A stretch of 63,888 bases of DNA from a virus (taxonomy: Duplodnaviria; Caudoviricetes): positions 1 to 63,888 of the IMG/VR virus record IMGVR_UViG_3300012909_000005. One strand, 5' to 3'. Under the pieces are notes generated by a model. The model worked only from the letters and a program-made list of their open reading frames with translations, was not told where the DNA came from and searched no databases. A program made the translations under genes and the position numbers. Shown here piece by piece: positions 1-63,888 of this stretch. Each line of letters opens with the position of its first letter. Within the stretch, counting starts at the first letter, position 1.

Positions 1-221
1 ACGGCTACGGCAACGGCAACGGCTACGGCGACGGCAACGGCAACGGCTACGGCGACGGCAACGGCTACGGCAACGGCTACGGCTACGGCTACGGCGACGG
101 CAACGGCTACGGCAACGGCTACGGCTACGGCAACGGCTACGGCAACGGCTACGGCGACGGCAACGGCTACGGCAACGGCTACGGCGACGGCAACGGCTAC
201 GGCGACGGCGACGGCAACGGC
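1..221 (+). repeat. Coding tandem hexamer repeat GGC-NAC (N=T/A/G), ~36 units, encoding Gly-[Tyr/Asn/Asp]
   Basis: Directly visible period-6 repeat; in frame with ATG 228 with no stop. Confidence 0.95.
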
Positions 222-677
222 ATTAAAATGCAAACGCATGGCGGCAATTCGGTCCATTATATAGACACACTACCCTGCGTAATAAGGTCCATAAAAGGAA
301 ACGTGGCCAACGTGGACGTAATTGACAATAATACATTCCTTTCTACCTCCATGTTTGTAGCAAAGTATGGGGGCCTGTTCGCTCATGGTAGAACAATCAA
401 AGAAGCCGTAGAATCAGTTAAAGAGAAATGGGCCGAAAGCCGAAGCATAGAAGAAAGGATTGAAGAATTCAAGAGCCAGTTCAAAAATGGCGTTAAGTAT
501 GACGCCACCCTATTTTATAAATGGCATACGATATTAACTGGCTCCTGCCAATCCGGAAAAGACTTTTGGATACGGCAAAATGGCATTGATTTGAAAAATA
601 AAATGACCGTTCAGGAGTTTTGCGACCTGACCAAAAACGCATACGGCGGAGATATTATCAAAAAACTGATTGAATAA
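3..677 (+). CDS. 5'-truncated phage protein with G-[YND] repeat N-terminus and globular C-terminal domain (FAHG..., WHTILTGSC..G)
   Basis: ORF 228..677 is open upstream through the repeat to the window edge. Confidence 0.8.
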   Translation, partial: GYGNGNGYGDGNGNGYGDGNGYGNGYGYGYGDGNGYGNGYGYGNGYGNGYGDGNGYGNGYGDGNGYGDGDGNGIKMQTHGGNSVHYIDTLPCVIRSIKGNVANVDVIDNNTFLSTSMFVAKYGGLFAHGRTIKEAVESVKEKWAESRSIEERIEEFKSQFKNGVKYDATLFYKWHTILTGSCQSGKDFWIRQNGIDLKNKMTVQEFCDLTKNAYGGDIIKKLIE

Positions 678-747
678 ATTAGCCCCCACCCCTACCAAGA
701 GCCTGATACCAGAAACGGATCAGGCATTGGAGGTAAAACTAGTTACT

Positions 748-984
748 ATGAAAGTAATTGATTGGATAATTGGTGGGACAGTTGAGTTTTTCAAAGAGAC
801 TTTCGCCTGCTTATTCAAGTGGATTAAGGATAACGCCACAATCCTGTTCATGCTCGTTACCGTCGGGGTGCCAGTGGTATTGGCGACAAAGAATGACGAC
901 GCCCGATGGCTACTATTTTGGCTGATATACATCCCCATTATCGGAAACGCAATTAAACAAGATAAAAAATCTAAAAATGACTAA
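748..984 (+). CDS. Small two-TM membrane protein
   Basis: ORF 670..984; likelier ATG at 748 (MKVIDW); two hydrophobic segments. Confidence 0.6.
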   Translation: MKVIDWIIGGTVEFFKETFACLFKWIKDNATILFMLVTVGVPVVLATKNDDARWLLFWLIYIPIIGNAIKQDKKSKND

Positions 985-1228
985 GAACATCATTATCGCC
1001 GTGCTATCAGCCACCCTTTTTTGCACTTTTTTAGCGCTGAGAAAAGAGGGGATGAACTTACGCGCTACCCAGATATCTCCTAAAATAAAAGTCATAGGCT
1101 GGCCAGAAGAATTAGCCCCTTCAATCCTAGATGATAGTACATTTACAGCCACATTGAGATTTAAGATGAACGGGCCAGACAGTCTATCAGTTAATTTTGT
1201 TCCACAATTACGATTAATTAACCACTAA
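977..1228 (+). CDS. Hypothetical exported/membrane-anchored protein
   Basis: N-terminal hydrophobic helix; overlaps upstream stop; DST and DSL sequons. Confidence 0.6.
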   Translation: MTKNIIIAVLSATLFCTFLALRKEGMNLRATQISPKIKVIGWPEELAPSILDDSTFTATLRFKMNGPDSLSVNFVPQLRLINH

Positions 1229-1238
1229 TTAATTATCT

Positions 1239-1457
1239 ATGACAATCGAAGAATTGAAAGAGAAGCAAGAGAAGATAACGAACTCCATTTATCAGGGTCA
1301 AATGCGTAGCTACACCAATCATCATTTAACTAATCTTTCGATCGAATACGCCATATCTGTATTGGAAGAAATCTTGAAGACAGAAAAAAAGGAGAACCTA
1401 TTTCTCCACGATGTAGCTATTAAAAAGAAGAAAGAATTACAATCACTTATTAAATAA
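1239..1457 (+). CDS. Hypothetical protein
   Basis: ORF in a tightly packed + operon. Confidence 0.6.
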   Translation: MTIEELKEKQEKITNSIYQGQMRSYTNHHLTNLSIEYAISVLEEILKTEKKENLFLHDVAIKKKKELQSLIK

Positions 1458-1464
1458 TACTACA

Positions 1465-1719
1465 ATGCATCCAGACAATTTATTACAACCGGCTTACCCT
1501 GTATCAATAGCCGTAGACGACAAAAATAATTCTTTGGTAGATTCAAGAGACCAATGCGCAGCAGGCTTCACCAAACTTGAAAAAGCTTCCATTATGATAG
1601 CAAGTGGAATGGTGTCTGACCCTGAATGGCTGAGTGCGTTGACCGAGGTTCAAATAACATATCTCGGAGAAACGGCGGCAAGAATTGCCAAATCAGTACT
1701 TGAAGAAGCTAATAAATAA
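1465..1719 (+). CDS. Conserved small phage protein (PAYP...G.TK.E..A...A.GM type)
   Basis: Motif pattern common in small phage early proteins; operon context. Confidence 0.65.
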   Translation: MHPDNLLQPAYPVSIAVDDKNNSLVDSRDQCAAGFTKLEKASIMIASGMVSDPEWLSALTEVQITYLGETAARIAKSVLEEANK

Positions 1720-1736
1720 TCTATAAATAAAAATCC

Positions 1737-1883
1737 ATGAAACACATATCAGACGAACAATTAGAGGATGAAATATCAAAATCCCTGAGAGATGGGGAGA
1801 GATACGCTAATGCCTTAATCATAATCTTATCGGTAGCGGTGGTGTTATCTATAATAATGGGCGTTATTTTAATCCATCGGTGA
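1737..1883 (+). CDS. 48-aa single-pass membrane protein (not in ORF track)
   Basis: Manual translation MKHISDEQLEDEISKSLRDGERYANALIIILSVAVVLSIIMGVILIHR; its stop overlaps the sigma GTG (GTGA). Confidence 0.65.
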   Translation: MKHISDEQLEDEISKSLRDGERYANALIIILSVAVVLSIIMGVILIHR

Positions 1884-2419
1884 GATATTCAGATTCAGAT
1901 ATACTTTTAGGCTTCGCCAACAAAGACGACAGTGTATTTGAGGCTATCTACAAGGAGTATTATGATATGGTTTACCGAGTTTGCTTTAAGATAACAAAGA
2001 ACACCCAAGAGGCCGAAGACAGGACTATATGCGCCTTTAATAACCTATTTGAGGCTAAGGCGACATTTACTAGCGTAGATGGGATCAGGACATATCTAAT
2101 ATCCTTTGCGTGGAAAAGATCACTCAGTTTTTGGGCGCGTGAGCGCCGAAAAAAGGAAATACTTTCAGAGAAGTCCGCTACGGATATGTACTATGAAGCA
2201 TTCAATGATGAACTCGATTACCAATACCTCCGGGCAATGTCAATTATTCAGAAAGCTATGTCTTGCTACCCTACCCGTGGTGTCCAGGTATTACACATGA
2301 TCTACTTCGAAGAAAAGACGTACATACAGATAGCTGAAGAATTAAGTGTAACTATCAACACGGTATCAAATATGAGAAAACAAGGCTTGGATTACCTTCT
2401 TAAACGCTTATCAAAATGA
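1880..2419 (+). CDS. ECF-type sigma-70 factor (regions 2 and 4)
   Basis: FEAIYKEYYDMVYRVCFKIT..TQEAED (region 2); EEKTYIQIAEELSVTINTVSN (region 4 HTH). Confidence 0.85.
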   Translation: MRYSDSDILLGFANKDDSVFEAIYKEYYDMVYRVCFKITKNTQEAEDRTICAFNNLFEAKATFTSVDGIRTYLISFAWKRSLSFWARERRKKEILSEKSATDMYYEAFNDELDYQYLRAMSIIQKAMSCYPTRGVQVLHMIYFEEKTYIQIAEELSVTINTVSNMRKQGLDYLLKRLSK

Positions 2420-2913
2420 ATATAGAAAAGCTATATGAAAAACATTGGTACAATCTTTATTGCTATTGCAAATCAATAGTAATGAATAAATGCGATGCAG
2501 AAGATATAGTATCGGATGTTTTTTGTTCACTTGTTTATCACCCAGGAAAAATAGACAACGCCAAATCTATAAATGGATATCTCTGGTGGAAAGTAAAGAT
2601 GAGAAGCATTGATTTCATTCGTGGGAAAGAAAGAATTTCAGAATGTCATGACAAATATGGATACACCCTTACAGAGGAGGATATTAGCAACTTCGAACAG
2701 TACAAAGAACATGGAGAAATTTTGAAAAGGATAGATCAGGAAATAAATAAATTACCACATAAAGAGGGGGAAATATTTAAGATGTCTCACGTTTACGGCC
2801 TCACTATCGATAAGATAATGGCCATTACGGGGATCAGCAATCAGTCAATAAGAAATAGCAACCACCGGGCGATGGCGAAAATAAGAGCGGCAATGCCCTC
2901 AAAAATATTGTAG
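2416..2913 (+). CDS. ECF-type sigma-70 factor
   Basis: LYEKHWYNLYCYC...DAEDIVSDVF; INKLPHKEGEIFKMSHVYGLTIDKI; ATGA-coupled to previous sigma. Confidence 0.85.
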   Translation: MNIEKLYEKHWYNLYCYCKSIVMNKCDAEDIVSDVFCSLVYHPGKIDNAKSINGYLWWKVKMRSIDFIRGKERISECHDKYGYTLTEEDISNFEQYKEHGEILKRIDQEINKLPHKEGEIFKMSHVYGLTIDKIMAITGISNQSIRNSNHRAMAKIRAAMPSKIL

Positions 2914-2931
2914 GTTAAGGTAGGTACTGGC

Positions 2932-2965
2932 AAGCCCGGCGTTCTTTGTAATGTCCGGGCTTTTT
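2932..2965 (+). terminator. Intrinsic terminator after sigma pair
   Basis: AAGCCCGG...CCGGGCTT stem followed by a T run. Confidence 0.75.
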
Positions 2966-2993
2966 GTATTAGTAAAGGAGAATTGATATCTCC

Positions 2994-3028
2994 AAAAAAT
3001 AAACTCCGGCTCAGTGAAGAGCCGGAGT
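2994..3028 (-). terminator. Intrinsic terminator (minus strand)
   Basis: ACTCCGGCTC-N6-GAGCCGGAGT perfect 10-bp stem followed by TTATTTTTT on the minus strand. Confidence 0.7.
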
Positions 3029-3223
3029 CACATTAAACCAATCCCTATTCTGTCTGACATTTTGCATACCCGTGCTGGCTTAGAAAAGTTCCCGGGTTTG
3101 TACCTATTTAAAAATGATTTTAATTTAAAAATAACCGGCCTGTATAAGGAACTATACTACCCGGTTCTAAACCTTGTCCTTGCCTTTCGTAAACACTGGG
3201 GCCGTAGAAGTGACCCCAATAAG

Positions 3224-3382
3224 TTAATGATTTAATCCTGCCGGATGCTGGCCGCCAATACCGACGTATCCTTTTGACATCCCACATCCGGACCTGTCCG
3301 TAGCACAGCTACAAAGCCAGCACAACGCCATAGCGAATAGAATCCAATACAAGCCATTTTTGGCAATAAATGCTAGTTTCAT
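3224..3382 (-). CDS. 52-aa putative lipoprotein (not in ORF track)
   Basis: MKLAFIAKNGLYWILFAMALCWLCSCATDRSGCGMSKGYVGIGGQHPAGLNH; signal peptide with lipobox-like LCS-C. Confidence 0.6.
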   Translation of the reverse strand: MKLAFIAKNGLYWILFAMALCWLCSCATDRSGCGMSKGYVGIGGQHPAGLNH

Positions 3383-3554
3383 GGTTAGGTGGTTTTAAGA
3401 GGCGGCAACTTCTCACGGAATACCGCCCCTTGGGTTTATAAAAGTGGGTTACATTCTTATCTTCGAAGCCAGTCTCTGATATCCATTACCATATGACATC
3501 CTATATCAAAGAATATTCCACTAATGGTGCAGATTGCATACTTTAGTTTGTACG

Positions 3555-3761
3555 TTATGCTGACTTTTTGTGCTTATCGTGTCCGTTTTTCTGATTATCA
3601 TGAACTACTCTTGGATTAGAGTCATGCCTAAAGACTTCTCGTTCGTCGAAGATATCCCCCTCCTCTCTTTCTTGTGGCTTTGTTTTTGAGAACTTGGCGA
3701 ATAAAGCTACGATTCCAAGGCCTCCCAAAAGAACACTAATAAAAATCTCTACTTTAGACAT
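3555..3761 (-). CDS. Small N-terminally membrane-anchored protein
   Basis: TM helix then charged tail. Confidence 0.55.
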   Translation of the reverse strand: MSKVEIFISVLLGGLGIVALFAKFSKTKPQEREEGDIFDEREVFRHDSNPRVVHDNQKNGHDKHKKSA

Positions 3762-3808
3762 GACAGCTAGGATTTTAGCGGGTTAGTGGGTACGAATCAA
3801 AAACGGGT

Positions 3809-4015
3809 TTATCCCTTGGCAGAATAAGCTTCTAATGTTCTTATGATAACTCCCATCAATTCTACTTTCTGCACATTCCCGGGAGTCATGAGTATGGTTT
3901 GTAGCTCATTTATACCACCCAATAGCACCTTAGTCTCTCTCATTAAATCCCGGATAACCATAAGGCTTTCTTCGGCTATTTGAACGTCGGTTAATACGTA
4001 GGATGGTAAGCTCAT
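3809..4015 (-). CDS. Hypothetical protein
   Basis: ATGA-coupled to upstream RHH gene. Confidence 0.6.
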   Translation of the reverse strand: MSLPSYVLTDVQIAEESLMVIRDLMRETKVLLGGINELQTILMTPGNVQKVELMGVIIRTLEAYSAKG

Positions 4016-4173
4016 GATTTATTTTTTTGTCTATACTTTGCAGGAATTTTAAGGAGAATTGCCTCTTCCAATACGGAACGGATAGTACCACCTTCCTCAG
4101 TAATATACCTCTTTATGAATTTTACATATTCCTTACTTAATCTTACTGACTGAGTGATATCCTTGTCATTCAT
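4012..4173 (-). CDS. 53-aa ribbon-helix-helix DNA-binding protein (not in ORF track)
   Basis: MNDKDITQSVRLSKEYVKFIKRYITEEGGTIRSVLEEAILLKIPAKYRQKNKS; alternating strand then two helices. Confidence 0.7.
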   Translation of the reverse strand: MNDKDITQSVRLSKEYVKFIKRYITEEGGTIRSVLEEAILLKIPAKYRQKNKS

Positions 4174-4178
4174 GTGTA

Positions 4179-4186
4179 CAAATCTA
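4179..4186 (-). promoter_or_regulatory. Bacteroidota -7 promoter element TAGATTTG
   Basis: Matches TAnnTTTG, 5 nt upstream of the RHH ATG, just downstream of a terminator. Confidence 0.65.
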
Positions 4187-4219
4187 ATATACTACATTTA
4201 TACTTCCAAGTTTTCCAAC

Positions 4220-4252
4220 AAAAAAGGCCTAAGAAATTTCTTTCCTAAGCCT
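4220..4252 (-). terminator. Terminator of the late/lysis operon
   Basis: AGGCTTAGGAAA-GAAA-TTTCTTAGGCCT stem (with G-U pairs) plus T run after the endolysin. Confidence 0.75.
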
Positions 4253-4279
4253 AACCCCCTAAATATAACAGAGTTAAAG

Positions 4280-4837
4280 TTACGCGATATATTGGAATGA
4301 GGCATTGCGATCCAACCAATTATAGAGGTTACCGCCTTTTTCTGGGTGCGCAGTTACGATATCGAGATAAAATTGCTTCCTGGACGCCTGTAGCTTCCTG
4401 AAAAAATCGAGGCCATTAACCAAATTGATTGCAGCCAGCGTTTTAGGCCCAAATTTGCCATCTTGGGCTAACCCCAATATCTCCTGCGCATGTTTGATCG
4501 GGACCGAAGGTCCGGCATTCACGCCCCAATCAGCCATGAAATTGGCGATTGATTGGTTGTTTATATTATCCCCTTGTATTACATCCCAGAAAGTAGGCTT
4601 GTAGAATGCATTAACCAAATCTTGCAGGTCCGTGTCAGCCCTCAGGGATTTGGGGAAATTTGATTTGTCCTTATAGGAGTCTATGATAGACCAGCCCATC
4701 CAATGGGGGAAGTTATTACGCGAAATCCCGCGCCAAGTCTCACCTCCTGAGTCATGAATAAATTCAGCCCTCTCGGCACTTACATAGTATCCTTCATTCT
4801 CCATTAGGATAGGTAAGAATAGATTGTAGTCTGCCAT
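4280..4837 (-). CDS. Endolysin, glycoside hydrolase family 108 with PG-binding_3-type C-terminus
   Basis: NEGYY...DSGGETWRGIS; D.GVNAG; DGKFGPKTLAAIN; NWLDR. Confidence 0.9.
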   Translation of the reverse strand: MADYNLFLPILMENEGYYVSAERAEFIHDSGGETWRGISRNNFPHWMGWSIIDSYKDKSNFPKSLRADTDLQDLVNAFYKPTFWDVIQGDNINNQSIANFMADWGVNAGPSVPIKHAQEILGLAQDGKFGPKTLAAINLVNGLDFFRKLQASRKQFYLDIVTAHPEKGGNLYNWLDRNASFQYIA

Positions 4838-4974
4838 TAGCTTTTCATGATTTTATTGATTGAATCCTGATGCTTTTTAAGCAATCCTTGTAAGATACTT
4901 TTTGGCGGGTTGTTTGCCCCAATAAAAAATCCAGCAATGAATGCTATTACAATGGCTCCTAAAATCCAAAACAT
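4837..4974 (-). CDS. Small single-TM protein of lysis cassette
   Basis: Likely start MFWILGAIVIAFIAGFFIG; stop overlaps endolysin start. Confidence 0.6.
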   Translation of the reverse strand: MFWILGAIVIAFIAGFFIGANNPPKSILQGLLKKHQDSINKIMKS

Positions 4975-5015
4975 ATAGATAGCTTTTAGTGTAAAAATAT
5001 AGTTCTCAACCCTGT

Positions 5016-5441
5016 TCAAAACAAGCTCTTTATTTTAGCTAATGTCTCCTGCCTGAATGGATAGACAGCCTGAATGATCATTACAATAGCTGCCCAAAGC
5101 AGGAAGGCATAGAATAAATGATTCTGCCTAAAGTTCCACCAGAACAACAAACAATCAAATATATGATAAAAAAAGAAAATAACCGCTACTAGGAAGAGAG
5201 CGGTACTGTATTGGTAGGACACTTTGGCGAGTACGTAGAACGTGGATATCCACATCAGGGAATCGGTAAAGAACTTAATGTACCATGATACTATCATCTT
5301 CATCTGGAAATGGGGAGACCAAAACCAGTCAACTTCTTTATGATCTACAATGGGCCAGAAATAAGCAATAAGGGCATTTGCATTGTTAAGCAAATGCCCT
5401 ATAACAAGTATCCAAGATATATCGAGGACTATTTTTTTCAT
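5016..5441 (-). CDS. Four-TM aromatic-rich membrane protein
   Basis: Four hydrophobic segments; ATGA-coupled to the Pro-rich peptide gene. Confidence 0.75.
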   Translation of the reverse strand: MKKIVLDISWILVIGHLLNNANALIAYFWPIVDHKEVDWFWSPHFQMKMIVSWYIKFFTDSLMWISTFYVLAKVSYQYSTALFLVAVIFFFYHIFDCLLFWWNFRQNHLFYAFLLWAAIVMIIQAVYPFRQETLAKIKSLF

Positions 5442-5668
5442 GGGTGTCCGGGCGGTGGCGTAGGGGGATTACCTCCCTCATCCTGCGTTTGCGGCCCGTC
5501 GGGAGTTGGTTTTGGCTTGTTCCAAGGATCATCTTTGCCGGGGTCTTCATCTTCCTCTTCTTCATCGTGGCCGTGTTCTCTTGGTTTTGGAGGATTTCGG
5601 CCTGGATCGAACGCGGGACTATGCGGCCCTGTCCCCTTTTTTTCGTTTTTTTTGTGTGGTGTTGACAT
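5438..5668 (-). CDS. 76-aa Pro/acidic-rich disordered peptide with internal repeats
   Basis: ATG 5668 after an A-rich region; DPGRNPPKP / DPGKDDPWNKPKP / EGGNPPTPP. Confidence 0.65.
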   Translation of the reverse strand: MSTPHKKNEKKGTGPHSPAFDPGRNPPKPREHGHDEEEEDEDPGKDDPWNKPKPTPDGPQTQDEGGNPPTPPPGHP

Positions 5669-5924
5669 TTTGCTTGTTTTTAATTTTTTCGATAAGATAA
5701 GCTCCATAGGCCGTTAACAGACCGGAACTAAAAGAAAGAATACAGGTTCCAATATATTTTAAAATATACGCGCCGACAGTAACCAATTCGCTAGGTAGGC
5801 CAGCAAAAAGAAAATGCATAGAGACGTAGAGGCCCATGCAAGAGCCGCTAAAGAAAGCCGTAAACTTTGCCTTAACGCTTTCTTGTATGAATTTCCTAAA
5901 TCTACTCCATATTGATTGTTCCAT
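5619..5924 (-). CDS. Putative holin (two TM, basic C-tail)
   Basis: Two hydrophobic helices, KKRKK tail, lysis cassette position. Confidence 0.55.
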   Translation of the reverse strand: MEQSIWSRFRKFIQESVKAKFTAFFSGSCMGLYVSMHFLFAGLPSELVTVGAYILKYIGTCILSFSSGLLTAYGAYLIEKIKNKQNVNTTQKKRKKGDRAA

Positions 5925-5988
5925 TCTTTTGAGGATAAAGATTTTGCGTAAATTTTTTCTTTACTATACTGCATAAAAATTTATTTAA

Positions 5989-6657
5989 TCAGAATCGTAT
6001 AAGATTATACGTTAATCCCACCCCAATAGTAGGGGCTACTTTACCATTAACCAAAGATATGCCAATTTGAGGCCCCGCGGCCCATCTTTTAGGCTTCACG
6101 TTGATTCGATTATAATCGGAAAACAAGGTACTATATTTTCGGCTGACCTCAAACAGGGAATTATTTGCCTCATTGAACATCTGCGATAAATGCCCAATTA
6201 TGGTGTCCTTTTCTGTCAAAATATGTCTATTTATGGAGGCTAGGGAGTCGTTAGATACCATATATCCCAATACAAGGTCCTTGGCGGTCGTAAATTGGGC
6301 CTTTAGAGAGTCGCATGCGCTCAGGGCTCTAAGGGTATCTTTGGCGTCCTCAGAAGCGTTTAATTCATCAATTAGCCCCTGGATATCGGCTCCCTTATCT
6401 CTTATGTCTACCTTGTATTCCTTTATAACTCCCGATAGGGAATCTTTACTTTTTTGAAGGACGGCATTAACGGCCTTTACGGAATCATAGACATGCTGAA
6501 AACTGGCTAGTTTTGTCTTTACCATTCCCACCACACTATCGACAAAAACTTTATCTTCCGTGTGGTCTGGCCCCGGCTTTTTATCGCACCCTTTTACCCA
6601 TAACCATATAGCGGCGATAACCACAATGGCTATCATATAGGGGATTATCTTGCTCAT
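5989..6657 (-). CDS. Spanin-like protein: N-terminal membrane anchor, coiled coil, C-terminal amphipathic beta-hairpin
   Basis: Hydrophobic N-terminus (possible lipobox VKG-C), heptad region, ends GVGLTYNLIRF. Confidence 0.6.
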   Translation of the reverse strand: MSKIIPYMIAIVVIAAIWLWVKGCDKKPGPDHTEDKVFVDSVVGMVKTKLASFQHVYDSVKAVNAVLQKSKDSLSGVIKEYKVDIRDKGADIQGLIDELNASEDAKDTLRALSACDSLKAQFTTAKDLVLGYMVSNDSLASINRHILTEKDTIIGHLSQMFNEANNSLFEVSRKYSTLFSDYNRINVKPKRWAAGPQIGISLVNGKVAPTIGVGLTYNLIRF

Positions 6658-7061
6658 GACTGCGGTTTTGCTGCGGGAGTGGGGGCGTCCAATGTGCCGG
6701 TTGCCTTATCGCTAATTGTTGTCTTGTAGTCAATGGCGCTGTTTATCCGACTATTAACCGCGCTAAAAAACTTTAATATAATATCGGTGCCCATGTACCC
6801 CACAGTCGCAAATATTGGCCTTACGAATTTAATGGAATCCGGTTTCCAGTTAAGCGCCCACGGCAATAGAGAAAGGAATATCCCAATTACCACCAAGGAG
6901 ATTAATATGGAAATCCATTCATCTTGAAAGTATGACGATGGCTTGAATACAACATTAGCCAAACTGGCCTTTATTTTCAATGCCCGCATACTCAACAGCA
7001 TTGATAGAATTAGCCCTAATATGGCAATACCAAAACAAGTTAAATAAAGCGAAAGTGTCAT
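6654..7061 (-). CDS. Putative holin (three TM)
   Basis: Three hydrophobic segments with FATVGYMG; lysis context. Confidence 0.55.
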   Translation of the reverse strand: MTLSLYLTCFGIAILGLILSMLLSMRALKIKASLANVVFKPSSYFQDEWISILISLVVIGIFLSLLPWALNWKPDSIKFVRPIFATVGYMGTDIILKFFSAVNSRINSAIDYKTTISDKATGTLDAPTPAAKPQS

Positions 7062-7071
7062 GGTGGGGTTT

Positions 7072-7338
7072 TTATTTTTTTAAATAAATTGCTATTCCTA
7101 ATACAAACATACCAATAGCTACAAGTATTTGAATCAGACGCCCAGACTCATCTTTTCTCATAAACTCTTGGCGTTCTTTCTCCATCGATCTTTGTAGGCC
7201 ATTGTGAAGGCTTTTCCATTCATCATTAGTATCACTGTATTTGTCCACCGCCCTCCTGATGGATGCTATTTCTGCATCGAAGTATCTCCTGCTTTCTTCA
7301 ATCTTAACTTCTATATATCGTTCAGTTCTCTCTTTCAT
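7072..7338 (-). CDS. Coiled-coil protein with C-terminal TM (XhlA/holin-like)
   Basis: Charged helix then ILVAIGMFVLGIAIY. Confidence 0.55.
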   Translation of the reverse strand: MKERTERYIEVKIEESRRYFDAEIASIRRAVDKYSDTNDEWKSLHNGLQRSMEKERQEFMRKDESGRLIQILVAIGMFVLGIAIYLKK

Positions 7339-8933
7339 ACTTTTTTAAACGCCCTATATCGGGTAGTTGCTGTACAATTACAAGGGTTTGAGGCATTAAC
7401 TGTAATAGTGGCGCTGTCTGCCCATATTCCTAAGTTATTGTCTGTAATTACTTTTTTAAAAACGTATGTCCCGCTTGTAAGTCCAGTTACCCCGGTTGTA
7501 GAACTCGTTGGAGTTGTAAATGTAGCGGTATTGGGGCCACTTTTCTGCGTCCATTGTGTGCTGCTTATGGTAAATCCGTAGCCACCTTGGATAGCTGCTG
7601 TATCATTGCCTCCAATAGTTGTAGAAGTGGTAGTAATTGTTTTGTTACCCCCACAATGGACGGCGGGAAGAGAAAAATCAGAATATGTGCCGGTTGGTGT
7701 ACAAAGTGGGCAATAGTGTTGCGGCCATAGCCGGTCCAATGTATTTGGATAAAGAGATTCGTCATTACTGGCGATATTGATCGACACGAAGGATTTAGAT
7801 CTACCCCAGACATAAAAACTATCATTAACATCATTAGCCCCATTATAAAAAGTAAAAGAGTTTCCCACGCTGGTAAACCTTCCATTTGTCCAATTTATGT
7901 TTCTGGCGATCATCTTAGGAATGTGGCATGTGCCTCCTTGACATTTGTTTGTTGTCCAACTATATGCGCGGGGGCTGAAATTTAGATATGTATACCGGTT
8001 TACAATTTCCGTGCTATCCCCGATCTCACCTTGCGCTCCATCCCCTCCGCCCCATAATTTCCAGGTGGAATCAAACATGTGATATGTGTTCGTATTTGTT
8101 ACAACAGCTCTAAAAGGCATCGTAGTTCCCCATACTGTTTTCAATGCGAAAGGCTCTGTTCGAGAGTTATTATCCCCCACAAAACCAGATTCGCTACCAG
8201 TCCAATATGGGTTTCCTTGTGTGCTATCACCTCCTATGTAGTCGTGTATTAAATAAATGGCGAAATTGTTTTGAGAGGAGGCTATGTCCACACAAAACGA
8301 ATTACTTGGCAATGTTCTTTGCACAAACGACGTACCCGTTCCCGATGGCCTTTGGTAAACCTCTCCTGTGGTTAATAATATCAGCATGCTAGTTCCGCAT
8401 GCCAGCTTCTTTATCTTCTTACCCCCCGGCGCTGTCCATAACAAGTACGGCTGGAATACCCTATTCCCCGTATTGTCGATCCACTTGTATGAATCCGCAT
8501 TGCCAAAGGCGTATACTTTCGTGCTGTCTAATGAGGTCGAGAAGTATGCGCTAAAGTACGAGTACAGCCATTTGTTATCATTGAACTGAGCGCCGGTGGT
8601 ATCTGTGCTGAACCTTGTACACGCTCCTGTCTGAGTGCCGGGGACTTCAACCCAAGGATAATGATTTTGGTCCAAAATAACCGTCCTATTAAATCCTGGG
8701 CATAAATCATATGCCTTTAGACCACCCACCACGTATGGCATAAACACAACGGACGACCCATTATACAGATAGGCCCTAACTACACTGTCCGGGAAATACA
8801 AGTATGCGCACCTGTATTCAGAAGGCGCGGATTTTACCATTATCTGTGCCGCAAAAAACGGTTTCTTAGCCGGTCTCGTAACGAAAACGAACGAGCTAAC
8901 CGCAAAGGCCAATAGTATTATTCCTCTTATCAT
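7335..8933 (-). CDS. Exported protein: RCC1-like beta-propeller segments plus C-terminal PKD/Ig-like domain
   Basis: Signal MIRGIILLAFAVSSFVF; LWGGGDGAQGEIGD (RCC1-like); TQWTQKSGPNTATFTTPTSSTTGVTGLTSGTYVFK..ITDN (PKD-like). Confidence 0.7.
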   Translation of the reverse strand: MIRGIILLAFAVSSFVFVTRPAKKPFFAAQIMVKSAPSEYRCAYLYFPDSVVRAYLYNGSSVVFMPYVVGGLKAYDLCPGFNRTVILDQNHYPWVEVPGTQTGACTRFSTDTTGAQFNDNKWLYSYFSAYFSTSLDSTKVYAFGNADSYKWIDNTGNRVFQPYLLWTAPGGKKIKKLACGTSMLILLTTGEVYQRPSGTGTSFVQRTLPSNSFCVDIASSQNNFAIYLIHDYIGGDSTQGNPYWTGSESGFVGDNNSRTEPFALKTVWGTTMPFRAVVTNTNTYHMFDSTWKLWGGGDGAQGEIGDSTEIVNRYTYLNFSPRAYSWTTNKCQGGTCHIPKMIARNINWTNGRFTSVGNSFTFYNGANDVNDSFYVWGRSKSFVSINIASNDESLYPNTLDRLWPQHYCPLCTPTGTYSDFSLPAVHCGGNKTITTTSTTIGGNDTAAIQGGYGFTISSTQWTQKSGPNTATFTTPTSSTTGVTGLTSGTYVFKKVITDNNLGIWADSATITVNASNPCNCTATTRYRAFKKV

Positions 8934-9910
8934 GGTTTTTGCCAAATTATTGTACAGCTTGAATCTGAATATTTTATCAAAATCCTAACAGGATAGGGAG
9001 GGATGGTAGTGACTGGTGGAATGGTTACAGGAGGAACGACTACAGGAGGCGCTACATTGGAATTCCTTCTAAGTGCCCACATTTGATTCCATGAATTCTG
9101 CGTGGTTGACCAAACCCGTGCGGTCAATGGGAATGGAGTATTCCAAACATTGGTGCTATGGGTCCCTCCGATTATTTCCTTACTAAAGTATCTACCCGGC
9201 TTGGCGTTCGCATTCATTAGCTTATCATATGCTTGGAAGCCAATGGCATTGTCGCCGGGATCATTAGTCCCTATTACATATAACATTGCCAAACCTCTTT
9301 GCGCACAATAAGCTAAGTTTTTACCGAATGCTGCGAAGTTGTCATTCCAACCACCATTAGCCATTGGCATTAAGCCGGTTATGTATTTCATGGTAAACCC
9401 TGTATCTGCCATTCCTAGTGAAAAGGTAGCCGATCCCCCAGCCGACAATCCGCCTGCCCATACGCAATTTGTATCTATCCTATAGTTCTGTAGACAAAAG
9501 GGGATGGTGTATTTTAACTGTGGTTGCGAATAGGAACAATTCCCTCCTGGTTCACTACACTGAGGGCTGATGACAATGAATTTGATGGTATCCTTGGTAA
9601 CTGAATCAATAGCGTATGGCTTTAGTCCCTGAGCGATAAGATAAGGCAATGATGTATTATTTATTTTAGATATGTCTGTCGATGCCTCCCCCGATCCGTG
9701 AAGGAAGAAAAAAACCGGATACCTTTTAGTCGTCTTCCCGTAGTCGTCAGGAAGATAAATAAGCGCCTGTTTAGTTGGTGCGCCGGGAGCAATGGGTATA
9801 GATATTACTTTTTGATTACCCACTGTGGTCCCGGAGGATTTTGTAAATGTCTGGGCCTGAGATATCAAGCTCCCGGCTAGTAATAAAATAGATATTGTGT
9901 GTTTTATCAT
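8930..9910 (-). CDS. Exported alpha/beta-hydrolase (esterase/peptidase)
   Basis: Signal ...ISQA-Q; YLPDDY...YPVFFFLHGSGE; nucleophile GLSAGG; D and H candidates (GTND, GGTH); Pro-rich C-terminal linker. Confidence 0.85.
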   Translation of the reverse strand: MIKHTISILLLAGSLISQAQTFTKSSGTTVGNQKVISIPIAPGAPTKQALIYLPDDYGKTTKRYPVFFFLHGSGEASTDISKINNTSLPYLIAQGLKPYAIDSVTKDTIKFIVISPQCSEPGGNCSYSQPQLKYTIPFCLQNYRIDTNCVWAGGLSAGGSATFSLGMADTGFTMKYITGLMPMANGGWNDNFAAFGKNLAYCAQRGLAMLYVIGTNDPGDNAIGFQAYDKLMNANAKPGRYFSKEIIGGTHSTNVWNTPFPLTARVWSTTQNSWNQMWALRRNSNVAPPVVVPPVTIPPVTTIPPYPVRILIKYSDSSCTIIWQKP

Positions 9911-9925
9911 GCTTTTTTATTTATC

Positions 9926-12900
9926 TTATTGTTCTCGGTACCAACTATTTGTGGCTTTATAAAATTGATATATGACAGCAGGGCCAACAACCCCCGTTGT
10001 TACTGCGGGGTTTTGCACAATTGTTTGTCCAGAATTTGGCGAAATAGTTAAGAGCGTAACTACCGTTCCTGTAGTAACGGTCCCTCCAAAATGTATTTTA
10101 ACTACTGCACCATCGGGAGGATTGGAAGGTAACGTTAGTGTATAAGTGGCAATAGCTGACGGAGGATCAAATATAACATTCGTCAACCCGTTACTCATAG
10201 TCGTGGAACTGCCAGTACTTATGTTTACTGCCCCTTGTATTATTTGCTGGCTAACAGGGTATTGAATACCTTTAAATATCCAGTTTGTACCGTCAGAATA
10301 GATGTCGTATGTCGCTCCATTTACAAGATACCCGATAGCCAATCCAGTTCCGTTTCCATCCTGAATAGACGGACTTGTCGTCCATTTAAATGTGGCCGTG
10401 TTATAGCTAGTCAATGTTAATACTCTGCCAGTAAAGCTAGATGCAGTTGGCAGTGTAGCTACCCTGTCTGCGGTAATAGTAACTAACTTCACAAGACTCT
10501 CTGTCCCGACTGTATAATTAGCATCTGTGGCTGTGCCTATAGTAAAAGTCTGACCTCCTGTAATGTTCAATTGGCCGTTCAAGGTAAGGGCAGGTCCTAA
10601 TGTTTGTGATCCAGATGCCTTTATCATCCCTGGATTAGTAGGATCAGCGGGGCCAAAGGTTATTGTGTTGCTGGATATAGATGCCCCATTTGCTATAGAA
10701 CTACCAGAGAATGCACCTACTGTGGTTACTCCTGACCCGCCGCCGCTTGGCTGCAATATTTTAACCAGCGTATCTATTCCAGATGCCGAAGTCCTTATAG
10801 CTAATACCGAATCCGATGCCGTTCCTTGGGCTAATGCAGCAGACGGAAGAGTAAACCCAGTCATGTGTCTCCATCCCCAAGAACCAGCGCTATTGACTTG
10901 AACAGAGCCGTATAATGTAGAAGTATTTTCAAGGGTTAATTGTGCTTGGGTAGTGGACAATGCCTGTATCAGACCATTGCTATTATCTGTTTTTGATGCT
11001 GCCACAATAAGATTACCGGCTGTACTTATAGACATAGCTTGGGAGGACGACCCGGCAGATCCGTGCGATGTCTGAAAGTCTATTGCCCCCAAGCTATAGG
11101 CATTCTTTAGTTCTGTCATACCGGATACGTTGGGCGCAATGCTGCCAAATTGATTTGAGGCGCTACCGGCAAGTACACGGGCACCATATTTCAGCTCAAT
11201 ATCCCCAACGATGGGGGTGCCATAAGTTGGGTTGCCATTATCGGTACTTATCCATCCCCCTGACGTAATACTAAATGATTGCACTTGCGTCCCAGTAGAA
11301 CCCCCAGCCGGAGTATAAAAGGCCCATGCGTTAGTAGATCCACCATTGGAAAAATAATTCCTAAATTCCCCTATCAATCCGGTTGTAATGCCAAATGATG
11401 CCGTGTTGGTTGTTCCGGCGGCTGAGCTTACCCATCTATTCCCAGCCTTAACAATAAGGTCACCCGCCGCTGCCGCGCCTGTTCCCGTTGCCACTAGCGG
11501 AGACGAGCCAAGGAGCGTCCATAGATTAGTGGTGTCATAATTTATATTTGCTGCTCCGTAGAAACCAGACCCACTCTTCACTTGTATGTTTTGATTGGAG
11601 CCGCCAGGAGACCCTGCACCAGGGGGCACAACTGCCGTTGTATCCGTCCATACTACTGCGGTCCCATTCCAGATGGGTCGCATGTTTGCATGTGCGGGTG
11701 TGGCCGTTGCTGTCGCCACGCCTGCGACTCCACCATATATCATCTGCCCAGCAGCAGACATCGGGTTCGCAAACCCTCCGCTGCTGGAAAGGAGATCATA
11801 GTCTGTAGACCCATCATGATACCACAAATGGCCAGTTTCCGCAGCCAATGCCCCCTGTCCCATGGAAGTAGGCTTGGTTCCTGCTGGCAGCACAATGGAT
11901 GGAGTGGCAGATGTTGGTGTAAAGAAAGTAGATGATCCGTTCGAATTTAAGGTAAGGGCTGTATTTGTGGACGCATTTACGCGAAAAGTTAATCCGGTAG
12001 AGGCCGTTGTCTGATCGATAAAACCGCTTAACAATCTAGTAGATCCAGCCCATAAAGCTCCTGTAACACTGGCTATTCCAGCCACATTAAACTGCGCGCT
12101 ATTAGTTTGCACCCCACTTCCCACTACTAAATAGCTGCCTTGAAATTGAAGGTTTAAAGGCAGCGGAGTACCGGTTGTTCTATTGTATGCGGCAAGATAT
12201 CCTTGATGGCTCGTTGGGTTGAACTGCATTTCCGTAGCCTCGCCAGATAGCGGCATACCAGCGATACCAGCAGCGGGTATAGTATTAGTAACCCTAAGGA
12301 ATCCAGGCGCTAACCATCCTGCTGTAATTCCTTGGCTAGTATTACCAATGAAAGGTTGTGCTTGTAATGGGCTGTTCATTAGAAAGCAATTAGTACATCC
12401 TTTAAGACGACTAATTGAATCAATAACAACGGAGGTGTAGTTAGAGGTGTTGGATGGTATTGTAAGATGCAATCTCGCCGAATCGAGGTCAGTAATGCCA
12501 TTCACGGCCAGTTGCTGCCCAATGTTCTTAATGTCGTACCCAAGTTGGGCTATAGCGTAATTGGCCTCATATCCATATGCCGGATCATTTTCATGGATTG
12601 AGTCAGCACTAAGATGTAGTGCTGGATTACTATAGGCGACAAAGTTGGCATACTGATCAATAAACCCGATGCTATACTCAATGGACAGTTTTTTAAGGGC
12701 ATCATCGAATAGTACGCACCTTGCGGCATTTGCCGCCGCAGGCAGAGAGTATACTACAGAATCGGTATTCCATGCACTTTGCCCTTCTGGTCCATCAGAA
12801 GAAAGATAAATTAAGGATAATGGCCATCCTTTCCGTATAGCCGCATTCAGCCATAATCTAAGAGCAGATTTATAGGCCACAGTATCGTAATTTGTTGCGG

Positions 12901-15244
12901 AGTAAGCGATGTCATTTTTAAACCATGATTCGATTAAATACCTATGCTTCCCGGCAACATATGTCGGTATTTTGGTGGTATCTCCGAGTCCCGTAGTAAC
13001 CGCACCGAAGGGGTTGAAAGGACTCTGATTAATAATCATTTGAGAATTAACCCCAAGGTTCTTTTCAATGGCCCCCAAACGCTGAGACACCTTCGTACTC
13101 CACCTCATATTAGCAGAGGACGCCCCAACTCCTACTACAGTCGAAGGTCCGAAGAAAACAATTGTATCGATGCCCGGAGGGCCATTACTCATTCCTATGT
13201 GTAAGCTATCTGCTTTTAATAAGCCACCTTTGTGGTAAAGCGAAAATCCGGCATGAAGGATGCTATCCGAATTTGCAAGAGTTCTGCCCGTTGTTAAAGT
13301 TTGTTGAAAGGTTTGTGAACCGCCGCCGCCAGATGTTGAATCCACCCAGATTATGGCTCCGCTGGCCCCGCTAGTTAATTTCATCCCCGCGTGTGCCGCC
13401 ACTGCAAGGCGACCATAAGTACCTCCTACCTGATAGATCATATCTCCATTAGTGGTCATGGGGTTGGTAAATGTTCCTCCTGATGCATTAACTGTTATAG
13501 AGCTATCCGAATTTTTAGTTAAGGTGATATTTGTCCCCGCAACTAAGTTATTTAGATAGAACGTATCGTTTGATATGTTCCCCAATTGGACCCCTGTTCC
13601 TGAAACTCTGTTTTTTACGAATAGGGTGTCTGGCGCTAATGCCGCTGGATTTCCTGACCCATCCCATCCTTGAATATAATTAGCTGTGTTCGTAGCTTGG
13701 GTAGCCAATGTAACTTTCCCGAACGCTGGGGCCGCACTTGATCCTGTGAAATTGCCAAAAACTGTGTTTGCAGCAGCATTACTAAGAGTGAAGACTGCTG
13801 AAGCGCTTGTAGTAGGATTGGTAACAACCGTTGTGAACAAAGGAGATAGATTCCCTATAGCTACATTGGTAACCGTCCCCGAACCGCCCCCGCCCGGAGG
13901 TGCAGCCCAAGTTCCGTCCGCCCTCAAAAAGTTAGTCGTCCCACCACCTGATGCAGGAGCTAACCCTTGCAAAGATGTTGTGAAAACATTTAGATCAGCC
14001 GTTACTTGTGTTGGTGTTAGGTAAGACGGAGTAGTCCCAGATAATTTTAAATACCCCGTACCACTCAGTGATGCTTGTTTACCAGCGAGATCAGATACAA
14101 GGTTAGTAACTTGGCTTTCTCCTATTTGTATCGCCACTGAGGACGCGGCCGTTGTTAACCCTTTCGCGTTGGTAGTAAATTGAGCTACCGAACTAGCACT
14201 TCCAAATGTCCCCACATTGCTATTGACGGTTGCAAGGGTGAATGGAACAATTCCAGATCCCGATGCTGTCCCGTCCCCTGTCAATCCAGTTATTCCGGTT
14301 CCTGTACCATTTGGCGATAAATACCATTTATGATTCGTGCTATCAAATGCCAACACATAGCCATTTCTATTTGAACTTGTATCTACGAATAGATGTTTGA
14401 TTGAATCCGCACTCCCATTTCCCCCTACGCCAGCGGGATATTGAGGGATATTAAGAACATTTCCTATGAAAGTGGCCGGTCCGGAAGTTCCAGCGGTAGT
14501 CAAAGTAATTGCGCCTTGCTTATTGTTAAAGGTATTCCAGTCGATTGAAGATATTTTGCCTGTTGTCCCGGGTCCGCCGACCGGAATATTAAAAGTAAAA
14601 TTGCTCCCTAATGCTGCTGGGGTCCCAGACACATTTACATCAGTCCCGGATACTCCCAATGTAATTCCTATAGAAGAATTATTGAGGGCAGAGTTGGGAA
14701 TATTTATAAGCGTGTTATTAGATCCTGAAATAGTCTTGTTTGTAAGAGTGACTGCCGCGCTATTTTTTGTGGCATCAGAAGTATTGTCTACGTTATTGAT
14801 CAGCAGATTTGCTTTGGCAGTCGAAATACTTAGAAGATCAGAAAGATTGTTCGCCGCCAATAAGAATCCGCTGGCAACTACCGTATCTGTAGGAAATTTT
14901 ACTAAGTTAGAATCGGCTAATCCATTTCTAAACCAATATAAATTTCGGATACCCCCGATAAATACCCCACTCCCATTTAATGTACCCCCTTGGTGAACGC
15001 AAATGAGAGCCGCCCCAAACCTACTAGCTTGCGAAGTGAAGTTGGCTAACACTTCAGACGTATTTTGAAAATCTCTGTATATGAAAAGAGAAGTATCGTA
15101 ATACATTGTCCGCCCATTCAGGGGGGTTTTTAAAGTTGGGAATATTGCATCGCTGGCTATTATGTGCTTTATGGGTTGATATCCCTGAGAAAAAATAAGG
15201 GTGCTAATAAAACAAAGCGCCAATATAGATAGTAGTTTTTTCAT
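9926..15244 (-). CDS. 1772-aa tail-fibre/adhesin-like protein with N-terminal signal peptide and internal SGNH-hydrolase-like domain
   Basis: Fibre-type motifs NVDNTSDATK, DWNTFNNKQ, VTNLVSDLAGK, FLRADGTWAAP, NPMTTNGDMIY; G/S/T-rich; FFGPST...ND...DSIH; N-terminus MKKLLSILALCFISTLIFS-Q. Confidence 0.8.
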   Translation of the reverse strand: MKKLLSILALCFISTLIFSQGYQPIKHIIASDAIFPTLKTPLNGRTMYYDTSLFIYRDFQNTSEVLANFTSQASRFGAALICVHQGGTLNGSGVFIGGIRNLYWFRNGLADSNLVKFPTDTVVASGFLLAANNLSDLLSISTAKANLLINNVDNTSDATKNSAAVTLTNKTISGSNNTLINIPNSALNNSSIGITLGVSGTDVNVSGTPAALGSNFTFNIPVGGPGTTGKISSIDWNTFNNKQGAITLTTAGTSGPATFIGNVLNIPQYPAGVGGNGSADSIKHLFVDTSSNRNGYVLAFDSTNHKWYLSPNGTGTGITGLTGDGTASGSGIVPFTLATVNSNVGTFGSASSVAQFTTNAKGLTTAASSVAIQIGESQVTNLVSDLAGKQASLSGTGYLKLSGTTPSYLTPTQVTADLNVFTTSLQGLAPASGGGTTNFLRADGTWAAPPGGGGSGTVTNVAIGNLSPLFTTVVTNPTTSASAVFTLSNAAANTVFGNFTGSSAAPAFGKVTLATQATNTANYIQGWDGSGNPAALAPDTLFVKNRVSGTGVQLGNISNDTFYLNNLVAGTNITLTKNSDSSITVNASGGTFTNPMTTNGDMIYQVGGTYGRLAVAAHAGMKLTSGASGAIIWVDSTSGGGGSQTFQQTLTTGRTLANSDSILHAGFSLYHKGGLLKADSLHIGMSNGPPGIDTIVFFGPSTVVGVGASSANMRWSTKVSQRLGAIEKNLGVNSQMIINQSPFNPFGAVTTGLGDTTKIPTYVAGKHRYLIESWFKNDIAYSATNYDTVAYKSALRLWLNAAIRKGWPLSLIYLSSDGPEGQSAWNTDSVVYSLPAAANAARCVLFDDALKKLSIEYSIGFIDQYANFVAYSNPALHLSADSIHENDPAYGYEANYAIAQLGYDIKNIGQQLAVNGITDLDSARLHLTIPSNTSNYTSVVIDSISRLKGCTNCFLMNSPLQAQPFIGNTSQGITAGWLAPGFLRVTNTIPAAGIAGMPLSGEATEMQFNPTSHQGYLAAYNRTTGTPLPLNLQFQGSYLVVGSGVQTNSAQFNVAGIASVTGALWAGSTRLLSGFIDQTTASTGLTFRVNASTNTALTLNSNGSSTFFTPTSATPSIVLPAGTKPTSMGQGALAAETGHLWYHDGSTDYDLLSSSGGFANPMSAAGQMIYGGVAGVATATATPAHANMRPIWNGTAVVWTDTTAVVPPGAGSPGGSNQNIQVKSGSGFYGAANINYDTTNLWTLLGSSPLVATGTGAAAAGDLIVKAGNRWVSSAAGTTNTASFGITTGLIGEFRNYFSNGGSTNAWAFYTPAGGSTGTQVQSFSITSGGWISTDNGNPTYGTPIVGDIELKYGARVLAGSASNQFGSIAPNVSGMTELKNAYSLGAIDFQTSHGSAGSSSQAMSISTAGNLIVAASKTDNSNGLIQALSTTQAQLTLENTSTLYGSVQVNSAGSWGWRHMTGFTLPSAALAQGTASDSVLAIRTSASGIDTLVKILQPSGGGSGVTTVGAFSGSSIANGASISSNTITFGPADPTNPGMIKASGSQTLGPALTLNGQLNITGGQTFTIGTATDANYTVGTESLVKLVTITADRVATLPTASSFTGRVLTLTSYNTATFKWTTSPSIQDGNGTGLAIGYLVNGATYDIYSDGTNWIFKGIQYPVSQQIIQGAVNISTGSSTTMSNGLTNVIFDPPSAIATYTLTLPSNPPDGAVVKIHFGGTVTTGTVVTLLTISPNSGQTIVQNPAVTTGVVGPAVIYQFYKATNSWYREQ

Positions 15245-16110
15245 CAGTTGAATGTAATGAGGTTTGAGTTATTTACCGTAAAGGCATTACCCGAACGGGA
15301 GAATATGTATTTCCAAGTTGTTATAGTCGTTGCATTAAAGGCAAATCCTGGGATGCCAGCTGCGTCAATAGGAGGGTTATTATATCCCGTCTTGGTCGGC
15401 TCTGTGGACGGATACTTTATGACAATGAATTCATCAACTACCGGACCGGTAAATTGAACAGATAAAGGCTGCCCTGTGGTTATCGGGAACGTAAATTGGA
15501 ATGGAACTGCATCCGTGCCGCCCTGCAATGCCGCGCTATAATCTGCACCTCCCGCATAAGCATACCCAATAATATTGGCCGTTACGGTTAGGGTAGCCAT
15601 CCCGCTAACGGTAGTTCCCGCTACACTTGTCGCCTTGAAATAAAACGTCTTCCCGGAGTCCCCGGACTGGGCATTATAAAAAACATAGATATTCGAAGTT
15701 TGCCCTACTATTGGATTCCCAAGATAGTCATACCATTGCCCAACATACAGCAAAGAACTTGTTACCACTACCATAAAAGTAGCATTCGATCCTTGATTTA
15801 CGGACTGATTCGCCGGTCCTGTAATTACAGGAGGCCCGGCAGCCAAGTTATTAAGAATGTTCTGCGCCTGACTTAGGTATTTACCACAAAGGGATAGAAC
15901 ATATTCAGCCGTTTTTCGGAGGGTTGATCCGCCCGGGTTTAAAGTGTACATGTTCTCCAATAAATACCCTTCCATGTAGAGAAGTCCGGGCAAGTTCTCG
16001 TTTATGGAACCACTTCTAAGAGCCGTTTTAGATGCAATATCATTCCCTGCGAGATATTGGCTTATCTGCGCGAAGGTTATGATTTGTTGTATGGTAAAGA
16101 GACTAGCCAT
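15244..16110 (-). CDS. Virion protein with central immunoglobulin (I-set-like) domain
   Basis: PPVITGPANQSVNQGSNATF...QW...DSGKTFYFKATSVAGTTVS..ATLTV; no signal peptide. Confidence 0.7.
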   Translation of the reverse strand: MASLFTIQQIITFAQISQYLAGNDIASKTALRSGSINENLPGLLYMEGYLLENMYTLNPGGSTLRKTAEYVLSLCGKYLSQAQNILNNLAAGPPVITGPANQSVNQGSNATFMVVVTSSLLYVGQWYDYLGNPIVGQTSNIYVFYNAQSGDSGKTFYFKATSVAGTTVSGMATLTVTANIIGYAYAGGADYSAALQGGTDAVPFQFTFPITTGQPLSVQFTGPVVDEFIVIKYPSTEPTKTGYNNPPIDAAGIPGFAFNATTITTWKYIFSRSGNAFTVNNSNLITFN

Positions 16111-16610
16111 TAGAAGTACTTATTTTGGTTAGCGATAAGGGCATTATATCTCAGGATACAACTTTGGGCGGCTGAAACTGACTTCCCTATAGATATAGCA
16201 TTTATGGCGCTTTGTATCTCAGTGAATACCTCATACTTGTTTTGCATGAAGTTTTGATCGTTTCGGATACTGGGATCGGCTATTTGATCTTGGGTTAGTC
16301 CTTCTAAAAACTGAAGCCCATATTGGTTAAATGAAGCTATGATACTGGTAGTGTATAATACAACGCCTACAGAGTTCAACCAGTTGAGTGTGATGGTAAG
16401 GGCGGCATCTTGGGTCAATGGGCTGACGGTGATTGATGCCCCTGGAACAGGAAAATCATAAGGAGAATTACCCAAGGAAGTGCTATCCGTTTGGGTAAAG
16501 ATTATCTGCCGGTCAGTAATATCTATATCCGACCCCGTTGAAGTATCGGTAACTAATATGGACGACGGGTCCGAAGTCCCAATGGCGGTAAAACTAGGAA
16601 TAATAGGCAT
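16110..16610 (-). CDS. Putative tail/fibre-attachment structural protein
   Basis: Beta-rich N-half, helical C-half; coupled to downstream gene; tail region. Confidence 0.55.
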   Translation of the reverse strand: MPIIPSFTAIGTSDPSSILVTDTSTGSDIDITDRQIIFTQTDSTSLGNSPYDFPVPGASITVSPLTQDAALTITLNWLNSVGVVLYTTSIIASFNQYGLQFLEGLTQDQIADPSIRNDQNFMQNKYEVFTEIQSAINAISIGKSVSAAQSCILRYNALIANQNKYF

Positions 16611-16650
16611 CGTATTTCAGTTATATAAAAATAAGTTAATTATATGATTT

Positions 16651-17913
16651 TTATTCAAAAAGAGCTTCTTTTCTTAATATGTCTGCTATCTTAAATCTTG
16701 GGACTATATGCTTATATGCGCCACCTGGGTCTACCGCTTTGCCGGGATTAGTCTCCATGTATTTGTCGTCTTTTAAAAGGCCCTTGGATTGGTAGTAGTT
16801 CAGCATTTTGTGATAAGTCCCCGGCCCTCCATTGAAAGCAATAAGCGTAAAAAATTGCTTAGCTTTAGGAGAAAGTTCTACCCCTTTTGACTTTGCGTAT
16901 TTTTCGGTGTCATCTTGGAACATCTTTACATAGGCTGCTTTTGCCATTATTGCATCATCAACCGTCTTGAAGTTGGCAGAATTTACTTTTTCGCTATTTT
17001 CTGGGTTTACTTGCGTGGCTTTTTCGTAATCAAAATTCTTAGGAAGATATCCTCTTTTTACAAGTTCCGGGAACACATCATGGAAATGATCTAATCCAAA
17101 ATTATGGAACCCATCGACGGGGTGTGTTTTGCTGTCGCTTTGATCAAATTTACCATTCTTATCAGGAAACACGCCGCTGCCTCCTTCTTCCATCGTTGAG
17201 GAATATAGTAATGCTGGGTCTAAGCCGAATTTGGATGCCGCCTTGACAGTAGCATTTTTCATCGTATCTACCCCATCATCAGGAACTTCGTTAACGTGAA
17301 TAATAGCATCTCCACGTCCTTGAACTACATCTCCATGCTTTTTTCTAATCTGCTGTAGATAATTAAATCTGGCCTTAGGGTCATCATAGTTGGGTAGTGG
17401 AATTCTATCAGAAGATGGAGCAATGGAAGGTTTTAGCGCATTAGGATTAAGCCTGTTTACGTACTTCTCTATATCTGTTCCGTATCCATCTTTCATGGGG
17501 TAATATAGCTTGGCCGTTTTGCCTGTAAAATCACCTTGCGTATCCACATCTCTATTTAGATAATTTTCAGGCAACCCCTGACGCAAATACTTTAATTGTT
17601 CGGGCTTTAGACTTCCGAATGCATCCCCTTTTCTTATTTGATATTGTTCGTATTTAATTGCTGGTAAAAGATCGGGAGTTATAGAAAAAGTCGGGTCTTG
17701 TTTTCTGTATTGGTTCATTAAGTTAATCCCAGCTTTCGGGTCCTTATCAAAATCAACTCCTTTTTGTTGATTGGCATATTCAAGGAAGTTATTCCATTGA
17801 TCCCGTTGCTGTGGGGTAGTTGTTTTATAATTCTTTGGCGCAGCCGGTTTTGCCGGAGGATCACCACCTCCGCCTTCAATTTCTCCTTCTAATATGTAAT
17901 ACTTTCTAATCAT
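16651..17913 (-). CDS. Ejection protein with lysozyme/lytic-transglycosylase-like C-terminal domain
   Basis: AASKFGLDPALLYSSTMEEG, NFGLD and IAFNGGPG resemble SLT motifs I-III. Confidence 0.65.
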   Translation of the reverse strand: MIRKYYILEGEIEGGGGDPPAKPAAPKNYKTTTPQQRDQWNNFLEYANQQKGVDFDKDPKAGINLMNQYRKQDPTFSITPDLLPAIKYEQYQIRKGDAFGSLKPEQLKYLRQGLPENYLNRDVDTQGDFTGKTAKLYYPMKDGYGTDIEKYVNRLNPNALKPSIAPSSDRIPLPNYDDPKARFNYLQQIRKKHGDVVQGRGDAIIHVNEVPDDGVDTMKNATVKAASKFGLDPALLYSSTMEEGGSGVFPDKNGKFDQSDSKTHPVDGFHNFGLDHFHDVFPELVKRGYLPKNFDYEKATQVNPENSEKVNSANFKTVDDAIMAKAAYVKMFQDDTEKYAKSKGVELSPKAKQFFTLIAFNGGPGTYHKMLNYYQSKGLLKDDKYMETNPGKAVDPGGAYKHIVPRFKIADILRKEALFE

Positions 17914-20900
17914 TTATGATTCCTTTCTGGGTGTTCTCCTGAATTAGTTTTCTTTTTCCCACTGGCAGAGACATTTGAGTCATATGTTTGAACGCCCACT
18001 CCAAACATAGAGGGAATCCCTACACCTAATGCCCCCGCCACACCTCTATCCTTAGCGGCTTCTACTATATCGTTAATAACAAGTGGCATTACATTCTTTT
18101 TTAATTCCCCCAATGGAGTTACCGGTTTGCCTAAAACATCTTTTTGATCTGCTAGGTTAACAATAGACCCAGGAACGGGAGCTAATTTACCTCTTGCGAA
18201 TCGCTCCAAAATAGTCCATCTTGTTTGACCAAATACCGGTTTACCTGTCTTGGTTTTTGCAGGACCACTAATAAGTCTGCTGGCCAGCGTTATATACTGT
18301 TGAAATCCCCCCCAAATATCCCATCTTGTATTACCTACTTTTATTTTTCCGAAATCTGATTTATGTGGATCATCTTCTACTTCTGCACCTCCGGCCTTTG
18401 CTAGGGCAAGAATTGATACTCCAAGTCCTATAAATTTAGCCATATCCTTGAAATACTGAACCCGTATTTCCTTTGGTATCTTGGTATAGAACTTTGGATT
18501 TGCCCAATTGGTTAAAAGGTTCAATCTCGAAGCTATTAATCGAGGGGAAAAAAAAGCAGCATTTAATATAGGCGCTGAATTTTCTAATATTTCCGGCATC
18601 CTTCCACGTCCGGTTGCGGCTCCTATATAATCCGCATAGGCCTTATATAATTCCGGACTATTCTCGAATGTTTTCCCTTCCGAAGCAAATGTATCTACTG
18701 CCCGTCTGAATAAATCAACCCTCATCTTGTTCAAAAAAGTAACATAAGCACGTTCTGAACCTTTTACAAATCTACCAATAAGAGGTATTTTTTCTGCTAA
18801 ATTACTCATGAATGCCTCTTCTTTCACACTTAATTTAGGATCATGCGGATCAGACAATGGCAATCCAGATTTTTGCATTGTTTCATAGTCTGGTGATTCT
18901 TTTAATTCCATGAACCAGTTATCAAATTTCTTTTGAGAAAATGCCACTTTAAACATCTGGCTAAACTGCTTTCCCAAATCACCGGGCCTAGAAAAAAGTT
19001 GCTTTGTTACCCCAAATATACCTTGCCTTAATGGCGCGGAAAAGTCAAGAGAAGACATTAATGATCTTGGAACATTCAATACATTGCCAACTGCATCTCC
19101 CACTTTCTGTAATTTAGACCTGTTGGCATATTCTTGCTTTAATAATCTTATTTCCCGATCCTGCCGTAATCCATTTAATTTAGTCTTTAAACCCTTAGCC
19201 TCTTTATCCAGCTCTATTGGGTCTTTTTCTGGCTTAGAAAAATCGCCAGTTTCAAGTTGTTTTTCGACTTCCTTAATCTGCCGCTCTGTCACCGATTTGG
19301 TTTTTGCCAATCTAGACAAAGGATGTTCCGCTATTTTCTTTTTTATATCAGCAATCTCCTTATTTCGTTCAATCTTTTCTTTTTCATTCTTAGGCCCAAT
19401 CCCGTTATTTAAATCTTCGAGCCTGTTTTGTAATCTGGCCAAAGTGTTTAAATCCCTGATTTTAGCCCTCAATTCACTTTTAGTTGCCTTTTTATCATTG
19501 TATTCACCTGCTATTATATCATGAACATTCTTTTCGGTCAGTCCTTCAACTATATCCTTGAATTGCTCATGAACCGCCTTCACAACATCCTCCAATTTAT
19601 CTACTCCCTCCGAAACAAGGCTTTCTACCATTTTTTTAACATGCGGCGCTATCGCGGCTAATTGCGCCAATCCTGGCACAGATGCAGTCAGCCCATCGCC
19701 ACCCTTTGCGGACTTCAACAATGCCTCTCTTGCCTTGGCAAGTATGTCCTTTCTTTCCTGCACATAATCTGCATGAGCCTTTTTAGTGCCCTTTGTAGTT
19801 ATTGCCTTAAATGCCTTCTCTGCCTTAGCCTTTGATTTTTGTTCTTCGAATTCCTGTATCTTTTTATCCAACTCAATTTTGGCTGCCTGTATATCGTCAT
19901 ACTCTTTTTTAATGGACGCCTTTTGTTCTTTAGTCAACTCATCCACCTTCAAAGATTCCATATCTGCCACCATATAATCAGCTAAGGAATCTTCTACCGG
20001 AACTAACCCCTTACGGGCTACAAGGCTTTTCGCTACTTCTCTTCCCCCTATTGTATCGCTTAATTCCTTGGCATGTTTCATTTCTGCTAGCAGTTCGTTG
20101 GTCGGTGTTTTTTCAATCTTCGCCTTTAACGATGCCATATATCGCATCATGACCCTTTGATCTATTTTATCTGGCTCAATTCGATTTTCTAATTTACGAA
20201 TTAGCTTTGGAATAGTCTGTGGGTCTTCCCTCAAACGCCTGTCGGCTTCGGCATCCCATTCTTTTACTGTCTCAGGATTCTTTTCATACGTATCTAATCC
20301 AAACTGTTGGGCTATTTTGTCTGTTTCCACATGGGTAATCCCCGTAAGCTCTTCATTACTTACTTTTTTACTTTTACCTTCACCTTGGGGGCCTTCTCCG
20401 GTAGTGCTTTCTGGCTTGGCGTTTCCTTGGCCCATTCCTTCGCCCATGGCTTGTGATTCGCGAACGCCCATTTCTCCTGGGCTTTGCTCTTGAATGGCAT
20501 TGTCTTTAAGTTTAACGTTAACAATATTGGGTGTAGATACCGTTACTCTTGGTTTTTCTGGTTTTGGATTATTTATTTCATCCAACTTTTCATTAATGCC
20601 GTCTAATTCCTCTTGTCTAGTTTTCTTTTCCAGCGGAGTTAGCGTAGATGTCCCGTCCTCCCCGGGGGTTAATTCATCCGTTAACTCCCGCTTACGTTGC
20701 ATCAGATTTTCTTTCTCAGATTTCGGGTCAAGGATGGCATTATTATCAATATCGATACCTAGTTTAATCCCCTCCAATTTCGCTTTCTGGGCATCCGGTA
20801 AATCCCCCTTAATCCCATCAATCTTGTTTTTTATGACAAGGTTGTATAGGTAATCAGATCGCTGCTGATCGGTTAATGGCTTCCCCTTTGAATCTTCGGT

Positions 20901-23210
20901 CGGGACGCTGTCAATCAGTTTCGAAATTTGTTTTATGATTTGCTTTCTTTGATCGGCTATTTGCGTGGTTATTTCTCCGGATTTAACCGCGTCGTCAATT
21001 CTCTCATTAGCTAACCTCGGATTATCCCCTAACTCCCATACGCGCCCCTTTTCTTCTGGGGAAACTGTTTTGAAGTTACTAATCCCATGCAATCCCAGTA
21101 AGGCCAAGGAACTTGTTGTTATGTTCTTGGTTGCTTTTACAGCATCATTCAAAATATCTTCGCCGCTCTTATTACTATTGAAAAACCCCTTGTTAGCTAA
21201 ATCGCTGGCAATAGAGGTCCCGGCCCCATATGTAAGGCCCATTTTAGCAGCTTCCTGCGCGACGCCTCCCAAGGATGATTTTATTTTATTTATAATGGGC
21301 TTATTTTTGGATACAATACCATTCCAAGTATCTTCGCTTACCCCAGCCAGAGCCTTCCCAAGTTCCGTTTTGCCGCCTAACGCTCTTTTGACTATACTCA
21401 AATCTGGGTTAATAATTCCGGCAGCCATCATTATAGCCGCATGGGTATTGGCATAGGCCATGGGATTAGTTTTACCTTGCTCCAAGGCTTCCCTATAAAA
21501 ATCACTTTGTGTATTTAAATACATAGGGATGGTACTAGATAGCAATTTAGGCAACCCTATTCCTTCTGATCCTGCCGCCTGGGCTGCAATAGAAGCAATA
21601 TCCCCAATCATCCCCGCGTTCTTATAAAGTGTAGCCTTGCTAAATAGATTCGCGGATTTCCCATATTTGGCTGTATTGGTAATGGTATGGACTTGGTCTG
21701 GATATGCTTTTACCAATTGTATCAATGCCTTTTTTTTATCTTCTTCGCTTATCGATTTATTATTTTTTATAGCCTTGGCAGCATCTTCTAAGTATTTATC
21801 GAATTTATATACCATGGGGGAGCCTTCCGGTTTATCTGCCTCAGGTAGGTAGAATTTATTTTTTTCTTGTTCAGTTTGTCCTAGCAAACCTAAATTTACG
21901 TCCGCTACATCTTGATCATCACCTAATGCATTCACCATAGCAATTTGCACAGATTCCCCAGCCTTTCCAATACCTCTACCAAATTTATTCAATGCATAGC
22001 TAAGGACTCCCATATCAGCCTCTCCGGACAATTCCTTAGCTTGGCGCTCGAATTCTAAATCCTTCATATACGGGAACCGGGTTGCGTCCTTTTGCGTATC
22101 TTCGTTCATCGATTCAATAAGAGCCTTATTGTGTAGCCATTGTTGCGAGATATCATTCTTCTCTTCATCCGTCTGTGCGTTCCTATATGCCTTGTCGAGA
22201 TCGTATTGGCTTTCGTTAATGTACCTTTCCGTATTCTTTCGGCCAATATCCAAAAGTTCTTTCCTGATTTTTTCTAACCCTATTTTCTGTTCAACTGCAA
22301 GGTTTGATTCATTTTCCTTTGCCACATTGTAGATTAATCCGGAATATAATTTAGCTTTTTGAGGGTCGAAGGCTTCCAGGCTCTTTAATCCGGCATATTG
22401 CATTGCGTTTAGCTGCCCTTTTATTTCTTCATTCCCGTTGTATTCATCTACAATTTCAGGATTTACGGCATTGAATGCAGATGACCTATTTCTTTCTAGG
22501 TTAGCCAAAGCCTTAGCCCTTTCAGGACCAGAAAGATTTGACAATATCATTTCTTGTTGTTCGTAAATATTCCTTTTAAGGTGATTCAAATCCTGTATAG
22601 GATCATCCTGTGTCCCTTGTAGATGATTGTATTCATTGGCTACGTGTACGCCCCCCTTTTTGGCAAGCAATTTTACATTTTCATCCGCTGATTTTAACCG
22701 ACTGTATGACTCAGGGTTATCGCTTAATAATTGAGATTTTCTCTTAATGGATTCCTCATCAACGTCATCCGGGAAATCTTGCAAAACAGCCTTAGCTTTA
22801 TCCGGCGTTGCCCCTATTCTGTCGCCCAGTTCCTTAGTTGCCTTTTCGTATTGATCCCCATAGGCTTTTTTATCGGCTATTGCGGCTGTATTGTCAACGG
22901 GGACACCGGCACTACCGGATACCGGATCGAATTGTGGACTTGTTTCAGGGATTTCCTGATTAGCCATTTCATTTAGATGCCGTATATCATGGATTGAATT
23001 ATGGCTTATTTCATGTTCTGGGTATTCTACTTTAGGTTGTTCAACTGGGGGCTGAGAAGCTGGGACTTGGTAATTAACCATATCCTTATACTCAGGATAT
23101 TTCTCAACTATCCGTTGGGTTAACAACGTATCATTAATATCCTTATAATCAGGGTATTTAGCCTTGATCTTTGCTGCGAAGTCTTGTATGGATAGTTTGT
23201 TTACCGGCAT
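17910..23210 (-). CDS. Large internal virion/DNA-ejection protein (1766 aa)
   Basis: Helical, K/E-rich; C-terminal DPHKSDFGKIKVGNTRWDIWGG segment typical of large phage injection proteins; follows nozzle. Confidence 0.7.
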   Translation of the reverse strand: MPVNKLSIQDFAAKIKAKYPDYKDINDTLLTQRIVEKYPEYKDMVNYQVPASQPPVEQPKVEYPEHEISHNSIHDIRHLNEMANQEIPETSPQFDPVSGSAGVPVDNTAAIADKKAYGDQYEKATKELGDRIGATPDKAKAVLQDFPDDVDEESIKRKSQLLSDNPESYSRLKSADENVKLLAKKGGVHVANEYNHLQGTQDDPIQDLNHLKRNIYEQQEMILSNLSGPERAKALANLERNRSSAFNAVNPEIVDEYNGNEEIKGQLNAMQYAGLKSLEAFDPQKAKLYSGLIYNVAKENESNLAVEQKIGLEKIRKELLDIGRKNTERYINESQYDLDKAYRNAQTDEEKNDISQQWLHNKALIESMNEDTQKDATRFPYMKDLEFERQAKELSGEADMGVLSYALNKFGRGIGKAGESVQIAMVNALGDDQDVADVNLGLLGQTEQEKNKFYLPEADKPEGSPMVYKFDKYLEDAAKAIKNNKSISEEDKKKALIQLVKAYPDQVHTITNTAKYGKSANLFSKATLYKNAGMIGDIASIAAQAAGSEGIGLPKLLSSTIPMYLNTQSDFYREALEQGKTNPMAYANTHAAIMMAAGIINPDLSIVKRALGGKTELGKALAGVSEDTWNGIVSKNKPIINKIKSSLGGVAQEAAKMGLTYGAGTSIASDLANKGFFNSNKSGEDILNDAVKATKNITTSSLALLGLHGISNFKTVSPEEKGRVWELGDNPRLANERIDDAVKSGEITTQIADQRKQIIKQISKLIDSVPTEDSKGKPLTDQQRSDYLYNLVIKNKIDGIKGDLPDAQKAKLEGIKLGIDIDNNAILDPKSEKENLMQRKRELTDELTPGEDGTSTLTPLEKKTRQEELDGINEKLDEINNPKPEKPRVTVSTPNIVNVKLKDNAIQEQSPGEMGVRESQAMGEGMGQGNAKPESTTGEGPQGEGKSKKVSNEELTGITHVETDKIAQQFGLDTYEKNPETVKEWDAEADRRLREDPQTIPKLIRKLENRIEPDKIDQRVMMRYMASLKAKIEKTPTNELLAEMKHAKELSDTIGGREVAKSLVARKGLVPVEDSLADYMVADMESLKVDELTKEQKASIKKEYDDIQAAKIELDKKIQEFEEQKSKAKAEKAFKAITTKGTKKAHADYVQERKDILAKAREALLKSAKGGDGLTASVPGLAQLAAIAPHVKKMVESLVSEGVDKLEDVVKAVHEQFKDIVEGLTEKNVHDIIAGEYNDKKATKSELRAKIRDLNTLARLQNRLEDLNNGIGPKNEKEKIERNKEIADIKKKIAEHPLSRLAKTKSVTERQIKEVEKQLETGDFSKPEKDPIELDKEAKGLKTKLNGLRQDREIRLLKQEYANRSKLQKVGDAVGNVLNVPRSLMSSLDFSAPLRQGIFGVTKQLFSRPGDLGKQFSQMFKVAFSQKKFDNWFMELKESPDYETMQKSGLPLSDPHDPKLSVKEEAFMSNLAEKIPLIGRFVKGSERAYVTFLNKMRVDLFRRAVDTFASEGKTFENSPELYKAYADYIGAATGRGRMPEILENSAPILNAAFFSPRLIASRLNLLTNWANPKFYTKIPKEIRVQYFKDMAKFIGLGVSILALAKAGGAEVEDDPHKSDFGKIKVGNTRWDIWGGFQQYITLASRLISGPAKTKTGKPVFGQTRWTILERFARGKLAPVPGSIVNLADQKDVLGKPVTPLGELKKNVMPLVINDIVEAAKDRGVAGALGVGIPSMFGVGVQTYDSNVSASGKKKTNSGEHPERNHK

Positions 23211-24592
23211 TAAAATAGTTTCAATGGGTCTTTTGTTGGTTTAGGCGTCGTTGTCCCGCTTCCTAATTGTTTAGAGGCTCCCTTAACACCAGTCAATTCC
23301 TTAGCCAATCTTGCTTTAAATTCCTGAACCAATACTGGCTTGCTGTTTTCTGTGTCTACCGCCCTATTCCCGGTTCCAGATTTAGCGCCTTTATAGAATA
23401 TTGGAGTAATCGTTTTGAAGTCATTTGAAAAATGAATTGCATCAGGATATACGGGATGCCCCTTATCGTCCTTGTATGCAAACATTTTTTTCGTTTCGTT
23501 AGTAGCCGGAGCCTCATATTTAATCTCTGTCTTACCGGCAGCCGTCGTATATGGCTTAGGATTTTGCTTTGCCGCTTCAACCATTGGATTATACAACCCA
23601 TCTATGGAAGACGCCGACTGATCTGCCTTTGCTTGTTTTTTATTGTCTCTATAATCAATGACATCCTTCGATGAAGCATTTCTGGCGGCAATGAGAGTCA
23701 ACGGATTAACCGAAATATTACGCACCACCTCGCGACCTGTTTTATTCGGATGCATACTTAACACATGGGCGGTTGCCATATCTTCCGGCGTGGCTATATC
23801 TTTCCCATAATGTGATTTATATACGTCATTCAAAGCACTATAGTTATTTGACAGCGGATCAGACTCTCCATCTACCATTTGTTTGAAACTAGGATTATTA
23901 TGGTACAAGCTGGCTCCGATGTTCTGCATCCCAGCCAATTGATCAGGATTGAATTTGGTTTTATACTTTATTTTTTCTTGGTTAGTCCCTGGTATTTTTT
24001 GTGGGACGCCATCTACCTCTTCGTTTCCTTTAAATCGGTTCAACAAAGCGCTTAATTGACCTTGTTCCAATACTCCAAATGGTTTTGGATTATAATTTAA
24101 AGCGGTCGGATCTATTCTTTGGTAATTAGGATCGCTAACCGGCAATTCTCCACGTTGTATGTCAGCCAACGTCTTTTCGGTTAGTAACGACTTCTTGGCA
24201 GGGTCCTTGTATATGCTTCCAATTCCGGCAATAGATTTTACTTTTTCTCTGGATTCAGCGGCATGGGCTAACATATCGTTGTACATGGCCATCGATTTTT
24301 GATAGGCTGCCCCTTTGTCTAAAGAAGGCCTAGCAATGGCTTTTTTATTCTGCATGCTAAACGCCTGCCATTCATTCTTCTTCTGCATTAACTCAGGAAT
24401 GTCATTGCTATGCATTCCTACGGGCGTTACATTCTTTCCAAGGTCTCCAAAGTATTTATACAGTGCGTCATCCTGTGCCTGTTGACGTTGTTTTGTTTGA
24501 ATTACGAAATTAGTATAGGGGCTTACATCCAGCGTTACAGCACCACCTGAATACAAATTTGAAGGCAATCCTATTCCTGTGTTTCTAGCCAT
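23210..24592 (-). CDS. Internal virion/ejection protein
   Basis: Position in ejection cluster; Q/K-rich helical. Confidence 0.6.
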   Translation of the reverse strand: MARNTGIGLPSNLYSGGAVTLDVSPYTNFVIQTKQRQQAQDDALYKYFGDLGKNVTPVGMHSNDIPELMQKKNEWQAFSMQNKKAIARPSLDKGAAYQKSMAMYNDMLAHAAESREKVKSIAGIGSIYKDPAKKSLLTEKTLADIQRGELPVSDPNYQRIDPTALNYNPKPFGVLEQGQLSALLNRFKGNEEVDGVPQKIPGTNQEKIKYKTKFNPDQLAGMQNIGASLYHNNPSFKQMVDGESDPLSNNYSALNDVYKSHYGKDIATPEDMATAHVLSMHPNKTGREVVRNISVNPLTLIAARNASSKDVIDYRDNKKQAKADQSASSIDGLYNPMVEAAKQNPKPYTTAAGKTEIKYEAPATNETKKMFAYKDDKGHPVYPDAIHFSNDFKTITPIFYKGAKSGTGNRAVDTENSKPVLVQEFKARLAKELTGVKGASKQLGSGTTTPKPTKDPLKLF

Positions 24593-24601
24593 TATTTTTC
24601 T

Positions 24602-25222
24602 TTAAAAAGTTCCACTGCCGCCGAATGGATCAGCATTTGATTGGCTCCCGCCACCAGTTCCGCCATCTGTTTTAAGAGATTTAAGTTTCGCATAGTTCAT
24701 AGCCCCTCCGAATAGATTTTGGATGCCAGCGCTTAACATTTTATTATACCCACTTGCCTGTCCTCCCAATAGTTGAGCTTGCTTTTGATACGGCATTACT
24801 TTATTATATTGGAACGCTTTTTCATCATCAGCGGCTTTCATTCCCGTTGCTCGACCTAGTTCATTGAATTCCTGATTTCTCTGTCCCTCTGCCGATACTG
24901 CTGCCCTTTGCAAGGCGTTATCCTGAATGGCCACTAACTTCCCGACCCCAGCCAAGGAACTTCTACGCCCCTGCAAGGCATTTAACCCCGCTGCCGTCCC
25001 CGCCATAGCGTTGTTCTTAGCCATGCTATACGCTTGGGTATCGTAGGGATTTGAATTATACCGTGTCAGCGCTTGGGTATAATAATCTCCTATAGCCTTA
25101 TTGGGGGTATATACGGGTGTTTGTAGTTTTTCAAGGGCTTTTTGCTTTTTGCTTGCCTTAATCCCTCCAATTACAGACTGGGTTAACCCGGCTACGGCGA
25201 CGCCTGCTGCTACATAGCTCAT
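24602..25222 (-). CDS. Small ejection protein (Gly/Ala-rich hydrophobic N-terminus)
   Basis: MSYVAAGVAVAGLTQSVIGG, pattern of P22 gp7/T7 gp14-like pilot proteins. Confidence 0.6.
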   Translation of the reverse strand: MSYVAAGVAVAGLTQSVIGGIKASKKQKALEKLQTPVYTPNKAIGDYYTQALTRYNSNPYDTQAYSMAKNNAMAGTAAGLNALQGRRSSLAGVGKLVAIQDNALQRAAVSAEGQRNQEFNELGRATGMKAADDEKAFQYNKVMPYQKQAQLLGGQASGYNKMLSAGIQNLFGGAMNYAKLKSLKTDGGTGGGSQSNADPFGGSGTF

Positions 25223-25695
25223 TGTTCTATCGTTTTATATATGACGTTGTTTTTTATCCGGCCTCCTAAAAGGGGATTTTCTCTCTTATCTAAGATTTCA
25301 TCCTCTATCAATCCAACTGCTTCCAAAATAGATTCTTCTGTTTCATCCTTTGGTTGAATATTTGTTTTATGACAAGTTATCCATACGCAGTTTTCATGAA
25401 TATAAAGGACTCTTCGAGTGTCTGGTAGCGTAATCCCGTAATAGGGTGCTTCAATAAATTGCTCCCCGAAATTCTCACTATAGACGGAAACCTTCCCCTG
25501 CATGACAAAATAAGGGTGCTTTGTCTTGTGGATCATGGATGTAATTAAAGTTCCGGCAGGCATGATAATTTCCCGAATGTACATGCCGGGGACGAACTTA
25601 TGAATCAATGGGCAGTTCACAGGAGGGCAAGCCATCATTGACAATTCCAGTTCGTCAATCTTTTCATTAATTCCTATTTCTTGAATATCATCCAT
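25219..25695 (-). CDS. Cupin-fold phage protein
   Basis: HKFVPGMYIREIIMPAGTLITSMIHKTKHPYFVMQGKVSV...WITCH. Confidence 0.7.
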   Translation of the reverse strand: MDDIQEIGINEKIDELELSMMACPPVNCPLIHKFVPGMYIREIIMPAGTLITSMIHKTKHPYFVMQGKVSVYSENFGEQFIEAPYYGITLPDTRRVLYIHENCVWITCHKTNIQPKDETEESILEAVGLIEDEILDKRENPLLGGRIKNNVIYKTIEQ

Positions 25696-26116
25696 AAATC
25701 AGTCGGGTTATATTGTTATCTTGTCCTTCAACTTGCATTCCCATTTTCAGAAGAAACTTAATGGCCCTCTTATTGGTATTCCATAAAAAACAGGCAAAGC
25801 AACTTTGAAATTCCTTTCTGATCAGAGTAAAGAATTGCCTCAGAAAATGCCTGGTTCTCATAGAAGGGGAAATTGAAAAGCTAATTAATAGGCCGCCTCT
25901 TTTCACGTAGTACCCCACCAAAACACCCTTCTCAAAAATGCCCATATAACTCAATTGGTCGAATTCAGATAGCTTTCTTAGAATGTCTTTTTGGACATCA
26001 TCAATGGTCTCAACCTTTACGTTCGGGTCGTATAGGGATAGGATAGATTTATCTCCTGTGAAGGATATCTTAACCGCCGCCTTTAATTGGTCATATGTAA
26101 TGGGTTTAGAGGTCAT
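25688..26116 (-). CDS. GNAT-like acetyltransferase (T7 gp13-like position)
   Basis: SFSISPSMR...NTNKRAIKFLLKMGM resembles GNAT motifs; directly after the nozzle gene. Confidence 0.6.
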   Translation of the reverse strand: MTSKPITYDQLKAAVKISFTGDKSILSLYDPNVKVETIDDVQKDILRKLSEFDQLSYMGIFEKGVLVGYYVKRGGLLISFSISPSMRTRHFLRQFFTLIRKEFQSCFACFLWNTNKRAIKFLLKMGMQVEGQDNNITRLIYG

Positions 26117-29100
26117 TTGGCAGTTAGTTGAGAGTCAATATATAGAATGCTTACCATGTTTAAAAATACCAAATTAGGCGCACTTTGTTGGCTAAATTTG
26201 ACAATAATATAGTTCCCTTTTAGCTTATCCCCGTCAATCAGACCTCCCACGCTTAATGTATCATTAAAGAATGAGGCATGAAACATTGATTCCAACTTTT
26301 CAAAATCTGATGCCAACAGGTTGCTTTGTTGCTTAACAATACCGTAACTATCGGACTGCGTTTCAATCTGTGGGCAATCCCACGCTATATTTGCTTCTTG
26401 GGTGAGCGCCGAAAAGGTTTTCTTTTCCAATGCATTAGCGTTAAATACCCCTTCTATGGAAGCTCCGTATTGGGTTCCATAAAAAGAGCAGAACGTGTCT
26501 GAATTATGGGTCCATAACGCCCCGACCTTCCAGGACATAAGTAACGTACCCAACGTGTCTATCCATTCTGGCGCGTAAGAATAGAAACTCTCGAACGCCT
26601 TTTTGTTTTCATCGAAAGATATCGTATAGGACGGCTGTTGAAATATAAGCGTGGTTGGGCTGGAATATCGACTGATAGCCTCCATGGCAATGACGTACTT
26701 ATTGGTATACGCGTCGAAGGCTCCATATATTGTAGGATCGCCCATGTATGTTTCCCCAACTGGAACTATCCCATTATTCAAGGCCCTCCTATAAGCTTTT
26801 AAATTCATTACAAAGAAGGCATTCATGGAGAACTCTATGCTTATGGGCTTAACCCCGTCGAAGGACAATCTACATACAACACCTCGGTAGTCGTCGACGA
26901 AATAATCCGCAAAGTTGTTCCAAGCCAAACTTTCCGGCACTTCCCCAATACCATAATCCCCTTGGTAATATGTTATCTTGTTTATCAGTTGGGAGCTATT
27001 GGCCTGTAATGGGTTGCCGGAAACATCTTCTACAATTTGCGTCAAAATGGGAACTCGGCCAACCTTTAACCTTTGGTATACATTCAAGGCTCGGTCCCGG
27101 ATGTGGAACCTCATAATATCTCCAAAGGCTCGGTCGTATTCATCTGCGTTTTCAGGATAGAACCGGTTCGTATTATTGATATTTGTATCCTCTTGATAAG
27201 CCAATGAAAACCTATCCAAGGTTGGATAATATGTCTGTTTGGCGTTTTCATCATAAACCGAAGGCCGATTATTTGAGTTAGTTATGATAGCATACTTATC
27301 GCTGTAGGTGGATTCAATGATGGGAATTGAAATGTTGTTTACGATAGAGATAATATGCCCCGTAAAGGCTCCAATGGTGAACATATTTACACAGTAGGTA
27401 ATGTACCACATCTTGGCTCCTGCGGGAAGCTCAAAGGTAAAGTCAACAGTATATTCATGAAGTATTCCAGGCTGCAATCCGGTTTTCAGAGAAATTATGT
27501 TGTATATAATAACGCTTGCTGGTAACTGAACTTTGATGTACATAGCGAATTGGCCATTCGGGTCCACGCTATCTGTAACCGGGATAGTAAATTGAACTCG
27601 AACGTTAAAAGGAGAACCGGATTCATTATAAACCGTCCAATCTGTATCGCCGTATTGGGGAGGATCGGTATGCCCAAGGTTACTATTCCTATTGATTCCC
27701 CCTTTGATATTCCACACTCCGTTATCTACGATGGGAATACTCCCTCCGCCAGGGTTTACCCATACAGTGCTATATGTTGTTCCTTGGACATATGTACCTG
27801 TGTTGACCGAATACTTATTACTTGTCGGAACGCTTCTATAACGGTAAAAGAAATCACCCTCTGTCAGGTTGATAATGGCAGGTTGAGATAAGGTTGTCGT
27901 CTGGGTTTGTTCGGCTCCAATATGAAAAGCGTTCACGGTTCCCCACTGACCAATTGAATATTGCCGTCCGAATTCAAAATACTGTTGCGTCCCCGGGCTG
28001 CTGGCGTGTTTTACGTAGTTATAGATTAGAATCTTATAGTTCTGAAACTTTAACCCGCCAAAATCAAAGAAAGAGCTAATATCCGGTGTGGGATATTTTA
28101 TCTGCAAGAATAAACCCGTCTTGGTTTCCCCATCTGAAAGAATAGATGCTCTAAGCGCCAATATCTCATAATCATATAAGGGCAAAACGGTAGGACTTAC
28201 TCCAAATGGATAGCTCTTTAAAAATCGAATCCGATCTCCTGGCGTGAAGCTATAACCAACTGCCGGAACATTCCCGGATGCAGACCCTTGGATATTGGCG
28301 TTGTAATCATTCATGTTGTCTATCCCTATGAATGCGTACTTATTACCATCGCTACCATCTACACCCGAATAGGTGCTATTACTTACCCAAAATTCATGCT
28401 TATCATATGTCAGTTTTAAAGACCGAAGGACGTGAAAGTACTTAGCCCAAATCGGGGGACGACTGAATATACTTAGTGCAATTTGAGGGGTAGTAGTTCC
28501 CTCTGCGTCCGAGAGCGTATCTATGAACCCGTTTACCGGAAGCGTGGCCCCGTTTGTTACACCATGTTCATCAAAATATTGCAAGGCAAATTCTTCCTTG
28601 GATTGGTGCGCATAGGAGAAATGAACGTCATTAGTATTGTCGAACGTATCTGTTTGAAGTTTTACAACTTGCGCGGTATATAAAACGATATTGGTTTGCG
28701 ATATCGTTAGGGTGTTGGTGGTCTGTCCGACAAAGGAAAAACCCTGAACAAGCGCGGCAGCTTTAAGGCCATTGAGAATATCAACCGTATTGGTTGTAGT
28801 TGTCGTGCTTTGATATTGAAATTTCTTGGTGGTCCCGTTCTGTAAGGCGCAATCCACAATATAAAATGCCTTACTGTTATTAAGGGTTATGGGATTCCCG
28901 GAACCATCGTTCGTCCCTGTCCCGGTCAAGTAAATAACAATAGTATTTGTAGTCGGATCGCTATCAACCCCATTTTGAGAGGCAAAAAATAACAACCCGT
29001 TGAAGGTGGATACCGGAGGGGTGTAATTTAGATTAGTCCCCAAGGTCATATTTAAATTAACCTTATCGTATCCTTCCGTAATTCCCCCATAGATAAGCGT

Positions 29101-30090
29101 GTTCCCATTGGGAGACTCTTGGGCATTTGCAGACAAGGGCACCCAATCGAATAAAAGGACTTGTTCTTTTAAATCCCCGTAGGTATATGACCCGTCATTA
29201 TAGAACCATAATTTATAGATGGAATTATCAGGGATCGATAGGTCTGTCTTGTCTAACGATTGAATTAAAAAATATTCTCCTGTTGTATCGTTGGGGGCCG
29301 ATCCAGTCGTCGTTATCTGCCGCCCCCATAGTTCAATCTTTTGCACGGACGAGTCGCCTGTTGAAAAGCATGTCGAAATCCTAGAATTAATATTTTTGTT
29401 GGAGTCGTTTGTATCCAGAAAAGGGTTAAATGGTAATGGTATTGCACTCCCAGAGCTATAAACAGACTTCTGAAAGTCATCGTAAACGAACCTATACTTG
29501 AATTGGAATAGTGAATTTCGAAGGTTGTTTACAGTAACTGTCGTATCATTTTCGTAGGTACATTTTACGACCATTGACGGAGGCGCTTTGGCGATATCCA
29601 AATAGGACCTAACCCATGGCGTATAAACCCTATCGACATTTATATAAGAAGGTCTCCCAAGGGAGTCTATGAAGTTCACTAAATCACCTTCGTCCCGATG
29701 AATGATGTTGATGTTGTATATTCTTTTTGACGGCGTGAAGTTGAGAATATCAATTCCTGAACTATCTGTTTTACTTTCCAAAACCTTTACAACTGAGTTA
29801 GCATTAGCGTCATAGTAAAGGATTGAATGATTCCCATTATTGTTCCAAACGAAATAATAGTATCTGCTTCTTAACTTATCTGGACGGCCCCCAATAACTT
29901 TATTGATTCCCGCAGGCAGCGTATAAGGCACCAATTGATTCCCGACAATATTAGATACGATCTTGTCATTAGCCAATCCTTCACTGTCTCTTGTGATGTT
30001 GAGCGCGTCGATATAATCACCTTCCCCTATTCTGTAGGGATGATCGTCTAAGTTTAGCCGCCCGCTGAATATTTTATTGATTAATGGCAT
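26113..30090 (-). CDS. Tail nozzle/stabilization protein (P22 gp10/crAss muzzle-like)
   Basis: LNLDDHPYRIGEGDYIDALNI start; YQGDYGIGEVPESLA..YFVDDYRGVVCRLS; SFYSYAPEW; 1325 aa. Confidence 0.8.
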   Translation of the reverse strand: MPLINKIFSGRLNLDDHPYRIGEGDYIDALNITRDSEGLANDKIVSNIVGNQLVPYTLPAGINKVIGGRPDKLRSRYYYFVWNNNGNHSILYYDANANSVVKVLESKTDSSGIDILNFTPSKRIYNINIIHRDEGDLVNFIDSLGRPSYINVDRVYTPWVRSYLDIAKAPPSMVVKCTYENDTTVTVNNLRNSLFQFKYRFVYDDFQKSVYSSGSAIPLPFNPFLDTNDSNKNINSRISTCFSTGDSSVQKIELWGRQITTTGSAPNDTTGEYFLIQSLDKTDLSIPDNSIYKLWFYNDGSYTYGDLKEQVLLFDWVPLSANAQESPNGNTLIYGGITEGYDKVNLNMTLGTNLNYTPPVSTFNGLLFFASQNGVDSDPTTNTIVIYLTGTGTNDGSGNPITLNNSKAFYIVDCALQNGTTKKFQYQSTTTTTNTVDILNGLKAAALVQGFSFVGQTTNTLTISQTNIVLYTAQVVKLQTDTFDNTNDVHFSYAHQSKEEFALQYFDEHGVTNGATLPVNGFIDTLSDAEGTTTPQIALSIFSRPPIWAKYFHVLRSLKLTYDKHEFWVSNSTYSGVDGSDGNKYAFIGIDNMNDYNANIQGSASGNVPAVGYSFTPGDRIRFLKSYPFGVSPTVLPLYDYEILALRASILSDGETKTGLFLQIKYPTPDISSFFDFGGLKFQNYKILIYNYVKHASSPGTQQYFEFGRQYSIGQWGTVNAFHIGAEQTQTTTLSQPAIINLTEGDFFYRYRSVPTSNKYSVNTGTYVQGTTYSTVWVNPGGGSIPIVDNGVWNIKGGINRNSNLGHTDPPQYGDTDWTVYNESGSPFNVRVQFTIPVTDSVDPNGQFAMYIKVQLPASVIIYNIISLKTGLQPGILHEYTVDFTFELPAGAKMWYITYCVNMFTIGAFTGHIISIVNNISIPIIESTYSDKYAIITNSNNRPSVYDENAKQTYYPTLDRFSLAYQEDTNINNTNRFYPENADEYDRAFGDIMRFHIRDRALNVYQRLKVGRVPILTQIVEDVSGNPLQANSSQLINKITYYQGDYGIGEVPESLAWNNFADYFVDDYRGVVCRLSFDGVKPISIEFSMNAFFVMNLKAYRRALNNGIVPVGETYMGDPTIYGAFDAYTNKYVIAMEAISRYSSPTTLIFQQPSYTISFDENKKAFESFYSYAPEWIDTLGTLLMSWKVGALWTHNSDTFCSFYGTQYGASIEGVFNANALEKKTFSALTQEANIAWDCPQIETQSDSYGIVKQQSNLLASDFEKLESMFHASFFNDTLSVGGLIDGDKLKGNYIIVKFSQQSAPNLVFLNMVSILYIDSQLTAK

Positions 30091-30863
30091 TACGCTTTGA
30101 CTGTAATTCTTTGATTTTCAAGGTTCCACAGATATGCTTCGTCCAAATAGAAGGGCCTCCATCTGGCGTTAGCTAGTCTCCGTTCGTTATAATAATTCCG
30201 TTTGCGCTGTTCTTTGTCCCCCAAGCCGCCGCGTCTGCTATTCGGGAGTAGGGCGATGTCCAACCAAGCGATGTACCAAATCAGGGCTTCCTTGAATTGG
30301 ACCGGTAGATAGTATTCATCTGTCTTACCGTTGGGGCTGGCGATGTATTCCAGGCAGATATAGTCATAACAGAACCATTCGCTCAAAAGAATGATTCCGG
30401 CAGTCTGATCGATCTTAAAGTCTCCAAGGAATGGCTGTCCGCTGGGCATACCGTATAGATTGGTTATACCGTACCCATTCCAATAATTAAAGAATATGGG
30501 GGAATTGAATTGATACCAATCGTATAGGTGATTGTCTTCTGTTCTTGCTGCCCGATTAGGGAGCATATCGGCGAAAGTTGTTAGCTTATCGTTGTGCTTT
30601 AATGGGATCACTTCTCCCTGTTCATTGAAGACCCCCACTTTACAATAGTTCAAATAATCATCGGGGAGATTGACGGTTTTATTGGCATTGATGGGCAGCT
30701 TTTTAGACCGAATCTGAAAGAAGAAATCCAGCCCCATTTGAGTCATTCCGTCAAAAGCAATATTCCAGCACTTGTAGAATTTACTAATGCCTTGTTCGCT
30801 CCTATCCAAATACGTATTTACGCATTCTTCAACGGTTATAAAGGATTGCTTTTGCTGGGTCAT
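30090..30863 (-). CDS. Tail ring/adaptor protein
   Basis: LPDDYLNYCKV, LEYIA, VQFKEALIWYI adaptor-type motifs. Confidence 0.7.
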   Translation of the reverse strand: MTQQKQSFITVEECVNTYLDRSEQGISKFYKCWNIAFDGMTQMGLDFFFQIRSKKLPINANKTVNLPDDYLNYCKVGVFNEQGEVIPLKHNDKLTTFADMLPNRAARTEDNHLYDWYQFNSPIFFNYWNGYGITNLYGMPSGQPFLGDFKIDQTAGIILLSEWFCYDYICLEYIASPNGKTDEYYLPVQFKEALIWYIAWLDIALLPNSRRGGLGDKEQRKRNYYNERRLANARWRPFYLDEAYLWNLENQRITVKA

Positions 30864-30867
30864 GGTC

Positions 30868-31152
30868 TTAGTTTTCTTGTGCTATTAAGGCGGTATCTTC
30901 CATAAGGTAATGCTTAACGCCGTCTATCTCTAATTCGGTCCCCCACTTATGTACTCTGTGAACCACTTGCCCGGGCGTAAAGCGCATTGGCTTTTTTGCA
31001 GTCCCATTCCCGACTGCCACTACCCAAGCCTTATCGTTTTCTTCGGCGAAACTTTCCGGCACTACAATACCTCCTTCGGATACGCATTCGGAAGGGAACA
31101 ATTTAATAAGAACCTTGTCAAGAATTGGCTGTACTTTACTCTGTATCGGCAT
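30868..31152 (-). CDS. groES: Co-chaperonin GroES-like
   Basis: QPILDKVLIK...SEGGIVVPES...VVAVGNG...GTELEIDGVKHYLMEDTALIA; likely ATG 31152. Confidence 0.9.
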   Translation of the reverse strand: MPIQSKVQPILDKVLIKLFPSECVSEGGIVVPESFAEENDKAWVVAVGNGTAKKPMRFTPGQVVHRVHKWGTELEIDGVKHYLMEDTALIAQEN

Positions 31153-31360
31153 ATGATTCTTTTGCATATTGATTAATAAACCCATTTAATCCACTCCCTG
31201 ATTCAGCTAGTCGTTTCATCTCATCTACCATTTCTTCTCCTGTGCTATCATAATCGTATGTATACGTTACCCCATTCGAGAAGCTAACTTTTATAAAATC
31301 ATCTCCTATTTCGTAGGCATCGATATTTGACTTCCCGGTTGAGTTAAAATAAGGTTGCAT
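31136..31360 (-). CDS. KTSC-like small protein
   Basis: SNIDAYEIGDDFIKVSFSNGVTYTY...MKRLAESGSGLNGFIN. Confidence 0.65.
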   Translation of the reverse strand: MQPYFNSTGKSNIDAYEIGDDFIKVSFSNGVTYTYDYDSTGEEMVDEMKRLAESGSGLNGFINQYAKESYADTE

Positions 31361-31983
31361 TAGTTGTCTCTTTTATCGTTGGTTATATCTTTGGGTGTCA
31401 TTCGTTCCTTCAGCAAGTTCCGGGTGCAGTAGTCCAATGCGACCGGAAGATAGTCTGCCGGGACATTTAATTCACTGTCGAAGTCTGTCGGATCGCCGCC
31501 TGAAATCATAGTAGCCCTCCCGGTATAATCGAATAATTGTAAAGTACTAAGGACGTATACAAACTTCCCTTCTGGCCAACATAATTGCTTATTTGGTATC
31601 GGCCTCATTCGTCTGGCAAACCCAACTTGATTTTCGCTTAATGGGATAGCCGGGTCCGACAACTTACCATTGACATCCGCGAACCTGAGAATATTTAATC
31701 CCTCATTCTTCCCTATGCCAAGTGGGATTTGAGGTAGTTCTATCTTAAAAACGAAATCTTCCTCTTGAACAATGGGCAAACCTTTAAAGGTCGTGTAGAA
31801 CGAATTGTTGACATAGGAAACGCCATCGAAGGCAATTGAATCCTTATAGGCTTGTTTAGCTGCCAACCCAATCCCTGGTTCAAGCCATGTGTTAACCAGA
31901 TTGTCGGTAATAGTCCTGTCATTCGGGGGTTGCTCCCCATAAACATTTCTTACTACCATCTCTATGAATACGCCTCTTGTCAT
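31360..31983 (-). CDS. Tail ring/adaptor protein
   Basis: Post-capsid position; C-terminal DSELNVPADYLP..PKDITND typical of crAss-like ring proteins. Confidence 0.6.
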   Translation of the reverse strand: MTRGVFIEMVVRNVYGEQPPNDRTITDNLVNTWLEPGIGLAAKQAYKDSIAFDGVSYVNNSFYTTFKGLPIVQEEDFVFKIELPQIPLGIGKNEGLNILRFADVNGKLSDPAIPLSENQVGFARRMRPIPNKQLCWPEGKFVYVLSTLQLFDYTGRATMISGGDPTDFDSELNVPADYLPVALDYCTRNLLKERMTPKDITNDKRDN

Positions 31984-32669
31984 TGTCCTACGGCTTTAAT
32001 TTCGTTAGCGTATTGAGATACCATTGGAGCCTGCAAACTAACACCAAACATCTTTAAAGTGCGTGATAAAATTTCCATCATATCCATGTCATACCATACC
32101 GGATCAACGCTGTTAGCTGGATCATAAATAGGTCGTCCATTCCCATCTGGATTATAAGCCCATTTTATTTCAGGAGGGGTTTTTACATAAGATAGCTTTG
32201 CGGTCCCTAAAGTATTTGGGTAAAATCTGAATCCACCGTCTAATTTAGGGTCATCATTCCCTTCTATCAGATAGATAGGATTTGTAGCTACGGGATCAAT
32301 TTTTGACTTGATGAATGCTTGCTTTTGATGCTGTTGACAGTACCGGATAGCTCTATCATCTGTCGTCATCATAGCATCTACTTGCTGGAAATCATTGGGG
32401 TAAGAAGAAAAGCCAGTACCATCTACAGTCAGGGTGATAAACGGACCAATAAGAGGCGTTAAAGATTGCCTGACTTGCTGATTCATCCCGAACTGAACTT
32501 TTGGTACTGGCCTTTGATATTGATATTGTTCAAACTCACCTAAAAGATAATCGGTATACATAAACTGAGACATGTTAATAAAAGTATTGTAATCTGCCGG
32601 GCTGGCATATCCTTGCTGACTCTTAGCAAGCACCTTTTTAACTAATGTATACCCGAAATCTGCCGTCAT
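31980..32669 (-). CDS. Tail ring/adaptor protein
   Basis: KSQQGYASPADYNTFIN, YPNDF, SYVKTPPEIKWAY. Confidence 0.65.
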   Translation of the reverse strand: MTADFGYTLVKKVLAKSQQGYASPADYNTFINMSQFMYTDYLLGEFEQYQYQRPVPKVQFGMNQQVRQSLTPLIGPFITLTVDGTGFSSYPNDFQQVDAMMTTDDRAIRYCQQHQKQAFIKSKIDPVATNPIYLIEGNDDPKLDGGFRFYPNTLGTAKLSYVKTPPEIKWAYNPDGNGRPIYDPANSVDPVWYDMDMMEILSRTLKMFGVSLQAPMVSQYANEIKAVGQ

Positions 32670-32672
32670 TTT

Positions 32673-33557
32673 TTAGGTTGTGTGATCAGTTAATTGTTTC
32701 AAAAATGTTCTTCCTTCTTCTGAATTAGTCAAAGCTAACTCAATTAGGTATTCGGCTGCTTTATCTTTTCTTGCCGAAGGGACTTTGCATATAAACCCGC
32801 CTGCTGAAAAATGGGCCGATCCCGGTTGTCTCCCCAAATCAATTTTAGAGTCGATTATAGCCCTCTTCACCATCCAAGACACCTCCACTTCTTTGGACTC
32901 TAGTGACTCCTTAAATCGCTTCGGGTCCCTTTTGGCTTTGATTACGTACTGGGTTCGGATACCTTGTTCTGTCTTTGGTTCACCGAATTCATCATTGAAC
33001 GCTACGCCAAGGAACTGCGCATGTTTTTTAACTTTCGCAAATGGCATTTCCATAGCAATCCTCATAACCTCAATTTCCAGCATTTCTTTGGCCAGGGCTT
33101 CTTCTTCCTGTTTGGCTGGATTCCATTCAAAGTACTCCGTTTTGCCTCCGGGAACTCGCTTAGGGTTGTCTACGCAATCCCTTCTCATTCGAAGAAATTT
33201 AAGCGTATTGGTATCCCATAATGGAATTCTCAAATGCCTGTTCTCGAAAACCAGATTCAAAGGGCGGTTGTTCTCGGCGTACTCTTTAGTCACGTCTTTT
33301 TGATCTTTCAACCAGATAGAATCGATTCCGGCGAGAAGTCTCATCCTTTCTATTTTACCGGTTTCCGGGTTTATGGTATCATCAATATGATGCACATAAA
33401 CGCGCCCCCTCTTTTTTGTGTCTACCAGTTTGAATATCACAAACTTCTGTTCTGCTACTGGCGTTTCTGCGATTGCCATCTCTGAAATAGCCTCTTCTCT
33501 TGCAATTGATGCATCAAGCTCTTCCTGAGCTAATTTTACGTGTGATAACTTTGCCAT
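32673..33557 (-). CDS. Conserved post-capsid virion/cargo protein
   Basis: Immediately after MCP; likely ATG 33557; AKRDPKRF..L, IDSKI pattern as in crAss-like post-MCP genes. Confidence 0.6.
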   Translation of the reverse strand: MAKLSHVKLAQEELDASIAREEAISEMAIAETPVAEQKFVIFKLVDTKKRGRVYVHHIDDTINPETGKIERMRLLAGIDSIWLKDQKDVTKEYAENNRPLNLVFENRHLRIPLWDTNTLKFLRMRRDCVDNPKRVPGGKTEYFEWNPAKQEEEALAKEMLEIEVMRIAMEMPFAKVKKHAQFLGVAFNDEFGEPKTEQGIRTQYVIKAKRDPKRFKESLESKEVEVSWMVKRAIIDSKIDLGRQPGSAHFSAGGFICKVPSARKDKAAEYLIELALTNSEEGRTFLKQLTDHTT

Positions 33558-33610
33558 GATTATTTTTTTATTTAAGGCCATGCGGCCCCTCTGCTGCCAG
33601 AGGTATTATA

Positions 33611-33645
33611 AATAATCAGGGATGGGCTTAATCCACCCCTGATTT
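33611..33645 (-). terminator. Terminator-like hairpin after major capsid gene
   Basis: AATCAGGG...CCCTGATT inverted repeat 7 nt past the MCP stop. Confidence 0.6.
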
Positions 33646-33651
33646 TGAAAA

Positions 33652-35079
33652 TTATTGACCTGGAGTAAAGATGAACTGGTTTGCGCCACAAATCCTTGTC
33701 CCGCGGTAGCAAATTTGTTCAACGTTATCCTTCATCTGGCCATTGGTCGGGTTCCTGGAACCACCACCATGCTGCCATACGCGGATACCGTTACCGACTG
33801 TTCCACCAGCAGGAGGATCTTGGTACATAACGGTTACGTTTTTGTACGTCTTGCTTGCATCCTTGGCATCAGGAACGCTATTGCCCATTGGAAGGATATA
33901 TCCGGAATTCCGATGGAAGTCATTGGTTGGCGTCTTGCCAGTAGTATACTCCGTGTTAAACTGAGGGTACTTTTTGGCCATGAACATATATTCGTCAATC
34001 TTCATGCTCTGTACGCCGTAAGCGATAGCCGCCTCTTCGGAGTTTTCGTTCTTCCCCCACACCCATGCACCAGCAGGGAATTCTTTGAAGATGCCATCGG
34101 AGAACCCTTGGCGAAGGAAGATATCCTGCAACCACATGGCTTGTTTTGCACAACCGTTCACGTCCATGACGCGGGTAATTTCGTGCAATTTCTGGATATC
34201 GATGGTCGCGCCGATACCAACCGTTTCGCCGTCCTGACGAATTTTCGGGAACACGCCCTGAGATCCAATCGAATTGGTAAGGCCGGTATTGTTCTGCGTA
34301 TCGCCAAACATCAGTTTGAATTCCACGTTGTTCTTGTAACGGGTATTCGACTTAACGAGACCCTTGTACGTGAAGTAGCTGTAACCAGCCTGCTGACCAC
34401 CGGAAGGTTCTGTCCCAGATACACCGGAATCATAAAACACTTCGGCCATTTCTGCAAGATCGGTTGCGGACCAGCTTTCGCGCATTTCTGTAATGCTATT
34501 GCTGTACAATTGATCCAAGTGGATAAGCGGCTCAATGGAGTTAGAGGCTTCACCGGCATCAACGTCGCCAGCAAATTTCAGAATTTCACCGGCTAGAAGG
34601 CTAGTAGAACCTGCGGACGTAAAGCCCTGGGTTGATTTCTTGGGGCGAACTGTGAAAGTAAACGCATTTGGTGTGGTCGTGTCAATCGTAAGGATTACGC
34701 CTTCGATATCGGACGAAGCTACGCGAAGGGTTTCACCGACACGCAAAGGACTCTGTGTTCCTGAGTTGAAGTGATCGCCAAGAGCTAAGGTAAGCGTAAC
34801 GGTTGCGCCAGCGGCGGCGGCTACGGTACCGTTGTTGGTTACACCTTCCATGAGTTTGCCGCGATTTTCGGCCCATGTGTAGGTCTGGTTGATGGCTTTT
34901 TCCATACCTGCGTATGTCATTAACCACCATGTAAAATCCTCGTTACCGTACTTTTCTGTATACTTAGGATACAGTGCGGGTTTAAGAATCTGTAATTGAG
35001 AAATGAGCGCCCTTGTGACGCCACCGGTGATACTAATATTGCCCGGCTGCAATATATTTGATGTAGGAATACCTGCCAT
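33652..35079 (-). CDS. Major capsid protein
   Basis: 475 aa after portal and scaffold; RYKNNVEFKLMFG, GSQGVFPKIRQDG; insertion domain with LRVGET; C-ending codon bias of a highly expressed gene. Confidence 0.85.
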   Translation of the reverse strand: MAGIPTSNILQPGNISITGGVTRALISQLQILKPALYPKYTEKYGNEDFTWWLMTYAGMEKAINQTYTWAENRGKLMEGVTNNGTVAAAAGATVTLTLALGDHFNSGTQSPLRVGETLRVASSDIEGVILTIDTTTPNAFTFTVRPKKSTQGFTSAGSTSLLAGEILKFAGDVDAGEASNSIEPLIHLDQLYSNSITEMRESWSATDLAEMAEVFYDSGVSGTEPSGGQQAGYSYFTYKGLVKSNTRYKNNVEFKLMFGDTQNNTGLTNSIGSQGVFPKIRQDGETVGIGATIDIQKLHEITRVMDVNGCAKQAMWLQDIFLRQGFSDGIFKEFPAGAWVWGKNENSEEAAIAYGVQSMKIDEYMFMAKKYPQFNTEYTTGKTPTNDFHRNSGYILPMGNSVPDAKDASKTYKNVTVMYQDPPAGGTVGNGIRVWQHGGGSRNPTNGQMKDNVEQICYRGTRICGANQFIFTPGQ

Positions 35080-35118
35080 TTTGTTTATGTTTTGTAGTTA
35101 TCAAAAAAATAAAACAAA

Positions 35119-36243
35119 CTAGGCTTCCATCAGATAGGCTAACTCTTTTTCTTTTGCGTCTACGGCTTCCGGCTGGAATGTTTTGGTCGGTTCGTTGATC
35201 TGGATATTGCTTTTTGATTTCAGGTAGAGGTCCATCCGCTTTGAGGCGGCTTCATTAACCATTTTCTGGAAAACTTTCTCTTTATTCTTCAAGAGATAAA
35301 CGTCTTCCACAATGCGTTTAATGTCTGGAACTCCGTCTTTGTCAAACCACAATTCTCCAAAGAATCCACTGTAGCCTGTTTGTGCAAAAGATTCGAGTTG
35401 CGTTTTCAGAGCAGTTTTTTCATCCTCACCTACGTTATAACCGATGGCCATCTCGACTTCCGTGTCTTTGAAGGTTGCGTTATAACCGTTGAAGTTTTTA
35501 AACTCACTGCCTAATTTCGCTAAATATTGAGCTTTGTCAGCTTCGGCGTCGTCCAATTCCTTTTGGGTGGCTGCCTGTGCTTTAGGATCAACTTTTTGAA
35601 TATCTGGGAGTACTAATTCGCTTTGGTATTTAGCCAGTTCTGGCTTTGCTTGCTTGGCCGCGATGATCATTCTCTTTTCCACACGTTCGACTTCTTTCTT
35701 CCAGCGATTTTCGCGCTTTTCAAAAGCCTCTTCGGTTTCATCTTCGTCTTGTTCTGGCTTTTCCGGGATTGAGAAGTCTTCCGAAAATTGGAATGCCACT
35801 TCATCCGGCGTAAGGTCTTTGTTCTTCAAGGCCATGTTCAACTTAATGACTTCGGCGGCCTGATCCAACTTGCTTACGTCGGCAGAACTCAGCTTGGTGA
35901 TCTTGGTCTTTTCGGAGAGGTAGTTGTATACGTCTTCTTCCTTTCCTTCTTTCAGGTAGTCAAAGAACTTCTGGCTTGCCTCGTTGGCGAATTTTATTTC
36001 CGCCGGGGTCTGGGCCGCTTCTTTTAACTTCCTTAGCTCGACTAATTCCGTATTGGCTGCCTTTGCAGATTCTACGGATTCGAATCCTAGCCCTTTGACA
36101 TAGGTTTCTTCGTCGAAAGTTTTTTCTTCCGGTTCGGCTACAGGCGCTGCCGCCTTTTGTTCGGGGACTGCTCCCTCTACTAATTCCACACCATCGAAAT
36201 TATCGATGCCGTTTGTGGGAATAGTTGGCTCGTTTTGTTCCAT
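35119..36243 (-). CDS. Capsid scaffolding protein
   Basis: Highly acidic, helical; directly upstream of MCP. Confidence 0.75.
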   Translation of the reverse strand: MEQNEPTIPTNGIDNFDGVELVEGAVPEQKAAAPVAEPEEKTFDEETYVKGLGFESVESAKAANTELVELRKLKEAAQTPAEIKFANEASQKFFDYLKEGKEEDVYNYLSEKTKITKLSSADVSKLDQAAEVIKLNMALKNKDLTPDEVAFQFSEDFSIPEKPEQDEDETEEAFEKRENRWKKEVERVEKRMIIAAKQAKPELAKYQSELVLPDIQKVDPKAQAATQKELDDAEADKAQYLAKLGSEFKNFNGYNATFKDTEVEMAIGYNVGEDEKTALKTQLESFAQTGYSGFFGELWFDKDGVPDIKRIVEDVYLLKNKEKVFQKMVNEAASKRMDLYLKSKSNIQINEPTKTFQPEAVDAKEKELAYLMEA

Positions 36244-36249
36244 ATATTG

Positions 36250-36597
36250 TTAACTGATTTTGCTGAGAAATACTAAAATCTTGGTCGCGGTCGTTCCGGA
36301 CAACTGAAGATATCGGCCAATGTATTGGACTCGCCACAACCCGGATACGGCCCCTGTAGTCGCCCCAACCCCAGTATTAAGATTGATTGCCTGCACTGCT
36401 GTGAAGTTGGCGGCTGCCAACGGGGATTCACCCACAGAGCCAGTAATAGCCCCTCCGTCATTGCTGCTATTAAAGGTCACGGCTGCTGCCGGGCCGACTA
36501 ACTGGACAACCGCCGTTTCGTAGCCGGTCATATCTATATTGTAGATTCCGGTAGCGTTAAATTGGGCGGTCGCGTCAATCGTAATTCCTAGTCCCAT
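36250..36597 (-). CDS. Putative capsid decoration/structural protein
   Basis: Small beta-rich G/T/A protein between portal and scaffold. Confidence 0.55.
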   Translation of the reverse strand: MGLGITIDATAQFNATGIYNIDMTGYETAVVQLVGPAAAVTFNSSNDGGAITGSVGESPLAAANFTAVQAINLNTGVGATTGAVSGLWRVQYIGRYLQLSGTTATKILVFLSKIS

Positions 36598-36609
36598 ATA
36601 ATTAATTTA

Positions 36610-36882
36610 TCAAGTTAATGTGATTATCTCTGTGGCGTTCAAAATTCCAGGGGTCGTAGTGCTGTCAAAGCGGGCATCAGGCGTAACCGGCGTTACTTCA
36701 TAGCTATTCCCCCTGTAATCAACAGAACAGACATACCCCACTTTAGAGGATGAAGTAATGACGGCTTTTTGCCCCACCGTAACGGCACTCAATTTCGCCA
36801 ATGTCTCCGCACTATTCAGATAGACTTGGACCGATTGCCCTCTTTGTGCCGGGCTACTTATTTGGTTAATCGTTGTTGCCAT
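36610..36882 (-). CDS. Putative small structural protein
   Basis: S/T/V-rich; head module. Confidence 0.55.
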   Translation of the reverse strand: MATTINQISSPAQRGQSVQVYLNSAETLAKLSAVTVGQKAVITSSSKVGYVCSVDYRGNSYEVTPVTPDARFDSTTTPGILNATEIITLT

Positions 36883-36885
36883 AGT

Positions 36886-39303
36886 TTATTGCATTTGAGG
36901 TTGAGATTCTTGTTGTTCTTCTTGTGGAGCTTCCTGTCCTTCCGGCTGGCCGCCCTCCTGTTGTTCCTGCTCCATCTGTTGTTGATGTTGAGCTAGTGCC
37001 GCCTGTTGCATTGCCATCTCTTGTAATTGGATTTCGGATTTCAAATCGTTATCAGTTATTTTATAGAACTGATTTACAAGGGCCTGCTGTTCTGGCGGCA
37101 ATGGCTTCCCTAATATAAATGCCTGAGTAAGAAGCTCCTGCACAAATTGCTGTTCCGATAATTGCCTTGCATTTAGATTCGTTGTTTTCTGTAATTCCAT
37201 ATCCCCTTGGCTCTTTGCCTGCGCGGATGCCACCTGTTGCTTGGCGTTTTCTTGGGCATTTTGTGCGGCCTGCTCTTGCGCTCCTTTGATAGCTCTTTTC
37301 TGAGATTGGCGAAATAATACCTCTCCTAGTTTGAAATCTTCCTGTGCTACTCTGAGTATTTTGAAAGGGTCAAGATATAAAATGAGTTGTGGGTTAGATG
37401 CAATAGCCTGATTCATCATTGCGTCCAAACGTTGGATTTGCGCCTCTGTCGGTAGCATCCGGGCGGCCGTACTGAATATGCGCCCCTTCACATCTTCTTC
37501 CCCTATAATATGCCGGTACACGCTTGCCCCGTAAGTTACGCTGTTTTTGAGAAGACATGCAACCTTACGGCTGGTGTCTTCCATAACATATAAGTATGCA
37601 TTATAACAATAATTTGTGGCATTATCGCTCTGTGCAAGTGATTGTTCTACGTTATCAGAGGTTACGCGTGGTTTAAGAGCCTGCGATCCGATATTGGGGT
37701 CTTCCCCTAGTTCATCTTTAAGGACTTGAAAATGGTAATTGTAAAGCGTTATAAGCCCCTGCATTTGAGCCAGGAAACCGGCATTAGCTAATTCTGTGAT
37801 TGGTGCGTGGATTGGATTGCCTTCGGCATCTCGCCCCCGGTAATACAGCCTACCCGTTTGCTCATGGATTTTCTGTTGTTCGATAGGCTTCGTCATGCTG
37901 GCCAACCCTAAATCCAATTCCTGCAAGGCGTCTACGTCAATGGCATAACCAGCCGGGGCCATCTTAGCGACAAGCTGTTGTATCTTCAACCGGGCGATGG
38001 TCATTTGATCTACTGGCTCTTCTACTTTTTCCGGAATGGCGATATTGCGCATATCGTTGTTCTGGTACATGTAAAAGCTGTAGGAAAATTCCGCATTGCC
38101 AATTTCTTTCGGGTCCTGAGGACGGATCATATTGGTTTTAAGGCCCCATTCCAGCATCACTTGGGCAGACCTTGCATAGACCCCCCGGTAGATATTCCAG
38201 TTTTTGTCCTCTACGTATTCTTCGTTATCTGCTGGTTTGGCTGTCTGCCCTTTGCGAACCAAAGTACTCTTGTTCTTTTTGGTCGTAATGATCGTATAAG
38301 GATCGGAATCCAGGCTCCTAACCTCAAAGTCCATTACATCAAAGTTCCATTCGTCATAGGGCCTCATGATACAGGCGCTCCATTCGTTCAGCCAAGTGAT
38401 TTTATCCATCAACTGGTAGTCCTTGGTCTGTTGGGCGATCTTCCAAATCTGTTCTTCGGTCAGTTTACCGCCGAATTCTTTCCCGTACTTCCGGCGAAGG
38501 GTACTTATTTTCATAGCCCGTACCTGCCCACGCATGGTCGTATCCCGGAAGTCCGGGTATTCGGAGAAGGTATAAAGCGCATTTTCTGGCTTCACCCAGT
38601 CTACGTGAATCACTCCTTGTTCGTCCATCCAAGTGTAAGTCCCCACGAATCCCGTTTCGGCGCTGTCGTGTAAGAGTTTTTCTTTCAGAACTCCAAACCA
38701 ACCATTTGTCTCGAAAATATCGTTCGTTCCTTCTTCGTAAAGTATTTCTTCTGGCAGCCGAAGAGACTGCGTAAACCAGGTTTCCAGGTCCTCTTTATCT
38801 TCTGGCACGAATTGATCTGGGGGGATCATAGGAACGCCCGTTTGCTCTTGGAGTTGTTGTAGCTGGGCTTGGTGATTCATGACAAACTCCGCTTGTTCGT
38901 AGTTGTCCTGCTTATCTTTCACCGAAAGGGGGTCAATAGCCTTGACGACTATCTTTTCATTTCGCCCCATCCATGCCCCTACTAACTTGGTAATGATTGT
39001 ATTAACTATCAGGGGAGCCTTCCAAAGGAGATTGACAAAATTTGTCTTGCCATTAAAATCCAGCAAGTCGCCGAATTTGGCCCGAATATTGACCCGCCCA
39101 TTGGCCATATCCCTGTTCTTCTTATACCGTACGTTTCTGAGAAAAAAGTACCCGGTATTCCCACCCATTTGACTTTCAAAGTACTGCGCCATTTGTTTCC
39201 CAAATCTAGGGTCGGATTTACTTTTCGTATCCGTTGTTAATTGGAACGATTTAAGCACTTGCCCACTCCCGGAAGTCGTGTCAATTTGGGAAAATTCGGC
39301 CAT
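36886..39303 (-). CDS. Portal protein
   Basis: ~805 aa between terminase and scaffold; VVKAIDPLS; Q-rich coiled C-terminus of podoviral portals; likely ATG 39303. Confidence 0.85.
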   Translation of the reverse strand: MAEFSQIDTTSGSGQVLKSFQLTTDTKSKSDPRFGKQMAQYFESQMGGNTGYFFLRNVRYKKNRDMANGRVNIRAKFGDLLDFNGKTNFVNLLWKAPLIVNTIITKLVGAWMGRNEKIVVKAIDPLSVKDKQDNYEQAEFVMNHQAQLQQLQEQTGVPMIPPDQFVPEDKEDLETWFTQSLRLPEEILYEEGTNDIFETNGWFGVLKEKLLHDSAETGFVGTYTWMDEQGVIHVDWVKPENALYTFSEYPDFRDTTMRGQVRAMKISTLRRKYGKEFGGKLTEEQIWKIAQQTKDYQLMDKITWLNEWSACIMRPYDEWNFDVMDFEVRSLDSDPYTIITTKKNKSTLVRKGQTAKPADNEEYVEDKNWNIYRGVYARSAQVMLEWGLKTNMIRPQDPKEIGNAEFSYSFYMYQNNDMRNIAIPEKVEEPVDQMTIARLKIQQLVAKMAPAGYAIDVDALQELDLGLASMTKPIEQQKIHEQTGRLYYRGRDAEGNPIHAPITELANAGFLAQMQGLITLYNYHFQVLKDELGEDPNIGSQALKPRVTSDNVEQSLAQSDNATNYCYNAYLYVMEDTSRKVACLLKNSVTYGASVYRHIIGEEDVKGRIFSTAARMLPTEAQIQRLDAMMNQAIASNPQLILYLDPFKILRVAQEDFKLGEVLFRQSQKRAIKGAQEQAAQNAQENAKQQVASAQAKSQGDMELQKTTNLNARQLSEQQFVQELLTQAFILGKPLPPEQQALVNQFYKITDNDLKSEIQLQEMAMQQAALAQHQQQMEQEQQEGGQPEGQEAPQEEQQESQPQMQ

Positions 39304-39321
39304 TAATGGGAAATTGTTTCC

Positions 39322-39351
39322 CAAATATAATGATTATGCCAAACAGACAAA
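39322..39351 (-). promoter_or_regulatory. Bacteroidota promoter TTTG-N18-TATATTTG upstream of portal
   Basis: CAAATATA at 39322-39329 and CAAA at 39348-39351 on +. Confidence 0.6.
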
Positions 39352-39391
39352 GATTTTTTTATTCAATAAGAGCAATCCGTAACCCATTATG

Positions 39392-39838
39392 CTAAATGCA
39401 GTTAAGATATTTCTCTTGAACTTTTATCTCTTTTTCTAGTCGATCTATCAATTTTTCGATTACAACGGAATAGCCTTTTTTGCGCGTCAGCAGTAAGAGA
39501 GCGAACCTTAAATCCCCTTGTTTGTGATTATTATCTTTCCATATAAGGGGCAAGAGGTTCTCCGGATGCCAAAGGAGTTTCATTTCAGCCTCATCCTGGA
39601 TATCGAAAAGCCAAAACGGGACTACATGATCCACAACCCAATGAGTACCATAGTTCTGCCAACTCATGGTATCCAGCATCCGACTTTCCATTAATACTTT
39701 CGTCTCCTGCCAGTTCAATCCTATCCACTCCCTGATTTTTATGGGTGTAGCCTTCCCCCGAAGAAATCTCCTGAAGGCGGATTGCTGCGCTTTTTTGACT
39801 TTAAGTTTCTTTTGATACTCGGTTTCTACCTTGTTCAT
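39392..39838 (-). CDS. HNH-like endonuclease
   Basis: MSWQNYGTHWVVDHVVP..FD...WHPENLLPL...N.HK. Confidence 0.75.
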   Translation of the reverse strand: MNKVETEYQKKLKVKKAQQSAFRRFLRGKATPIKIREWIGLNWQETKVLMESRMLDTMSWQNYGTHWVVDHVVPFWLFDIQDEAEMKLLWHPENLLPLIWKDNNHKQGDLRFALLLLTRKKGYSVVIEKLIDRLEKEIKVQEKYLNCI

Positions 39839-39934
39839 TTGATGACTTTTTAAGTGTGGAACGCTTTTTAAATCTCATAGCCTCCTTGTAAATTCATTAG
39901 ATTCAACTAAATGAATTACAATGGATAGAGTCTG

Positions 39935-39942
39935 CAAAAATA
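39935..39942 (-). promoter_or_regulatory. -7 element TATTTTTG upstream of HNH gene
   Basis: TAnnTTTG match in intergenic region. Confidence 0.45.
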
Positions 39943-39994
39943 CAAAAAACGAACAATGATATAATTAGAAAACATACGTTCCACGCAACCGGAT

Positions 39995-42073
39995 TTATTC
40001 CTCATAAACCTTAACTAGCGGCTCCTTTCTACGCGGCGGCAATACCTTGACTTCCATCAGGACAGAAATGAGCATCAGGAATGAAACAATACAGTCATAG
40101 GCGGTTCTGTCGTAGGGGTCAAATACCTTGGCAGTCGTTAATATTTCTTCGAAGTCAATCAAATCACAATGATACTCGAAATATGCAATCCCGTTATCTA
40201 ATTGTCTAGTTAAGCTAAATGGCGTTATAGGCGTCCCTCTGTGCCTTTCTGCTTTTTCTCTTTTGTTCGGATCGATTAAACTTAAGGGATACCTTCCCAG
40301 ATAGCCTATCTTACCTCTTTCTCGAAAATATCCTTCGTAATCATCCGCCGTATGCTCGTAAAAAGCCTCATACCCCATGAATTCGGCAGCAAGCATTACC
40401 TGCTCATGAAGCATATCTTTCACTGCTGGCCTCCCGTAAAGATGCCCTATCGCCTTCCCTGTGTTATGCGGATCGTTTATATCAAACCTTCTGCCTATCC
40501 AAGCAGAAGCCTTTGATCCATATTTACGACCACCCTGTGAATTGCTATAGCTATCTACGGTAATCGCTCCATCCTCTGTTCTGCCGGGCCTCCTTATTCT
40601 TCCATCATTCACATACTTATTATTCTCACTTTCAGGAGGAAACCATGTTATTTTCCAATGGAAGGCGCGCTCGTTATCGGTGACATCTCTCCATTTTACT
40701 TTTTGCTCCATATCCCTAAAGAATACTATACTTCTTTTAAAAATCTTATTCTTCTTTAAAGACTCTTCCCGGGTCACAATATTGTACATATTGAAAATAC
40801 ACTCGGTATTAGCGGACATGAACATTTCTTGTTCATTAAAAGAGTATTTTCTTATCTCTTCTTCTAAGGCCGCTCCTTTTAATTTTTTTCTCCTGTTTTC
40901 TAGGTATGCCTTTGCCCCTAATTTTAATTGGCCATTATATTTCTTCTCCCCGTATTTGGCTATTAAATATTTTGATTGCTCTTCGTTTGGCGGATCAATT
41001 ATGGATTCTCCGTATTTACCGATAAACCCGGCAAGCCCATCATACCCTGGGCAATAGTATCTCACTAAACCATTGGCTGTAGCTTCTTCTGATATATCTA
41101 ATATATCAGCATCTTCGTCGTTGCCTGTTTCTTCGTTTTTCCATGTTGCGTCATCCCACACTATCTTAAAGGCCGCACCACCCTTTTTGGTAAGCTCATT
41201 TACAGTACTCGGAAACTCTCCAAAACCTACACGCTCGGCACCCTCAACAAATGTTTCAAGGAAAATAGATATGAACTGATCGAAAGGGACATCCGCAGGG
41301 AATTTTCCACCTTCATCGATAAACCCCCACGTAACCCTCTCAGAATCGTATGAATTTGTAGCGGTTGGTTGGTAGTCTAATATGGAATTTAGCCCCTCTA
41401 CCTCATCAATAAGTTGCGCCTTTTTTGTTTTCTTTGTTTTTGCCAAAGGAACATTGAATACAAGTTCACTTCTTGAATCTTTATCATTTGCGATAGTGGG
41501 TTGTAAGAAAAAGGGAAGATGCCTGAACCCGAACTGCATTCGGTATATAAACATCTTTCTGGCATCCGCACTTGTTTTTGATACGTGCGCTCCTCTGGCA
41601 TTTTTGTTTGTCGTGACGTGGTTAACTACATTCGAAGAAGACTCCGATGACGCGCCGCTACGTCGGGATTTACCCCGTATGACACCCCTACACCAGTAAA
41701 CATTATACCAGTAATCTAAGTATAGAAAGTAGCGCCTGCTGGTATCCCTGTATTCAGGAGCTTTTTTATTTTCTAAAGTCCAGTATTGTAGATAGTAGTA
41801 GTTACGGCCTGTGATAAAAGTTTTTTTGCCATTGACGTAGAACCAAAATCCGTTTTTAATCCTATTGAATTCTTTAATGGCAAACTCTTCCTGATCGGTT
41901 GATAACTGTATGTTCCCGTCCTCATCCCTTACTATAGATCTGAAAATTGCTGGGAGCGGCTTGCGTCTCCAATATTGTTCCTCCTTAGGCATTCCCCAAT
42001 CTTCTACTTCTGATTCAGGCGGCTCATCAGGCAATTCTATTTTTGTATGATAGACTTCAATAATCTCTCCCAT
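39995..42073 (-). CDS. terL: Terminase large subunit
   Basis: FITGRNYYYLQY, deviant Walker A KSRRSGAS, Walker B GFIDEGGK, nuclease ITVDSY, YDCIVS. Confidence 0.9.
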   Translation of the reverse strand: MGEIIEVYHTKIELPDEPPESEVEDWGMPKEEQYWRRKPLPAIFRSIVRDEDGNIQLSTDQEEFAIKEFNRIKNGFWFYVNGKKTFITGRNYYYLQYWTLENKKAPEYRDTSRRYFLYLDYWYNVYWCRGVIRGKSRRSGASSESSSNVVNHVTTNKNARGAHVSKTSADARKMFIYRMQFGFRHLPFFLQPTIANDKDSRSELVFNVPLAKTKKTKKAQLIDEVEGLNSILDYQPTATNSYDSERVTWGFIDEGGKFPADVPFDQFISIFLETFVEGAERVGFGEFPSTVNELTKKGGAAFKIVWDDATWKNEETGNDEDADILDISEEATANGLVRYYCPGYDGLAGFIGKYGESIIDPPNEEQSKYLIAKYGEKKYNGQLKLGAKAYLENRRKKLKGAALEEEIRKYSFNEQEMFMSANTECIFNMYNIVTREESLKKNKIFKRSIVFFRDMEQKVKWRDVTDNERAFHWKITWFPPESENNKYVNDGRIRRPGRTEDGAITVDSYSNSQGGRKYGSKASAWIGRRFDINDPHNTGKAIGHLYGRPAVKDMLHEQVMLAAEFMGYEAFYEHTADDYEGYFRERGKIGYLGRYPLSLIDPNKREKAERHRGTPITPFSLTRQLDNGIAYFEYHCDLIDFEEILTTAKVFDPYDRTAYDCIVSFLMLISVLMEVKVLPPRRKEPLVKVYEE

Positions 42074-42423
42074 TACCCAGCAAATTTATCCAAGAATGAT
42101 GTTTTTTTCTTCATGTCTTTTTCTTCATCGCCAGTAACGCCAGCTGACTGCCCCAATGTAGCTACAGTTTCCGATAACGATTTTATTGCCGACCAAATTA
42201 TTTTCATTCTTTCCATTGTTTTATCTGAAGCATCATCGATGTTTACCGTTTTTAAACTTCTGGCATTAAGCATGTCTGCTAGGTCATTCATGTTGCGATT
42301 TAACGAATAATATAGTTTAGCATTCCCTGGCATTTCGAATGCTGTCACCTTCTCTTCAAGAATTTTCACTTTTCGCCTTTCTTGATCCAGCTCTTTTTTT
42401 ATGTCTTCTAATGACTCTGACAT
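42073..42423 (-). CDS. Putative terminase small subunit
   Basis: 116-aa helical protein coupled to terL. Confidence 0.5.
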   Translation of the reverse strand: MSESLEDIKKELDQERRKVKILEEKVTAFEMPGNAKLYYSLNRNMNDLADMLNARSLKTVNIDDASDKTMERMKIIWSAIKSLSETVATLGQSAGVTGDEEKDMKKKTSFLDKFAG

Positions 42424-43460
42424 ATTTGTTTTTTTATAGATTCATCGAAAGATACACCCTTTTTAAGATTATCCAACTGCCACAAGGGTTGAAGATTGGT
42501 ATAATGGAAACAAGCTCTTTGGTCTTCTTCTAATCTAAGATCAAATTTAGAGCATGGCTTAATATGATCAATATGTATGTCACCTGACATAAACAAATCC
42601 CACGTCATGCCTTCAGAAAATAAAGAAGTGAAATATTCCTTGAAGAATGGGATTGAACATCCAAGCAAATTCTCAGTTGTATCCGATTTTATAGTATTCC
42701 ATTTTTTTAGTGCAAATCTAGTCCTACTCCTAAGGTTTTTAAGTATCCGGAATTCTATATCGGTGGCTGATTTTTTATTATTATAAATCCTGTTTCTTTC
42801 CCGTGTACGTTCAATAGATCGTTTTCTAGTTTCCCTTATCTTATCCTTATTCTTTAACCTGTATTCCTTTTGCTGTCTCTTTAGCTTTTCCCGTTGCTCT
42901 GGCGTCCTTTTATCCCTATATGCTTTTTGCCTAGCCTTGTGAAAGGCTGCATCTTTAGAGACTACAGCCTTTCTTCTCTCATAAATTTGATCTCCTTTTT
43001 TAAGTCTATACTGTCTGTCGGTTTCCCTCTTCTTGTGTTTATTTTTATCTCTATATTCTTTACTTTTCTCTTTAAAATATTCTTTTTTTGAATTCCAATT
43101 TTCTTTTGTCTTTTTGCAAATAGATTCTGCATTGTTCCTATAATATTCTTTCCTTTTTTTAACTACATACTCAATGTTATTCTGCGTATGCACCCTTTTT
43201 CTTATAGTATCGCAAGGTTTGCAATATGGTTGCGTCCAACGTCCTTTCCCGGCCGTATTGTATTCCGATAACGGCTTACTTATCCCACATATCTTACAAA
43301 CCTTTTCTGTTCTGGATGCTATTTCTAGCGAAATCTGAGATTTGCTTTTTAATGGTTTGCATTTCTTACAATTACCCCTATACTCGTTCCTTTCCTTTCT
43401 GAAATAAAAATTACTTACTGGCAAGTCTTTTTGACATACATTACAAACCTTTGTTTGCAT
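42408..43460 (-). CDS. HNH-like endonuclease with two N-terminal CxxC zinc fingers and basic helical stalk
   Basis: CNVC..CKKC, CKIC..CKPC; LLGCS...GMTW...HIDHIKPCSKFDL...FHYTNLQPLW..DNLKK. Confidence 0.85.
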   Translation of the reverse strand: MQTKVCNVCQKDLPVSNFYFRKERNEYRGNCKKCKPLKSKSQISLEIASRTEKVCKICGISKPLSEYNTAGKGRWTQPYCKPCDTIRKRVHTQNNIEYVVKKRKEYYRNNAESICKKTKENWNSKKEYFKEKSKEYRDKNKHKKRETDRQYRLKKGDQIYERRKAVVSKDAAFHKARQKAYRDKRTPEQREKLKRQQKEYRLKNKDKIRETRKRSIERTRERNRIYNNKKSATDIEFRILKNLRSRTRFALKKWNTIKSDTTENLLGCSIPFFKEYFTSLFSEGMTWDLFMSGDIHIDHIKPCSKFDLRLEEDQRACFHYTNLQPLWQLDNLKKGVSFDESIKKQICQSH

Positions 43461-43467
43461 CTTTTTT

Positions 43468-43680
43468 TTAATTTAGTTCAGGATTTGTTTCGGGTTCGAA
43501 TTCTTCATGGCAGCAGCATGGAACTAGGATGAGTACATCTTTTATGTCGTCTTCTGTTTCGATTTCAACTACTTCTGAGTTAGCTGCGCAGGCCCCAATC
43601 AGGTCTTCTCCGTAAGGTATGAATACTTCCATATGGCCGGGGAGATACTTAATTAGCTTCTTTAATTCCTTTATAGTCAT
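43468..43680 (-). CDS. Hypothetical protein (MTIKELKKLI..LP..MEV type)
   Basis: Common small phage N-terminal motif. Confidence 0.6.
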   Translation of the reverse strand: MTIKELKKLIKYLPGHMEVFIPYGEDLIGACAANSEVVEIETEDDIKDVLILVPCCCHEEFEPETNPELN

Positions 43681-44347
43681 GTTGAAGTGGTTTTGCGTCG
43701 GAAGGTGTCAGGCCTATTAAAAGCTCCCCTTTGTTTACTTTTTTTGTGAAATTGTGGTGGACGAGGATTATTTCTTCACGCTCATGTTCTGGTTCGTTTT
43801 CGAAGTGGCGAAGTCTTATGATTCTCCTTTCGCGTCCGTTGTCTTGGAATATCACCTCATAGTCGGATGCCTTCAAAGTCATTACACACTGTCCTTTGTA
43901 TTCTCCGGAAGTTATGTATAGTATGTTGTTTAGCTTCTTTGGGGGGATTCCTTGGATAAATCCTTTGTAAGGATCGAATACGCGCAGGCCGGTAGCGAAG
44001 CCTTTAATGGGCTGCCAATCGCCGTCTGGCATCTTCCATATGTAGGCTTGAAGTTCCGGGAAAGAAAAGTATCGAATGTCTGAGGCTATATCCGATCCTG
44101 ATAATGATTTGTAATTGAATATCCGGTTTTCATCCGTCAGGGCATTATGATGGAAAAGTATAGTTGCGCCTTCTGGGATGTTTTCGGAACTCATTACTTC
44201 GCCCTGTGAGGCCTCTGTATAATTCCTTTGGAAATTATCGTAACGCCTTTCAAGTCTAATGACTTGTCCTCCTTCGAATGTATGGAAGTTCTTTTCCTCC
44301 ATCCATACCTTTACTACTACTCTACCATGTGTGTGCTTTAATCCCAT
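43649..44347 (-). CDS. Divergent GroES-like protein (possibly two GroES-like repeats)
   Basis: GRVVVKV...GGQVIRL...QGEVMS...EGATILFHHN; second half WQPIKGF...DYEVIF. Confidence 0.5.
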   Translation of the reverse strand: MGLKHTHGRVVVKVWMEEKNFHTFEGGQVIRLERRYDNFQRNYTEASQGEVMSSENIPEGATILFHHNALTDENRIFNYKSLSGSDIASDIRYFSFPELQAYIWKMPDGDWQPIKGFATGLRVFDPYKGFIQGIPPKKLNNILYITSGEYKGQCVMTLKASDYEVIFQDNGRERRIIRLRHFENEPEHEREEIILVHHNFTKKVNKGELLIGLTPSDAKPLQHDYKGIKEAN

Positions 44348-44550
44348 GATTGAATTCTTTTATAAAGATCATATAATTGTTGTTCTGTTCTCACTCTTAA
44401 TGCAGTATCATTCCATTGCCATCTTTCATTTGGCGCACCAACTATATCTCCAAGGCCTTCTCTTATTAAGTCTGAGAATTCGGTATAACCGCCCTTATTA
44501 CTGCCTTTAATTAAAGATATTATATCTTCTTTTGACACATCTATGTTCAT
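44338..44550 (-). CDS. Hypothetical protein
   Basis: ORF; TAACTTTA promoter-like element 4 nt upstream. Confidence 0.6.
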   Translation of the reverse strand: MNIDVSKEDIISLIKGSNKGGYTEFSDLIREGLGDIVGAPNERWQWNDTALRVRTEQQLYDLYKRIQSWD

Positions 44551-44568
44551 ATCTTAAAGTTAATGAAT

Positions 44569-45333
44569 TTAATACATTCTATCCATTACCCACTTGTTCA
44601 TAATGGGGGGATGGGTGAAATTTATAGGCGTGAGATCGTATCCATCGAACCATAGTGTACTATCAAATACATCACATTGATCTAGCTTTTGGTCGTGACT
44701 TGACATGGCGAACACCCCCTCCTGCATGTTTATTATCTTAGCCTTCATCACTTCTTTCTTCCTTACAAAACCGTAGTGTATGATTTTTATCTTGTCATAA
44801 TAAGCCGTAGACGGGTGCGGCACCCCGATGTTTTCCCCATCATCGTAACACCAATATCCACGCTTTGTTAGTCTCACTACAGACAAACTACACGGTTGTC
44901 TATCTAAAGGGACGGTTAACATATGGTTTGGAGTCCCCCATAGATTCACACGCTCACATAGAAAACCTTCTGCTCCCGTTTCCATTGCCTGCCTTATCGA
45001 CGAATAGCTATCTGGATGAATGGCTTCGTCAGCTTGAACCAAAATTTGATAGTCAGTATTCAATGCCATCGCAGCTATGTTTTGAAAATGAGCTAGTTTT
45101 GTCTTCCCTTTGGTATCCTCCCACAGTTTATAATCTATATCGTATAATTCCATATTAGGGTAAACATCCATTAATTTACAGATATCATGATGGGTTCCAT
45201 CCTGTTCCAAATCTAGGCATAATACATTTACTTTATCGCATACCTCACATAAGCTACCTATCGATTCCTTAAATGAATAGTCATACGTATTACCGGATGT
45301 AACGAAAATGAAACCTCCTAGTGTTTTACTCAT
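44569..45333 (-). CDS. GT-A fold (GT2-like) glycosyltransferase
   Basis: SIGSLCEVCD, DGTH, QADE (DxD-like), IIHYGFVR; likely ATG 45333. Confidence 0.8.
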   Translation of the reverse strand: MSKTLGGFIFVTSGNTYDYSFKESIGSLCEVCDKVNVLCLDLEQDGTHHDICKLMDVYPNMELYDIDYKLWEDTKGKTKLAHFQNIAAMALNTDYQILVQADEAIHPDSYSSIRQAMETGAEGFLCERVNLWGTPNHMLTVPLDRQPCSLSVVRLTKRGYWCYDDGENIGVPHPSTAYYDKIKIIHYGFVRKKEVMKAKIINMQEGVFAMSSHDQKLDQCDVFDSTLWFDGYDLTPINFTHPPIMNKWVMDRMY

Positions 45334-45977
45334 GGTTTCTTTTTTAAGAGGAAAACAGCGTAGCCGTCCCACCACTGCTCATTCTGATAAAGTTCCCCAT
45401 TGTCGTTTAGAAGTTCCTGCTGGAATAGTATTTCATAACCACCTTCCTCTATTCCTTCCATAGTTCCTTCTTTTACCCCTTCGAATGTCCAGTCATCGCA
45501 TACATATATAAACTCATTCGCCAAGATCGGCTTATAATAGATAATGGCTTGTTTCTGTTGTTCTCTACTATGCCCCGCGTCGTAACTATAAAAGTCAATA
45601 TCTTTCTTTATTCCCGTTAAGTCAACCTCAAAGCAGTCCGAATTGATTATTCTGAAATCAACACCATATGGAGTGAAGGCAATAGAGTTTGCAATAAAAT
45701 CTTTTGCGTGTTTGTGCCCTTCCGTTGCGTCAGACGCCCAACTATCAACGGCATAGGCATGAGATAAATTAGCATTCCCGAATACGGCGGAACAGTATGA
45801 TCCGCCGACATGACTTCCCACATCCAGAAAACTTGAACTTATTGCCCCTAAGTTATTCAATAGATGCCTAATTTGTAGGCTCCCCAACATTGGGACATTA
45901 ATAGCCTCTGGCGACAAGCCGCTTCTTCTTTTTTCTGCATTTTCTATGCAACCCTTAATTAATTCTATTTTCGACAT
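45330..45977 (-). CDS. Class I SAM-dependent methyltransferase (Methyltransf_24-like)
   Basis: FLDVGSHVGGS, AVDSW, IDFYSYDAGH, VCDDW. Confidence 0.8.
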   Translation of the reverse strand: MSKIELIKGCIENAEKRRSGLSPEAINVPMLGSLQIRHLLNNLGAISSSFLDVGSHVGGSYCSAVFGNANLSHAYAVDSWASDATEGHKHAKDFIANSIAFTPYGVDFRIINSDCFEVDLTGIKKDIDFYSYDAGHSREQQKQAIIYYKPILANEFIYVCDDWTFEGVKEGTMEGIEEGGYEILFQQELLNDNGELYQNEQWWDGYAVFLLKKKP

Positions 45978-46545
45978 ACTTGTTGTTTATTTGGTAAATA
46001 ATTCTTTGTTTTTCTTGGTAGGAACAGTTTACTGCGAAAAATGCCCCGACTTCTAGGGTAGGATGAAAGTCAGGCAATACGATGGATAAATAACCGGGGA
46101 GCATTTCTGGGAACCATCCGCTTCTATGACTATCTGGGTTATCATCTTCCGAAAGCATATATGGCCCTAATGGAGTAAATATAATCTGCTTATTGGAATG
46201 TTCTTCCATTAGAGATAATAGTTCTGTCCCTTTGTCGAAATATAGATGTTCGATCCCGTCTGAGCAAATCATAACATCGTATTTTATGTTGCATGAATTT
46301 CTAAGAAAATCAAATACGTCCATGTTTTTGAAATATGGTCTCTGCCATTCGTATTCAAGTTCCCTGTCCTGTATATCTACATACGTTCTATATGCAAATC
46401 CAAGCCTTGGAGTGTATGGGGCCTTGTGACACATCAAATCGCACATTGAACTAAATGGATGGTCATGTTCTGTTCCGCAAATGATCTTCATTATATCCAA
46501 CCAAAGCTCTCCGCTACCTGTTATTCCTGGTAATACTATTTGCAT
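45955..46545 (-). CDS. Methyltransferase-like protein
   Basis: YVDI, MDVFDF, YDVMICSDGIEHL, IIFTPLG, HRSGW; motif I degenerate (DLMCHKA). Confidence 0.65.
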   Translation of the reverse strand: MQIVLPGITGSGELWLDIMKIICGTEHDHPFSSMCDLMCHKAPYTPRLGFAYRTYVDIQDRELEYEWQRPYFKNMDVFDFLRNSCNIKYDVMICSDGIEHLYFDKGTELLSLMEEHSNKQIIFTPLGPYMLSEDDNPDSHRSGWFPEMLPGYLSIVLPDFHPTLEVGAFFAVNCSYQEKQRIIYQINNKYVENRIN

Positions 46546-47963
46546 AAAATTTTATTAATTGCTGCGTATACTTGAAATACTGAAAACTGAGTGCAGGGTG
46601 GGGCATCCTTATCTTCGATACATTCGACCCCTTCTACCGAAATAACGCTATGCCAACACTTGGGAGACCGGCATACATCTTTATGTTGAACAACTTCAAT
46701 GTTAGACAAATCAGGATAGATATATTCTGGGTTTACCGAACCGAACAAGATAACGGCCTTTGTGCCCATTGATACTGCAATATTAGCAGGACCGGAATCA
46801 ATACCTATGAACAAGTCGCTTCCTCCAAGGAGCCACATAAGCATCAATTCAGTGGGCGCATTCATTTCGATAGTCCCTTTAACCTTATCATGTTCTCCTT
46901 TCCCGATCAATACTACAGTATATCCTAATGCATTCAAGTGATCCGAAATCCTTGACCAATCTATCCCATATATATTCCTCCCGGGTTGCGCTCGTTTGTC
47001 TATATGAAGGACCGCATATTTTGGGAATAATTTATTCTCTGGTAGCCTTGGATTAAAGTTAAGTATTAGCCTTGGATTCCTTATTTCACCATCTGTTATC
47101 CCGGCCATTTCATAGTAGCTTGAAAGGTGTAATCTGACGGGTGTGACTTCATAGGCCATGTCGAGATTAATTTCCCTGATTGGTATTCTTTGGTCTAATT
47201 CCTGTGGATGATACACCTTAAAATGATGTTGCACAAACAGGTTAAAGAACTGCGGTAGTGTATTTAAAACAACCCTGTATCCTTTATTGTGAAAATGTTC
47301 AAGTACTGGTTCCAGCGCCACTATATCCCCAAGCGCCCCCTGCCGGGTGATCATTACCACTTCTTTAAACGCCTCGTGAAAATGACCATGAAATCCAAAT
47401 GTTTTACAGGTTGGAGCTTTTAATTCAAAAGAAAAAGTATCGGCCAAATCCTCTGTTGGGAATAAAATTCTATACTTTTCTTCTAAATGCCTTCTGTAGA
47501 GAATGCCAATTGACTGATCTTCGGGGTGCGTTATTTGAATAATCGGGTCAGTTGCTGTTGCAAATAATAAGGCATAACTCCTAAGACTAAACCCTCCATT
47601 ACCCACATTTCTATCGTGTTCGTAAACCCAAGGGGACCCAAAATAATCATAATTATAAAATTCATCATTCCACGAATCCCCGCATAAAACGTAACCGTCC
47701 CACTGAGTTACTAGTACAAATTCAGTCCAAATGTACTTAAATAACTCTTTTAAAACCCAATGGCTATATTCCTCTTTGGATGTTATTCTTTTTATTTTTA
47801 TCACCTCTATTTCATCCCCTGCATTTGGAATGTCAATATCAGTAAAGAATATAGTCCTTGCGGGCTTTATTTGGTCCAAAGATTTTCGTAAACTATAAAG
47901 AGCCTGACCGTAGTTTTTCGTATCACAAATCATTAACGTTACTCTATCTAATTCCTTTCTCAT
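46536..47963 (-). CDS. Bifunctional glycosyltransferase: DUF5672-like N-domain plus GT9 (heptosyltransferase-like) C-domain
   Basis: VTQWDGY, YDYFGSPW, VGNGGFSLRS, PED, FGFH; RQGALGDIV, FIGIDSGPANIA, LFGSVNP. Confidence 0.85.
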   Translation of the reverse strand: MRKELDRVTLMICDTKNYGQALYSLRKSLDQIKPARTIFFTDIDIPNAGDEIEVIKIKRITSKEEYSHWVLKELFKYIWTEFVLVTQWDGYVLCGDSWNDEFYNYDYFGSPWVYEHDRNVGNGGFSLRSYALLFATATDPIIQITHPEDQSIGILYRRHLEEKYRILFPTEDLADTFSFELKAPTCKTFGFHGHFHEAFKEVVMITRQGALGDIVALEPVLEHFHNKGYRVVLNTLPQFFNLFVQHHFKVYHPQELDQRIPIREINLDMAYEVTPVRLHLSSYYEMAGITDGEIRNPRLILNFNPRLPENKLFPKYAVLHIDKRAQPGRNIYGIDWSRISDHLNALGYTVVLIGKGEHDKVKGTIEMNAPTELMLMWLLGGSDLFIGIDSGPANIAVSMGTKAVILFGSVNPEYIYPDLSNIEVVQHKDVCRSPKCWHSVISVEGVECIEDKDAPPCTQFSVFQVYAAINKILCK

Positions 47964-48766
47964 TTCATTATTTGGTTTACGTAAAATTCAAGGGCTTCTT
48001 GGTATACAAAAGCATACCCGTCTATCCCGGTTGGTAATGTATTCGGAAACTCTTTACATACCTCCAAGATACGTGTAACTTTCATTGAGTCAGCCAAATG
48101 CCAGCAAAAACTTTGATTTCCTATAAATAACTCACAGCAAGATATCGCATTCGCCAATTCCAAAAAATCGGATATATCCAACATTGGTATACCCAATTTG
48201 AATTCTGAATTAAATTTTACTCGCTCCCGCTCCGTCCCGGCAAAAAGGATTCGCTCTTTATATTTATCTAAAAAGTAATAACTGATATATGGGTTTGTGT
48301 ATCTTTCGGTACGATTTATTATGATATTCCCCCTAAAATTTGATTCCGTTTGAGGGTCATACGCATAAATCCAAGATTCGGATAAGTCGCAAGCTAATTC
48401 CGGGAAGATATAAAAAGGCCAATGGTGTATATCTGAATACGGCATAGGTATAAGTGCCGCATCCCTTATTCTAATAAAATCCCAATCCACAGGCTGCCCT
48501 TCCCATTCGTAGAACCCTTCAACATATTCCTGGGCTTCAATAAGAGGCTTTAGCATGTCGAACATTCCCTTTGACATACTAATCGCTTCCCCTTCTTCAT
48601 TCTGCACTGGGTGGGTCGCATTAGGGTAATATCCGGCCTTTAATCCAATCTGCTGGTATATCTCAGTCTTTATCCCCTTTGTCCTATATAAGTGCTGAAA
48701 CCCAGGCAATGAGGCGATCAGGTCCCCGCTATTGAATTGGTGCTTTATTTTTAGAACATTTCCCAT
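47960..48766 (-). CDS. GT9-like glycosyltransferase
   Basis: SGDLIASLP; DFLELANAISCCELFIGNQSFCWHLA. Confidence 0.75.
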   Translation of the reverse strand: MGNVLKIKHQFNSGDLIASLPGFQHLYRTKGIKTEIYQQIGLKAGYYPNATHPVQNEEGEAISMSKGMFDMLKPLIEAQEYVEGFYEWEGQPVDWDFIRIRDAALIPMPYSDIHHWPFYIFPELACDLSESWIYAYDPQTESNFRGNIIINRTERYTNPYISYYFLDKYKERILFAGTERERVKFNSEFKLGIPMLDISDFLELANAISCCELFIGNQSFCWHLADSMKVTRILEVCKEFPNTLPTGIDGYAFVYQEALEFYVNQIMK

Positions 48767-48780
48767 TATTGGAATTATCT

Positions 48781-48788
48781 TATATTTG
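48781..48788 (+). promoter_or_regulatory. -7 element TATATTTG
   Basis: TAnnTTTG upstream of isolated + strand gene 48853. Confidence 0.6.
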
Positions 48789-48852
48789 GACTGAATTAAG
48801 GCAATACCAACAAAGGATAAGCCTAATTATTAATCTTTAAATTTAAAACAAA

Positions 48853-49104
48853 ATGGCACTAACAGGAAGAATCGTAGCATCTATTTACAGGTACAATGCC
48901 TATGACATCCCTAATGCGGCTCCCGGTAGAACGAACAGCTTTCCATCCGCTGGCTGCTTTTTTTATCAAGCCCCCTTGGGAATCACCTCAAATGGAGTTA
49001 CTATCAACTCTATTATCGAACTGCTCCCCACTGGATTAAATGTACCTTCCACCAAGTATTACACCGACTCAACAATCACCCAGTTGAACAGCAACGGAAG
49101 CTAG
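48853..49104 (+). CDS. Small S/T/N-rich protein, possibly structural
   Basis: A-rich start context (TTTAAAACAAAATG); own promoter and terminator. Confidence 0.75.
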   Translation: MALTGRIVASIYRYNAYDIPNAAPGRTNSFPSAGCFFYQAPLGITSNGVTINSIIELLPTGLNVPSTKYYTDSTITQLNSNGS

Positions 49105-49126
49105 TACACCCTGAATTTATTTGGTT

Positions 49127-49157
49127 AAAGACTCTGTATTTCTACAGGGTCTTTTTT
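49127..49157. terminator. Terminator at convergence point
   Basis: AAAGACTCTGTA-TTTC-TACAGGGTCTTT stem plus T run. Confidence 0.7.
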
Positions 49158-49639
49158 AGTTGTTCGTTTATATACTTTTCCCATCTGGCTTGTTCGGTGG
49201 TTTTTCGGCCATGGGACGTTTCGGCATCATATTGATCTTGTATTGATCTTTCTATCTTCCACCAGTCATCATATAACTTCCAAATTTCGTTTTTCATGGA
49301 TTCCGGGATCCCTCTTTTCTTTACTAATGCATCCTTTAATCGATTGCCAATGAGAGCTGAAATAGTTACGTGCAATTGTTCATGAGACAATACGTACGGG
49401 TTATTAGTTGTTGTCCATGAACGGTGTTCCTCTATTCCACATTCTAGATATGGGTAACACTCCCCGTTTTCTATAGAATCAGTAAGAATCCATTGACATT
49501 GAACGTTGGCTATAAAACCAGCCGATACCTCCTTTGCATCCGGCTTCCCTTTAAAATCTTCCCAAGTTAGTTTCCGATACTCCACCCGTTCCGGATATCC
49601 AAAATTAAATAGCAGGGTAATAAGAATTATTACTTTCAT
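49142..49639 (-). CDS. Exported DUF922-like putative zinc protease
   Basis: Signal peptide; RKLTWEDFKGKP; VLSHEQLH (HExxH); QDQYDAETSHG...QARW. Confidence 0.75.
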   Translation of the reverse strand: MKVIILITLLFNFGYPERVEYRKLTWEDFKGKPDAKEVSAGFIANVQCQWILTDSIENGECYPYLECGIEEHRSWTTTNNPYVLSHEQLHVTISALIGNRLKDALVKKRGIPESMKNEIWKLYDDWWKIERSIQDQYDAETSHGRKTTEQARWEKYINEQLKKTL

Positions 49640-49854
49640 GGTTGAGACGGTTTGTTGAGGTCGTTATACATTGCTAAAAAAGATTGATTTGCATAATTTT
49701 CAAAAGTTATCGGGTCAATATATTCCGGGGATACGAAATTTATATTTCGCAAAATAGCGTCGATTTTTTCAATCACTATCCTCCTGTGGGTATACTGTGC
49801 AAGCCAGTACTTACCATGTAACCAGATACGAAGTATTCTTAGTTTCTTTTTCAT
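49636..49854 (-). CDS. Hypothetical protein
   Basis: ATGA-coupled ORF. Confidence 0.5.
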   Translation of the reverse strand: MKKKLRILRIWLHGKYWLAQYTHRRIVIEKIDAILRNINFVSPEYIDPITFENYANQSFLAMYNDLNKPSQP

Positions 49855-49860
49855 GTTTTT

Positions 49861-50076
49861 TTATACGCTGACTACCCAACCCTTTAGGGCTTCGGTTAAT
49901 AATTGTACAATTTCTGGAATATAACCATTGAAAGTGTTGTCGCAATCCCTGACTTGATCGTCGCCTGTTTCTTCATAGGAAATTTTTCCTTTGTGGATAG
50001 TACAATATCCTTGGTCATGATACGCGATTGTGAATTTACCGGATTTAAGAAGTTCAATTACTTTTTCTCTTTCCAT
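49861..50076 (-). CDS. Hypothetical protein
   Basis: ORF with AAACCATG start. Confidence 0.6.
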   Translation of the reverse strand: MEREKVIELLKSGKFTIAYHDQGYCTIHKGKISYEETGDDQVRDCDNTFNGYIPEIVQLLTEALKGWVVSV

Positions 50077-50106
50077 GGTTTATTCTTTAGGTAGTGATTG
50101 AAAGGG

Positions 50107-50517
50107 TTAACATTTTTTTCCGCCGTGCTTATATGAACGGGTTTCGTTGTAGCGTATTTTCTGCATAATATGCCATTCCAAGTCTATCCCTTTGAAGGCA
50201 CACATATCCATAACCCTGATAACGACATCGGCCAATTCATCGCCAAAAGAATTTTTAACTTCGACGGTAAACCAGTTATTCCACGCGTCTGGATTAGAAT
50301 CAATAATATCAAAAGCCCACCTGCTACCAGTGCTTTCTTTTAGCCTCCTAGTATTGGCATCATAGAAACGGTTGATTCTATCGGCCTCCATTGCTTCGCT
50401 AACTTCCGTTACGATTAGCATCAGCATTTCCCCTATGTTTTTATTCTCTCCTTCTTCAAAGAACCCTTTAGCCTTTGCGTTTTGGTGAATTCTATTTGAA
50501 ATGGCTTTTATGTCCAT
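50107..50517 (-). CDS. MazG-like nucleotide pyrophosphohydrolase
   Basis: LMLIVTEVSEAMEADR...DELADVVIRVMD...KIRYNETRSYKHGGK; likely ATG 50517. Confidence 0.8.
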   Translation of the reverse strand: MDIKAISNRIHQNAKAKGFFEEGENKNIGEMLMLIVTEVSEAMEADRINRFYDANTRRLKESTGSRWAFDIIDSNPDAWNNWFTVEVKNSFGDELADVVIRVMDMCAFKGIDLEWHIMQKIRYNETRSYKHGGKKC

Positions 50518-50567
50518 CTTGTTTAGTTTATATAGTGAAGTTAGGGGGTTAAGGGTACGGATTGGGA

Positions 50568-50813
50568 TTAGTACTGCCAAGTAACGGCCTTGACTGCCCA
50601 CATCTGGGAGGTTTGAGCTTCGGTAATGGCAATAGATAACTGGCGCTTTACTTCCGGATTGTCGGAGACGTCTTTAGCGGCTGCCAAGGCATCAATCAAA
50701 TCGGCATATTTTTCCTTAAAGGCATTAACCAATGGGTGTCCACCGGGATTGAATGTTACTCCTACAGCCTTTTGACCAAATGTTAATGTAGTCGCTTTTG
50801 TTTCTTCTGGCAT
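50568..50813 (-). CDS. Acb2/Tad1-like helical hairpin protein (candidate cyclic-nucleotide sponge)
   Basis: FNPGG...KEKYADLID...RQLSIAITEAQTSQMWAVKAVT resembles the Acb2 C-terminal R.LAI..T..QT..M..I.A pattern. Confidence 0.6.
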   Translation of the reverse strand: MPEETKATTLTFGQKAVGVTFNPGGHPLVNAFKEKYADLIDALAAAKDVSDNPEVKRQLSIAITEAQTSQMWAVKAVTWQY

Positions 50814-50824
50814 TTTATATTTGT

Positions 50825-51205
50825 TTAAATGGTGACTATTTGTATGCGGACGGTTTGTTTTTCCACTCCCTTTATAGGATACCAGATTTGATTGAAGATA
50901 TACTGTCGAGATATGGAATCATACTTTGGTTTGTTATTGATATCTCTAACTGTATCTTTTGTATTTGCGATTAGGATTATCCAGTTGGTGTCGGATACTA
51001 TCTTTCCCTTGTCTTCGAGAGTATCCAGGACTTTTGTTTGGGAGATTGTATACCTTCCTAAGGCCATTTGATAGTTACCTCCTTGGATGTGATAGAGGAC
51101 GTTCATGGGCTTGGTAGTGTCTGACTTACTGGATGTCTTCGTGCCCTTGTTACTACTACATGCTACAAATAAAAATACTGAAAGAATAACTAAGATGTAC
51201 TTCAT
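50825..51205 (-). CDS. Lipoprotein
   Basis: MKYILVILSVFLFVA-C; sequons DTT, DTL, DTV, DSI. Confidence 0.75.
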   Translation of the reverse strand: MKYILVILSVFLFVACSSNKGTKTSSKSDTTKPMNVLYHIQGGNYQMALGRYTISQTKVLDTLEDKGKIVSDTNWIILIANTKDTVRDINNKPKYDSISRQYIFNQIWYPIKGVEKQTVRIQIVTI

Positions 51206-51224
51206 GGTTTTGTTTTATTGATTT

Positions 51225-51563
51225 TTAAATTGAATCCTCTAATTCTGAAACCTCTCTCCGAACCATTTCGTCTGTCTCCATCCTATCCTGAATGGCTTTT
51301 ATCGAATGCATGGCGGTTGTATGATCTTTTTTGAATAGCTCACCAATCTCCTTCAAGGTCATGTTTGTATTTTTACTTAGAATATACATAAGCACCTGTC
51401 TTGGGTAAACGATATGTTGATATCTTGATCGTCTGCAAACTTCGTGAAAACTTAGACAAAAATGGCCAAGCACGATATTTATTATTCTATCCGAATTTAT
51501 AAACCCTCTTGCAGGTATACTCCTACTTCTAAACTTTAACCCCGGAATCGCTAAGTAATTCAT
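51225..51563 (-). CDS. Stand-alone DnaA C-terminal (domain IV-like) HTH protein
   Basis: SR...IVYPRQVLMYI......TLKEIGELFKKDHTTAMHSIKAI. Confidence 0.85.
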   Translation of the reverse strand: MNYLAIPGLKFRSRSIPARGFINSDRIINIVLGHFCLSFHEVCRRSRYQHIVYPRQVLMYILSKNTNMTLKEIGELFKKDHTTAMHSIKAIQDRMETDEMVRREVSELEDSI

Positions 51564-51823
51564 ATCTGCATATCTTTTGAGTACTGAAATAAAACCGTAT
51601 CCGGTAATATGGACAAATCCATCTCTTGAAGTTCTTTGAAAGCTCCCGTCCCTCTAGGTAAGTGTATTTTATCAACTGAGCTTTTACGTTGAGGATTATT
51701 AATCACATCAGACACTGTTGAAGTAGAAAATCCAACTACTGATGCTATTCCCTTTTTTGACATGCCGCCAGCGAATAAATTCCTAATTTCCTGATATTTT
51801 TCAGGCGTTAGCCTATTTCTCAT
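51560..51823 (-). CDS. HTH DNA-binding protein
   Basis: IRNLFAGGMSKKGIASVVGFSTSTVSDVI. Confidence 0.7.
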   Translation of the reverse strand: MRNRLTPEKYQEIRNLFAGGMSKKGIASVVGFSTSTVSDVINNPQRKSSVDKIHLPRGTGAFKELQEMDLSILPDTVLFQYSKDMQI

Positions 51824-51993
51824 TTTAGTAAAATTTTTAAGTACCCCTTACCTTTACATTTGGGGCAGCTTTCTTTGCCAATGTTCGAAGGAGCTAACTT
51901 ATCCATTATCCACGAAATACCTAAAGTGGCTATGACTTCCAACTTATCCCGAACCAATCCAGTTCCTTTACACTTCGGACATTCTGTTCTCAT
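51820..51993 (-). CDS. 57-aa DnaJ-type zinc-finger protein (not in ORF track)
   Basis: MRTECPKCKGTG...ESCPKCKGKGYLKILLK; ATGA overlaps at both ends. Confidence 0.75.
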   Translation of the reverse strand: MRTECPKCKGTGLVRDKLEVIATLGISWIMDKLAPSNIGKESCPKCKGKGYLKILLK

Positions 51994-52283
51994 TGTAAGA
52001 GGTATTCAAGCGTAATTAATACTTTAGCTACCTGTTTGATCCCGTCTTGATCCAACTGCCCTTTCGAAAATTCCTCAGCCTGAACTAAAATATTTGAATA
52101 TTCTTCATCTGGCAGCAATTCAATGTCCTTAATCTTCCCATCCCGAACCAATCCTCCATATGCATAACACATAATGGACTTAATGCAGCTTGAAGCAACC
52201 ATTGCTCCCATCCAGGCTACGTTATCCTTTTGGAATATGTCGGCTTGCTTGCGGGCCAACTCGAAAGAGCTATTCTGGTTCAT
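51990..52283 (-). CDS. Hypothetical protein
   Basis: Coupled ORF in replication operon. Confidence 0.6.
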   Translation of the reverse strand: MNQNSSFELARKQADIFQKDNVAWMGAMVASSCIKSIMCYAYGGLVRDGKIKDIELLPDEEYSNILVQAEEFSKGQLDQDGIKQVAKVLITLEYLLQ

Positions 52284-52899
52284 CCTTTTGATACATGGTT
52301 TGCATTAATCCTAACACGGTTTTTGCGTCCTCATCGCGACCAAGTTCCAAACTTTCGCTACGACGTCTTGTATCCTGCCCGCTGACCTTTGCCTGCGTAT
52401 GCTGTTCATCCCGGATACCCTGTAGCGTCTCCCATCGTTTTTGCCGATATTGCTCAAAATACTCAAAGAAGGAAGGCATATCGATGTTTTGGTTTATTTT
52501 CCCCATTTTCCCCATCAAAAAATCTTTCAGGAACAAAAGAACATCCTCAATAGATAATTGGTCCTCATAGGCAGAATCAATGATATTTTCGGCTAATTCC
52601 ACAATTTGTTCCGCAGTCATCTTCACCTTGTCTATGTTCCTGAAAGCGCTTAATAGGGACGCCGCTAAGGCCATAGATACATCCTGCCTACCCTCCGGTG
52701 TTTTTGCCAACTCTGGTATTCTTTGCTCCCTTGGAATGGCCAACGTCTTACTATAATCTACCGTTCCCCGCTCCCTGTACAAGGCCAGCATTTGATTAAC
52801 ACCTTGGCTATCCTTCTGTACCATTACGCTTAATATAGACGGCTTTGAGATCGTCATTTGCTGGTTTGCCTGCTGTTTTTTTTGAGGTAGATTCTCCAT
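52270..52899 (-). CDS. Putative replication accessory (helicase-loader-like) protein
   Basis: MTAEQIVELA..I...Y..LSIEDVLLF...G.MGKI; follows initiator-like genes. Confidence 0.45.
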   Translation of the reverse strand: MENLPQKKQQANQQMTISKPSILSVMVQKDSQGVNQMLALYRERGTVDYSKTLAIPREQRIPELAKTPEGRQDVSMALAASLLSAFRNIDKVKMTAEQIVELAENIIDSAYEDQLSIEDVLLFLKDFLMGKMGKINQNIDMPSFFEYFEQYRQKRWETLQGIRDEQHTQAKVSGQDTRRRSESLELGRDEDAKTVLGLMQTMYQKDEPE

Positions 52900-53140
52900 C
52901 TTTATCTTTTTTAGGGTTATGAACTTTGTAAAATCCTTTCCAATTCCTTGAAATACTTCTGTTTACGATTCGTTTGGCGTGATCTTCGTCGCCCTCTGCC
53001 ATGTCTACCAATTCATTAAGCGCCGCTTGTTCGCTTATTGGATTAGCGTATTTGAAATGATGAGTCTCCCAGCGCCACGTTTTCCACATTTCCCAAGTTT
53101 GATCGAAGGCTTCCGTAAAGGGGCTTGTTAGCTTATGCAT
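52808..53140 (-). CDS. Replication-initiator C-terminal-like protein
   Basis: FDQTWEMWKTWR...YANPISEQAALNEL...IVNRSISRNWKGF pattern seen at initiator C-termini. Confidence 0.55.
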   Translation of the reverse strand: MHKLTSPFTEAFDQTWEMWKTWRWETHHFKYANPISEQAALNELVDMAEGDEDHAKRIVNRSISRNWKGFYKVHNPKKDKDGESTSKKTAGKPANDDLKAVYIKRNGTEG

Positions 53141-53166
53141 AGTTTTGTTTATTTTTCCGTAGTAAC

Positions 53167-53913
53167 TTATGCCCTCAGATAGTTTAATTCCATTCTACGT
53201 TCTATCAAGATAGAGCCGTCTTTAATGAATGCATGGGGAGGCATCAACCCCTGTATTTTCATTTGTATTAAGGCCGTCCGCAGGACCCCCCACGGAGTGG
53301 TCTCCCCGAAGGGGCCGCCGGAGGCTATCACAATACTATACCTCCGCTTACCTGAGAGTAAGCCTAATTTAAGCAATTTAGCTCTTATGGCCGCTCCCTG
53401 AGAAGGCGACAATCCTAATACCTTTCCAAACCCAATTGCTGACAAGCCAGTATAACAGCTATAGAACCTTTCATTAAGATTATTGGGGACGGCCCCTGGG
53501 CATTTTTGTACTCCGGTCTTCTTAATGTTATACTCCTGTGTCGCTAGGTTAAAACGTATTATTTGCGCTCTTAATAGACTTAATTGATTTTTGTGATCTA
53601 CCGGGACCCCGATAGTTTTACGCCCCCAATCCGACCATAATTTCCTCATACCCTTGAATGTGAGATTCCTCGAATGATCTCCTACCAATCCCCGACGCCT
53701 CAACTCCTTTAGATGGTGAGATAGACAGGCTGGCGAACAATTCAATTTTTTCGACAGGTTGCGAAGGTTGAAGTTATAATGTGTATTGTTTACATATAAG
53801 CTCTTCATCCTGACAAAGTATGCCAAGGACCGGGACCACCCTTCTTTGTTGGCCTCCTTAATGAGCTTTATAGGAAGAAATACAGTTGACCTCAATTCGT
53901 CAGATTTTAGCAA
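53167..53913 (-). CDS. Winged-HTH protein, candidate replication initiator (start uncertain)
   Basis: NLRNLSKKLNCSPACLSHHLKELRRRGLV HTH; upstream part of ORF 53167..54105 looks like a noncoding leader. Confidence 0.55.
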   Translation of the reverse strand: MLKSDELRSTVFLPIKLIKEANKEGWSRSLAYFVRMKSLYVNNTHYNFNLRNLSKKLNCSPACLSHHLKELRRRGLVGDHSRNLTFKGMRKLWSDWGRKTIGVPVDHKNQLSLLRAQIIRFNLATQEYNIKKTGVQKCPGAVPNNLNERFYSCYTGLSAIGFGKVLGLSPSQGAAIRAKLLKLGLLSGKRRYSIVIASGGPFGETTPWGVLRTALIQMKIQGLMPPHAFIKDGSILIERRMELNYLRA

Positions 53914-54133
53914 TAAAAAAAGCCCCGTGAATAAACACGCGGCCCTCGTTGCTAGACGAATAATCCAATTAAAAGCGCATATGATTGACCGGCTGGATTG
54001 CCGATGAAGTGCCGTAAAGATAGTACTTTTATCAAAGTTGCAAACTTTTAATGGATAATTTAATTCTAGCATTGTAAATGTATTTCTGTTTCTTAAACTG
54101 GCCAAATTTATTTATCCTATTATAGAGAGGGGG

Positions 54134-54430
54134 TTAGGCGTTTACTTTTTCTTCAAGTTCGGTTTCAAGTCGGTTTATTTCGGTGGCAGCATCTTCAAGT
54201 TCAGATTCTAGGGCTTCTCCCCATTCCCTTAGTTCCCGATTGCTTGACCTTAAATCTTCCAAGCGCCCAATAATATCGTCAATATCCCATTCGCAGTCTT
54301 TAAATCGCTGATAGTTGTCGTCTGACTTATCCGTATATCTCATCCCTTCTTTGGCAGTTTGGGCTATGGCTTGCAGCATCTTTATTACCTTATCAACATC
54401 CGGGCATGTATATTTAACTGGGGCGCTCAT
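54134..54430 (-). CDS. Coiled-coil hypothetical protein
   Basis: TCPDVDKVI...LEDLRSSNRELREWG. Confidence 0.65.
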   Translation of the reverse strand: MSAPVKYTCPDVDKVIKMLQAIAQTAKEGMRYTDKSDDNYQRFKDCEWDIDDIIGRLEDLRSSNRELREWGEALESELEDAATEINRLETELEEKVNA

Positions 54431-54468
54431 AATCGTTCACTTTAATTAATTCAAGGTATAGGAGTGTA

Positions 54469-54771
54469 TTAAATTACAATTACCTTCCATTCTTTTCTTT
54501 CTTGTTCCCATTCTACAAAATATTTATAACTTTCATCCCCATGGAAAGATTGAGTTATTTCATATCTTGGTATTCGAATTCCCGGTTCGTATGTCCATTG
54601 CAAAAAGGACGTAACTAATAATCCTAGTTCTGGCTCGGACCACCTGCCTTTTGCTTTGTCTATCACCCTTTGAATATCCTCCATTACGTTCTCTGGGAAT
54701 CCATCATGGCCCCGATATACGAAATACTCTTCATCGCCTTCTTTAAATCTAATTGTTGCTCTTGTTCCCAT
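54469..54771 (-). CDS. Conserved hypothetical phage protein
   Basis: MGTRATI...VYRGHDGFPE motif. Confidence 0.65.
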   Translation of the reverse strand: MGTRATIRFKEGDEEYFVYRGHDGFPENVMEDIQRVIDKAKGRWSEPELGLLVTSFLQWTYEPGIRIPRYEITQSFHGDESYKYFVEWEQERKEWKVIVI

Positions 54772-54777
54772 ATTTTT

Positions 54778-55077
54778 TTATTTCTTTTGTTCTGATTTTT
54801 CTCCTTCTGGATACCAAGGACTGGGCGCTACCATGTTACCGGATTTGTCTTTATATTCTTCATCTTTCAGCCATATTTGAACGTCTCCCATCATATCCGT
54901 TGTGACCCCTATTTTCGTCTTACACCCCTTACATTTTATGTAGATGAATGACTTTTTACTCTTTTGTAGTTTTGCGTCATAATCCTCTCCGGAATGCTCA
55001 CATTTACATTTTGGGCACTCAAATTTATCATACGCCATGCTCAAATGAAATCCAGGACCATATACTCCATATCCCAT
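54778..55077 (-). CDS. Zinc-ribbon protein
   Basis: CPKC...CKGC; likely ATG 55077. Confidence 0.65.
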   Translation of the reverse strand: MGYGVYGPGFHLSMAYDKFECPKCKCEHSGEDYDAKLQKSKKSFIYIKCKGCKTKIGVTTDMMGDVQIWLKDEEYKDKSGNMVAPSPWYPEGEKSEQKK

Positions 55078-55078
55078 G

Positions 55079-55396
55079 TTAAAATAGTTGAGGTTGATTG
55101 AGAATAGCTTTTGACTCACCATTAGGGAAGTATTCAGATACGTAATCACGCATCCTCTGAATTCCAGGTTCGTTACTTTCTATGTGATTGAGCCTGTAAC
55201 GGAAGTAGCAACCGGGTAGACCGCATTCAGCCACGAATTCCACCCTATCCCGACTAACGACGACATCGAATTTTTGCTCAATCTGGCGGCTAACCTCTCT
55301 CGGTAAATTTGTAACTCTGAATCTCTTGAATCCATCCATGATCGTAAGCACTTCGCCATTAAGGAGAGCTTTTGCTATATGTGCCGTTTTTGTCAT
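55079..55396 (-). CDS. Winged-HTH phage protein
   Basis: IAKALLNGEVLTIMDGFKRFRVTNLPREV...FRYRL. Confidence 0.65.
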   Translation of the reverse strand: MTKTAHIAKALLNGEVLTIMDGFKRFRVTNLPREVSRQIEQKFDVVVSRDRVEFVAECGLPGCYFRYRLNHIESNEPGIQRMRDYVSEYFPNGESKAILNQPQLF

Positions 55397-55430
55397 CGAT
55401 TTTACTTTTTACATTCAGGCCCATTAAAGC

Positions 55431-55673
55431 CTATTTCAAATCACTTTCTTCGGCTGTTTTCAATTTCGATAATATCTGCAAAAGTTCTTCAAATGCCGTG
55501 TCCGATACTGTAAAGCGGACTTCTTCCACGGACCGCTCCCGGATTATCTCTCCCTCGGTACTATACCTATATTGAGGTTTATCTACAAGGAAAATAAGTT
55601 CCTGCCACCGTTTGTATTCCTCTTTATCTTTTGAATAAAGGATATTTGTTCTTACTGATATTAAGTGGTTCAT
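55431..55673 (-). CDS. Hypothetical protein
   Basis: Coupled ORF. Confidence 0.6.
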   Translation of the reverse strand: MNHLISVRTNILYSKDKEEYKRWQELIFLVDKPQYRYSTEGEIIRERSVEEVRFTVSDTAFEELLQILSKLKTAEESDLK

Positions 55674-55996
55674 AGGATAGTGTTTGGTTCAAAGATTATG
55701 ATCCTTACATCTCCTTCTCTCCAATCGAAGGCTATCATTACTCCATCAGCCATTATTTTATCTTGGGCTGTAAAGTTGTGCCACTTTTGAGGCAAGATAT
55801 ATGATCCTTTCATAATAGCTACAGGATAATTCCCGCACGTACGTATGTCCGTATCGGTAGAACCATAAGAATATCCATTGTCTTTTAGCCATCGTTGGGC
55901 TTCATACATGGCCCCGAACGTAACGCCCTCTGGCTTGTTAAAAGTCATTTCACTCTTTACTTTACGCTTATTCCAAAGTTTAGCTGCTGTATTCAT
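55670..55996 (-). CDS. Conserved hypothetical phage protein
   Basis: TFGAMYEAQRWLKDNGYSYGS...KWHN...DGV...WREG.V. Confidence 0.65.
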   Translation of the reverse strand: MNTAAKLWNKRKVKSEMTFNKPEGVTFGAMYEAQRWLKDNGYSYGSTDTDIRTCGNYPVAIMKGSYILPQKWHNFTAQDKIMADGVMIAFDWREGDVRIIIFEPNTIL

Positions 55997-56100
55997 TGAT
56001 TAATTTTTGACATAACTATTATGAATAATAAAATTATTACTATAAACACTATAGCACCAATGCCTTCACTATTTTGATTTACGAACTCCCAAAAGTTCAT
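55993..56100 (-). CDS. 35-aa single-pass membrane peptide (not in ORF track)
   Basis: MNFWEFVNQNSEGIGAIVFIVIILLFIIVMSKINQ; 7 nt after sigma stop, ATGA-coupled downstream. Confidence 0.6.
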   Translation of the reverse strand: MNFWEFVNQNSEGIGAIVFIVIILLFIIVMSKINQ

Positions 56101-56107
56101 CGGCTTT

Positions 56108-56608
56108 TTATCTCTCATTGATTTTACTTTTTAACCACTTGATGGCCCTTGTCTTTTGATTCAAGGCCGTTTGCTTGGAGATGCTTAGAATGTTGGCTAT
56201 CTCAGTGCTTTTCTTACCGGCCATGTATAATTCAAAAACCTTTCTTCTTTCCTCCGGCAAGTCGCAAATCAATTTGGCTATTGATTCTACTGATTCCCGG
56301 TCCGATATAATAGAGTCTAATGAATAATAGCCACCGTACTTCTTTTCATCATACTCCATCAATACAATAGCGCCATATTTATCAGATCGTATCTTTCTAA
56401 AATAATCAGTACATTTATTAGCTATACATATGCATAGATAAGCCTCCAAGCTTGACTCTTTTACCTCTTTTATTCTCCAAAGCTGTATAAAAACATCCTG
56501 GACTATCTCCGTTGCCACGCACTCATTTTTTGTTCTTCTGAAGGCCATCCTGAAAAGACGATCATAATACTTATCCCAATATACTTTTAACTGATCTGAA
56601 CTAAGCAT
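56108..56608 (-). CDS. ECF-type sigma-70 factor
   Basis: YYDRLFRMAF...EIVQDVFIQLW...NKCTDYFR; LPEERRKVFEL...KSTEIANILSISKQT. Confidence 0.9.
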   Translation of the reverse strand: MLSSDQLKVYWDKYYDRLFRMAFRRTKNECVATEIVQDVFIQLWRIKEVKESSLEAYLCICIANKCTDYFRKIRSDKYGAIVLMEYDEKKYGGYYSLDSIISDRESVESIAKLICDLPEERRKVFELYMAGKKSTEIANILSISKQTALNQKTRAIKWLKSKINER

Positions 56609-57122
56609 TGTCCGGTATTTTAAGATTAGCAAATGCAGTTCGTATTTGTTTTAAGGCATAACATTTATGCTCCTTTACTGTATATTTGCTTATATTTAAT
56701 TCTTCGGCTATTTCTCCATTCTTCATCTCATCTATCCATGCCATTTTAAAAACCTTTTGTCGAACTGGTGGCAATAAATTAACCTCTCGCATGACAAGTG
56801 CTATAAACTCTGAATGAACCATTCTATTAAGAACATCGCCTCCTGTTCTTTCGTCCAATACATATTTAACATCTTTTTCATATCCATGTATAACCTTTGC
56901 ATGCCTACAAACATTCCTACATTTGTTCATCACTGTAACAAATAGAAAGGATTTCACAGTATGTATTTCGGTTCTGTCCATTCTTAAAAAGAGGGACAAA
57001 TACGTATCCTGCACTATATCTTCAGCCTCCTGCTTACTTTTTACAAATCCTATTGCCAGAAAGCATAATTGACTGTAGAACTTTTTAAAATAAAAATTAA
57101 AGGTTGATACATCAATAGCCAT
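56601..57122 (-). CDS. ECF-type sigma-70 factor (Bacteroidota expansion type)
   Basis: FYSQLCFLA...EAEDIVQD...KSFLFVTVMNKCRN; LPPVRQKVFKM...MKNGEIAEELNISKYTVKEH; likely ATG 57122. Confidence 0.9.
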   Translation of the reverse strand: MAIDVSTFNFYFKKFYSQLCFLAIGFVKSKQEAEDIVQDTYLSLFLRMDRTEIHTVKSFLFVTVMNKCRNVCRHAKVIHGYEKDVKYVLDERTGGDVLNRMVHSEFIALVMREVNLLPPVRQKVFKMAWIDEMKNGEIAEELNISKYTVKEHKCYALKQIRTAFANLKIPDNA

Positions 57123-57142
57123 GAGTAAATAGGATTGATGAC

Positions 57143-57174
57143 CAAATGTAAAGAGAGATAAAATAACTTCCAAA
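57143..57174 (-). promoter_or_regulatory. Bacteroidota promoter TTTG-N20-TACATTTG driving sigma operon
   Basis: CAAATGTA 57143-57150 and CAAA 57171-57174 on +. Confidence 0.75.
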
Positions 57175-57202
57175 TAAATTTTATACTTTTAATAAAAGAT
57201 TT

Positions 57203-57210
57203 TATATTTG
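57203..57210 (+). promoter_or_regulatory. -7 element TATATTTG (divergent promoter)
   Basis: 4 nt upstream of RHH ATG 57215. Confidence 0.7.
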
Positions 57211-57214
57211 CTCC

Positions 57215-57376
57215 ATGAGTACGACAAATACAGCCAAAGATTATGTTTACCCATTAAAGATTGATTCGGCTTTAATAGTTCGATTAAAAGAACTTGCCGC
57301 TAAAAACAGGAGGACGATACGGGGGGAAATATCAATAGCTATTGAAAATCATTTGATAAAGAATAAAAAGAAATAG
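57215..57376 (+). CDS. 53-aa Arc-like ribbon-helix-helix regulator (not in ORF track)
   Basis: MSTTNTAKDYVYPLKIDSALIVRLKELAAKNRRTIRGEISIAIENHLIKNKKK; abuts the ninG ATG. Confidence 0.8.
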   Translation: MSTTNTAKDYVYPLKIDSALIVRLKELAAKNRRTIRGEISIAIENHLIKNKKK

Positions 57377-57952
57377 ATGGGCTACGGATCTACAATAAGA
57401 CCCAAACTTGGGGTATGCAATCATCCAGGATGCTCATACAAAGGACCCTTAACTAAGGGTAAGTGCCAACCGCACTATTGGACAGGCATCAAATTAAAAT
57501 CCGCCGCCAAGTTCGAAGAGCGGGATTTGGAGCAAAACGAAAACCTGTCTACGGTTATTGATGATTTGGACGTAATTTTTAGTCAATATATAAGGCTAAA
57601 GGCATCCGATGAAAATGGGTATTGTGTGTGTTACGGATGTTCGAAAGGTTACTATTGGACCGAAATGGAGTGCTGTCATTATATCCCTAGGATACACAAG
57701 AATACCAGATTTTTAGAAGAGAATTGTTTTTGCGGTTGCCATTCTTGCAACAAAAACGACGGAGGCAAACTCAGCTCATACAGTGTCCACTTTGGAAATC
57801 TTATTGAGCGGGATCGGGTAGGGGGAGTAGAGCTGCTTGAAGAGCAAGCCAGAACAGAATATAACTATACTGTTTCGGAAATAAAAGAGCTTATATCCCA
57901 CTACAGCAAAGAAGTTCGGGTAATGAGAAAGAAAAAACCAATGAAAATATGA
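57377..57952 (+). CDS. ninG: NinG/Rap-like recombination endonuclease
   Basis: LDVIFSQYIRL...CVCYGC...CCHYIPR....TRF.EENC..GCHSCN. Confidence 0.85.
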   Translation: MGYGSTIRPKLGVCNHPGCSYKGPLTKGKCQPHYWTGIKLKSAAKFEERDLEQNENLSTVIDDLDVIFSQYIRLKASDENGYCVCYGCSKGYYWTEMECCHYIPRIHKNTRFLEENCFCGCHSCNKNDGGKLSSYSVHFGNLIERDRVGGVELLEEQARTEYNYTVSEIKELISHYSKEVRVMRKKKPMKI

Positions 57953-58176
57953 GCTACTATTCCTGTATAAGATGTGTGACTACTTGGGGAGCCGTATTGT
58001 CAGTGGAAAGAATCTCCGGGAATTCAATTTGTGTTTCCGACCCCAATGCTGTAGATGCCGGGATGTACATAGGGGTAAGAGATATTCAGACTATGTGGAA
58101 GATTAGACTTTACGCAGACTGTAGCCACACTCAATATACAAACAAGGAATGGGCTAAAATTGAACAATACTTTTAA
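57949..58176 (+). CDS. Hypothetical protein
   Basis: ATGA-coupled to ninG. Confidence 0.5.
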   Translation: MSYYSCIRCVTTWGAVLSVERISGNSICVSDPNAVDAGMYIGVRDIQTMWKIRLYADCSHTQYTNKEWAKIEQYF

Positions 58177-58185
58177 GTACTATAT

Positions 58186-58593
58186 ATGGAAGAAGAGACA
58201 ATTGAAGGCAACCGGCTTATATCTCAATTTATGGGAGGCTATTTACGGGATCAAGGTCATGGCGATATGGTTTGGGATCACGAAAACTACATGTCGCCGG
58301 TTATTTGTAAAGGCGAGTATGATCTTATGTATCATCGAGAGTGGGGATGGATTATGCCCGTAGTTGAGAAGATATCCCGCATTGAGTTTGAACGGCGCTT
58401 TGATGAAGACCAAGGCAAATGGATAATATACACTTTTCATCCGGTTACATTCGGTATGTTAGATGAACAAGGGCGGCCCATGGTTAGATTTTATTGCAAC
58501 CAACTTCATTTTGGGGATACGCTGATTGAGGCCACATGGGACGCGGTGGTAGACTTTATAAAATCGAACGGACATGAGCAGAAAGCAAGTTAA
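58186..58593 (+). CDS. Conserved Bacteroidota phage protein (EGN.LI..FMG...YH..W.W.MPVVEKI type)
   Basis: Recognisable motif set. Confidence 0.7.
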   Translation: MEEETIEGNRLISQFMGGYLRDQGHGDMVWDHENYMSPVICKGEYDLMYHREWGWIMPVVEKISRIEFERRFDEDQGKWIIYTFHPVTFGMLDEQGRPMVRFYCNQLHFGDTLIEATWDAVVDFIKSNGHEQKAS

Positions 58594-58771
58594 CATAAAC
58601 GATAGTTTTAGTAAGCTGATGCATGCCGTATTCCCTTCCTATCTTGGCAAGCTCATAGAACGAACGGATACCGGATACAAGGTATTCGATATCGTACACC
58701 ATAGCTGGGAAGAAGCTACTAAAGCAGTGGATCAGCATTTTGAAATAATTGAAAAATCTATAAAGCCTTAA
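58574..58771 (+). CDS. Hypothetical protein
   Basis: Coupled ORF. Confidence 0.55.
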   Translation: MSRKQVNINDSFSKLMHAVFPSYLGKLIERTDTGYKVFDIVHHSWEEATKAVDQHFEIIEKSIKP

Positions 58772-58772
58772 T

Positions 58773-59468
58773 ATGAGTAAAGAATTTATCTGGGACGACG
58801 AAAAAGTTGAGAAGTACGCAGAAACGCACCAATTTCAAAGCATGGAAGACTTCAAGAAACAATTCTCCCCCGAACCAGAATGGAAGATAGTAGCATATCG
58901 TGAGCCGGGTAAGATAGGTAAAGTGATTAAAGAAACAAGTTATAGTTGGAATTATGCGGTCAAAAACTGGATAATATTTTCGGTAAAGAGGATATCAGAT
59001 AGTGAAATATTTAGCATCGGGGACTTACATAAATCAACTCTCAACATGCGAAAGGATTGGCCACCATGTAAAATAACTAAGTTCATTATAGCAGACGACG
59101 GAACTATGATTACAGAGAATGACGGGAACTGCCGCAATCCTCTACATCAAATAGAGAAGGTAAAAGAATCTATCCCATTATTTACTACAGAGGACAATGT
59201 CCCGGTTTTTGAAGGTATGGAATATTGGTATGTAAGCTGCAATAGTTGGAAACTGCTTAAATGCGGCCCTGCAAAAATAAATGCAGTAGACGTTGCAGAT
59301 GGGTGGTTTTTCTCAACTAAAGAAGCCGCCGAAGATTATATAGTAGTATATAAACCTTGTCTAAGTATTTGGGATATAGCATGCAGTACGATTCCAGCAT
59401 CAGCAGCCAACTCATTAATGGATCAATTAAAATCCATAGTCAAAATAAAGATAAAGACTGATCAATAA
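58773..59468 (+). CDS. Conserved Bacteroidota phage protein
   Basis: IFSVKRISDSEIFSIGD; LFTTEDNVPVFEG; FSTKEAAEDYI...KPCLS. Confidence 0.7.
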   Translation: MSKEFIWDDEKVEKYAETHQFQSMEDFKKQFSPEPEWKIVAYREPGKIGKVIKETSYSWNYAVKNWIIFSVKRISDSEIFSIGDLHKSTLNMRKDWPPCKITKFIIADDGTMITENDGNCRNPLHQIEKVKESIPLFTTEDNVPVFEGMEYWYVSCNSWKLLKCGPAKINAVDVADGWFFSTKEAAEDYIVVYKPCLSIWDIACSTIPASAANSLMDQLKSIVKIKIKTDQ

Positions 59469-59474
59469 AAGCAT

Positions 59475-59681
59475 ATGTCAACCGCAAGAGAAAATTATAT
59501 CGAAATGCACCAACACAGGATGTTCTTGTTTTTGCATGGCTTCCTGTCTGAGAAAGAAAACAATAATGTAAAGAAAAAATTAGATTCATATGCCAAGAAA
59601 AATAAAGTAGAAACGCTTTCTGAGCAGAATACCCGCCTCATGGCGCTTCGTAAAAAATCCCCACCCGAAGGCAGGGACTAA
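59475..59681 (+). CDS. Hypothetical protein
   Basis: LFLHGFLSEKENNNVKKKL. Confidence 0.55.
   Translation: MSTARENYIEMHQHRMFLFLHGFLSEKENNNVKKKLDSYAKKNKVETLSEQNTRLMALRKKSPPEGRD
59652..59678 (-). terminator. Intrinsic terminator with C(UUCG)G tetraloop
   Basis: TCCCTGCC-TTCG-GGTGGGGA-TTTTTT on minus strand after gene 59704. Confidence 0.85.
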
Positions 59682-59703
59682 GAGACAGCAGGTAGCTTAG
59701 GAC

Positions 59704-60255
59704 TTAAGACGGAGTGCCGTAAGTTGCGGTCAGAGACGTTGCTACACCGGTGGAAGGACCCTGGAAAACGAAGTTGTCGCTACCTGAGATAGTCGTTCCT
59801 TGGGGTGTAGTAGCTGTATAGCTGATAGTTGCGTTACCATTGGCCCCGGGGACCCGAGAAACGATAAACGCACCTTCTACCCCGCTAGGATCGGCTGCAA
59901 CAGTGGCGATAGTGGTATCGGAACTGGTGTAAAGCTCGGAACCTGCATTGATAGTCGAAATAGGTTCTACGGTAACATTGTCGGCAGCGAGTGGCACAAG
60001 CTGGCCGGGGACAGTGTTCTGTCCATCTAAAACTGTAATAGTCTGTGGCATGTTGATTTTTGTTTTATTTAAATAAACGAGTTGAATATCAGCGGAATCC
60101 GTCACAATTGCGTAGACGGCCTTCAAGTGGTGGGCTTTGGGTTTGCGTCGTTCCCGTTCCAGCTCCTGAAAAGTGAGCCGGTCTACGATGCCTACCAATT
60201 TTTCAATAAGCTCAAATTCCTGTTTTTCAAGGTGAGAGAGACCAAATAATGACAT
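59704..60255 (-). CDS. Ig-like (Big-type) domain protein with N-terminal helical extension; internal start at 60051 likely
   Basis: YTSSDTTIATVA...GNATISYTAT; A-rich AAATAAAACAAAAATCAAC before internal ATG. Confidence 0.7.
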   Translation of the reverse strand: MSLFGLSHLEKQEFELIEKLVGIVDRLTFQELERERRKPKAHHLKAVYAIVTDSADIQLVYLNKTKINMPQTITVLDGQNTVPGQLVPLAADNVTVEPISTINAGSELYTSSDTTIATVAADPSGVEGAFIVSRVPGANGNATISYTATTPQGTTISGSDNFVFQGPSTGVATSLTATYGTPS

Positions 60256-60326
60256 AAGGGGAGTTTTATAATAGACACCACAAATTAAGCCAAATTCACT
60301 AATCTAAACATTAAAAAATCGTAAAT

Positions 60327-60635
60327 ATGCCATGGATTAAGTCAACGGACCGTCCGCCAGCAAGGGATAATCCTTTTTGAATACCCCTGAGATGGGTATT
60401 CAAAGACCGGGTACCATACTACACTACAGGAAGGATAGAGGGTGGAATGGTGCGGGATTTAATATCGGATGAAGAAGAAGCCATAGCCCCGAATATTGAA
60501 TGGCTAGATGAATCCACAGGACCCGATCAAGATGAATTATGGGATGAGGTTGCTAAAATTCACTGTCACTGCGGCTTAAATTTTTCGTCGGCATTTGCCT
60601 CCCTTAAAGAAAAGTACAACATATCCCGTAAATAG
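60327..60635 (+). pseudogene. DUF551-like gene interrupted by in-frame TGA at 60378-60380
   Basis: MPWIKSTDRPPARDNPF*IPLRWVFKDRVPYYTTGRIEGGMVRDL...IEWLDES in one frame. Confidence 0.55.
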
Positions 60636-60646
60636 GGGGGGGGGGG

Positions 60647-60814
60647 CTAAAACCGAACCCAGTGTACCATATTGGCCAAATAAAGTATAGCCACGATTAT
60701 AACCAGCACCTGGATAATCTGCTTTATAGTTCCCGAAATGGGCAATAATGTAATCAGGTACAAAATCAGCCCGACTACGATCAACATGACGATTATACTA
60801 ATAAGTATTCCCAT
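60647..60814 (-). CDS. 55-aa two-TM membrane protein (Thivi_2564-like; not in ORF track)
   Basis: MGILISIIVMLIVVGLILYLITLLPISGTIKQIIQVLVIIVAILYLANMVHWVRF. Confidence 0.7.
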   Translation of the reverse strand: MGILISIIVMLIVVGLILYLITLLPISGTIKQIIQVLVIIVAILYLANMVHWVRF

Positions 60815-60822
60815 AAAGGGTA

Positions 60823-61110
60823 CTATGCAATTCCCGGGCCATCATCTTTCTTTTTGAATACTAGGGGTAGATACAAATGCTCATAATCGTCCCTTTCTTC
60901 AATAGTATCGAAATACCTTAGTGGATCTCCATCAGCATTGTAAGAGCATTCGATATCGTATAAGTATATGGCAATGTTGCGATTGTCAACGCGAACACCA
61001 TTATCATAAACTGCTTTACACACTGGGCACGGGCATCCGTCATCATTCCGAAAAAGAACGGACCCGATTTTTGATAGAAACCATTCCTCCCTTTCTGTTC
61101 TCTGTATCAA
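60823..61110 (-). CDS. Hypothetical protein with CxCxxC
   Basis: GCPCPVC; coupled ORF. Confidence 0.6.
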   Translation of the reverse strand: MIQRTEREEWFLSKIGSVLFRNDDGCPCPVCKAVYDNGVRVDNRNIAIYLYDIECSYNADGDPLRYFDTIEERDDYEHLYLPLVFKKKDDGPGIA

Positions 61111-61349
61111 AAGTTATATGGTTTAAGTGTTGCATTGTATTGCCCTGGATACACAGAAGTGCAGTAATAGATAATTAAAAGCGGTTCGAAATTCTTTCCC
61201 TTCATCCGCCAGACCATCTCCTTTGTCTTTATTTTTTTCATCCGCCTCATGAATGACTTCTTAGATAGCTTCACCTTGTCCCCAACCTTGAAAGGAGATA
61301 CTTCCTGCCGCCTTGGTATCGTTATCGTAACTGACTGTCCGTAGTTCAT
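61107..61349 (-). CDS. Hypothetical basic protein (FKVGDKV)
   Basis: Coupled ORF. Confidence 0.55.
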   Translation of the reverse strand: MNYGQSVTITIPRRQEVSPFKVGDKVKLSKKSFMRRMKKIKTKEMVWRMKGKNFEPLLIIYYCTSVYPGQYNATLKPYNF

Positions 61350-61355
61350 TTTTTA

Positions 61356-61559
61356 TTAGATATTATGGGGGTTCTGTATTTCCGGTTGAGGCAGATAACT
61401 TGTAATCACCATGTTGTTCCCGTCCAAATAACTTTTAGTAAATGCCCGCCCAAGCATAATTAGATCATTCATTACGGATGGCTCATATTTGAAAGGGATT
61501 TTTACTGATCTTTTTTCAAATTGCCGCCTACTGAAATATTGTTTCGATCTTGGCGTCAT
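61356..61559 (-). CDS. Hypothetical protein
   Basis: Packed operon. Confidence 0.5.
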   Translation of the reverse strand: MTPRSKQYFSRRQFEKRSVKIPFKYEPSVMNDLIMLGRAFTKSYLDGNNMVITSYLPQPEIQNPHNI

Positions 61560-61572
61560 AATGTGGAATATA

Positions 61573-61776
61573 TTAGGGTTGTGTTAATGCGCGATATGTT
61601 TGACTGATTTGATCGGCCACATTTTGGGTTAGCTGAATCATCTCGCCAGTGCCTGCTCCAATGTCTGTAAACCCCTCAACGGGCCTAAGATACCTTACAC
61701 CTGCTATTTCTTGAACATACGTCATCTTCCCGTTGTATAAAGCCAAATCACGGTTCATTATCAATTCTAACTTCAT
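61573..61776 (-). CDS. Hypothetical protein
   Basis: Packed operon. Confidence 0.55.
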   Translation of the reverse strand: MKLELIMNRDLALYNGKMTYVQEIAGVRYLRPVEGFTDIGAGTGEMIQLTQNVADQISQTYRALTQP

Positions 61777-61788
61777 AACCTATAAGTA

Positions 61789-61968
61789 TTAGAGAGTATT
61801 GTTCTTAAGCCTGATTTCCCATTTGGCGACTATGTGCTTAAAATCTTCGGCAGTGTGCGACATAAATAATTTTAAAGCACATCCATCTATCCAAAACATA
61901 TCCGAATCATCTTTCGTAAAAAGAGTCTTAAATCCACTAAACTGATATGCTATAATTGATTGATCCAT
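61789..61968 (-). CDS. 59-aa hypothetical protein (not in ORF track)
   Basis: MDQSIIAYQFSGFKTLFTKDDSDMFWIDG...; fills the gap in the operon. Confidence 0.5.
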   Translation of the reverse strand: MDQSIIAYQFSGFKTLFTKDDSDMFWIDGCALKLFMSHTAEDFKHIVAKWEIRLKNNTL

Positions 61969-61988
61969 AACCTATGTTTATTTAAGCG

Positions 61989-62261
61989 TTAGCGAAAATA
62001 GTCGGGGCCTTCAATTAATCCAACGCCCAAGCCGACTTCATTTTGCACATAATGACAGCGTGTACATTTGTAAGAATTCCACTTTGAATATCTAAAATAT
62101 CCTACAAATTTATGGCCCCCTAATTTGCAAAGCATTTCATCAAACCAACTAGGTTTTCCCCGGAACCTACATTCGCATGGGGGATAGTATCCATTAAGCG
62201 CGGTATCGAACACGATAAAGTGTATCGTCGCCCCACAGCAATTGCATTTTTTAGGACTCAT
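61989..62261 (-). CDS. Cys-rich zinc-binding hypothetical protein
   Basis: CNCC, CEC, LCKLGGHKF...CTRC. Confidence 0.55.
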   Translation of the reverse strand: MSPKKCNCCGATIHFIVFDTALNGYYPPCECRFRGKPSWFDEMLCKLGGHKFVGYFRYSKWNSYKCTRCHYVQNEVGLGVGLIEGPDYFR

Positions 62262-62290
62262 AACTAATTAGTATATTTAGATGTTATATA

Positions 62291-62548
62291 TCATTTCTTG
62301 TGAGCCGTGAGCCATTGGAGCCGATCTATCTTGCCCATTTTATCCCAATTTTCAGGGAAAGGGACTTCATCTTTCGCAGAGGCATTTTTAGGGTGCCTGG
62401 CAAGGGCAGCGGCATCAATCTGATCCGTTACGACAAGCCTACCGTTATTTGATGAAACCGGCTTAAATCCTTCATCTATAGCCTCTTTAAGTTCCTTGAA
62501 GGACGACACTATTTTCCGGGGTCTTCCCCTTTTCTTTTTCTCAGTCAT
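62291..62548 (-). CDS. Small protein with AT-hook
   Basis: KKKRGRPRK. Confidence 0.65.
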   Translation of the reverse strand: MTEKKKRGRPRKIVSSFKELKEAIDEGFKPVSSNNGRLVVTDQIDAAALARHPKNASAKDEVPFPENWDKMGKIDRLQWLTAHKK

Positions 62549-62741
62549 TTTCGTAAAAGATTTTATTTTTAGGAATGTTGTAAGTTTTTATAAGTTCCTG
62601 AACAGATTCGTTAAATAATTCGTATTGGTTAAACTTTTTGCAAAAAACAATATAACCACCGCTCGTTACCGCAACGGCCATGTCGTTTTCATCGAGCATG
62701 GATATTCCCATAGCGACACTATCTTGTTTCTTTTCGGTCAT
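62541..62741 (-). CDS. Hypothetical protein
   Basis: Coupled ORF. Confidence 0.55.
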   Translation of the reverse strand: MTEKKQDSVAMGISMLDENDMAVAVTSGGYIVFCKKFNQYELFNESVQELIKTYNIPKNKIFYEND

Positions 62742-62751
62742 GTTTTTATTT

Positions 62752-63096
62752 TTACGACCCCATTAATAACCCTGTTGTTTGGTTTTCGTTGATTATGATC
62801 CCTTCGAAAAATAAGTCGTCAAGATCATGGCCCCAAATTCCGTGAAGCTCTGGGTTTGCGTAAACCTCATTTTTATAAGCAGCTGCGATTGGAACTAAAA
62901 TATCTGCCAAACTATGCGCCTTTTTTATGTTGACCGGAACCGGGTCACCCTCAAGCGGGTAAGTTATAAAAAAGGTCAAATCCTCGTATTCTTTTCTTAG
63001 ATATTGTTTCCCCTCAAGGCTTGTTAAAATGTGGTGAACGGGTGATTGAATGTCAGCCAATTGACCAACGTGAATGTTTAGAGAGTGTTTTTCCAT
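62752..63096 (-). CDS. Hypothetical protein
   Basis: ITYPL...GIWGHDLDDLFFEGI motif. Confidence 0.65.
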   Translation of the reverse strand: MEKHSLNIHVGQLADIQSPVHHILTSLEGKQYLRKEYEDLTFFITYPLEGDPVPVNIKKAHSLADILVPIAAAYKNEVYANPELHGIWGHDLDDLFFEGIIINENQTTGLLMGS

Positions 63097-63116
63097 TTTT
63101 ATTGTTTAAGTAGTTC

Positions 63117-63476
63117 TTATTGAAATAGTTCTACTCTTTTGCTGCCCAACGCGTGCAATTTTAGTTTGTCGGCCGCAGATATCGCCCGATCTTTCTCCAA
63201 ATGCCGCCCAGTGCGCTCCAACTCTTCGATACTCCCGGCGTTGTTTATCTCTTGTTCATATACTTCATAAGGGGTCTTAGGGACGACGGGGGCGATATAT
63301 GGAAGGGTAGACCCCAGCGCCTGCAATTGAGGGGCTACAACGAGCTTGTTTTGCCAATAATACGTATCCATGAGGTAGTCCACCACCTTCTGAGGTGAAG
63401 GAAGTTTTTCCTTTCGCTTAACTAATTCTAGTTTCTCAGGATCAAATCTAACACTTACCGGCTTAGTTCTTCCCAT
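63117..63476 (-). CDS. RHH-like DNA-binding protein
   Basis: Likely ATG 63476: MGRTKPVSVRFDPEKLELVKRKEKLPSPQKVVDYLMD. Confidence 0.65.
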   Translation of the reverse strand: MGRTKPVSVRFDPEKLELVKRKEKLPSPQKVVDYLMDTYYWQNKLVVAPQLQALGSTLPYIAPVVPKTPYEVYEQEINNAGSIEELERTGRHLEKDRAISAADKLKLHALGSKRVELFQ

Positions 63477-63495
63477 CTGTACTCTTTTAGTAATG

Positions 63496-63527
63496 CAAAT
63501 GTATTTTTTCTGTAGTTCATTTCCAAA
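63496..63527 (-). promoter_or_regulatory. Bacteroidota promoter TTTG-N20-TACATTTG
   Basis: CAAATGTA 63496-63503 and CAAA 63524-63527 on +; same -7 sequence and spacing as the 57143 promoter. Confidence 0.75.
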
Positions 63528-63560
63528 TAAATAACTAACTTTATCAAAAAACGTAACGAT

Positions 63561-63743
63561 ATGATCCCGATACAGAACATAATCCCCGAAAAGGTAGTCA
63601 AAATGGCCAAGGCAATGCAAGAGGCCGAAAAAGATAATAAACACTTGATTATCATACAGGCAAGGCAAACCGGGAAGACGATGGCCCGGAAACTCGCCAA
63701 TGGCGAACAGGTATTGAATTCCAATCTCTTAGACCCTAATTAA
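63561..63743 (+). CDS. 60-aa protein with isolated P-loop-like motif
   Basis: LIIIQARQTGKT; TAACTTTA promoter-like element at 63536-63543. Confidence 0.5.
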   Translation: MIPIQNIIPEKVVKMAKAMQEAEKDNKHLIIIQARQTGKTMARKLANGEQVLNSNLLDPN

Positions 63744-63888
63744 TCCCCCCCCTTCCCCCATTACAGCCCCAAAACTCAATTAACCCCCCTCAACCAACCG
63801 ATCCTCAACCCATCCCCCAGGCCCAATACCCTCTATAAAGGCCAGAAACAGGGCAAATTAGCTCTATTCCCAAGCCCACAAGGCCTAG

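What the first reader, a model, noticed from the sequence alone, without database searches (positions are those of the whole stretch)
7335..15244. Tail-fibre-like protein and two neighbours carry Sec signal peptides: candidate extracytoplasmic fibre assembly system
Seen: the 1772-aa protein sits where a podovirus fibre belongs, between the tail/ejection genes and lysis. It is built from typical fibre motifs (NVDNTSDATK, DWNTFNNKQ, FLRADGTWAAP, two NPM..G.MIY modules), yet starts MKKLLSILALCFISTLIFS-Q. The next two genes start MIKHTISILLLAGSLISQA-Q and MIRGIILLAFAVSSFVF. All three contain paired Cys (CTNC, CSEPGGNC, CQGGTC, CPLC, CNC), and I see no type IX secretion C-terminal domain. Known: virion proteins normally fold and assemble in the cytoplasm, and Gln directly after the SPase I site is the Bacteroidota Q-rule. 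Inference: the fibre/adhesin set is exported to the periplasm, matured there, and attaches to particles only during or after lysis. Alternatively it decorates the infected cell envelope.
Basis: partly seen in the sequence, partly recalled or inferred. Interest (0 to 1): 0.9.

Follow-up and report, generated by a model that had tools for sequence, protein, structure and literature searches.

The report
Phage tail fibres with secretion signals
A virus of Bacteroidota bacteria makes its tail-fibre-like protein and two neighbouring enzymes with bacterial export signals, a feature shared by hundreds of related fibre genes, which suggests these parts mature outside the cytoplasm where virus particles are normally built.

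Summary
Three consecutive minus-strand genes (9926-15244, 8930-9910, 7335-8933) sit between tail or ejection genes and a lysis cassette in an incomplete podovirus contig related to Bacteroidota phages.

- **Leaders:** all three begin with Sec-type leaders. The fibre and the CE1-like esterase have canonical signal peptidase I sites with Gln at +1. The propeller/PKD protein has an atypical, possibly uncleaved, leader.
- **Family-wide pattern:** the fibre's N-terminal domain defines a family of 626 clusters. In 142 of the best 150, the domain starts directly after a 17-34 residue leader that ends [AGS]-Q.
- **Extended leaders:** 64 leaders are extended, and 51 of those carry a conserved D-K-Y-type motif.
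- **Leaderless counterparts:** other phages and prophages carry the same domain beginning with Met at the Gln position. Virion fibres of crAss001 and phi38:1 also lack leaders.
- **No type IX secretion domain** was found.

Export is strongly suggested but not shown, and SignalP was not available. My best reading (0.45) is that the fibre matures in the periplasm and joins the particle at lysis. The main rival (0.33) is that the products act on the cell envelope and never enter the virion. My literature searches found no description of this arrangement.

The parts
9926..15244 (-). Gene for the 1772-aa tail-fibre-like pre-protein (P0001)
   Evidence: ORF and translation. 436 homologues were found, with mosaic C-terminal parts. 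The ATG overlaps the upstream stop as TGATG.
15188..15244 (-). Sec / signal peptidase I type leader, aa 1-19 (MKK, hydrophobic core, I-F-S, then Gln20)
   Evidence: Sequence. AF2 models aa 2-17 as a helix. Gln20 is invariant in 40 aligned homologues. All 142 leader-bearing members among the best 150 have a small residue followed by Gln at this junction.
14840..15187 (-). Conserved N-terminal domain of the mature fibre, aa 20-135. It consists of a conserved but poorly modelled N-terminal peptide (aa 21-43) followed by a small alpha/beta domain (aa 45-120).
   Evidence: Alignments A2 and A4. A profile search found 626 clusters. AF2 model. No PDB fold match, best E 2.7.
13325..14839 (-). Fibre-repeat region, aa 136-640, carrying NVDNTSDATK, DWNTFNNKQ, FLRADGTWAAP and the first NPM..G.MIY module
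   Evidence: Sequence. In tblastn, aa 144-239 match annotated minor tail proteins of mycobacteriophages at 49-68% identity over short stretches.
12575..13153 (-). SGNH/GDSL-like esterase region, aa 698-890 (weak match)
   Evidence: PF13472 covers the whole profile but is below cut-off: E 0.019, 15.9 bits against 32.9. Many homologues carry precomputed PF13472.
9929..12574 (-). C-terminal beta-rich region, aa 891-1772, with the second NPM..G.MIY module. Presumed receptor-binding part.
   Evidence: Sequence. No Pfam family up to E 5 and no type IX sorting domain.
8930..9910 (-). Gene for a 326-aa secreted-type CE1-like alpha/beta-hydrolase esterase (P0002). Layout: leader aa 1-19 (nt 9854-9910), core aa 44-257 (nt 9140-9781), G-L-S156-A-G nucleophile motif, Pro-rich linker, conserved 20-aa C-terminal tail.
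   Evidence: PDB sequence hits to feruloyl or acetyl-xylan esterase domains, 1jjf E 5.7e-9. NCBIfam weak hits around aa 140-168. 15 of 17 close homologues keep leader plus Gln. Cys118 and Cys149 are conserved in 17/17 and 18/18.
7335..8933 (-). Gene for a 532-aa protein (P0003, ATG at 8933). Layout: N-terminal hydrophobic leader or anchor (nt 8880-8933), RCC1-like beta-propeller (nt 7914-8546), K319L-like PKD domain (nt 7398-7652), Cys-rich tail.
   Evidence: Pfam PF22352 E 5.1e-9 (above cut-off). PF25390 scores 27.6 bits (below the cut-off of 150). ATGA overlap with the esterase stop. Homologues: 14 of 17 have a hydrophobic leader and 8 have a canonical junction before Gln.
15244..16110 (-). 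Leaderless 288-aa protein (P0123) always found directly upstream of the fibre. Layout: three-helix N-terminal part, Ig-like domain, beta C-terminal domain. Candidate docking partner; binding is not shown.
   Evidence: Homologues are adjacent to the fibre in L002-L009. AF2 mean pLDDT 84.7. Foldseek returns Ig hits only. phrog_3995 'tail protein' E 1.6e-4. The C-terminal domain recurs in L011, L012 and L020.
16110..16610 (-). Leaderless 166-aa protein (P0124), conserved upstream of P0123
   Evidence: Homologues in L002-L009. No family found. The Atlas gives only weak Ig/PKD-like leads.
4280..7338 (-). Lysis cassette directly downstream. Contents: small membrane proteins (7072-7338, 6654-7061, 5619-5924, 4837-5019), a 222-aa protein with an N-terminal membrane segment followed by Cys (5989-6657, DUF6808), and a leaderless GH108 + PG_binding_3 endolysin (4280-4837).
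   Evidence: Hydrophobicity scan. Pfam. Homologues lie in the same position in related loci.

Best explanation
The three genes form the distal receptor-recognition and receptor-processing cassette of a Bacteroidota podovirus, and their products are made as Sec pre-proteins.

**Proposed course of events**
1. The fibre and the esterase are exported through SecYEG.
2. Host signal peptidase I cuts each of them before Gln.
3. The host glutaminyl cyclase converts the new N-terminal Gln to pyroglutamate.
4. The propeller/PKD protein is exported too, and may stay anchored in the inner membrane.
5. The fibre folds in the periplasm.
6. The fibre's conserved N-terminal peptide and domain dock onto the cytoplasmically built particle only when holin lesions and lysis mix the two compartments. 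The leaderless proteins encoded just upstream are the candidate docking partners.
7. The SGNH-like region of the fibre, the CE1-like esterase and the propeller/PKD protein bind or de-acylate surface glycans of the host.

**What is shown**
- The genes and their starts.
- Leader anatomy that obeys the -3/-1 rule and the Q-rule.
- Family-wide conservation of the leader.
- Leaderless counterparts in other phages.
- Synteny with tail and lysis genes.
- Absence of a type IX sorting domain.
- Esterase-like homology.

**What is inferred**
- Actual export and cleavage.
- Membership of the virion.
- The docking partner.
- Loading at lysis.

I put export itself at about 0.8. The whole chain, including virion attachment, is at 0.45.
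For: **Leader anatomy**
- Fibre: MKK, a 13-residue hydrophobic core, then I-F-S before Gln.
- Esterase: S-Q-A before Gln.

**Family-wide conservation of the leader**
- A profile of the mature N-domain finds 626 clusters.
- In 142 of the best 150, 17-34 residues precede the domain.
- All 142 have Gln at the junction. Position -1 is A 57, G 55, S 27, N 2, T 1. Position -3 is G/A/S/V/T/I/L in 141.
- The n-region net charge is at least +1 in all 142, and the mean hydropathy of the core is 2.54.
- Gln20 is invariant in 40 aligned homologues.
- 64 leaders are extended, and 51 of these carry [DN][KNR]Y in the n-region. A conserved motif argues that the extension is translated and functional.

**Leaderless versions of the same domain**
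- They start with Met at the Gln position in L011, L013, L017, L018 and L019.
- The leader is therefore an add-on to a domain that elsewhere sits in ordinary tail modules.

**Fibre identity**
- The N-terminal domain is conserved while C-terminal parts are mosaic: PF13472, PF03629, PF12708, PF19264, PF26696 and collagen.
- The gene order (giant protein, 420-aa protein, 166-aa protein, 288-aa protein, fibre, further leader-bearing genes, lysis) recurs in related viral loci: the 166-aa, 288-aa, fibre core in all of L002-L009, the upstream genes in most of them.
- crAss001 has the same fibre-cluster-then-lysis order.
- No other fibre-like gene is seen in the structural block of the window.

**Candidate docking peptide**
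- The most conserved stretch of the family, directly after Gln (QTYNPS.H.V.N....AQ..P.D.RS), is modelled with pLDDT below 50 in the monomer.
- This is what one expects of a docking peptide.
- In crAss001 the N-terminal 26 residues of fibre gp22 dock in the tail hub (PMC10172136, passages read).

**Cassette-wide leaders**
- In 9 of the 10 leader-type loci that have downstream sequence, at least one following gene also has a leader ending before Gln.

**Host and lysis type**
- The host phylum fits the Q-rule: the nearest cultured phages infect Flavobacterium, Cellulophaga and Maribacter.
- The N-domain occurs in Chitinophagaceae, Sphingobacteriaceae and Adhaeribacter genomes.
- The Q-rule is specific to Bacteroidota signal peptidase I substrates (PMC10653852, passages read).
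- The endolysin has no leader, which fits a holin-dependent lysis that opens the inner membrane first.
Against: - **No direct data.** There is no evidence that any of these proteins is exported, cleaved or present in virions.
- **No trained predictor.** SignalP or a similar tool could not be run. The leader calls rest on my own heuristic plus comparison.
- **Biased sample.** The best 150 of 626 are the members most like a profile built mainly from leader-bearing sequences, so the 142 of 150 may overstate the share.
- **Known virion fibres lack leaders.** All experimentally studied relatives have leaderless fibres: crAss001 gp22-gp26 and phi38:1 gp85 and gp87. I know of no tailed phage that adds fibres from the periplasm.
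- **No obvious need for export.** The fibre is Cys-poor at 0.23%, so oxidative folding is not an evident reason.
- **L020.** The P0123-like protein itself carries a leader there. This fits a wholly extracytoplasmic complex that need not touch the particle.
- **L016.** A leaderless 634-aa protein follows the leader-bearing fibre, so some of these phages may have an ordinary cytoplasmic receptor-binding protein as well.
- **P0123 fold.** P0123 shows no fold likeness to the crAss001 hub proteins among Foldseek's top hits, which are all Ig domains.
- **Weak SGNH match.** It is below Pfam's cut-off.
Confidence: 0.45

Rival explanations
1. The proteins are exported but are not virion parts. They act in the periplasm or envelope of the infected cell. 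Possible roles:
- Destroying or masking the receptor from within. This would block superinfection and stop progeny from sticking to debris.
- De-O-acetylating peptidoglycan so that the muramidase-type endolysin can cut it.
- Decorating the envelope.

On this reading the particle's own receptor binding is done by leaderless proteins such as P0123 or the muzzle protein.
For: - The same leader evidence as for the best explanation applies.
- The esterase and the propeller protein have remoter bacterial homologues that are secreted enzymes carrying type IX sorting domains (PF18962). They look like captured host-type secreted proteins.
- In L020 the P0123-like protein is leader-bearing too.
- L016 has a leaderless 634-aa protein next to the leader-bearing fibre.
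- Porphyromonas gingivalis prophages are reported to carry Q-rule genes of unknown function, thought to modify the outer membrane (PMC10367356, passages read).
- No type IX domain is present, so the products should stay in the periplasm.
- The endolysin is GH108, a muramidase-type family. That O-acetylation blocks such enzymes is recalled knowledge, not from a call.
Against: - A conserved N-terminal domain joined to rapidly swapped C-terminal parts is the usual pattern of virion-anchored receptor-binding proteins.
- The same N-domain occurs without a leader at the end of ordinary tail modules (L013, L018, L019).
- The window shows no other fibre-like gene in its structural block, although the contig is only 61% complete.
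- A 1772-aa repeat-rich fibre is an odd form for a periplasmic enzyme.
Confidence: 0.33
2. The leader is not used for export of the bulk protein. The fibre would assemble in the cytoplasm as usual, and the hydrophobic N-terminus would serve another purpose. Possible purposes:
- A transient tether to the inner face of the membrane.
- An assembly or chaperone handle removed by a phage or host protease.
- A membrane-active segment used during infection.
For: - Known virion fibres of relatives are cytoplasmic.
- The conserved n-region motif of the extended leaders (51 of 64) hints at recognition by something more specific than Sec.
- For P. gingivalis phages, predicted signal peptides on major capsid proteins were interpreted as likely cut by the prohead protease (PMC10367356, passage read).
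- The third protein's leader looks more like an anchor.
Against: - A K/R-rich n-region before the hydrophobic core predicts N-in, C-out topology by the positive-inside rule. That rule is established knowledge, not from a call.
- Every one of the 142 junctions obeys the signal peptidase I -3/-1 rule and has Gln at +1. A non-Sec role does not explain this.
- The Q-rule is tied to periplasmic cyclisation (PMC10653852).
- No phage-encoded protease, signal peptidase or cyclase was seen in the 39 window ORFs scanned with Pfam.
Confidence: 0.12
3. Artefact: wrong start codons, or chance hydrophobic N-termini on genes that are not expressed as annotated.
For: - Gene calls were made mechanically.
- A few homologues in the lists begin inside or after the leader: P0032, P0036, P0130, P0141, P0201.
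Against: - The starts overlap upstream stops as TGATG and ATGA.
- There is no in-frame ATG before residue 47 of the fibre.
- The leader is conserved in hundreds of independent clusters.
- The conserved protein-level motif in extended leaders shows that they are translated.
Confidence: 0.03

Closest known systems
Tail fibres of Bacteroides phage crAss001 (gp22-gp26, with gp22 docking in the THA/THB hub)
   Same: - A podovirus of a Bacteroidota host.
- The fibre cluster lies directly before the lysis genes.
- The fibre is held by its extreme N-terminus (PMC10172136, passages read).
- The muzzle-type gene is shared only weakly: PF25729 scores 22.8 bits, below the cut-off of 27.
   Different: - gp22-gp26 all start without a leader.
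- No sequence or fold match was found between the window's N-domain or P0123 and solved crAss001 chains.
- In crAss001 the hub genes lie elsewhere in the module.
Cellulophaga phage phi38:1 (Pervagoviridae) and other cultured Flavobacteriia podoviruses
   Same: - They are the nearest cultured relatives by portal, at about 24% identity.
- They share the order of portal, capsid, 1324-aa muzzle-like protein and giant protein.
   Different: - Their fibres gp85 and gp87 lie upstream of the terminase.
- Those fibres share a leaderless N-terminus, MARIKNT.
- They have no homologue of the window's N-domain by tblastn.
Esterase-bearing tail fibres and tailspikes, such as the polysaccharide-deacetylating fibres of N4-like phages
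   Same: - A fibre with an SGNH-type esterase region and a modular build.
- A deacetylating fibre is described for Pectobacterium phage Possum (PMC9569702; only the search listing and start of the abstract were seen).
   Different: - I know of no Sec leader on those proteins.
- Here the esterase match is below Pfam's cut-off.
- Here a second, separate secreted-type CE1-like esterase follows the fibre.
Q-rule signal-peptide genes of Porphyromonas gingivalis prophages
   Same: Phage genes in Bacteroidota whose predicted signal peptidase I cleavage exposes Gln (PMC10367356, passages; PMC10653852, passages).
   Different: - Those are five genes of unknown function, read as modifiers of the host's outer membrane and not described as tail fibres.
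- Their list is in a supplement that I could not open.
Coat proteins of filamentous phages, and extended signal peptides of very large secreted proteins (autotransporters)
   Same: - Filamentous phages use the host's secretion machinery to assemble. I saw only the start of the abstract of PMC4823517. That their coat proteins carry cleaved leaders is recalled knowledge.
- Extended leaders with a conserved n-region on very large exported proteins resemble the 24-34 residue leaders here. This comparison is recalled and was not tested.
   Different: - Filamentous phages assemble at the membrane and have no tail.
- The n-region motif here (R/K-x-L-x-D-K-Y-R/L-P) was not compared with the autotransporter motif.

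Membership tests
Sec / signal peptidase I signal peptide obeying the Bacteroidota Q-rule | Positively charged n-region followed by an uncharged hydrophobic core of about 10-15 residues | tested here: met
   - Fibre: MKK plus LLSILALCFISTL.
- Esterase: MIKH plus TISILLLAGSLI.
- Third protein: MIRG plus IILLAFAVSSFVFV.
- Family: net n-region charge of at least +1 in 142 of 142, mean core hydropathy 2.54.
Sec / signal peptidase I signal peptide obeying the Bacteroidota Q-rule | Small or neutral residues at -3 and -1, and Gln at +1 | tested here: met
   - Fibre: I-F-S then Q.
- Esterase: S-Q-A then Q.
- Family: 142 of 142.
- The third protein does not meet this cleanly. Its nearest A-A-Q lies 12 residues after the core, behind TRPAKKP.
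Sec / signal peptidase I signal peptide obeying the Bacteroidota Q-rule | Positive call by a trained predictor (SignalP, DeepTMHMM) | not testable with these tools
   No such predictor was available. Only my own heuristic was used.
Sec / signal peptidase I signal peptide obeying the Bacteroidota Q-rule | Actual export, cleavage and pyroglutamate formation | not testable with these tools
   This needs reporter fusions, fractionation or N-terminal proteomics.
Phage tail fibre / receptor-binding protein | Gene located in the tail module of a phage genome | tested here: met
   The gene lies between muzzle-like or giant-protein genes and the lysis cassette. The same order is seen in L002-L009 and in crAss001.
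Phage tail fibre / receptor-binding protein | Conserved N-terminal anchor domain joined to exchangeable C-terminal binding or enzymatic parts, plus fibre repeat motifs | tested here: met
   - 69 of the 120 listed proteins share the N-domain, with differing C-terminal Pfam families.
- aa 144-239 match annotated minor tail proteins.
- The Atlas feature hits to tail-fibre clusters score 0.86, below the 0.9 bar, so they are only a lead.
Phage tail fibre / receptor-binding protein | Presence in purified virions; trimeric fibre structure | not testable with these tools
   No cultured member was found. The full protein exceeds the folding limit, and no trimer was modelled.
SGNH/GDSL hydrolase (PF13472) | Profile match above the curated cut-off with the catalytic blocks present | tested here: not met
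   15.9 bits against the cut-off of 32.9, although the match covers profile positions 2-176 of 178. By eye, a G-P-S block, a K-N-D block and a D-S-I-H block are present. Homologues carry precomputed PF13472. I therefore call the region SGNH-like only.
Carbohydrate esterase family 1-type alpha/beta hydrolase (feruloyl / acetyl-xylan esterase, PHB-depolymerase-like) | Sequence similarity to solved members and a G-x-S-x-G nucleophile elbow | tested here: met
   - 1jjf E 5.7e-9 over aa 44-257, and 16 further chains.
- G-L-S156-A-G motif.
- NCBIfam hits are far below their cut-offs and Pfam found nothing at E 0.01.
- The acid and His of the triad were not mapped.
Type IX secretion cargo | C-terminal sorting domain (PF18962 / TIGR04183-type) | tested here: not met
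   No hit in any of the three proteins in Pfam or NCBIfam. Remoter bacterial homologues of the esterase and of the propeller protein do carry PF18962.
Crassvirales-type virion module | Muzzle protein and crAss-type portal, capsid and ring genes | tested here: inconclusive
   - PF25729 scores 22.8 bits, below the cut-off of 27.
- The portal is nearest to Pervagoviridae and to Cellulophaga phi13:2-type phages, at 22-25% identity.
- No PDB sequence match for the muzzle-like protein.

The most novel reading that the evidence does not exclude
A large, so far uncultured clade of Bacteroidota podoviruses exports its receptor-binding fibres and accessory glycan esterases through the host Sec pathway. 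On this reading:
- The leader is cut by signal peptidase I and the new end is capped as pyroglutamate.
- The fibres fold in the periplasm.
- They are loaded onto finished, cytoplasmically built particles only in the moments when holin lesions open the inner membrane.

This would be the first extracytoplasmic assembly step known for a tailed phage. The conserved n-region motif of the extended leaders would then be a phage-specific control of when or how fast the giant fibre is exported.
Probability: 0.4. Interest if true: 0.95.

Novelty: new variant of a known kind. Interest (0 to 1): 0.8.

Why it matters
Tailed-phage particles are taken to be built entirely in the cytoplasm. One paper even used the absence of signal peptides as an argument for the phage origin of a protein (PMC6199706, passage read).

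A family of at least 626 sequence clusters of fibre-like proteins with a conserved Sec leader contradicts that habit, and leaderless counterparts of the same domain exist elsewhere. Either reading would be new:
- a new assembly route, with fibres added from the periplasm; or
- a new class of phage-made periplasmic factors built from fibre parts.

The practical consequences are:
- Annotation pipelines that drop signal-peptide proteins from virion sets would miss these receptor-binding proteins.
- Host-range prediction for Bacteroidota phages would be affected.
- The leader and its n-region motif are candidate export tags for Bacteroidota.

Tried and rejected
**Complex prediction.** I submitted P0123 (alignment A3) with the mature N-domain (alignment A4). 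The verdict was 'no answer' (score 0.01, mark 0.32). It counts neither for nor against binding.

**Fold of the leader plus N-domain.** The AF2 model had mean pLDDT 68.5. Foldseek against the PDB found nothing, best E 2.7.

**Fold of P0123.** The AF2 model had mean pLDDT 84.7. Foldseek gave only generic Ig-domain hits, so the idea that it is a crAss001-type hub protein has no support.

**PDB sequence searches that found nothing useful.**
- The fibre.
- Its SGNH-like region.
- P0123, only chance-level hits.
- P0124.
- The muzzle-like protein.

**Nucleotide search.** A search of 10 kb of the window against cultured phages found no match.

**Family scans.** PHROGs and Pfam gave nothing for the fibre.

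**Leader versus mature identity.** Pairwise identity came out alike, at 0.30 for the leader and 0.32 for the first 40 mature residues, compared without gaps. This is not informative and I did not use it.

**Twin-arginine (Tat) signal.** I considered and rejected it. The extended leaders lack an RR motif directly before the hydrophobic core (by eye).

**Phage-encoded helpers.** I looked for a signal peptidase, a disulfide oxidoreductase or a glutaminyl cyclase. None was found among 39 window ORFs scanned with Pfam.

**Atlas look-ups.** They gave only sub-threshold leads.

**Literature.**
- Searches.
- One search was useless because the word start 'crass' matched unrelated words.
- One search found no paper holding both 'Crassvirales' and 'signal peptide'.
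- None of the listed titles or abstract starts, and none of the passages I read, describes a Sec leader on a tail fibre of a tailed phage.
- Passages read: PMC6199706, PMC8143477, PMC10653852, PMC10367356, PMC10172136, PMC5723332 and bioRxiv 10.64898/2026.10.24.761521.
- Supplements were closed. Supplementary Data 4 of PMC10367356 lists the Q-rule phage genes and may bear on this.
- I did not read the virion proteomics behind the 'structural protein' labels of the Cellulophaga phages.

Full report
**What the window is.** The window is a whole IMG/VR virus record of 63,888 bases. It is linear and estimated 61% complete. Nearly all genes from about 3.5 kb to 57 kb run on the minus strand.
- Terminase large subunit: 39995-42073.
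- Portal: 36886-39324.
- Capsid-type structural protein: 33652-35079.
- 1325-aa muzzle-like protein: 26113-30090. It matches phrog_14478, and weakly PF25729 at 22.8 bits against a cut-off of 27.
- After the muzzle-like gene come a 1766-aa protein, a 420-aa protein, a 166-aa protein (P0124) and a 288-aa protein (P0123). The three genes of the finding follow, then a lysis cassette ending in a GH108 + PG_binding_3 endolysin at 4280-4837.

The nearest cultured phages by portal, at 22-25% identity, all infect Flavobacteriia. Of the 85 matching records, 68 are Flavobacterium phages, 15 Cellulophaga, 1 Maribacter and 1 an unnamed Caudoviricetes record. No nucleotide match to any cultured phage was found.

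**Check of the observation.** The three ORFs and every quoted motif are present.
- The fibre's ATG overlaps the stop of P0123 (TGATG).
- The third gene's ATG at 8933 overlaps the esterase's stop (ATGA).
- The esterase starts 15 bases after the fibre's stop.
- These couplings, and the lack of an in-frame Met before residue 47 of the fibre, argue against a start downstream of the hydrophobic segment.
- Among 57 non-nested window ORFs of at least 100 aa, my crude heuristic finds 8 loosely leader-like N-termini. Only 2 have an AXA-type site followed by Gln, and they are the fibre and the esterase. The third gene is one of the 8.
- The other leader-like ORFs include lysis-cassette membrane proteins and a lipoprotein-like ORF at 50825-51205.
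- None of the head, portal, muzzle or giant proteins has such an N-terminus.

**What the three proteins are.**
- *Fibre.* It has no Pfam or PHROG family at E 0.01 and no PDB relative by sequence.
  - It has 436 homologues of 975-2171 aa. Many lie on contigs of 20-86 kb.
  - Their C-terminal parts carry differing precomputed families: PF13472, PF00657, PF03629, PF12708, PF19264, PF26696 and PF01391.
  - Residues 698-890 match PF13472 over the whole profile but below the cut-off.
  - Residues 144-239 match annotated minor tail proteins of mycobacteriophages.
- *Second protein.* It resembles solved feruloyl and acetyl-xylan esterase domains (1jjf E 5.7e-9). It has a G-L-S-A-G motif, a Pro-rich linker and a short conserved C-terminal tail.
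- *Third protein.* It combines an RCC1-like propeller, below Pfam's cut-off, with a K319L-like PKD domain, above the cut-off.
- *Secretion domain.* None of the three has a type IX secretion sorting domain. Remoter bacterial homologues of the second and third proteins do.

**The leader is a family trait.**
- Of the 120 proteins listed (the query included), 69 share the fibre's mature N-domain. In most of these the BLAST match begins at or within two residues of the residue aligned with Gln20.
- 93 of the 120 are leader-like by my heuristic, 88 of them with Gln at +1.
- The 27 that are not leader-like mostly share only fibre repeats.
- Gln20 is invariant in an alignment of 40 homologues.
- A profile of the mature domain (12 sequences, alignment A4) finds 626 clusters at E up to 0.001 in 1.84 billion representatives. 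Of these, 582 are at E up to 1e-10.
- In the best 150, 142 have 17-34 residues ahead of the domain and 8 have fewer than 12.
- All 142 have Gln at the junction after A, G, S, N or T. Position -3 is G/A/S/V/T/I/L in 141. All have a net positive n-region.
- The leaders fall into two classes. 78 are short, of the MKK type. 64 are extended, and 51 of those carry [DN][KNR]Y within the motif R/K-x-L-x-D-K-Y-R/L-P just before the hydrophobic core.
- This sample is biased towards sequences like the profile, so I cannot give the share in the whole family.
- The esterase's 17 close homologues keep leader plus Gln in 15 cases. The other 2 begin inside or after it.
- Of 17 homologues of the third protein, 14 have a hydrophobic leader and 8 have a canonical junction before Gln. 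The closest ones, like the window's, have a charged insert between the core and the old A-A-Q site. They may therefore be anchors rather than cleaved.

**Leaderless counterparts and context.** Twelve viral loci and five loci in Bacteroidota genomes hold the N-domain.
- In L002-L009 the order P0124-like, P0123-like, leader-bearing fibre is conserved.
- In 9 of the 10 leader-type loci with downstream sequence, one or more following genes also have a leader ending before Gln. L004 is the exception and L008 ends too early.
- The domain begins with Met at the Gln position, with no leader, in these loci:
  - L013, which has a tape-measure-type tail module and a recombinase;
  - L018 and L019, two prophage-like regions of Adhaeribacter aquaticus DSM 16391;
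  - L011 and L017, where it is a short separate protein followed by a leader-bearing long fibre.
- In L020 the P0123-like protein itself has a leader.
- P0123's C-terminal domain recurs next to N-domain genes in L011, L012 and L020.
- Fibres known or annotated as virion parts in cultured relatives have no leaders: crAss001 gp22-gp26 and phi38:1 gp85 and gp87.
- crAss001 shows the same order of fibre cluster followed by lysis genes.

**How it most likely works.** The leaders have the full anatomy of signal peptidase I substrates, and they carry the Gln that marks such substrates in Bacteroidota only (PMC10653852). Export to the periplasm is therefore the simplest reading, at about 0.8. Three observations make me favour a true fibre that joins the particle late:
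- The N-domain behaves as a virion anchor elsewhere.
- The window has no other fibre-like gene in its structural block.
- The stretch directly after the cleavage site is the most conserved part of the family yet is modelled as disordered, as a docking peptide would be.

The joining would happen when holin lesions and lysis mix cytoplasm and periplasm. The leaderless endolysin fits a holin-dependent lysis. This last step is inference. The esterase, the SGNH-like region and the propeller/PKD protein would act on acetylated glycans of the host surface.

**Rivals.**
- The main rival is that the products never join virions but act on the envelope from within. It is supported by L020, by the leaderless protein after the fibre in L016, by the host-like ancestry of the two accessory proteins, and by the precedent of Q-rule genes in P. 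gingivalis prophages (PMC10367356).
- A non-export role of the leader is hard to square with 142 of 142 canonical junctions.
- An annotation artefact is excluded for practical purposes.

**Comparison and novelty.** The parts are known kinds: a modular fibre, glycan esterases and a Sec leader. The combination, a conserved Sec leader on the fibre family of a tailed-phage lineage, was not found in seven literature searches or in the passages I read. One paper treats absence of signal peptides as typical of phage proteins (PMC6199706). I therefore rate it a new variant of a known kind. The bolder reading of periplasmic maturation and loading at lysis remains open at about 0.4.

**Limits.**
- No trained signal-peptide predictor was available.
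- There are no expression or proteome data and no cultured member.
- The complex prediction gave no verdict.

Noticed in passing
window 56108-56632 and 56601-57173 (minus strand): Two adjacent, overlapping genes for ECF-type sigma-70 family factors (PF04542, PF08281, PF07638) lie at the head of the long minus-strand gene block. They may drive phage middle or late transcription.
   Followed up: no
window 46536-47963 (minus strand): A 475-aa protein combines DUF5672 with a glycosyltransferase family 9 (heptosyltransferase-like) domain, near a methyltransferase-like ORF at 45330-45977. It is possibly a phage-encoded surface-glycan modification.
   Followed up: no
window 50825-51205 (minus strand): A 126-aa ORF starts with a lipoprotein-type leader (hydrophobic core, V-A-C, then SSNK). 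It is a candidate phage lipoprotein outside the structural block.
   Followed up: no
window 5989-6657 (minus strand) and homologues in L002, L005, L006: A 222-aa protein has an N-terminal membrane segment followed by a conserved Cys and K-P-G-P-D-H, and a C-terminal DUF6808. It sits among holin-like genes and may be a spanin-type lysis protein.
   Followed up: partly
proteins P0011, P0026, P0034, P0046, P0047 and P0005, P0010, P0030, P0042, P0065, P0079; L011 10662-14288; L017 8551-11229: Two further N-terminal domain types occur on fibre homologues. One begins APAPSGF.SPYSTGYYRIGW and the other TFTPPRSS..ITVQDSR. Most of these homologues also sit directly after a leader ending before Gln (P0005 begins inside the leader). 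Export signals are therefore not tied to one anchor domain.
   Followed up: partly
L011 10007-10648 and L017 about 8001-8549: In two loci the N-domain is a short, leaderless, separate protein (collagen-like G-x-y repeats follow it in L011). A leader-bearing long fibre comes directly after it. This looks like a split between a cytoplasmic adaptor and an exported distal part.
   Followed up: partly
esterase homologues P0126-P0142; window 8930-8995: After a Pro-rich linker, the phage esterases end in one of two conserved tails of about 20 residues: Y-P-V-R-I..K.SDSSC..I..KP or K-I-G-Y-D-D-G. The function is unknown; it may be a docking strand.
   Followed up: no
window 51225-51563 and 57377-57952: There is a small protein consisting of a DnaA C-terminal helix-turn-helix domain (E 8e-21), and a NinG-like protein on the plus strand.
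   Followed up: no
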